Of a stretch of 16,675 nucleotides of DNA, positions 1 to 16,675 are shown piece by piece. Position numbers and translations under genes: made by a program. The stretch spans positions 1-16,675 of the forward strand of contig JAJDOH010000207.1 in the NCBI GenBank assembly GCA_022340265.1. The letters run 5' to 3'. The number at the start of each line of letters is the position of its first letter. Within the stretch, counting starts at the first letter, position 1. The notes beneath the pieces are model-generated. The model was not told the origin of the DNA, did no database searches, and saw only the letters and a list, made by a program, of their open reading frames with translations. Source of the DNA: Deltaproteobacteria bacterium (GTDB taxonomy: Bacteria; Desulfobacterota; DSM-4660; Desulfatiglandales; Desulfatiglandaceae).

Positions 1-736
1 TCCCCGGACGGAAATGTTCATCTTTGTCAAAAATGATGGGCGGCTTTCCTCTTTTCCGGGGGAGTTCCATGGGGACGATCTCATCCTTGAAATCCCCTTC
101 CTTGGTTGACCGTTCGGTATTGTTGTGGCTTCTGAGCGCCACTTCATCCATTGCTTCCCGGCTGATGTTGTGCATCTGGGCGATGATTTCCGCTGTGTGA
201 CCCATGATATACGGTTTCCCTTTGAAGAGCTCCAGGGGCATCCCTTCCTTAACCGGGCCTTCTTCCGGATGGGGCAGCAGATGAGAACCGCAGTGAAGGG
301 CGTGTATCATGGAGTCCACAAAGACGTGGTCCTGAAGCCTGCAGCCCCAGCGGGCGCCGGGAACGGTGTAGGGCGCTCCGGACATGTGTTCGGTACCACC
401 GGCCAGAATAACATCGGCCATGTCGGCCTGTATCATGGCCATTCCGGACAACACCGCCTCCATGCCCGAGATGCATACGCGGTTAATGGTGGCCGCGGTG
501 ACATGCTCCGGAATCCCGGCCATGAGTGCCGAAACACGTGACACGTTCAACGCGTCAGCCGGTTCCATGCAGCACCCGAACCGGACATCATCGATCAGTC
601 CGGGGTCAATTCCCGCCCGTTTGACCGCTTCTTTCATGCTGACGCTGCCGATAACGGCTGCATTGGAGTCTCTCAGTGTTCCGCCAAAGGCGCCGATGGC
701 CGTTCTGCACGCCGATACGATGACGACTTCTTTCAT
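1..736 (-). CDS. Thiolase (acetyl-CoA C-acyltransferase family), N-terminal ~245 aa; 3' end runs off the window start
   Basis: Absent from the ORF track because it is open at the window edge. Reverse complement from ATG (736-734) reads MKEVVIVSACRTAIGAFGGTLRDSNAAVIGSVSMKEAVKRAGIDPGLIDDV...ATINRVCISGMEAVLSGMAMIQ...ILAGGTEHMSGAPY, with no stop down to position 1. The N-terminus and the NRVCxSG nucleophile-Cys motif are thiolase hallmarks. GGAAAGGAG RBS is the rc of about 743-751. Confidence 0.9.
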   Translation of the reverse strand, partial: MKEVVIVSACRTAIGAFGGTLRDSNAAVIGSVSMKEAVKRAGIDPGLIDDVRFGCCMEPADALNVSRVSALMAGIPEHVTAATINRVCISGMEAVLSGMAMIQADMADVILAGGTEHMSGAPYTVPGARWGCRLQDHVFVDSMIHALHCGSHLLPHPEEGPVKEGMPLELFKGKPYIMGHTAEIIAQMHNISREAMDEVALRSHNNTERSTKEGDFKDEIVPMELPRKRGKPPIIFDKDEHFRPG

Positions 737-753
737 TTTTGCTCCTTTCCTGG

Positions 754-772
754 GCCGTGCCGTGGGCACGGC
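754..772 (-). other. Intercistronic GC-rich hairpin between the CoA-transferase stop and the thiolase start
   Basis: GCCGTGCC-gtg-GGCACGGC forms a perfect 8-bp stem with a 3-nt loop. No U-run follows on the transcribed strand, so it looks like a processing or stability element rather than a terminator. Confidence 0.4.
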
Positions 773-791
773 ATAAAAGTGATTTACAGGG

Positions 792-1982
792 TTAAATGAT
801 TTTTCGTTCTTTCAATTCGGTTAAAGCGGCTGCATCGTAGCCGAGACGTCCGCCGTAAATATCCCCGTTGTGTTCGCCGAAACGGGGCGGGAAACTCAAA
901 CGTCGGTCTGAGTGTTCAAGCCAGGGGGTCATATAGGGGGGCGGTGCCAGGGTGATGCCGGTGCCGGTTTTCTCATCCGTTGAATAAAGGAGGCGTCGCG
1001 CCACGAGGGGGTCCGTCACAACTTCGGCCAGGGTATTGATTTTGCTCGCGGGAAGCGTAATAGATTTAAACAGCCGTATCAAATCATCGGCCTTGTGGTT
1101 GACGGTGATCTCCCCAATCAATTGATTCAAGCGCCCCACATCCCCGATGCGGCCCGCGTTTTTTTCATAGGCCGGTGTGTCCAGAGACTTGAAAATATCC
1201 TGTGAGACCAGGGATTGCCATTGTCGGTCGTTGCCCACGGCCAGATAAATAAAACCATCGCTGGTTTTGTAGACCGAGACCGGGCAGAAAAACGCGTGGG
1301 TGTTGCCCCTGCGGGTACTTTTCTGATTGAAGCTGGCGGTGAAGGTAATGGGGACGGTGAGCCATGATACCGAGGATTCAAACATGGAAAGATTGATGCA
1401 GGCGCCTTCTCCCGTGGCTTCCCTTCGGTAGAGGGCTTTCATCAACTGGCCGTAGGCATGTTCGCTGGTCCCCATATCCGGCAGGGGGATGCCGAGGACC
1501 TGCGGTGCACCCGTTGCCTCGCCGGTCATCTCCATTAATCCGCTTCTGGCCTGCAAAATGGGGTCGTAGGCCCCTTCGTTGCTGTCCGGCCCGAATCCGG
1601 TGACGCCCAGCCATATGATATCCGGTTTCAAGGCCTTAAGGGTTTCGTAGTCGATTCCCAGTTTCTCATAATTCCTGGGAAGCTGGTTGGTGGTAAAGAC
1701 ATCGATTTTCAGTTCCGTAATGAGCCGATGAAAAATGTCCCGGCCCTCTTGTTCGGCCAGGTTCAGTGTCAGTGCCTTTTTCCCGGCATTAATGCATAAA
1801 AAATAGCTGTTCATCCGCTCTTCGTTCAGAACATTCGAACCGATATGCCGGTTGGGATCTCCATAAACCGGGTGTTCCAGCCGAATCACCTCAACGCCGT
1901 CGTGGGCCAGCCGGTAGGTCAGGTATGGTAGCACGGTCGCCTGTTCAAGGGATAATACGGTTAGATTCTTGAAAAGATCCAT
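792..1982 (-). CDS. Family III CoA-transferase (CaiB/BaiF/Frc-like)
   Basis: 396-aa ORF. The N-terminus LTVLSLEQATVLPYLTYRLAHDGVEVIRLEHPVYGDPNR matches the family III N-terminal CoA-binding signature, and the length is typical. GGAGG RBS is the rc of 1996-2000. Confidence 0.85.
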   Translation of the reverse strand: MDLFKNLTVLSLEQATVLPYLTYRLAHDGVEVIRLEHPVYGDPNRHIGSNVLNEERMNSYFLCINAGKKALTLNLAEQEGRDIFHRLITELKIDVFTTNQLPRNYEKLGIDYETLKALKPDIIWLGVTGFGPDSNEGAYDPILQARSGLMEMTGEATGAPQVLGIPLPDMGTSEHAYGQLMKALYRREATGEGACINLSMFESSVSWLTVPITFTASFNQKSTRRGNTHAFFCPVSVYKTSDGFIYLAVGNDRQWQSLVSQDIFKSLDTPAYEKNAGRIGDVGRLNQLIGEITVNHKADDLIRLFKSITLPASKINTLAEVVTDPLVARRLLYSTDEKTGTGITLAPPPYMTPWLEHSDRRLSFPPRFGEHNGDIYGGRLGYDAAALTELKERKII

Positions 1983-2121
1983 AAAATAAGATTTTCCTCC
2001 GTTTGATGAGAGATCGATAGAAGGTCTCCTGATGAATGCCCATCGATAGGGCTTTTATCCAGGGTCTGTGTATGGAAAGACTCTTCATATATTGGAAATC
2101 ATTAGGCTATGTCAAGATATT

Positions 2122-3171
2122 TCAGTCTTGTTTTCTTTCCCGGCTTTTCTGAAATCGCTTCACCGCCCAGTTGTGTTCCCGCAGGGTTTTAGAAAAATAA
2201 TGGGTGCCGTTATTTTTGGAAACAAAATAGTAATAGTTGCCTTCTGCCGGATTGAGCACCGCTTTTATGGCGGCCAGACCCGGATTTGCGATGGGGCCGG
2301 GTGGCAGCCCTTTGATGACGTACGTGTTGTAGGGCGTTTCGGTTCTGAGGTCCTTTTTGGTGATGTTTCCATTAAAATTGGTGACGCCGTAAATCACCGT
2401 GGGATCACTTTCAAGGCGCATGTTTCGATCGAGCCGGTTCAGGAACACGCGCGCAATCATGGGTCTTTCTTCAGGATTACCTGTCTCCTTTTCGACCATG
2501 GAGGCAAGGGTAATGACCTGCTCAAGTGCCAGGCCCGATTGACTGATCTGTTCTTCAAGGGGTGTGATGATATCCCGAAAACGTTTGACCAGGGTGGTGA
2601 TGATTTTGTCCGTTTTTTCTTTTCGCTGAAACCGGTATGTGTCCGGGTAAAGATACCCTTCAAGGGTGTTTCCGGAAAAGCCGAGGTGCGCTACCAGAGA
2701 TTTATCCCGCACCAGTGCCATGAAAGAATCCCTGCCCGCCAGCCCCTTCTGCGCCAGGAGTTCTGCAATCTGGTCCGAATTAAAGCCTTCGGGAATGGTG
2801 ACGGAAAGAGTTATGACCCGCCCTTTTTCAAGAATTTCAAGGATTTTCAATGGAGGCATGGCGCTGCTGAGACGGTATTCACCGGTTTTGATCATGTGGT
2901 CGTTTTCCATGAAGCGACCTGCCAGGCAAAAGAGGGTCTTGTTGCGAATAAGTCCCGAATTTTCAAGATCTGCTGCCACTTGATTCAGCGTGGCGCCTTC
3001 CTTTACCAGGAAATTCCGGCTTTCACCCTTTTTGTTTACGGGCCCCAGTCCGTACCGCACCCACAGGCTGGTGAAAAGAATAAAAAGGAGAAAGAGAAAA
3101 GCGGTCAGCAGCAGGATTGCCTTTGGCATTTCCCCAAAAAACCTGCATGATTTATCTGACTGTTCGTTCAT
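2122..3171 (-). CDS. mltG: Endolytic murein transglycosylase MltG (YceG-like)
   Basis: 349-aa ORF with an N-terminal TM helix (AILLLTAFLFLLFILFTSLWV). YceG motifs are present: LASMVEKE (catalytic Glu), VFLNRL, ESDPTVIYG, YNTYVIKGLPPGPIANPG, YYYFV. The start could also be the internal Met at MPKAILLL. Confidence 0.9.
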   Translation of the reverse strand: MNEQSDKSCRFFGEMPKAILLLTAFLFLLFILFTSLWVRYGLGPVNKKGESRNFLVKEGATLNQVAADLENSGLIRNKTLFCLAGRFMENDHMIKTGEYRLSSAMPPLKILEILEKGRVITLSVTIPEGFNSDQIAELLAQKGLAGRDSFMALVRDKSLVAHLGFSGNTLEGYLYPDTYRFQRKEKTDKIITTLVKRFRDIITPLEEQISQSGLALEQVITLASMVEKETGNPEERPMIARVFLNRLDRNMRLESDPTVIYGVTNFNGNITKKDLRTETPYNTYVIKGLPPGPIANPGLAAIKAVLNPAEGNYYYFVSKNNGTHYFSKTLREHNWAVKRFQKSRERKQD

Positions 3172-4130
3172 GATGCGGTCATTTCTTTCTGTTGCCCCCG
3201 AATTTTCGCCATCAGTGCGCCGATGCCCATGGCAGGCATGTCACCGCCGTTAAGATCCGACAGGTTTTCGAGAAATGCTCTGGCAGGGGGCGAAAGCTGC
3301 TGGTCTTTCAGATAAGCGATGCTCACATCCAAAAAAAGTGTCCGGTCATCAATGGATAAAGATGTCAAAAGCCCATTTTCCAACTCCATCAAAACCGCTG
3401 ATTCCACCAGGAAGGCGATGCCTTCGCCACGCTGGACCTCCATTTTGATGAATTCCGTGTTGCTGGTTTCCATGACGATGTTGGGGGTTATGTTGTTGCG
3501 GGCAAACATCCTGTCTACGAGGTGCCTGGTTCCGGAGCCCCCTTCCTTCATGATAATTCTTTCCCGGGCCAGCTCTTCAACGGATATGTCGGGTCTGGCG
3601 GCCAGAGGATGATCGGGGTGTGCGATGACGACGATTTCTTCACGGCTGAGGGGCAGAAATTGTACATCCGGGTGACTGACAATCTTGGCGATAATGACGA
3701 CTTCATTTTTAAAATCAACCAGGCTTTGAACCATGGATTGGGAACTCCCCTCATCCAGGCTGATGCGGATGTCTGAATAGGCCTGGTGAAAGCGGGTCAA
3801 CAAAAAAGGCATGAAATAGCGCGCGTAGGTTTTGGTGGTCCCCAGGCGCAAAACGCCCCGTTTTAATTCCTGCATTTCCTCAATAACAAACTCGATTTCC
3901 TTTTCGTAGTCGAACACATGTTTTGTGTATTCAAAAAGCGTCCTTCCCTCATCGGTCAAATGGACCCCACGGCCCTTTTTCCTGAAAAGTTTCATTTCGC
4001 AATGTTCTTCCAGCAATTTGATCTGGGCTGTTACCGCCGGCTGCGTAATGAAAAGATCCTTGGCCGCTGCTGTGAAATTAAGATTCTTGGCTGCATGATA
4101 AAATATGCGCAGTTGGTTGAAATTCAGCAT
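3168..4130 (-). CDS. LysR-family transcriptional regulator
   Basis: 320-aa ORF. The N-terminal wHTH MLNFNQLRIFYHAAKNLNFTAAAKDLFITQPAVTAQIKLLEEHCEMKLFRKKGRGVHLTDEGRTLF is classic LTTR, and the C-terminal part has substrate-binding-domain length. Its TGA stop overlaps the mltG ATG (ATGA at 3171-3168). Confidence 0.92.
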   Translation of the reverse strand: MLNFNQLRIFYHAAKNLNFTAAAKDLFITQPAVTAQIKLLEEHCEMKLFRKKGRGVHLTDEGRTLFEYTKHVFDYEKEIEFVIEEMQELKRGVLRLGTTKTYARYFMPFLLTRFHQAYSDIRISLDEGSSQSMVQSLVDFKNEVVIIAKIVSHPDVQFLPLSREEIVVIAHPDHPLAARPDISVEELARERIIMKEGGSGTRHLVDRMFARNNITPNIVMETSNTEFIKMEVQRGEGIAFLVESAVLMELENGLLTSLSIDDRTLFLDVSIAYLKDQQLSPPARAFLENLSDLNGGDMPAMGIGALMAKIRGQQKEMTAS

Positions 4131-4184
4131 GTTCAGAAATGGCCCGTTAGAAAGTGAAAATTGACTTTACCAAGGGATGATGAC

Positions 4185-4203
4185 TCATAAACAGAGCTTA
4201 TGA
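4185..4203. promoter_or_regulatory. Candidate LysR-type binding dyad (T-N11-A)
   Basis: TCATAA-acagagc-TTATGA is a perfect 6-bp inverted repeat with a 7-bp spacer. T4188 and A4200 satisfy T-N11-A. It lies 55-73 bp upstream of the lysR start in the divergent intergenic region. Confidence 0.45.
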
Positions 4204-4223
4204 ATACCATAAAAATTATCCAA

Positions 4224-4252
4224 TTGACACGTTTTTTTTTATGGGAGATTAT
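4224..4252 (+). promoter_or_regulatory. Possible sigma-70 promoter (TTGACA-N17-GATTAT)
   Basis: Perfect -35 TTGACA at 4224-4229 and a 4/6 -10 GATTAT at 4247-4252. It would give a leader of about 320 nt before the UbiD-like gene, so its functional relevance is uncertain. Confidence 0.3.
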
Positions 4253-4303
4253 GGAAACCAATATTTTTTTCGTCTCAGTGAACCCTGTCATAACCCCTTG
4301 CAA

Positions 4304-4349
4304 TTTTTGTTGTTATTTGGTGTTTTTGTTGGAATTTTGTTAGGATTTT
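4304..4349. promoter_or_regulatory. Helically phased T-tracts (predicted intrinsically curved DNA)
   Basis: T-runs at 4304-4308, 4316-4318, 4323-4327, 4335-4338 and 4346-4349. Tract centres are spaced about 10.4 bp apart on average. Further T7 and T9 runs lie at 4264-4270 and 4232-4240. Confidence 0.5.
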
Positions 4350-4463
4350 ACGATGATAGATCGATGCTGAGAGCACAACGGACAGGCGCTGAAGCAACTC
4401 CCATGCCGGCTTTTGAATGGGAATGTTCGCCTAGGTGAACGGGAGGCTCAAGCATTTTGATCA

Positions 4464-4479
4464 TGGGTTATTGTTTGCA
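4464..4479 (+). promoter_or_regulatory. Candidate sigma-54 (-24/-12) promoter
   Basis: TGGgttattgtTTGCA. GG at 4465-4466 and GC at 4477-4478 have the exact 12-nt offset of the TGGCAC-N5-TTGCW consensus. The box lies about 98 nt upstream of the UbiD-like ATG. Confidence 0.4.
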
Positions 4480-4576
4480 AACGCGCTTCACACACCCTTT
4501 AATCCGTGCCGTGAGGATCTTTCGGAACGGAGGGTAGGGCGCGTAAAATATCCATATTTTAAGGAGGTATTTTTAG

Positions 4577-5986
4577 ATGAAAAGCATGAGAGATTTTATT
4601 GAACTGGCGGAAAAGGAAGGTGAACTTAAAAGAATCACCGCGGAAGTGGATTGGAACCTTGAGTTGAGCCACATTGCCAAATTGAACGAAGAAGCACAGG
4701 GTCCTGCGCTCCTGTTTGAAAATGTCAAGGATTATGATACGCCGGTGATCACCAGCGCCTGTACCACCGCCCAGAAACTGGCCCTCATCATGGGGATGCC
4801 CAAGGATACCCCCCTTCCGGAGATCCTGCGCGGATGGGTGAAGATGGGCGAAAACCCCATTCCGGCCAAAATGGTGGACAAAAAAGATGCTCCCTGCAAA
4901 CAGAACATTATCATGGGCGATGATGTGGACCTCTACAAATTTCCCGTCCCCCATTTCTTCCCCCTGGACGGTGGCCGCTATATTGGAACAGCCCATTTTA
5001 TCGTCACCAAGGATCCTGAATCCGGCTGGGTGAACCTGGGCACCTACCGAAGCCAGTTGCTGGGCAAAAACAAGATCGGAACCCAGTTCATCAAAGGAAA
5101 GCATGCGGACCAGATGCTGAAGAAATACCAGAAGATGGGAAAATCCATGCCGTGCGCCTCCATCATCGGTTGTGATCCATTGCTCTTCATCCTGGGGGCA
5201 GCACGGGTTTCCGCGGAAATCAGTGAATATGACGTTTATGGCGCCATTCGCGGCGAGGCCTGTGAGGTGGTCATGGGTGAAACCGTTGATCTGCCCATTC
5301 CGGCCCACGCGGAAATCGTTCTGGAAGGGGAGTGCGATCCGGAAAAATTCATGGAAGAAGGCCCGTTTGGCGAGTACACGGGATACTATTCGGGTGTGGG
5401 TACCGATCCCAGAAACTACATGGATATCAAATGCGTCACCCATCGTGACAACCCCATCATGCACTCCACCACCGTGGGCCGGGCCGTCACCGACACCCAT
5501 ATGGTCATGGCCCTTTCATACGGCGCCACCCTCTGGCAGCAGTTGGCCGAGGAAATGCACATTCCGGGCATTAAGAGCGTTTACTGCCCCCCAGAGGGTT
5601 CCGGACGTTTTCTGGCCATCATTTCCGTGGAAACTCGATATCCCGGCCACGCTGATCAGGTATTGACCGCCGCCATATCAACGGAAATGGGCGCCTACGG
5701 TCTCAAAACCGTCATTGTGGTTGACGACGACATCGATGCATGGGATATCCCGAGGGTCATGTATGCGCTGAGCTTCCGCTTCCAACCCAACCGAAGTCAG
5801 GTCATCAAACGAGGCCGGTCTACACCACTCGATCCTTCATTGCCCATCGACGCCAGAGAGATCACCGGAAGGCTTCTGCTGGATGCGACCATCCCTTACG
5901 AATGGAAAAACAAACCGATTCCCATCACCCTCGATCCGGATATGGTCAAAAAGGTGAAAGGTCGCTGGTCCGAGTTGGGATTCTAG
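4577..5986 (+). CDS. UbiD-family prenylated-FMN-dependent (de)carboxylase
   Basis: 469-aa ORF with AAGGAGG RBS at 4560-4566. UbiD hallmarks are present: DGGRYIGT, TKDPESGWVNLGTYR (metal Asn plus catalytic Arg), KGKH, SEYDVYGAIRGE, VLEGE...EGPFGEYTGYY (acidic catalytic motif). Confidence 0.92.
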   Translation: MKSMRDFIELAEKEGELKRITAEVDWNLELSHIAKLNEEAQGPALLFENVKDYDTPVITSACTTAQKLALIMGMPKDTPLPEILRGWVKMGENPIPAKMVDKKDAPCKQNIIMGDDVDLYKFPVPHFFPLDGGRYIGTAHFIVTKDPESGWVNLGTYRSQLLGKNKIGTQFIKGKHADQMLKKYQKMGKSMPCASIIGCDPLLFILGAARVSAEISEYDVYGAIRGEACEVVMGETVDLPIPAHAEIVLEGECDPEKFMEEGPFGEYTGYYSGVGTDPRNYMDIKCVTHRDNPIMHSTTVGRAVTDTHMVMALSYGATLWQQLAEEMHIPGIKSVYCPPEGSGRFLAIISVETRYPGHADQVLTAAISTEMGAYGLKTVIVVDDDIDAWDIPRVMYALSFRFQPNRSQVIKRGRSTPLDPSLPIDAREITGRLLLDATIPYEWKNKPIPITLDPDMVKKVKGRWSELGF

Positions 5987-6012
5987 CGGCGATTCTTAAC
6001 AAATCCAAGCTC

Positions 6013-6040
6013 AGGCCCATCGTTTTTGAGCGGTGGGCCT
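6013..6040 (+). other. Intercistronic stem-loop between the UbiD-like gene and the ligase
   Basis: AGGCCCATCG-tttttgag-CGGTGGGCCT forms a 10-bp stem containing one G-U pair, with an 8-nt loop. No U-run follows. It lies in the 114-nt gap. Confidence 0.4.
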
Positions 6041-6100
6041 TGTTCCATCACCCAAAATAAGCTAACACCTGATACCTAAACGATACCTAGGAGGCGACCC

Positions 6101-7756
6101 ATGAAACCGATTCGATACAAAGAAAAAATGGTGCAGGAGTTCCTGGATGACGGGCACTGGACCGAAGAGCTCTTCTACGACTTTTACGACCGCAACGCAA
6201 CGGAAATGCCTGATCAGGAAGCCCTGGTGGATTCAAAATACCGCGTGACCTGGGCGCAGGCCAAGAAAATGGTGGATGCCATGGCCATATCCTGGGTTGA
6301 AATGGGCATTCCCAAATCAGCCCGTGTGATTATTCAGTCCCCCAACAGCGTTTACGGTTTTTTGGCCAGGGTCGCGTGCGAACGGGCCGGTCTCATCTCT
6401 CTTACGGTTTATCCCTATTTAAGACAACGGGAACTGGAGTATATGCTGGAAAAAACCGAGGCCACGGCCGTGGTGATCCCGGAAGTCTACCGCAAGTTCA
6501 ATTACCTGGATATGTACAAGGACCTTCAGAAACGGTTCACGCATCTGAAATACTTCTTCCTCTTTGATGATCAGGTTCCCCAAGGCGCACCCGATGGCAC
6601 CTATTCCATCGTCCAGATGGTGGAAGAGCGCATGAAAAAGCCCGTGGATGAATCGCTGCTGGAGGAAAGACGTTTGGACGCCAAATGGGATGTGGCGCTG
6701 CTCACCACCACCAGCGGTACTACGGGAATTCCCAAGCTTGTGGAATGGCCCACGGCGCCCAGGGTCTGCACCTCCAAAGGCCGCGTGGGGATCTGGAAGC
6801 TTAACAAAGATGATATCACCATGGCCATTGCGCCCCATGCGGGCGGGGCGGCCGGAACCCTCACTTATTTCGCTGCCCCCATCGCCGGTGCCAAAACAGT
6901 CATGCTGGAGGAATTTACCCCCGAAGGGGCCCTGGCCCTCATCGAAAAAGAGAAGGCCACGGCCATCGGTGTGGTTCCCACGCACCTGGTGCGAATGCTG
7001 GAAGCGGATGTTAAGAAATACGACCTCAGTTCTTTACGATTTATCCGGTCTGCGGGCGGTTATCTGTCCCCCCAGGTGGCGGAAGAGGCGGAAGATGCCT
7101 TTGGCGCTAGCATTACCAGTGACCTGGGTACGCAGGACAAGGGATCGGTTTCCGGTTGCAGCGTGGAAGATAGCAAGGAGCTTCGCAGACGAACCGTGGG
7201 CCGTATGCTGCCCGGCAACAAGGTGCGTCTGGTGGATGAAGAAGGAAACGTGGTGCCCGATGGCGAACCGGGCATTCTCTATTTCCGAGGTCCCCATGCG
7301 CCGGCGGGATATTATCGGGACGAAGAACTGACCGCTACGGTCTTTGATGAAGACGGATGGTGTACCACCGAGGATATTGTCAGTTTTGACCAGGGATGCC
7401 TCTGGATTCTGGGGCGTGCCAAGGATATGATCATTCGCGGTGGCCAGAACATCTATCCCGCGGAAGTAGAAGGGCTGCTCAATGAGCATCCGAAAGTTTC
7501 TTCCGTTGCCATCGTGGGGTACCCGGACCGGGCCATGGGCGAGAAATGTGCCGCTTACGTCATTCCCAAACCGGGCGAGACCTTTACCTTTGAAGAAATG
7601 GTGGAATTCCTGAAAGGAAAACAGCTGGCCATGTTCAAGTTGCCCGAGCGTTTGGAAATAGTGGATGAATTTCCGGCGGTGGGAGATTCCGGCAAGGTCA
7701 ACAAGGAAACGTTAAAGAAGATGATCAAGGAGAAAGTCGAGGCAGAGCAGGGCTGA
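6101..7756 (+). CDS. AMP-forming acyl-CoA ligase (ANL superfamily; aromatic/alicyclic acid-CoA ligase-like)
   Basis: 551-aa ORF with AGGAGG RBS. It carries the AMP-binding P-loop LLTTTSGTTGIPKLV, the hinge/A8 motif GRAKDMIIRGGQNIYPAEVE and the A10 Lys in SGKVNK. Confidence 0.9.
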   Translation: MKPIRYKEKMVQEFLDDGHWTEELFYDFYDRNATEMPDQEALVDSKYRVTWAQAKKMVDAMAISWVEMGIPKSARVIIQSPNSVYGFLARVACERAGLISLTVYPYLRQRELEYMLEKTEATAVVIPEVYRKFNYLDMYKDLQKRFTHLKYFFLFDDQVPQGAPDGTYSIVQMVEERMKKPVDESLLEERRLDAKWDVALLTTTSGTTGIPKLVEWPTAPRVCTSKGRVGIWKLNKDDITMAIAPHAGGAAGTLTYFAAPIAGAKTVMLEEFTPEGALALIEKEKATAIGVVPTHLVRMLEADVKKYDLSSLRFIRSAGGYLSPQVAEEAEDAFGASITSDLGTQDKGSVSGCSVEDSKELRRRTVGRMLPGNKVRLVDEEGNVVPDGEPGILYFRGPHAPAGYYRDEELTATVFDEDGWCTTEDIVSFDQGCLWILGRAKDMIIRGGQNIYPAEVEGLLNEHPKVSSVAIVGYPDRAMGEKCAAYVIPKPGETFTFEEMVEFLKGKQLAMFKLPERLEIVDEFPAVGDSGKVNKETLKKMIKEKVEAEQG

Positions 7757-8979
7757 TGGAAAACAAAACCCGAAAGTCCGTTCTGGTTATTTCCACCCTG
7801 GATACCAAAGGCGTTGAGACACTCTACCTGAGGGACAAAATTATGTCCCTCGGGATCAATCCTCTGCTGATGGATATCTCCATGCGAGGGAAAGGCGATT
7901 CCCCCGCTGAAATTACCCCGGTCCAGGTGGCGGAAGCCGGGGGAAGCAGTCTCGAAGAGATTCATGCCTCCAGGGAACGGTCAAAAATTACCAATATCAC
8001 CATCAAAGGGGCCTCCGAAATTGCCAAAGGCCTCCATGCCCAAGGAAAATTAGACGGGGTGATTGCCATGGGGGGATCCACCGGATCTCTGATGGCCACT
8101 GAAGTCATGCGGTCGCTCCCTTTCGGTCTGCCCAAACTCATGATTTCGTCCACGGCGGCCCTGCCGGGTCTATCCACACGCTACATCGGTACCGGTGATA
8201 TCATGCTCTTTCATTCCGTGATCGAAATATCCGGTGTTACGGACCTCTTGAAGAATGTCATGGACCGGGCTGCCGGCGCTCTTGCGGGAATGGTTCAGGG
8301 GGACGTCGTCGCCGCCAAATCCAAAGCGGCCAAATCGGTTGCCATAACCATGTTGGGTCCCTGCGAGCAATGCGCCAGTTCCGTCAGAAAGGTTCTGGCG
8401 GGGGCGGGTTATCAGGTTACCGGGTTTTCAGCTGCGGGTATCAGTGATCGTGCCATGGAAGAAATGATTGCAAACGGCCTGTTCCAGGGGGTGGTGGATT
8501 TGGCACCGGGCGGTGTGGGAGAGCATCTGTTTGGTTTCATGCGGGACGCAGGTCCCCATCGCATGGAAACCGCGGGAAATGCCGGTCTGCCGCAGGTGAT
8601 TTCCACCTGCAGCGTGAACCACATGACGCCCTCCAAACGCAAATACAAGCCTGAATACCATGAAAGACGGAAATACGACCTGGACAAGCTGAGAACCTGG
8701 ATCCGGCTTTCGCCTGAAGAGCTGAAAGAAGTAGCGGTGGCATTTGCGGAAAAACTGAACCGTGCCAAAGGACCCGTTTGCGTGATGCTGCCGCTGAAAG
8801 GTTGGTCGTCGGTGGATTATCCGGGGAATGCCACGTTTGATCCGGAAGAAGACCAATTGTTTAATGAGGTGCTTCGCGAAAAGTTGAACCCGCATATTGA
8901 CATCATTGAAGTGGATGCCAATATGGAGGATCCGGCGTTTGCGGAAGCGGTGGCACAGGCTGCGTTGAAGATTTTCTGA
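7756..8979 (+). CDS. Tm-1-like / UPF0261 family ATP-binding protein (function unknown)
   Basis: 407-aa ORF. The N-terminus VLVISTLDTKGVETLYLRDKI and the overall length match the UPF0261 (tomato Tm-1 N-terminal domain) family as I recall it. Its start overlaps the ligase stop (TGATG, 7754-7758). Confidence 0.75.
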   Translation: MENKTRKSVLVISTLDTKGVETLYLRDKIMSLGINPLLMDISMRGKGDSPAEITPVQVAEAGGSSLEEIHASRERSKITNITIKGASEIAKGLHAQGKLDGVIAMGGSTGSLMATEVMRSLPFGLPKLMISSTAALPGLSTRYIGTGDIMLFHSVIEISGVTDLLKNVMDRAAGALAGMVQGDVVAAKSKAAKSVAITMLGPCEQCASSVRKVLAGAGYQVTGFSAAGISDRAMEEMIANGLFQGVVDLAPGGVGEHLFGFMRDAGPHRMETAGNAGLPQVISTCSVNHMTPSKRKYKPEYHERRKYDLDKLRTWIRLSPEELKEVAVAFAEKLNRAKGPVCVMLPLKGWSSVDYPGNATFDPEEDQLFNEVLREKLNPHIDIIEVDANMEDPAFAEAVAQAALKIF

Positions 8980-8992
8980 AAAGGGGTTCACC

Positions 8993-9553
8993 ATGAAAAA
9001 AAGATTGGTTGTGGGCATATCGGGTGCCAGTGGCGTCATATACGGCGTTAGAATGCTGGGGCTGCTCAAGGAAACCGATTTTGAGACCCATCTCATTATC
9101 TCCGATTCAGGCAGGCGGAACATTGAAATTGAAACCGATTTCAAGCCGGTTGATGTGGAGGCCATGGCCGACCATGTCTATGAAGACCGGGATGTTGGGG
9201 CGGCGCTTGCCAGCGGATCTTTTCTGACCTGCGGAATGGTTGTGGCGCCCTGCACCATCAAGACCCTTTCCGGCATTGCCAATTCCTACACCAGTAACCT
9301 TCTGGTTCGGGCGGCGGATGTCAACCTGAAAGAGGGCCGGAAACTGGTCCTGATGGTGAGAGAAACCCCTTTGCACAAAGGGCATCTTCGATTGATGACC
9401 ATGGCGGCGGATATGGGTGCCCATATTTTGCCGCCGGTGCCCTCATTTTATCATCAACCCAAAACCCTTCAGGATATTATCGATCAAAGCATCGGAAAGG
9501 TGTTTGATTATCTGGGCGTTGAGCATCAACTGTTCAGGCGTTGGGAGGGGTAA
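8993..9553 (+). CDS. ubiX: UbiX/Pad1 flavin prenyltransferase (prFMN synthase)
   Basis: 186-aa ORF. MKKRLVVGISGASGVIYGVRML...THLIISD...VVAPCTIKTLSGIANSYTSNLLVRAADVNLKEGRKLVLMVRETPLHKGHLRLM...PPVPSFY is near-canonical UbiX. It starts 13 nt after the preceding stop. Confidence 0.95.
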   Translation: MKKRLVVGISGASGVIYGVRMLGLLKETDFETHLIISDSGRRNIEIETDFKPVDVEAMADHVYEDRDVGAALASGSFLTCGMVVAPCTIKTLSGIANSYTSNLLVRAADVNLKEGRKLVLMVRETPLHKGHLRLMTMAADMGAHILPPVPSFYHQPKTLQDIIDQSIGKVFDYLGVEHQLFRRWEG

Positions 9554-10319
9554 AGAGCGGCCGGTTATTGATTTGTTGCGCGATCTTTCCGGCTGCTTCC
9601 CGGATTTCTGCTTCTAATATTCCCATCATGTGATCATCGAGTGCCGATTTAAAGCCCACTGCCCAGATGGCATAGAGTTTACCCTGTTTTCCACGAATGG
9701 GAGCCGCTGCGGCGCGGACACCGTCAATATATTCCTCGTCGTCGGAGGCATAACCATTTTCTTTTGCGCGGCTTACCGCAATGAGGTAAGCATCCGGATC
9801 GGTAATGGTTCGGGCGGTGAATCTGGGAATTCCTTTCTCAACAATCATGCTGTTCGCTTGCTCGGGGTCCATGGAAGCGAGAAAAATCTTGCCGATGGCC
9901 CCGGCCAGAAGGGGGATGGTACTTCCCCTGGGTGCCGTTATTTTAAGATTATGGTTCGATTCCACAACGTCCAGAATGCTGACCCGCCGGCCGTTGGGGA
10001 TGCCGAAGAAAACGGACGCGCCGGTTTGTTCCATCAATTTTTCCATGATGGGTCTGGCAATTTCCCGAAGGTCAAGCTCCGAATAGGCGGTTTTCCCGAG
10101 TTCAAAGAGGGTGGGACCTAAAAAATATCTTTTGGAAGAAGGATCTCGAATCAGGGCCCCTTCTTCGACCATGGCACTGATAATGCCATGAGCGGTGCCC
10201 TTGCTCATTTCCAGCTGATTGGCCAGATGGCTGAGGTTCAACCCTTTTGGGCTCCTGGCAATCTGTCGAAGTATTGAAAAGGCTTTTCTGACGGATGGGG
10301 CTTGGTATTTTCCGGACAT
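9534..10319 (-). CDS. IclR-family transcriptional regulator
   Basis: 261-aa ORF with an N-terminal wHTH (VRKAFSILRQIARSPKGLNLSHLANQLEMSKGTAHGIISAMVEEGAL) and a C-terminal IclR effector domain of typical length. GAGGTG RBS is the rc of about 10325-10330. Its 3' end overlaps the ubiX 3' end by 20 nt. Confidence 0.9.
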   Translation of the reverse strand: MSGKYQAPSVRKAFSILRQIARSPKGLNLSHLANQLEMSKGTAHGIISAMVEEGALIRDPSSKRYFLGPTLFELGKTAYSELDLREIARPIMEKLMEQTGASVFFGIPNGRRVSILDVVESNHNLKITAPRGSTIPLLAGAIGKIFLASMDPEQANSMIVEKGIPRFTARTITDPDAYLIAVSRAKENGYASDDEEYIDGVRAAAAPIRGKQGKLYAIWAVGFKSALDDHMMGILEAEIREAAGKIAQQINNRPLFTPPNA

Positions 10320-10380
10320 TCGTTCACCTCGCTGAACATTTATCCGAAGCCTACGCTTCTATTCAAATTTTGTCAACCTG

Positions 10381-10406
10381 TATATCTATCTATAAATAGA
10401 GATATA
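10381..10406. promoter_or_regulatory. AT-rich imperfect palindrome (candidate regulator site / iclR promoter region)
   Basis: TATATCTatCTAT-aaa-TAGAGATATA. The core is a perfect palindrome TCTAT-aa-ATAGA at 10389-10400, and the arms extend with a 2-nt bulge. It lies 26-50 bp upstream of the -35 of the hydroxylase promoter. Confidence 0.35.
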
Positions 10407-10431
10407 AATATTTAATCAGATCTGTTTTTGC

Positions 10432-10459
10432 TTGACACCACGTATTTTCCTGCTATGAT
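10432..10459 (+). promoter_or_regulatory. Strong sigma-70 promoter with extended -10
   Basis: TTGACA (10432-10437), a 16-nt spacer, then TGcTATGAT (TGn at 10451-10453, -10 at 10454-10459). It is oriented toward the Mo-hydroxylase operon. Confidence 0.65.
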
Positions 10460-10471
10460 TTTCTGGAAGGT

Positions 10472-10491
10472 ATGTTCAGTATGATGAACAT
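10472..10491. promoter_or_regulatory. Palindromic operator candidate just downstream of the -10
   Basis: ATGTTCA-gtatga-TGAACAT has perfect 7-bp arms. Relative to the predicted start site it sits at about +7 to +26, a typical repressor roadblock location. Confidence 0.5.
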
Positions 10492-10603
10492 CTCAACGAA
10501 TGCTTAAGGTTCGGTAAGTTTAAGGGGTGTGTCGCTTTTAGATTTATCAATTTCACGACAAAAGGGGCGGTTTTTAGCGGTCCCGAAAAATCAGGAGGGT
10601 AAA

Positions 10604-11482
10604 ATGCTTTTACCGAAATTTGAATTCCATGAGCCCGAAACGGTCGAAGAGGCCTGCCGGATACTTGGGGAACTGGGCGAAAAGGCCAAAACCCTTGCGG
10701 GCGGGACGGATCTACTGGTCAACATGAAGAAGAAACTGCTTGCGCCCGAGCATGTGGTGTCACTGGATAGGATCGCATCACTTGCGGAAATAGATGTCTC
10801 CAACGGGACACTCAAGATAGGTGCCTGCGCCAAGGCGGCCGATATTGCAGAATCGAAGGCCGTTATCAAAGAGTTTCCCGCATTGCAGACGGGCGCGTCC
10901 AAATTGGGCTCGCCATTGATTCGAAATCTTGCAACGATTGGGGGAAACCTGGTTTCAGCACGGCCCGCTGCGGACTTTCCACCGCCACTGATGGCCTATG
11001 GGGCAAGTGTTGTTCTGAGAAGCGGCACCGGCCAGCGGACTGTCGCACTGTCGGATTTTATAGAAGGGCCCGGTCAAACCGTTCTTTTGCCCGAAGAGAT
11101 TCTTGAAGCCGTTCTGCTGGAAAAGCCTGAAGCCTATTCCGGAAGTGCATATTATAAACTGGGGATTCGGGAGGCGCTGGAGATTTCACTGGTTAATATT
11201 GCCGTCTCTATTACGACCGATGGTCCCGGAGGCGCCATTAAAGCTGGAAGCGTCGTAATGGGATCCGTGGGTCCCACGCCGCTCTTGTCACCATCCGCTG
11301 AAAAAGTGCTGGTTGGAGAAAAACCGTCTGAAGCCCTTTTTCTTGCGGCTGGAGAAGCGGCTGCCATGGATAGCAAACCCATTGATGATTTCAGGGCAAG
11401 CGCTGGGTACAAAAGGGCCATGGTCAAGGAGTTGACCAAAAGAGCACTGCTTCAGGCATATGAGCGTGTGTGCAGTGAATAA
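10604..11482 (+). CDS. Mo-hydroxylase medium subunit, FAD-binding (CoxM/XdhB-like)
   Basis: I prefer the ATG at 10604, preceded by AGGAGG at 10593-10598, over the track's GTG at 10529. This gives a 292-aa protein. It carries the FAD-binding PCMH motifs LAGGTDLLVNMK and ATIGGNL, plus a C-terminal CO-dehydrogenase flavoprotein domain (RASAGYKRAM). Confidence 0.9.
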   Translation: MLLPKFEFHEPETVEEACRILGELGEKAKTLAGGTDLLVNMKKKLLAPEHVVSLDRIASLAEIDVSNGTLKIGACAKAADIAESKAVIKEFPALQTGASKLGSPLIRNLATIGGNLVSARPAADFPPPLMAYGASVVLRSGTGQRTVALSDFIEGPGQTVLLPEEILEAVLLEKPEAYSGSAYYKLGIREALEISLVNIAVSITTDGPGGAIKAGSVVMGSVGPTPLLSPSAEKVLVGEKPSEALFLAAGEAAAMDSKPIDDFRASAGYKRAMVKELTKRALLQAYERVCSE

Positions 11483-11562
11483 ATGGGTCGCCATGGAAAG
11501 AAATTCCGGTAGGACACAACTCAAAAACGGCGATCGGGAATATAAATTAAGAGGAGAGAACG

Positions 11563-12027
11563 ATGAAAGAGATGATCTGCCTCACCATAAACGGCAAAGA
11601 ATATGAATTGGCTGTGGCACCCAATATGACCCTGGCGGACCTTTTAAGGGAAGAGCTTTTATTGACGGGCACGAAAAAGGGGTGTGAACTGGGGGATTGT
11701 GGAACGTGTACCGTTATCATGAATGGCAAAGCGGTCAATTCCTGTCTGGTTCTGGCCGTTCAGGCCTCGGGCAAAGAAATAACCACTGTTGAGGGTCTTG
11801 AAACCGATGAAGGCCTGCATCCCTTGCAGGAAAAATTCATTGAAAACGGCGCCATTCAGTGCGGGTTTTGTACTTCCGGAATGTTGCTCAGTGCAAAAAG
11901 TCTTCTGGACAAGAACCCGAAACCCGATGAAACGGAAATTCGTACCGCCATATCCGGCAATCTGTGCAGATGTACCGGCTATCAGAAGATTGTTGAGTCC
12001 ATCAAAGATGCCAGTGAAGGGAGATAG
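11563..12027 (+). CDS. Mo-hydroxylase small subunit, two [2Fe-2S] clusters (CoxS/XdhC-iron-sulfur-like)
   Basis: 154-aa ORF with GAGGAG RBS. It has the plant-type motif CELGDCGTCTV...NSC and the second-cluster motif QCGFCTSGM...CRCTGY. Confidence 0.95.
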   Translation: MKEMICLTINGKEYELAVAPNMTLADLLREELLLTGTKKGCELGDCGTCTVIMNGKAVNSCLVLAVQASGKEITTVEGLETDEGLHPLQEKFIENGAIQCGFCTSGMLLSAKSLLDKNPKPDETEIRTAISGNLCRCTGYQKIVESIKDASEGR

Positions 12028-12030
12028 GAA

Positions 12031-14391
12031 ATGACCGAATATCATGTGATCAATGGACGGGCCCCGCGACTGGATGCTCCTGCCAAAGCAACCGGTAGGG
12101 CCATATATGTGGATGACATCAAACTTCCGGGCATGCTTTACGGCGCATTGCTGCAGAGTCCCCTGGCCCATGCCAAGATTCTCAATATTGATACCGCCAA
12201 GGCACGGAAACTTCCCGGCGTCAAATCGGTGGTCACCGCGGAAGAGGCGGGAATGGTTCATTATGGGGTGAGTCCCGCTCGATATGATGAAACCCTTTTT
12301 GTCAAAGATCGGGTACGCTATATCGGCGATGAAATTGCCGCTGTGGCCGCAGTGGATTTGGAAACAGCCCTCGAAGCCGTTTCCCTGATTGATGTGGAAT
12401 ACGAGGAACTGCCGGCGATCTTTACCATGGAAGAAGCCATGGCTGAAGGGGCGCCGCAGATTCATGAAAAATATCCCCGTAACATCGGTGCGGAAGTTCA
12501 CCAGGAATTCGGAAACGTGGAAGAGGCCTTCGCCCAGTGCGATCTAATTCGAACCGATACGTTTTTAAACAAAAGGCAGGACGGCGCGTTTCTGGAACCG
12601 AACGGAGTTGTGGCCGATTACGACCGTAACGGATTTTTGACACTTCATTCTTCCACCCAGGTGCCCCACTATGTCATGCGGATTATTGCCATGGTGCTGG
12701 GGATTCCCATCGGAAAGGTGAGAGTGAAAAAGCCTTATGTGGGAGGTGGTTTCGGCCCCAAGGCGGGTACCAATTCCATGGAACTGGCCTCATGTCTTCT
12801 TTCCATCAAGACCGGCAAGCCGGTCAAAATGAATTTTACGCGGGAGCAGGTTTTTCTCTTTTCGAGGGGCAGACATCAATTTAAACACACCCTGACGACG
12901 GGTGTCAAGAAAGACGGAACGCTGATGGCGTTGGCCAACGAGTGCTATCTGGAGGGGGGCGCATACACCAGTTTCGGGATTGCCACCGTCTATTATGCGG
13001 GATCACTTCTGGGTGCACCTTACAGACTGCCCAACATGAAATATGATGGTTTCCGGCTGTACACCAACCGGCCCGCCTGCGGCGCGCAGCGGGGGCACGG
13101 TGGCGTAGCGGCCCGGGCTGCCTGGGAACAGCAGATTGATTTTATTGCCGAAGAATTGGGCATGGATCCGGTGGATTTTCGGCTCAAAAACTCCATGGAA
13201 GCAGGCGACATCACCTGCAACGATTTCAATACCAGCAGTTTCGGCATGAAGGAATGCATTGAAGCCGTCAGAGACGGTTCCAAATGGAGTGAGAAAAAGG
13301 GAAAAATGTCTGAAGGCAAGGGGATCGGTATTGCCACGGGATTTTTCGTCTCCGGTGCAGGGTATCCCATTTACCGTTCTGAAACAGCCCACTCCACGGT
13401 GGTCATCAAATTGAGCGAGGACGGGGGAACGGCCCATGTGCTCACGGGAAGTGCTGAAATCGGTCAGGGTTCAGATACCGCCATGGCCATGATTGCCGCC
13501 GAAGCCCTGGGCGTGCCGCTGGACAGCATCAGGATATCATCAGGGGATACCGATTACAGCGTTGACCTCGGTGCCTATTCCAGCCGCCAGACCCTCATGA
13601 CCGGTCATGCCACCAAGGCTGCCGCCGAGGATCTGAAGGAGCAGGTCCTGGCGGTTTTGAGCGAAAAGCTGGATGTGCCGGTGGAACGGATGGACATCAA
13701 AAACGGCTTTATCGTGTTCAAGGGTGAACCGCCTGACTTTGGCGGCCTCAGAGCCACCTATGCCAAAGAGCATCGGGGTTTTTCAGACAACCCGGGTCTG
13801 GATGAGCCGCTCACCTTCAGAGAGGCGGCGCGAATCGCCTATTTGACCCTGGGATCCATGGTGGGCACCGGCAGTTACAAGCCGGGTGAACTGGGCGGTA
13901 AATTCAAGGGGGCTGCCGTCGGCACGTCTCCGGCGTACGGTCCATCCGCTCAGGTGGTGGAAATAACCGTTGACAAAGGGACGGGCAAGATTACCATTGA
14001 CCGCATGACCGATGCCCACGACTGCGGTTTTGCCATCAACCGAACGTCGGTGGAAGCGCAGATGCAGGGGTCTCTCTCCATGGGTGTCGGCGAGGCCATG
14101 TATGAGGAAGTGAAGTTTGATGATAAGGGGAAGATTTTGAACGCCAATTTGGGCGAGTACAAAATTGCGACAGCGCTCGATATGCCCAATGTGGATGCCA
14201 TCATCGTTGAAAGCAACGAACCCAATGGTCCATTCGGTGCCAAGGAGGTGGGTGAAGGGGCGATCATGCCCACCATTCCCGCCATACTGAATGCCCTCTA
14301 CGATGCTACCGGCGTCAGGATTCAGGAATTGCCTCTAACGCCTGAGCGGGTGTTCAAAGCCATTCGGGAAAAGGAAGACAAGGAGAAATAG
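12031..14391 (+). CDS. Mo-hydroxylase large subunit, molybdopterin-binding (xanthine dehydrogenase/aldehyde oxidase family)
   Basis: 786-aa ORF starting 3 nt after the small-subunit stop. Family motifs are present: ATGRAIYVDDIKLPGML...SPLAHAKI, RYIGDEIAAVAA, GGGFGPK, and the C-terminal catalytic-Glu loop PFGAKEVGEGAI. Confidence 0.93.
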   Translation: MTEYHVINGRAPRLDAPAKATGRAIYVDDIKLPGMLYGALLQSPLAHAKILNIDTAKARKLPGVKSVVTAEEAGMVHYGVSPARYDETLFVKDRVRYIGDEIAAVAAVDLETALEAVSLIDVEYEELPAIFTMEEAMAEGAPQIHEKYPRNIGAEVHQEFGNVEEAFAQCDLIRTDTFLNKRQDGAFLEPNGVVADYDRNGFLTLHSSTQVPHYVMRIIAMVLGIPIGKVRVKKPYVGGGFGPKAGTNSMELASCLLSIKTGKPVKMNFTREQVFLFSRGRHQFKHTLTTGVKKDGTLMALANECYLEGGAYTSFGIATVYYAGSLLGAPYRLPNMKYDGFRLYTNRPACGAQRGHGGVAARAAWEQQIDFIAEELGMDPVDFRLKNSMEAGDITCNDFNTSSFGMKECIEAVRDGSKWSEKKGKMSEGKGIGIATGFFVSGAGYPIYRSETAHSTVVIKLSEDGGTAHVLTGSAEIGQGSDTAMAMIAAEALGVPLDSIRISSGDTDYSVDLGAYSSRQTLMTGHATKAAAEDLKEQVLAVLSEKLDVPVERMDIKNGFIVFKGEPPDFGGLRATYAKEHRGFSDNPGLDEPLTFREAARIAYLTLGSMVGTGSYKPGELGGKFKGAAVGTSPAYGPSAQVVEITVDKGTGKITIDRMTDAHDCGFAINRTSVEAQMQGSLSMGVGEAMYEEVKFDDKGKILNANLGEYKIATALDMPNVDAIIVESNEPNGPFGAKEVGEGAIMPTIPAILNALYDATGVRIQELPLTPERVFKAIREKEDKEK

Positions 14392-14417
14392 AGGAAAAAA
14401 AATTACAGGGTGCAGGG

Positions 14418-14574
14418 CAATGCTATTAACTTAACCCCGAAATGAATTCAGCGTTACTACCGGGCGTCATTCCGGCGAAGGCCGGAATCCAGTAATTTCA
14501 AACGGTTCTGGACCCCGGCTTTCGCCGGGGTGACGTAATTGCTAAATGAGATGGTTCCTAAGTTAATGGCATTG
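14418..14574. mobile_element. 157-bp non-coding MITE-like insertion with terminal inverted repeats and a 10-bp target-site duplication
   Basis: The left end CAATGCTATTAACTTAA (14418-14434) matches the reverse complement of the right end CTAAGTTAATGGCATTG (14558-14574) at 15/17 positions. The element is immediately flanked by the identical direct repeat GGGTGCAGGG (14408-14417 and 14575-14584). It has no coding capacity for a transposase. Confidence 0.7.
14464..14536. repeat. Inverted pair of 29-nt self-complementary units inside the MITE (REP-like double hairpin)
   Basis: Unit A (14464-14492) is GCGTCATTCCGGCgaagGCCGGAATCCAG. Unit B (14508-14536) as reverse complement is ACGTCACCCCGGCgaaaGCCGGGGTCCAG, identical at 23/29 positions. 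Each unit folds into an 8-bp hairpin (14469-14488 and 14512-14531). Confidence 0.8.
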
Positions 14575-14614
14575 GGGTGCAGGGGGCAGAATAAAACCTG
14601 CAACCGGATTTTCC
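14575..14614 (+). terminator. Weak candidate intrinsic terminator of the hydroxylase operon (uses the right copy of the duplicated target)
   Basis: GGGTGCAGG (14575-14583) pairs with CCTGCAACC (14597-14605) with one mismatch. The loop is 13 nt and is followed by GGATTTTCC. The large loop and short T-run make this weak. Confidence 0.3.
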
Positions 14615-14664
14615 GCACCCTGACACCTATCCAGCCAACGACAGCCAATAGAACAGGTCCAAAA

Positions 14665-15414
14665 ATGACGCCATCATTGTCGCCTGAAGAAGCCCTCAGG
14701 TACCACCGACAGATGATCCTGCCCCAGATCGGTGATGAAGGTCAGAAGATCCTTCAACGTTCGCGGGTCTTTCTGGCCGGCCTGGGGGGACTGGGATCCA
14801 TTTCCGCTTATTATCTGGCAGCGGCAGGGATCGGGCAGCTGCGGGCAGTGGACAGGGATCGGGTGGATTTGGGAAACCTCAACCGGCAGTTGCTCCATTT
14901 TACTGAAGACATCGGAAAAGAGAAGACCGAATCCGCGAAAACAAAACTTGAAAACCTCAACCCCCACTGCCGGGTTGAGGCCGTCTGTGAGACGATCCAT
15001 GGCCACAACGGAGATACGCTGGTAGGTGATGCACATCTCATAGTGGATGGTACCGACAATTTGAAAACACGAAAGATTCTCAATCGGGTTTCGATCAAAA
15101 AAGGCATTCCCTTTATTTTTGGTGGCGTGGACGGTCTGACGGGTATGACCACGACCTTTATTCCTGGCAAAACACCTTGTTTTGAATGCCTTTTTCCGGA
15201 AGGAACCCTCGATAAGGGGCCTCCGGGTGTGTTGGGTCCTCTGCCGGGAATGATCGGTGCGCTCCAAGCGCTTTCGGCCATTAACTTTCTGCTGGGTATA
15301 AAAAGTGGTTTACTCGCCGGTCGAATGCTATATATCGATGGTGCGACCATGAATTTCAGGACGATCCAGATGGGAAAAAACGACCGATGCCGTGTGTGCG
15401 GAGCCGATTACTGA
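14665..15414 (+). CDS. ThiF/MoeB/HesA-family E1-like adenylyltransferase
   Basis: I prefer the ATG at 14665, giving 249 aa. The track's start at 14539 would read through the MITE. The sequence shows LSPEEALRYHRQMILPQIGDEGQKILQRSRVFLAGLGGLGS (nucleotide-binding GxGxxG) and two CxxC Zn motifs (CFEC, CRVC). There is no rhodanese domain. Confidence 0.9.
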   Translation: MTPSLSPEEALRYHRQMILPQIGDEGQKILQRSRVFLAGLGGLGSISAYYLAAAGIGQLRAVDRDRVDLGNLNRQLLHFTEDIGKEKTESAKTKLENLNPHCRVEAVCETIHGHNGDTLVGDAHLIVDGTDNLKTRKILNRVSIKKGIPFIFGGVDGLTGMTTTFIPGKTPCFECLFPEGTLDKGPPGVLGPLPGMIGALQALSAINFLLGIKSGLLAGRMLYIDGATMNFRTIQMGKNDRCRVCGADY

Positions 15415-15428
15415 AAGGAGGTTTTCTC

Positions 15429-15650
15429 ATGAATAATGACGCTGAAACGATCGAAATAACCATTAATGGTTTTAAGGAAAAAGCGACAAAGGGATCCTCC
15501 ATTACGGAATTGATTCTGAAATATGATGAAATGGAGTCTGCCATGATGGTGGAAAGAAACGGAAAGTTCGTTTATCCCCAGGATTATGATGGGACCTTCC
15601 CTGACGCCGGGGATGTCCTTGAATTCATCCATCCGGATTTTGGTGGTTAA
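15429..15650 (+). CDS. ThiS/MoaD-like ubiquitin-fold sulfur-carrier protein ending in Gly-Gly
   Basis: I prefer the ATG at 15429 with AGGAGG at 15416-15421. The 73-aa product is MNNDAETIEITINGFKEK...GDVLEFIHPDFGG. The beta-grasp-like pattern and C-terminal GG immediately before the stop fit the family, and it sits directly downstream of the E1-like gene. Confidence 0.8.
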   Translation: MNNDAETIEITINGFKEKATKGSSITELILKYDEMESAMMVERNGKFVYPQDYDGTFPDAGDVLEFIHPDFGG

Positions 15651-15762
15651 GCCCACCCAACAATTTTTACTAGTCAAAAAACGCCGCTTCTTTTCACTTT
15701 ATCTTCTTTTCTAAAAAACGCATCTGTGTTACCGTTGACGAAGGTTCTTGATTTTTCTTGAG

Positions 15763-15790
15763 TTGAAACCGAATATGCTTTCGATATATT
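15763..15790 (+). promoter_or_regulatory. Possible sigma-70 promoter for the response regulator (TTGAAA-N16-TATATT)
   Basis: -35 TTGAAA at 15763-15768 and -10 TATATT at 15785-15790, about 88 nt upstream of the GTG start. Confidence 0.3.
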
Positions 15791-15877
15791 CAAAAGCGTC
15801 AAACGGCGTGTCAAATTCTGATGAATCCCGTAAATTTTATCCCTGGGCGTTAAAGCTGATGTCAGTGAGGTGTTGAC

Positions 15878-16675
15878 GTGACCGAACGGGTTGCTTTTGT
15901 GGATGACGAAGAGATCATTCTGGGAACCTTGACCCGGATTTTTGAGGATGAACCTTTTGAGGTCTTTACATTTGACAAACCTTCGGAAGCGATCAAAGCC
16001 ATGGAGCGGGACCCGTTTTGTGTGGTGGTTTCAGACCAGATGATGCCGGAAATGGATGGCACAATGTTTCTTGCGCAAGTACGTGAAAGATGGCCCGATA
16101 CCGTCCGCATTTTGATGACGGGATATGCGGAGACGGATACGGTCATCAAGGCTATCAATCAGGGGAGTGTTTTTCGTTTTGTCAGCAAACCATGGGAAAC
16201 CCTTGAACTGAAAAAGATTGTAAACGATGCCATCGAACAGTATCGCCTTGTCAGTGAGCATCGGACGTTGGTAAGCCTGACAAAGAAACAGAACCGCGAA
16301 CTGCTTGAGCTGAACCAGGGTCTGGAAAAAAGGGTTCAGGAACGAACAAGACAGCTGCGGACCAACGAGGAAGAACTTAAGACAACCCTGTCGCAACTGC
16401 GCAAAACCCTTGAAGCAACGGTTCAGGCACTGGCGTTGACTGCAGAGGCGCGAGACCCATACACGGCGGGTCATCAACGCCGGGTTGCCGGTCTGTCGCA
16501 GGCCATTGCACAGAAAATGGGTCTTAGCCAAAACCGGGTGGATGGTGTTAGAATGGCGGCATCCATACACGATCTTGGGAAAATCTATGTACCGTCGGAA
16601 ATCCTGAACAAGCCTGGAAAAATTCGTCCAAATGAATTCGAACTGGTCAAATCCCATGCACAAGTGGGATATGAT
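15878..16675 (+). CDS. Response regulator: REC domain + coiled-coil linker + HD-GYP (RpfG-like) phosphodiesterase domain; 3' end runs off the window
   Basis: Absent from the ORF track because it is open at the window edge. GTG at 15878 follows GAGG at 15867-15870 and an in-frame TGA at 15866-15868. REC residues are present: FVDDEE, VVVSDQMMPEMDG (phospho-Asp), SKPW (Lys). The HD-domain start reads ARDPYTAGHQRRVAGL...IHDLGKI. There is no stop through 16675. Confidence 0.88.
   Translation, partial: MTERVAFVDDEEIILGTLTRIFEDEPFEVFTFDKPSEAIKAMERDPFCVVVSDQMMPEMDGTMFLAQVRERWPDTVRILMTGYAETDTVIKAINQGSVFRFVSKPWETLELKKIVNDAIEQYRLVSEHRTLVSLTKKQNRELLELNQGLEKRVQERTRQLRTNEEELKTTLSQLRKTLEATVQALALTAEARDPYTAGHQRRVAGLSQAIAQKMGLSQNRVDGVRMAASIHDLGKIYVPSEILNKPGKIRPNEFELVKSHAQVGYD

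Follow-up and report, generated by a model that had tools for sequence, protein, structure and literature searches.

A probable anaerobic phenol/4-hydroxybenzoate locus of an uncultured sulfate-reducing member of the Desulfobacterota, orthologous to the phe cluster of Desulfatiglans anilini

Introduction

Anaerobic phenol catabolism in Thauera aromatica (PpsABC, PpcABCD, and HcrABC, PDB 1RM6) runs from phenol to 4-hydroxybenzoate, its CoA ester and benzoyl-CoA, which is also the chemistry expected of the locus described here. The 4Fe-4S loop of the flavoprotein subunit HcrB is considered important for reverse electron flow in the Thauera enzyme.

The corresponding 'phe' cluster of Desulfatiglans anilini (H567DRAFT_02049-02059; Xie and Muller 2018, PMC6114531; Xie et al. 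2020, PMC7500099) is induced by phenol at the protein level. Phenylphosphate is formed in extracts of this organism, phenylphosphate carboxylase activity could not be demonstrated in them, and the authors remarked that the energy cost was left without explanation (PMC6114531). In the phenol column of the supplementary proteome, 02059 was 12-20-fold, 02058 ~15-fold, 02057 ~50-fold and 02053 4-6-fold higher, the UbiX protein 02056 was detected only in phenol-grown cells, and the phe proteins peaked on phenol, not aniline (PMC7500099). Published work on D. anilini also describes an 'ani' cluster, induced by aniline and 4-aminobenzoate, which encodes a PpcB paralogue only 52% identical to 02059, a ligase and an HcrA-like enzyme; refolded 02059 together with a paralogue carboxylated phenylphosphoamidate in vitro. 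Finally, the sole characterised UPF0261 protein, the multiple aromatic kinase MarK of Novosphingobium aromaticivorans, phosphorylates phenols with conversion of ATP to ADP and contacts phenol through His219 and His304 (PMC12624787).

Here we analyse a stretch of 16,675 nt (positions 1-16,675, the window), which an earlier note had read as a candidate uncharacterised, O2-independent pathway whose substrate would be a furan-, N-heterocycle- or benzene-(di)carboxylate.

Results

H567DRAFT_02059-02053 are orthologues, in the same order, of the seven genes that run from UbiD to the Mo subunit, with amino-acid identities of 57-80% (Table 1), and the likeness to the phe cluster extends to a divergent LysR gene upstream and to an FAD subunit that lacks the 4Fe-4S loop. 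The differences are small: an IclR gene lies between the UbiX and FAD genes, MoeB- and MoaD-like genes occupy the place that ppsA/ppsB hold after the Mo subunit in D. anilini, and neither pps genes nor a ligase of the 02049 type are present. The window thus probably encodes the upper steps by which sulfate-reducing Desulfobacterota degrade phenol or 4-hydroxybenzoate anaerobically. The earlier note is supported in proposing a cluster for aromatic catabolism that works without O2, but the colinearity with a published cluster removes its claims that the pathway is uncharacterised and differs from all three of its analogues, and two of the traits that it held to be distinguishing, the Tm-1-like gene and the loop-less FAD subunit, recur in D. 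anilini.

Table 1. Features of the window and their D. anilini orthologues (H567DRAFT number, amino-acid identity)
Feature	Position	Strand	Length	Domains and remarks	Orthologue
Thiolase, N-terminal fragment only	1-736	-
YceG/MltG gene	2122-3171	-		between LysR and CoA-transferase genes
LysR-family regulator	3168-4130	-		HTH_1, LysR_substrate; divergent from UbiD
LysR/UbiD intergenic region	4131-4576	.	446 nt	promoter-like site 4224-4252 (+)
PpcB-type UbiD (de)carboxylase	4577-5986	+	469 aa	UbiD_N, UbiD, UbiD_C	02059, 80%
AMP-forming aryl-acid ligase	6101-7756	+	551 aa	AMP-binding, AMP-binding_C	02058, 79%
UPF0261/Tm-1-like ATP-binding protein	7756-8979	+	407 aa	UPF0261, UPF0261_C	02057, 72%
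UbiX flavin prenyltransferase	8993-9553	+	186 aa	NF004685, 258 bits (cutoff 188)	02056, 77%
IclR-family regulator	9534-10319	-		HTH_IclR, IclR_C
IclR/FAD intergenic region	10320-10603	.		promoter-like site 10432-10459; palindrome
FAD subunit	10604-11482	+	292 aa	FAD_binding_5, CO_deh_flav_C	02055, 57%
2x[2Fe-2S] small subunit	11563-12027	+	154 aa	Fer2, Fer2_2	02054, 75%
Mo-pterin large subunit, HcrA-like	12031-14391	+	786 aa	HcrA match	02053, 77%
MoeB/ThiF-like adenylyltransferase	14539-15414	+		ThiF; ORF from TTG at 14539, likely start ATG 14659
MoaD/ThiS-like sulfur-carrier protein	15387-15650	+	73 aa	ThiS; likely start 15429

All genes reported earlier are present, and coordinates, domains and junctions are borne out: the TGATG at 7754-7758, where the UPF0261 start overlaps the ligase stop, and the gap of 13 nt (8980-8992) were both reproduced exactly. 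XdhC, HmfE-type and transporter genes, which the note had found missing, were likewise not detected in the window. Its description of the flanks holds for the divergent LysR gene but overlooked the YceG/MltG gene, and of the thiolase the window contains no more than an N-terminal part.

[quoted passage not shown] Its best solved structure is the prenylated FMN (prFMN) enzyme PhdA (285 bits), as compared with 218 bits for HmfF and 49 bits for phthaloyl-CoA decarboxylase; the catalytic and metal-binding motifs (N153, R158, E217, E261 and E266) have aligned counterparts in both PhdA and UbiD of E. coli, and the protein is not of the quinone-biosynthesis type. Likeness to the Hmf system of Cupriavidus basilensis and to the phthaloyl-CoA decarboxylase module is one of broad families (UbiD, UbiX, acyl-CoA ligase, Mo enzyme, LysR), whereas the UbiD scores, the grouping of the Mo subunit with HcrA and the lack of HmfE set the window apart. 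Among the three analogies drawn earlier, anaerobic phenol/4-hydroxybenzoate catabolism stands, and those to Hmf and phthalate fall on these bit scores.

The Mo subunit aligns end-to-end with HcrA (1RM6_A; 579 bits, 42% identity) apart from an insertion of ~23 residues, and its next-best match, the best hydroxylase, is quinoline oxidoreductase at 295 bits. Because the HcrA match is about twice that of any hydroxylase, the enzyme is probably a reductive dehydroxylase rather than the Mo hydroxylase proposed before; it is not a purine/xanthine dehydrogenase. Its score against the HcrA model TIGR03194 (882 bits, as opposed to 604 for XdhA) lies below the cutoff of 995, which, like the missing FAD loop, counts against the phenol reading. 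The FAD subunit, whose ATG is preceded by an AGGAGG ribosome-binding site, aligns colinearly with CutM, the flavoprotein of CO dehydrogenase, and, as noted earlier, carries no 4Fe-4S insertion; a 38-residue, four-cysteine insertion found in a paralogue in a related locus is absent from it. A new carboxylate pathway in which the Mo enzyme hydroxylates with oxygen from water would fit this ordinary, hydroxylase-like FAD subunit and the families shared with Hmf, but it is extremely unlikely, being already largely refuted by the UbiD and Mo scores and by the phenol induction of the orthologous cluster.

Best structural matches of the ligase are 2,3-dihydroxybenzoate- and salicylate-AMP ligases (~230 bits), followed by 4-chlorobenzoate-CoA ligase (157 bits); its closest enzymes are thus adenylating enzymes for hydroxy-aryl acids, and we infer a 4-hydroxybenzoate-CoA ligase. 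That role was assigned to 02049 in D. anilini, with 02058 labelled 'function unknown' (PMC6114531), a further observation that counts against the phenol reading.

The UPF0261 protein matches MarK (PDB 9MPY) with 198 bits. Both belong to one two-domain fold family and occur in aromatic catabolic contexts, and the ATP-binding D-T-K motif (D16-T17-K18) is retained together with G201, Gly195 of MarK being conserved. However, the phenol-contacting His219 and His304 are replaced by Ser and Leu, although 86% and 72%, respectively, of the 130 representatives of the family have histidine there, and the remaining pocket residues also differ. We would guess that the protein assists the carboxylase/ligase step in an ATP-dependent way and does not act as a phenol kinase of the MarK type.

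We surveyed synteny in 81 Desulfobacterota loci, with denominators that differ per gene. A ligase follows UbiD in 53/58 loci, UPF0261 accompanies UbiD in all 45 of 45, UbiX is present in 25 of 28, and PpsA lies upstream in 45/53. Homologues of the phenylphosphate synthase genes, PpcA, PpcC and PpcD were found neither in the window nor in the flanks of seven sister genomes (4.7-10 kb upstream, 8.8-10 kb downstream); this counts against the phenol reading, and the first step would therefore rest on genes elsewhere. A phenol route without synthase, in which the prFMN-dependent UbiD carboxylates free phenol, with the ligase providing the pull or UPF0261 priming the reaction as an ADP-forming kinase, would account for this absence and would halve the ATP cost that puzzled the D. 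anilini authors (PMC6114531). It draws on a UbiD with all prFMN motifs beside a co-encoded UbiX, and on an ever-present UPF0261 with an intact ATP motif from a family that, as MarK shows, can phosphorylate phenols. We nevertheless consider it unlikely: pps genes and UPF0261 coexist in one cluster in 45 of the 53 loci, the MarK histidines are missing, the absence of pps applies to the window and the sister flanks given above, and in the relative L088, whose UbiD is 98% identical, a PpsA-like gene lies 3-7 kb upstream together with a UPF0261 paralogue of the histidine type.

The lack of pps genes tying the window to phenol also bears on its substrate. The same enzyme logic could serve another para-substituted aromatic (aniline/4-aminobenzoate, catechol/protocatechuate or hydroquinone/gentisate), with the Mo enzyme taking an amino group or a different hydroxyl group off the CoA ester. 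D. anilini has the parallel ani cluster, and carboxylation of phenylphosphoamidate in vitro required 02059 itself. This, too, is doubtful, since the window's UbiD is far closer to 02059 than 02059 is to the ani paralogue, and the seven colinear phe orthologues respond to phenol above aniline.

A divergent LysR gene heads the cluster in most related loci with a long enough upstream flank (identity 30-61%; 82-84% within the window's clade), and the region between LysR and UbiD contains TTGACA-17-GATTAT (10/12 matches), a consensus match only. The IclR gene overlaps UbiX convergently by 20 nt and diverges from the FAD gene, as it does from FAD-FeS-Mo in L003, L005, L007, L015, L043, L049, L058, L088 and L089, but not in L004, L006, L008 or D. 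anilini, where it is absent; its match to the PcaR/PcaU/PobR subfamily is weak (113 bits, below cutoff). Ahead of the FAD gene lies the window's best promoter-like site (TTGACA-16-TATGAT with an upstream TG, 11/12 matches). Counted over the entire window, such sites show no enrichment (15 against an expected 13.4). The palindrome ATGTTCA-N6-TGAACAT at 10472-10491 has a two-mismatch copy at 10320-10339 (2 found, 0.09 expected), which suggests an operator; a perfect copy was found in no other locus.

These separate regulators and promoters could mean that the two operons are accidental neighbours in unrelated pathways. Just 11 of 37 related loci have an HcrA-type Mo enzyme at a distance of up to 10 kb, sometimes in inverted orientation, and identity to L088, a very close relative, is mosaic, with UbiD at 98% but IclR at 62%. 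Yet such an accident is very unlikely: in D. anilini the orthologues are contiguous without IclR and respond jointly to phenol, the aroyl-CoA made by the ligase is what an HcrA-like enzyme would be expected to act on, and in all eight loci without upstream pps the Mo enzyme follows directly downstream. The earlier proposal that the operons belong together is upheld by the contiguity and co-induction in D. anilini and by the 11 loci.

The second operon probably extends beyond 14391 into the MoeB- and MoaD-like genes, which follow the Mo subunit in at least 12 related loci (the MoeB-like gene in L003-L008, L015, L043, L049, L058, L088 and L089). MoeB models score 236-250 bits on the former, slightly under their cutoffs, and it is called as 249 aa in L089; the MoaD-like protein ends in Gly-Gly, and the gene calls of L088 and L089 give it 73 aa.

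Discussion

The most likely route leads from phenol (or phenylphosphate) through 4-hydroxybenzoate and its CoA ester to benzoyl-CoA. Phenol would diffuse into the cell and probably be phosphorylated by a PpsAB-type synthase encoded outside the window. The PpcB-type UbiD, with prFMN from the co-encoded UbiX, would then carboxylate the para position, a step to which orthology, intact prFMN/Mn motifs and UbiX linkage all point. In contrast to Thauera, it would do so as a single UbiD-type subunit without alpha, gamma and delta partners, with UbiX encoded alongside and with UPF0261, translationally coupled to the ligase, as an additional, conserved ATP-binding component. By forming 4-hydroxybenzoyl-CoA at the expense of ATP to AMP, the ligase may pull the unfavourable carboxylation forward, and homology predicts that the three-subunit Mo enzyme reductively removes the hydroxyl group. 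Since its FAD subunit lacks the HcrB loop, electrons would have to enter differently than in T. aromatica. The MoeB- and MoaD-like proteins probably supply molybdopterin; LysR may control the carboxylation/ligase operon, and IclR the reductase operon through a separate promoter.

The putative helper UPF0261 is the constant companion of the UbiD cluster. The window itself would be an uncultured sulfate reducer's copy of an O2-free cluster that has already been described.

Gene content and regulation

The gene layout was drawn from an ORF listing and Pfam/NCBIfam scans of the window, and all genes named in the earlier note were recovered at the coordinates given there, along with the TGATG overlap between the ligase and UPF0261 (Tm-1-like) genes and the 13-nt gap between UPF0261 and UbiX, both of which are exact. 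One gene had been missed: a YceG/MltG cell-wall transglycosylase, with LysR on one side and the CoA-transferase/thiolase pair on the other. Only the window's own clade keeps this order, so the CoA-transferase and thiolase probably stand outside the pathway. The HD-type response regulator that follows MoaD is conserved in L088 and L089, loci of two very close relatives. An Rfam scan of the window returned no RNA family, and a terminator scan found 18 candidates against 21.8 expected, i.e., not above chance.

Coordinates and strands of the genes in the window
Feature	Position	Strand	Remark
Thiolase, N-terminal part	1-736	minus	
Family III CoA-transferase	792-1982	minus	
YceG/MltG cell-wall transglycosylase	2122-3171	minus	4-nt overlap with LysR stop
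LysR	3168-4130	minus	divergent from UbiD
UbiD	4577-5986	plus	
AMP-forming ligase	6101-7756	plus	
UPF0261/Tm-1-like protein	7756-8979	plus	
UbiX	8993-9553	plus	
IclR	9534-10319	minus	
FAD subunit	10604-11482	plus	AGGAGG ribosome-binding site before ATG at 10604
2Fe-2S subunit	11563-12027	plus	
Mo subunit	12031-14391	plus	
MoeB/ThiF-like adenylyltransferase and MoaD/ThiS-like carrier (Gly-Gly end)	14539-15650	plus	
Response regulator, partial, HD-type (HD_5/HD) output domain	15878-16675, off right end	plus	

The best promoter-like site of the window (TTGACA-16-TATGAT) falls in the spacer between the IclR and FAD-subunit genes, and just downstream of it is a perfect palindrome, ATGTTCA-N6-TGAACAT, at 10472-10491. 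A second copy with two mismatches (10320-10339) abuts the IclR start codon, making two copies where 0.09 would be expected, and the pair are candidate IclR operators. The perfect, zero-mismatch form occurs in no other locus examined.

Orthology to a published phenol cluster

Gene content, orthology and synteny tie the window to Desulfatiglans anilini, whose locus has the same order (a divergent LysR, then UbiD, ligase, UPF0261, UbiX, FAD, FeS and Mo genes) and whose proteins are 80, 79, 72, 77, 57, 75 and 77% identical to the window's UbiD, ligase, UPF0261, UbiX, FAD, FeS and Mo proteins, respectively. Because its locus tags and annotations match those in two papers (PMC6114531, PMC7500099), this locus is the 'phe' cluster H567DRAFT_02049-02059. 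The two differ in that two phenylphosphate-synthase-like genes follow the Mo gene in D. anilini, whereas the window has neither ppsA nor ppsB. The window's cluster is an orthologue, with minor variations, of this published phenol gene set, here in an uncultured member of the Desulfatiglandales. The earlier note had called it uncharacterised and set it apart by its Tm-1-like gene, the lack of an iron-sulfur loop in its FAD subunit and the lack of XdhC; all three features are shared with the D. anilini cluster, and so do not distinguish the window from a described system.

In D. anilini, phe-cluster proteins are much more abundant on phenol than on benzoate, and cell extracts convert phenol to phenylphosphate (PMC6114531). 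A second proteome, in the supplement to PMC7500099, has four abundance columns, of which we took the fourth to be phenol: it alone contains UbiX 02056, and according to the text UbiX appears on phenol only. Read in this way, the phenol column is higher by 12-20-fold for the UbiD orthologue 02059, by ~15-fold for the ligase 02058, by ~50-fold for the UPF0261 protein 02057 and by 4-6-fold for the Mo subunit 02053 (PMC7500099). Refolded 02059 together with a paralogue also carboxylated phenylphosphoamidate in vitro (PMC7500099). Phenol induction is known for the D. anilini orthologues only.

A phenylphosphate carboxylase-like UbiD

The UbiD and Mo-enzyme assignments come from curated HMM and PDB scores, with the Thauera PpcA/PpcB, HmfA and isophthalyl-CoA decarboxylase sequences outside the comparison. 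[quoted passage not shown] Grouping with quinone-biosynthetic UbiD, which the earlier note named as a refuting outcome, is not seen: the quinone-UbiD model scored 257 bits against a cutoff of 788. Its best solved structure is the prFMN enzyme PhdA (285 bits), followed by E. coli UbiD (236), HmfF (218), VdcC (210) and AroY (133). In alignments with PhdA and E. coli UbiD, the Mn/prFMN and Glu-Arg-Glu residues N153, R158, E217, E261 and E266 each have an identical counterpart, and the metal-binding and Glu-Arg-Glu motif residues are invariant in 13 orthologues; the catalytic residues are numbered against Fdc1. The UbiX partner passes NF004685. Behind the annotation 'phenylphosphate carboxylase beta' there is thus, most likely, a prFMN-dependent enzyme accompanied by a UbiX of its own.

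Two other substrate classes had been proposed by analogy. For the Hmf route to furoate and FDCA, HmfF scores lower than either PhdA or E. coli UbiD, the Mo subunit resembles HcrA (with HmfA outside the comparison), and domain scans of the window found no HmfE-type hydratase gene. For phthalate, the phthaloyl-CoA decarboxylase structures 8OZ5 and 8PMK reach only 49 bits against UbiD, and the Mo-subunit scores also speak against it. We rejected both analogies in favor of the phenylphosphate carboxylase-like assignment.

Thauera PpcABCD has four subunits: two UbiD-like proteins (alpha and beta), a small gamma subunit and a phosphatase, delta. In the window, ORF and domain scans found a single UbiD-family gene, with no second one and no small-subunit or HAD-phosphatase gene.

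The Mo enzyme and its cofactor genes

The Mo enzyme had been read as a hydroxylase. Its large subunit aligns end to end with HcrA of Thauera aromatica 4-hydroxybenzoyl-CoA reductase (579 bits, 42% identity), compared with 295 bits for the best hydroxylase match, quinoline oxidoreductase; similarly, the HcrA model scores 882 bits, below its equivalog cutoff of 995, versus 604 for XdhA. These scores argue against a hydroxylase and suggest a reductive 4-hydroxybenzoyl-CoA dehydroxylase, the direction of the reaction being part of this prediction. What stands of the earlier interpretation is that the pathway is anaerobic and aromatic and that the two operons are linked; the hydroxylase route finds no support in these scores, and the view that the cluster was uncharacterised falls. 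Compared with Thauera HcrA, the Mo subunit has ~23 extra residues, at about residues 566-588.

The FAD subunit (292 aa) can be aligned colinearly with CutM, the flavoprotein of CO dehydrogenase, and lacks a 38-residue four-cysteine insertion that is present in a paralogue from a related locus; HcrB aligns with it over residues 2-118 only. In HcrABC, by contrast, the FAD subunit has a loop that binds [4Fe-4S] and is thought to be necessary for reductive dehydroxylation. A phenol-induced Mo enzyme without this loop puts the electron donor in question.

A MoeB-like and MoaD-like pair follows the HcrA-type Mo subunit at 12 or more related loci, inverted copies included, and may be a dedicated molybdopterin-synthesis pair in place of the missing XdhC. 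A second HcrA-like Mo enzyme, seen at the related loci L086/L087 (99-5511) and also at L010 and L011, has a 331-aa FAD subunit in which the four-cysteine loop is present. Directly after this enzyme comes a histidine-type UPF0261 paralogue, upstream of the phenol-cluster LysR, so that UPF0261 genes are linked to both kinds of reductase.

Conservation across Desulfobacterota

With one genome scanned per species, relatives of this UbiD turned up in at least 556 genomes. We tabulated 81 loci, nearly all labelled Desulfobacterota (Desulfatiglandales, Desulfobacterales, Desulfomonilaceae and Syntrophaceae), and counted synteny only at loci with enough flanking sequence. Among the matches listed, a Desulfatiglandales MAG comes nearest, its UbiD being 99% identical; of the complete chromosomes, the nearest is OY759599.1 (Desulfatiglandales), with 94% UbiD identity. 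A ligase follows UbiD at 53 of 58 loci, a UPF0261 gene lies downstream of it at all 45, UbiX is present at 25 of 28, and PpsA, of the phenylphosphate synthase, is encoded just upstream of UbiD at 45 of 53. As for the co-occurrence of the two operons, an HcrA-type Mo enzyme is encoded no more than 10 kb from UbiD at 11 of 37 loci. A block of IclR with divergent FAD-FeS-Mo-MoeB-MoaD genes recurs among the loci, at times inverted (L043, L049, L058), and the reductase operon thus resembles a module under its own regulation, one that often sits beside the carboxylation operon.

A widespread version of the cluster (L083-L085, 14297-19017) has two genes inserted between UPF0261 and UbiX, one for an HD-domain phosphohydrolase (its start overlaps the stop of UPF0261) and one for a CBS-domain protein; genes for an 87-aa protein, an aldehyde:ferredoxin oxidoreductase and a ferredoxin come next. 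None of these extra genes is present in the window.

Domain scans of the window found no PEP-utilizers or PPDK_N gene that could represent pps, and pps is likewise missing from the available flanks of seven loci of the window's clade (L003-L008, L015); these seven and D. anilini, with its pps after the Mo enzyme, make up the eight loci without upstream pps. At L089 (UbiD 98% identical) the neighbors are the same as in the window. At L088, whose UbiD is also 98% identical, the region 3-7 kb upstream holds a gene resembling ppsA and another UPF0261 paralogue, in the place of YceG, CoA-transferase and thiolase (L088 1-12102), and there is no UbiX between UPF0261 and IclR. Its identity to the window is mosaic (UbiD 98%, ligase 96%, UPF0261 85%, IclR 62%), and the cluster appears to have been reshuffled by recombination. 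With the PpsA-like gene 5.6 kb upstream at L088, a pps-free lineage is not established; given this gene and the mosaic identity, the absence of pps from the window says little about the organism.

The ligase and its UPF0261 partner

The ligase most resembles 2,3-dihydroxybenzoate- and salicylate-AMP ligases, with 4-chlorobenzoate-CoA ligase next. The sole known activity of the UPF0261 family is that of MarK from Novosphingobium aromaticivorans, described in 2025 as a kinase that phosphorylates phenolic hydroxyls and converts ATP to ADP (PMC12624787). The ATP-binding D14-T15-K16 and Gly195 of MarK are retained in the window's protein as D16-T17-K18 and G201, whereas the phenol-contacting His219 and His304, each conserved in >90% of MarK homologues, are Ser225 and Leu309. 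Both replacements are typical of all the orthologues encoded after the ligase, with Ser at the His219 position in 50 of 53 sequences and Leu at the His304 position in 49 of 53; two other paralogue groups of the same clusters keep His219 in all 36 sequences, and among 130 full-length family representatives His is found at the two positions in 112 and 94, respectively. These replacements, in a protein whose same-cluster paralogues keep His219, weaken the case for a straightforward MarK-type phenol kinase. Ligase-UPF0261 fusions were found neither in the best 150 of 3440 family representatives nor in the 120 closest homologues. The UPF0261 protein, undiscussed in the D. anilini papers (PMC6114531, PMC7500099), is as well conserved in these clusters as the carboxylase. 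It is an ATP-binding partner of the ligase and UbiD whose substrate pocket is altered and whose D. anilini orthologue is induced by phenol.

Proposed pathway and implications

In the following scheme we infer which substrates are used, which way the Mo enzyme works, that UbiD depends on prFMN and what each regulator controls. Phenol would be converted to phenylphosphate, probably by a synthase encoded elsewhere, and the prFMN-loaded PpcB-type UbiD would carboxylate phenylphosphate to 4-hydroxybenzoate. The ligase would trap 4-hydroxybenzoate as its CoA ester, which the HcrA-like Mo enzyme would reductively dehydroxylate to benzoyl-CoA; MoeB/MoaD-like genes may aid cofactor supply, and LysR and IclR would control the two operons.

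By itself the cluster adds little; that a published phenol gene set reaches into uncultured Desulfatiglandales, with relatives in at least 556 species-level genomes, is of use when anoxic sediments and contaminated aquifers are annotated. The remaining lead is the UPF0261 protein, along with the electron supply of a reductase without the iron-sulfur loop. A speculative reading, which we hold to be rather unlikely, is that the ligase-coupled, histidine-less UPF0261 protein, universally linked to PpcB-type UbiD in Desulfobacterota, is a catalytic component so far missing from the picture of how strict anaerobes carboxylate phenol: its ATP-dependent action could let a single prFMN-UbiD stand in for the Thauera enzyme with its four subunits or, in lineages such as that of the window, could make phenol activation cheaper in ATP. 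If true, either variant would address the puzzle of how ppcB-only sulfate and iron reducers carboxylate phenol and afford it. The family's first activity, an aromatic kinase, was reported only in 2025; what UPF0261 does when phenol is activated anaerobically can now be put to a direct test.

Follow-up and report, generated by a model that had tools for sequence, protein, structure and literature searches.

The 407-residue UPF0261 protein encoded between a ligase gene and ubiX in the window (the whole stretch of DNA analyzed here, 16,675 nucleotides) is a fixed component of a "single-UbiD," or Desulfatiglans-type, anaerobic phenol pathway. At PpcB-type UbiD loci across the phylum, UPF0261 genes and the genes for the phenylphosphate carboxylase subunits PpcD and PpcA are mutually exclusive. 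We propose, with moderate confidence, that the protein works alongside a phenylphosphate carboxylase with a single UbiD subunit, where it would take the place of PpcA and PpcD and exchange phosphate between phenylphosphate and a nucleotide. Three elements of this proposal are inferred: which substrate the protein uses, that it associates physically with UbiD, and in which direction the phosphoryl group moves.

Organization of the operon

The window contains the following features.
3168..4130, minus strand: LysR-type regulator, divergent from the operon (from the ORF list; same divergent placement in most related loci)
4577..5986, plus strand: PpcB-type UbiD-family (de)carboxylase (Pfam UbiD_N, UbiD, and UbiD_C; TIGR02724)
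6101..7756, plus strand: aryl-acid adenylating enzyme/CoA ligase, DhbE/EntE-like (Pfam AMP-binding and AMP-binding_C)
7756..8979, plus strand: stand-alone UPF0261 (Tm-1/MarK fold) ATP-binding, phosphotransferase-like protein (PF06792, PF23189, NF002674, and fold search)
8993..9553, plus strand: UbiX flavin prenyltransferase (NF004685, 258 bits against a cut-off of 188)
9534..10319, minus strand: IclR-type regulator, convergent with ubiX (Pfam HTH_IclR and IclR_C)
10529..14391, plus strand: three-subunit molybdenum enzyme (FAD, 2Fe-2S, and Mo subunits), 4-hydroxybenzoyl-CoA reductase-like (Pfam matches for all three subunits)

The ATG of the UPF0261 gene overlaps the TGA of the ligase gene at base 7756 (TGATG), and its stop codon (8977-8979) is separated by 13 nt from the ubiX ATG at 8993. 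The gene is thus an integral member of the operon, as the first-pass annotation had stated, and no terminator-like sites beyond chance expectation were found between the four operon genes. The UbiD protein matches the phenylphosphate carboxylase beta profile TIGR02724 with 522 bits (cut-off, 469) and is the sole PpcB-type copy in the genome; the only other UbiD gene adjoins MqnP and encodes a menaquinone decarboxylase. The ubiX gene is likewise the only one in the genome (a single tblastn match). The ligase, whose top PDB matches are 2,3-dihydroxybenzoate-AMP and salicylate-AMP ligases, is the ortholog of a phenol-induced protein of Desulfatiglans anilini (02058) and is probably a 4-hydroxybenzoate-CoA ligase. 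The molybdenum enzyme scores 882 bits against TIGR03194, below the cut-off of 995, and its genes lie 3' of ubiX in many related loci and also in D. anilini (02053-02055). An IclR gene occupies the equivalent position in the closest loci (L012, L013, L016, and L017). The genes for the phenylphosphate synthase subunits PpsA and PpsB, together with a receiver gene, are found on a separate contig (C20) of the source genome.

Family, fold, and nucleotide loop of the UPF0261 protein

Pfam and NCBIfam profiles both place the protein in UPF0261 above their cut-offs, in agreement with the family assignment made from the letters alone. The matches are to the N-terminal domain PF06792 (3.7e-52, 177 bits; cut-off, 27), the C-terminal domain PF23189 (3.4e-65, 220 bits; cut-off, 27), and NF002674 (372 bits; cut-off, 335), and the two Pfam domains together span residues 7-406. 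In an AlphaFold2 model (pLDDT, 92.8), the protein is predicted to adopt the two-domain fold of Tm-1 and MarK: a Foldseek search returned MarK (9MPY) as the top PDB match (E value, 7.5e-37) and tomato Tm-1 (3WRW/3WRX) with a TM-score of 0.85. MarK was also the top PDB match by sequence (3e-57). The nucleotide loop is intact in the alignment, where D16-T17-K18 corresponds to D14-T15-K16 of MarK in its active E16K form. Among 59 aligned sequences, K18 and E21 are invariant, and 90% or more keep D16 and T17.

Comparison with MarK and other family members

MarK (Saro_1862) from Novosphingobium aromaticivorans is a stand-alone, homodimeric UPF0261 kinase that phosphorylates phenolic OH groups, converting ATP to ADP without a partner protein, and in acetovanillone catabolism it functionally stands in for the PpsAB-like kinase AcvAB/HpeHI (Hall et al., J Biol Chem 2025, PMC12624787). 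The earlier statement that the family has no assigned biochemical function is therefore outdated. The window protein resembles MarK in its Pfam family, its two-domain fold, its stand-alone occurrence without a TIM-barrel partner, its D-T-K nucleotide loop, and its operon context, in which phosphorylation of an aromatic compound precedes carboxylation. The two proteins differ in other respects. Their identity is just 32-34%, and the carboxylase partner of MarK is the biotin-dependent AcvCDE, whereas here it is a prFMN-dependent UbiD. In addition, MarK substitutes for a PpsAB-type kinase, while the source genome retains such a kinase beside its UPF0261 protein.

The aryl pocket also differs. MarK requires Lys16 for activity and contacts the phenolic oxygen through His219 and the backbone of Gly195; Gly195 is kept as Gly201 in the window protein, but His219 is replaced by Ser225, and six of the seven pocket residues are changed. 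Ser225 is present in 32 of the 34 sequences at 65% identity or more, the six changed positions are strictly conserved within the clade of the window protein, and this clade has a histidine at position 289, where MarK has Phe283. In a FastTree phylogeny of 141 family members, MarK clusters not with the window protein (path length, 3.06) but with a paralog from the same source genome, encoded on contig C145. By this tree, the two proteins belong to separate subclades and are not orthologs.

Tm-1 shares with the window protein the ATP-binding N-terminal subdomain. Other bacterial UPF0261 proteins are paired with a PEP-hydrolase-like (TBST) TIM-barrel protein, PF09370, which had been taken to be the usual partner of the family. 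No PF09370 match was found in the window, as already noted for this stretch, or in the whole genome, which is 97% complete. The expectation of a usual partner does not hold in the phylum, where UPF0261/TIM-barrel pairs form a separate minority (11 of 301 genomes), whereas UPF0261 is present at 48 of 76 PpcB-type UbiD loci. Fusion proteins were considered as functional clues and proved uninformative, the family representatives being fused to PEP_hydrolase, GNAT, or TIR domains and not to UbiD or a ligase.

Correspondence to the clusters of D. anilini

Two gene clusters of D. anilini have been described, the phe cluster (H567DRAFT_02049-02059) and the ani cluster (03868-03872) (Xie & Muller 2018, PMC6114531; Xie et al. 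2020, PMC7500099). The window operon corresponds to the phe cluster gene by gene, with a ppcB-type UbiD, a 552-residue "DHB-AMP ligase," UPF0261, UbiX, and the three-subunit molybdenum enzyme, in the order seen in the closely related Desulfatiglans locus L008. It differs in that contig C20 carries ppsA, ppsB, and the receiver gene and in that the IclR gene is interposed between ubiX and the molybdenum enzyme genes. Judged by this synteny, the operon is a Desulfatiglans-type anaerobic phenol cluster. The first-pass annotation knew of no described UbiD system with a UPF0261 component; both D. anilini clusters contain one, although in these papers the gene is unnamed and undiscussed and is drawn as an "uncharacterized" arrow. 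Our search of the literature for a tie between Tm-1-like proteins and anaerobic phenol degradation found none.

The syntenic ortholog, H567DRAFT_02057, is induced approximately 50-fold by phenol in the published proteomes, with areas of 0 on 4-aminobenzoate, 5e7 on aniline, 5e7 on benzoate, and 2.5e9 on phenol. The adjoining ligase, 02058, is also strongly phenol induced, and its function is called unknown by the authors. The paralog in the ani cluster, 03869, is induced only on aniline and 4-aminobenzoate. The aniline proteome cannot discriminate between a ligase-linked and a carboxylase-linked role, as the entire cluster is up on both substrates.

Phenylphosphate carboxylase activity was absent from D. 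anilini extracts, in an assay mix that contained no nucleotide. Two recombinant UbiD subunits carboxylated phenylphosphoamidate and not phenylphosphate, and the aniline-type carboxylase was active in vitro without UPF0261. The extract assay of phenylphosphate formation did not distinguish AMP from ADP as the product.

Conserved linkage and gene orders

The linkage of UPF0261 to ubiX/ubiD, for which conservation beyond this genome had been in question, is widely conserved, with 80 loci (54-86% identity) in Desulfatiglandales, Desulfobacterales, Syntrophobacter-, Syntrophus-, and Syntrophorhabdus-like MAGs, and one Acidobacteriota MAG. Most of these loci keep the order PpsA-PpsB-UbiD-(RR)-ligase-UPF0261-UbiX. 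At 52 of 68 related loci the gene directly 5' of UPF0261 is the ligase gene, and at 44 of 56 a UbiX gene follows within 1.8 kb; the identical TGATG overlap recurs at 7 related loci. Of the 49 loci with enough flank, 37 include PpsA and PpsB in the cluster. Many of these operons also conserve a single-domain receiver protein. Several clusters have a Nudix hydrolase gene near UbiX, and many have a gamma-like CBS-pair gene between UPF0261 and ubiX. The presence of this last gene weakens the idea that UPF0261 replaces the gamma subunit of Pps.

In a second gene order, PpsA-PpsB-UbiD-UPF0261-(UPF0261)-UbiX, UPF0261 adjoins UbiD and a ligase of the window type is absent. The UbiD-adjacent copy in this arrangement often has an altered nucleotide loop (D-E-R..A), which suggests a structural rather than a catalytic role for that copy.

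These gene orders bear on the suggestion that UPF0261 assists the ligase. A role on the product side, in which the protein phosphorylates the 4-OH of 4-hydroxybenzoate or 4-hydroxybenzoyl-CoA, or otherwise aids the adenylating enzyme, could for example ease reductive dehydroxylation. It is consistent with the translational coupling to the ligase gene, with the frequent 5' position of that gene, with a ligase-UPF0261 pair that stays intact where UbiX has moved (L085, L086, and L088), with the atypical A5 motif of the ligase, and with the preference of MarK for phenols bearing a para carbonyl, vanillate also being phosphorylated. The suggestion nevertheless fails in the second common order, where UPF0261 remains right after UbiD and the ligase is of the PaaK type. 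In addition, the pocket contains no basic carboxylate-binding residue, and the known pathway requires no such step. We consider a product-side role quite improbable.

A second, cheaper phenol kinase is a possible but doubtful alternative. Such an enzyme would convert phenol and ATP to phenylphosphate and ADP, either alongside PpsAB or in its stead; PpsAB itself converts ATP to AMP and Pi. The precedent is the substitution of MarK for AcvAB/HpeHI. The operons of the window subclade (L012-L017) contain no pps genes, so that UbiD-ligase-UPF0261-UbiX would be self-sufficient there, and either nucleotide product is compatible with the D. anilini assay of phenylphosphate formation. Against this, PpsA and PpsB are clustered with UPF0261 at most loci with enough flank and are encoded elsewhere in the source genome and in five of the five closest genomes checked; the exclusion is with PpcD/PpcA and not with PpsAB; and the ATP loop is changed in some UbiD-adjacent copies. 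A stricter version, with UPF0261 as the sole phenol kinase in place of PpsAB, was rejected: no case was found, and PpsA-like genes (43-65% identity) are present in the source genome and all five closest genomes.

Complementarity with PpcD and PpcA

A survey of 401 genomes of the phylum yielded 76 PpcB-type UbiD loci. UPF0261 is nearby without the HAD phosphatase PpcD at 46 of them, PpcD is present without UPF0261 at 22 (20 of which also have PpcA), both are present at 2, and neither is present at 6 (4 of these lie on short contigs or at the beginning of a contig), counts that come from related genomes and are not independent samples. A delta homolog was found at 20 of 20 loci without UPF0261, at 2 of 80 window-type loci, and at none of 8 second-order loci. 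The two cluster types co-occur within five shared taxonomic families, and both have PpsAB and UbiX. Our results show that UPF0261 and PpcD/PpcA are mutually exclusive at PpcB-type loci. When the association of UPF0261 with ubiD is set against that with the TIM-barrel partner, as the first-pass annotation had advised, UPF0261 is present at 48 PpcB-type loci in the 401 genomes and the TIM-barrel partner in 11 of 301 genomes.

The source genome follows this pattern. With the PpcABCD enzyme of Thauera aromatica, as it is presented in PMC6114531 after Schuhle & Fuchs 2004, it shares a UbiD subunit of the PpcB type, a genome-encoded phenylphosphate synthase, and a clustered UbiX gene; it differs from that account in having UPF0261 instead of PpcA, PpcC, or a UbiD-adjacent PpcD. 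No PpcA was found in the genome, the second UbiD being the menaquinone decarboxylase. The top match to the PpcD profile TIGR02726 is KdsC-like, with 156 bits against a cut-off of 282, and lies on a different contig, and the PpcC profile TIGR02725 has no match, as is also the case in the control genomes. The genome encodes four UPF0261 paralogs, and the three outside the operon are not near any UbiD gene.

The same distribution disfavors a role in supplying dimethylallyl monophosphate (DMAP) to UbiX or in aiding prFMN maturation or loading, both of which had been suggested from the position of the gene. Almost every gene order does place UPF0261 between ubiD and ubiX, and the route by which anaerobes mature prFMN with no oxygen present is still under discussion. 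However, all 20 sampled clusters without UPF0261 are of the Thauera type, having as many as three UbiD-family genes, and UbiX appears within the retrieved stretch for 17 of these 20; among 14 control genomes, UbiD is present in 9 and UPF0261 in 1. The aniline cluster of D. anilini has UPF0261 and no ubiX among its five genes, the sole ubiX-like gene reported for that organism being in the phe cluster. As a source of DMAP, the Nudix hydrolase would be the more conventional candidate, and the pocket residues vary among paralog clades, which fits differing aromatic substrates and not one prenyl substrate. This explanation is very improbable.

We regard as still more improbable a regulatory nucleotide sensor or protein kinase that controls, for example, PpsA or the CheY-like protein and takes no direct part in catalysis. 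Tm-1 acts by ATP-bridged protein binding and not by catalysis, and a receiver protein is conserved in many of these operons. In contrast, the D. anilini ortholog reaches enzyme-like abundance during growth on phenol, and the distribution of UPF0261 follows the subunit composition of the carboxylase and not regulators.

Proposed role in phenol carboxylation

We favor a role as the phosphoryl-handling partner of the carboxylase. PpsAB, encoded here on a different contig, would first turn phenol into phenylphosphate; the PpcB-type UbiD, with prFMN supplied by the UbiX of the operon, would carboxylate the ring in the para position; the upstream ligase would capture 4-hydroxybenzoate as its CoA ester; and the downstream molybdenum enzyme would remove the hydroxyl group. 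UPF0261 would act at the second of these steps. Its C-terminal-domain pocket may hold the aryl (phosphate) substrate and D16-T17-K18 the nucleotide, so that the phosphoryl group could be shuttled between the aryl oxygen and ADP/ATP and phenolate passed to UbiD. In this capacity, the protein would substitute for two subunits of the Thauera-type enzyme: PpcD, the HAD phosphatase, and PpcA, the second UbiD. Replacement of PpcA may not be valid everywhere, because D. anilini expresses a second, unlinked UbiD paralog on phenol. Of the ATP-dependent accessory role originally proposed, a role tied to UbiD is likely, and the linkage is widely conserved, while the variants involving the ligase, DMAP, and prFMN are not favored.

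A more specific form of this role, in which UPF0261 is an energy-conserving substitute for PpcD that converts phenylphosphate and ADP to phenolate and ATP and delivers phenolate to UbiD, is in our view unlikely. Aryl phosphates such as phosphotyrosine are approximately as energy rich as the gamma-phosphate of ATP, and a UPF0261 kinase should therefore run near equilibrium. If the phosphoryl group is transferred to ADP, phenol activation would cost one ATP equivalent and not two. The energy cost of the accepted pathway is seemingly too high for a sulfate reducer, and the published question is how sulfate reducers and syntrophs meet the "up to four ATP equivalents" that phenol carboxylation and 4-hydroxybenzoate activation require. 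Transfer to ADP would answer this question.

The phenol clusters of strict anaerobes hold only a beta-type UbiD, and reconstitution of phenylphosphate carboxylase activity has not been achieved from any such organism (D. anilini). UPF0261 is a candidate for the missing component because it is conserved, substrate induced, a member of a family with a recently demonstrated kinase of phenols, and located at the very place where the alpha and delta subunits are absent. Across the phylum, the commonest genomic partner of UPF0261 is a UbiD carboxylase and not a TIM-barrel protein. If the proposed role is correct, it would provide a second functional context for this large and almost unstudied family.

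The UPF0261 gene is an integral part of a UbiD/UbiX operon

Four genes of the window form a tight operon:

4577-5986, plus strand, UbiD-family gene, first
6101-7756, plus strand, AMP-forming aryl-acid ligase gene, second
7756-8979, plus strand, UPF0261 ORF of 407 aa, third
8993-9553, plus strand, ubiX, fourth

The ligase stop codon and the ATG of the UPF0261 ORF share one base (TGATG), and 13 bases separate the stop of the ORF from the start of ubiX; the observation in the first-pass annotation, which had described the ORF as an integral operon member, was upheld in every detail. Profile searches likewise placed the protein in UPF0261, with residues 7-182 matching UPF0261 (PF06792, 3.7e-52), residues 193-406 matching UPF0261_C (PF23189, 3.4e-65), and the threshold of NCBIfam NF002674 cleared. 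An AlphaFold2 model based on 59 homologs (mean pLDDT 92.8) had as its top PDB fold matches MarK (9MPY; E 7.5e-37) and tomato Tm-1 (TM-score 0.85). The PEP-hydrolase-like TIM-barrel partner (PF09370), reported earlier as missing from the window, was found neither there nor anywhere in the 97%-complete host genome, which has four UPF0261 paralogs.

The ligase (6101-7756) is nearest to 2,3-dihydroxybenzoate- and salicylate-AMP ligases, whose A5 motif is FGMAEG, whereas that of the window ligase is LGTQDKG. Downstream of the operon lies a three-subunit Mo enzyme resembling 4-hydroxybenzoyl-CoA reductase; because its Mo subunit (12031-14391) scores 882 bits against the alpha model of that reductase, under the cut-off of 995, the enzyme may not be a canonical one. 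The phenylphosphate synthase genes (PpsA and PpsB) and a receiver gene of this genome are on a separate 10-kb contig, and a PaaK-type ligase gene is on another.

The linkage is conserved, and the gene is present in published phenol and aniline clusters

A homolog scan over species-representative genomes gave 80 loci with 54-86% identity to the window protein, hosted by Desulfatiglandales, Desulfobacterales, Syntrophobacter-, Syntrophus-, and Syntrophorhabdus-like MAGs, and one Acidobacteriota MAG. Linkage to ubiX and UbiD is thus not confined to this genome. Of the 68 loci whose upstream flank spans 2 kb or more, 52 have the ligase directly upstream of UPF0261; among those with at least 65% identity and 8 kb or more of upstream flank, 32 of 35 do. 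Where the upstream flank reached 8 kb or more, UbiD was found at 42 of 49 loci and PpsA together with PpsB at 37 of 49. On the downstream side, UbiX is no more than 1.8 kb away in 44 of 56 loci. The subclade of the window protein (at least 84% identity) has clusters without pps genes, a PpsA-like gene being present elsewhere in all five genomes and in the host genome. Two relatives at 44-47% identity again lie beside a ligase and a Pps-like subunit in differing gene orders, one with a UbiD gene and the other with a biotinyl carrier.

A homolog with 72% identity is found in a Desulfatiglans genome, in a cluster matching the window operon in order: UbiD, 552-aa ligase, UPF0261, and UbiX; then FAD, 2Fe-2S, and Mo subunits; then PpsA-like, PpsB-like, CheY-like receiver, and PaaK-type ligase. 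For the 7 of 11 products whose D. anilini protein lengths were retrieved, these lengths are the same in the phe cluster of Desulfatiglans anilini (H567DRAFT_02059 to 02049, in descending order), which is phenol induced (Xie & Muller 2018, PMC6114531; Xie et al. 2020, PMC7500099). In it, H567DRAFT_02057 is listed as "Uncharacterized protein, UPF0261 family" of 403 aa (Supplementary Table S1, PMC7500099), with MS areas of 0 on 4-aminobenzoate, 5.0e7 on aniline, 5.3e7 on benzoate, and 2.5e9 on phenol (PMC7500099). The aniline cluster contains a paralog, 03869, placed between genes for phenylphosphoamidate synthase, a ligase of 549 aa, and another UbiD of the PpcB type; this paralog was detected on aniline and 4-aminobenzoate only (PMC7500099). 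These proteome areas show that the UPF0261 gene is expressed and substrate induced. It was already visible in published clusters, so the earlier statement that no described UbiD system was known to include it does not stand; no function is assigned to it there, and the text of neither paper mentions 02057 or 03869 (PMC6114531, PMC7500099). The ligase ortholog 02058 ranks among the phenol-induced proteins of highest abundance; its function is called unknown by the authors. In published assays, the two recombinant UbiD subunits converted phenylphosphoamidate, not phenylphosphate, and D. anilini extracts consumed no phenylphosphate in a carboxylase assay without nucleotide.

A single-domain CheY-like receiver (~170 aa) is conserved in these phenol operons. 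In the host genome its gene is at contig C20:2239-2748 (locus L167; L-numbers label individual loci), many loci have it between UbiD and the ligase (e.g., L018:7481 and L011:7647-8159), and the D. anilini ortholog 02050 is phenol induced. Receiver domains and HAD phosphatases both use aspartyl-phosphate chemistry.

UPF0261 and PpcD/PpcA mark two architectures

UbiD genes of the PpcB type (beta subunit of Thauera phenylphosphate carboxylase) were sought in a sample of 401 genomes of the phylum, which yielded 76 loci in 71 genomes. UbiD genes in these 71 of 401 genomes pass the NCBIfam equivalog TIGR02724 (phenylphosphate carboxylase beta), and because they span two subunit architectures, the name hides a true split. 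UPF0261 lies within 12 kb at 48 of the 76 loci. The TIM-barrel partner, which the first-pass annotation had called usual and proposed for comparison, is rare (11 of 301 genomes of the phylum); wherever both genes were located on one contig, it adjoins a distinct UPF0261 clade with ~32-37% identity to the window protein.

Many of the 48 loci with UPF0261 have a second gene order: PpsA-PpsB-UbiD-UPF0261-(second UPF0261)-(CBS protein, Nudix or PaaK-type ligase)-UbiX. In this order UPF0261 directly follows UbiD and the 552-aa ligase is absent; therefore, the constant neighbor of UPF0261 is the carboxylase, not the ligase. A role in assisting the ligase, proposed earlier and in keeping with the window-type order, is contradicted by this arrangement and seems very unlikely. 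The UbiD-adjacent copy often has the loop D-E-R..A (L139-L146, e.g., L139:10306-11541 and L143:3016-4260), whereas the window protein has the canonical D-T-K..E. Since the second copy retains D-[ST]-K..E, the sequences hint at a heteromer of one adaptor and one catalytic copy. In many clusters, a CBS-domain-like protein of ~216-239 aa, like the phenylphosphate synthase gamma subunit, is encoded between UPF0261 and ubiX (L139:12780-13469, L046:11236-11955, L053:9270-9920, and L064:11233-11895); the window has no such gene.

Loci without UPF0261 have the Thauera make-up: beta UbiD, one or two HAD-family PpcD-like (delta subunit) genes, alpha-type (PpcA-type) UbiD, UbiX, and usually a third UbiD-like gene. 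Among the 76 loci, 46 have UPF0261 only, 22 PpcD only, 2 both, and 6 neither; of these last 6, 4 are at the start of a contig or on a short one. The exclusion has a Fisher's exact p of 1e-11, which overstates it because related genomes are not independent samples. By tblastn, a PpcD-like gene was found at all 20 loci lacking UPF0261, at 2 of the 80 loci of the window type, and at none of the 8 with the second gene order. Both architectures occur together in five taxonomic families, indicating that the switch was repeated. PpsAB and UbiX are common to both, and the presence of UPF0261 is independent of this kinase and this cofactor synthase. The host genome has no alpha-type UbiD, its sole other UbiD being a menaquinone decarboxylase beside MqnP, and no gamma subunit match; its PpcD-like complement is one generic KdsC-like gene on a different contig.

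The position next to ubiX had prompted the suggestion that UPF0261 might supply dimethylallyl monophosphate (DMAP) or aid prFMN maturation. This is highly unlikely: Thauera-type clusters hold UbiD and UbiX without UPF0261, the aniline cluster (03868-03872) includes UPF0261 and no ubiX, and of 14 control genomes, UbiD was found in 9 and UPF0261 in 1. Moreover, a Nudix hydrolase near UbiX in some clusters is a more ordinary candidate source of DMAP, from DMAPP. Such genes lie within ~1.5 kb of ubiX in clusters of both architectures (L141:3919-4476 and L144:6202-6834, both adjacent, and also L156 and L161).

Relation to the aryl kinase MarK

The earlier view that the family lacks an assigned function is outdated. 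MarK of Novosphingobium aromaticivorans, a stand-alone homodimeric UPF0261 protein, uses ATP, with ADP as product, to phosphorylate acetovanillone and a wide range of further aromatics at their phenolic hydroxyl; in that organism it substitutes for AcvAB/HpeHI, a kinase of two subunits that resembles PpsAB (Hall et al., J Biol Chem 2025, PMC12624787). Over its full length, the window protein aligns with MarK (3e-57); D16-T17-K18 corresponds to MarK D14-T15-K16 (active E16K form), with the nucleotide loop kept, and Gly201 to Gly195. However, MarK His219, which bonds the phenolic oxygen (PMC12624787), is Ser225. Judging from a tree of 141 family members, in which MarK clusters with a host-genome paralog on contig C145, the window protein is not a MarK ortholog. 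Its clade has G-P-S-H-T-L-V at the seven acetovanillone-pocket positions of MarK, nearly invariant at 65% identity or more and different in more distant paralogs, as would be expected for a site determining substrate specificity. A parallel ADP-forming phenol kinase, which MarK brings to mind, is possible but unlikely, as it leaves the PpcD/PpcA exclusion and the constant PpsAB unexplained.

The C145 paralog (L005:7687-8901, minus strand), the host-genome copy nearest MarK (42% identity), retains the His219-equivalent histidine; it has no catabolic neighbors and is flanked by flavodoxin and trypsin-like protease genes. Another operon with a UPF0261 paralog (37% identity), on contig C311 (L007:4016-12485, minus strand), encodes, in this order, an FAD amine-oxidase-like protein, SDR, UPF0261, PaaK-type ligase (after a 6-nt gap), carboxyltransferase (HMGL-like and PYC_OADA), SDR, and enoyl-CoA hydratase, with PpsA- and PpsB-like genes farther along. 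This operon resembles a pathway of the hydroxyacetophenone or acetovanillone type, with phosphorylation followed by biotin-dependent carboxylation.

A putative partner of the single-UbiD carboxylase

UPF0261, a family that shuttles phosphate between ATP and aryl hydroxyls, is present where PpcD and the second UbiD are absent, and absent where they are present. On the most economical reading, the UPF0261 protein would handle phosphoryl groups as the partner of a phenylphosphate carboxylase that has a single UbiD. The D. anilini negatives (extracts assayed without nucleotide and phenylphosphate left unconverted) fit this partnership without proving it. The boldest reading, in which the protein would also recover ATP from phenylphosphate at the carboxylase, is unlikely. 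The cluster type and the kinase family were each already known; the literature that could be searched contained neither a link between them nor the complementarity with PpcA/PpcD. With this finding, a long-standing gap in how strict anaerobes carboxylate phenol, namely, which components are missing and how the energy cost is met, becomes directly testable.
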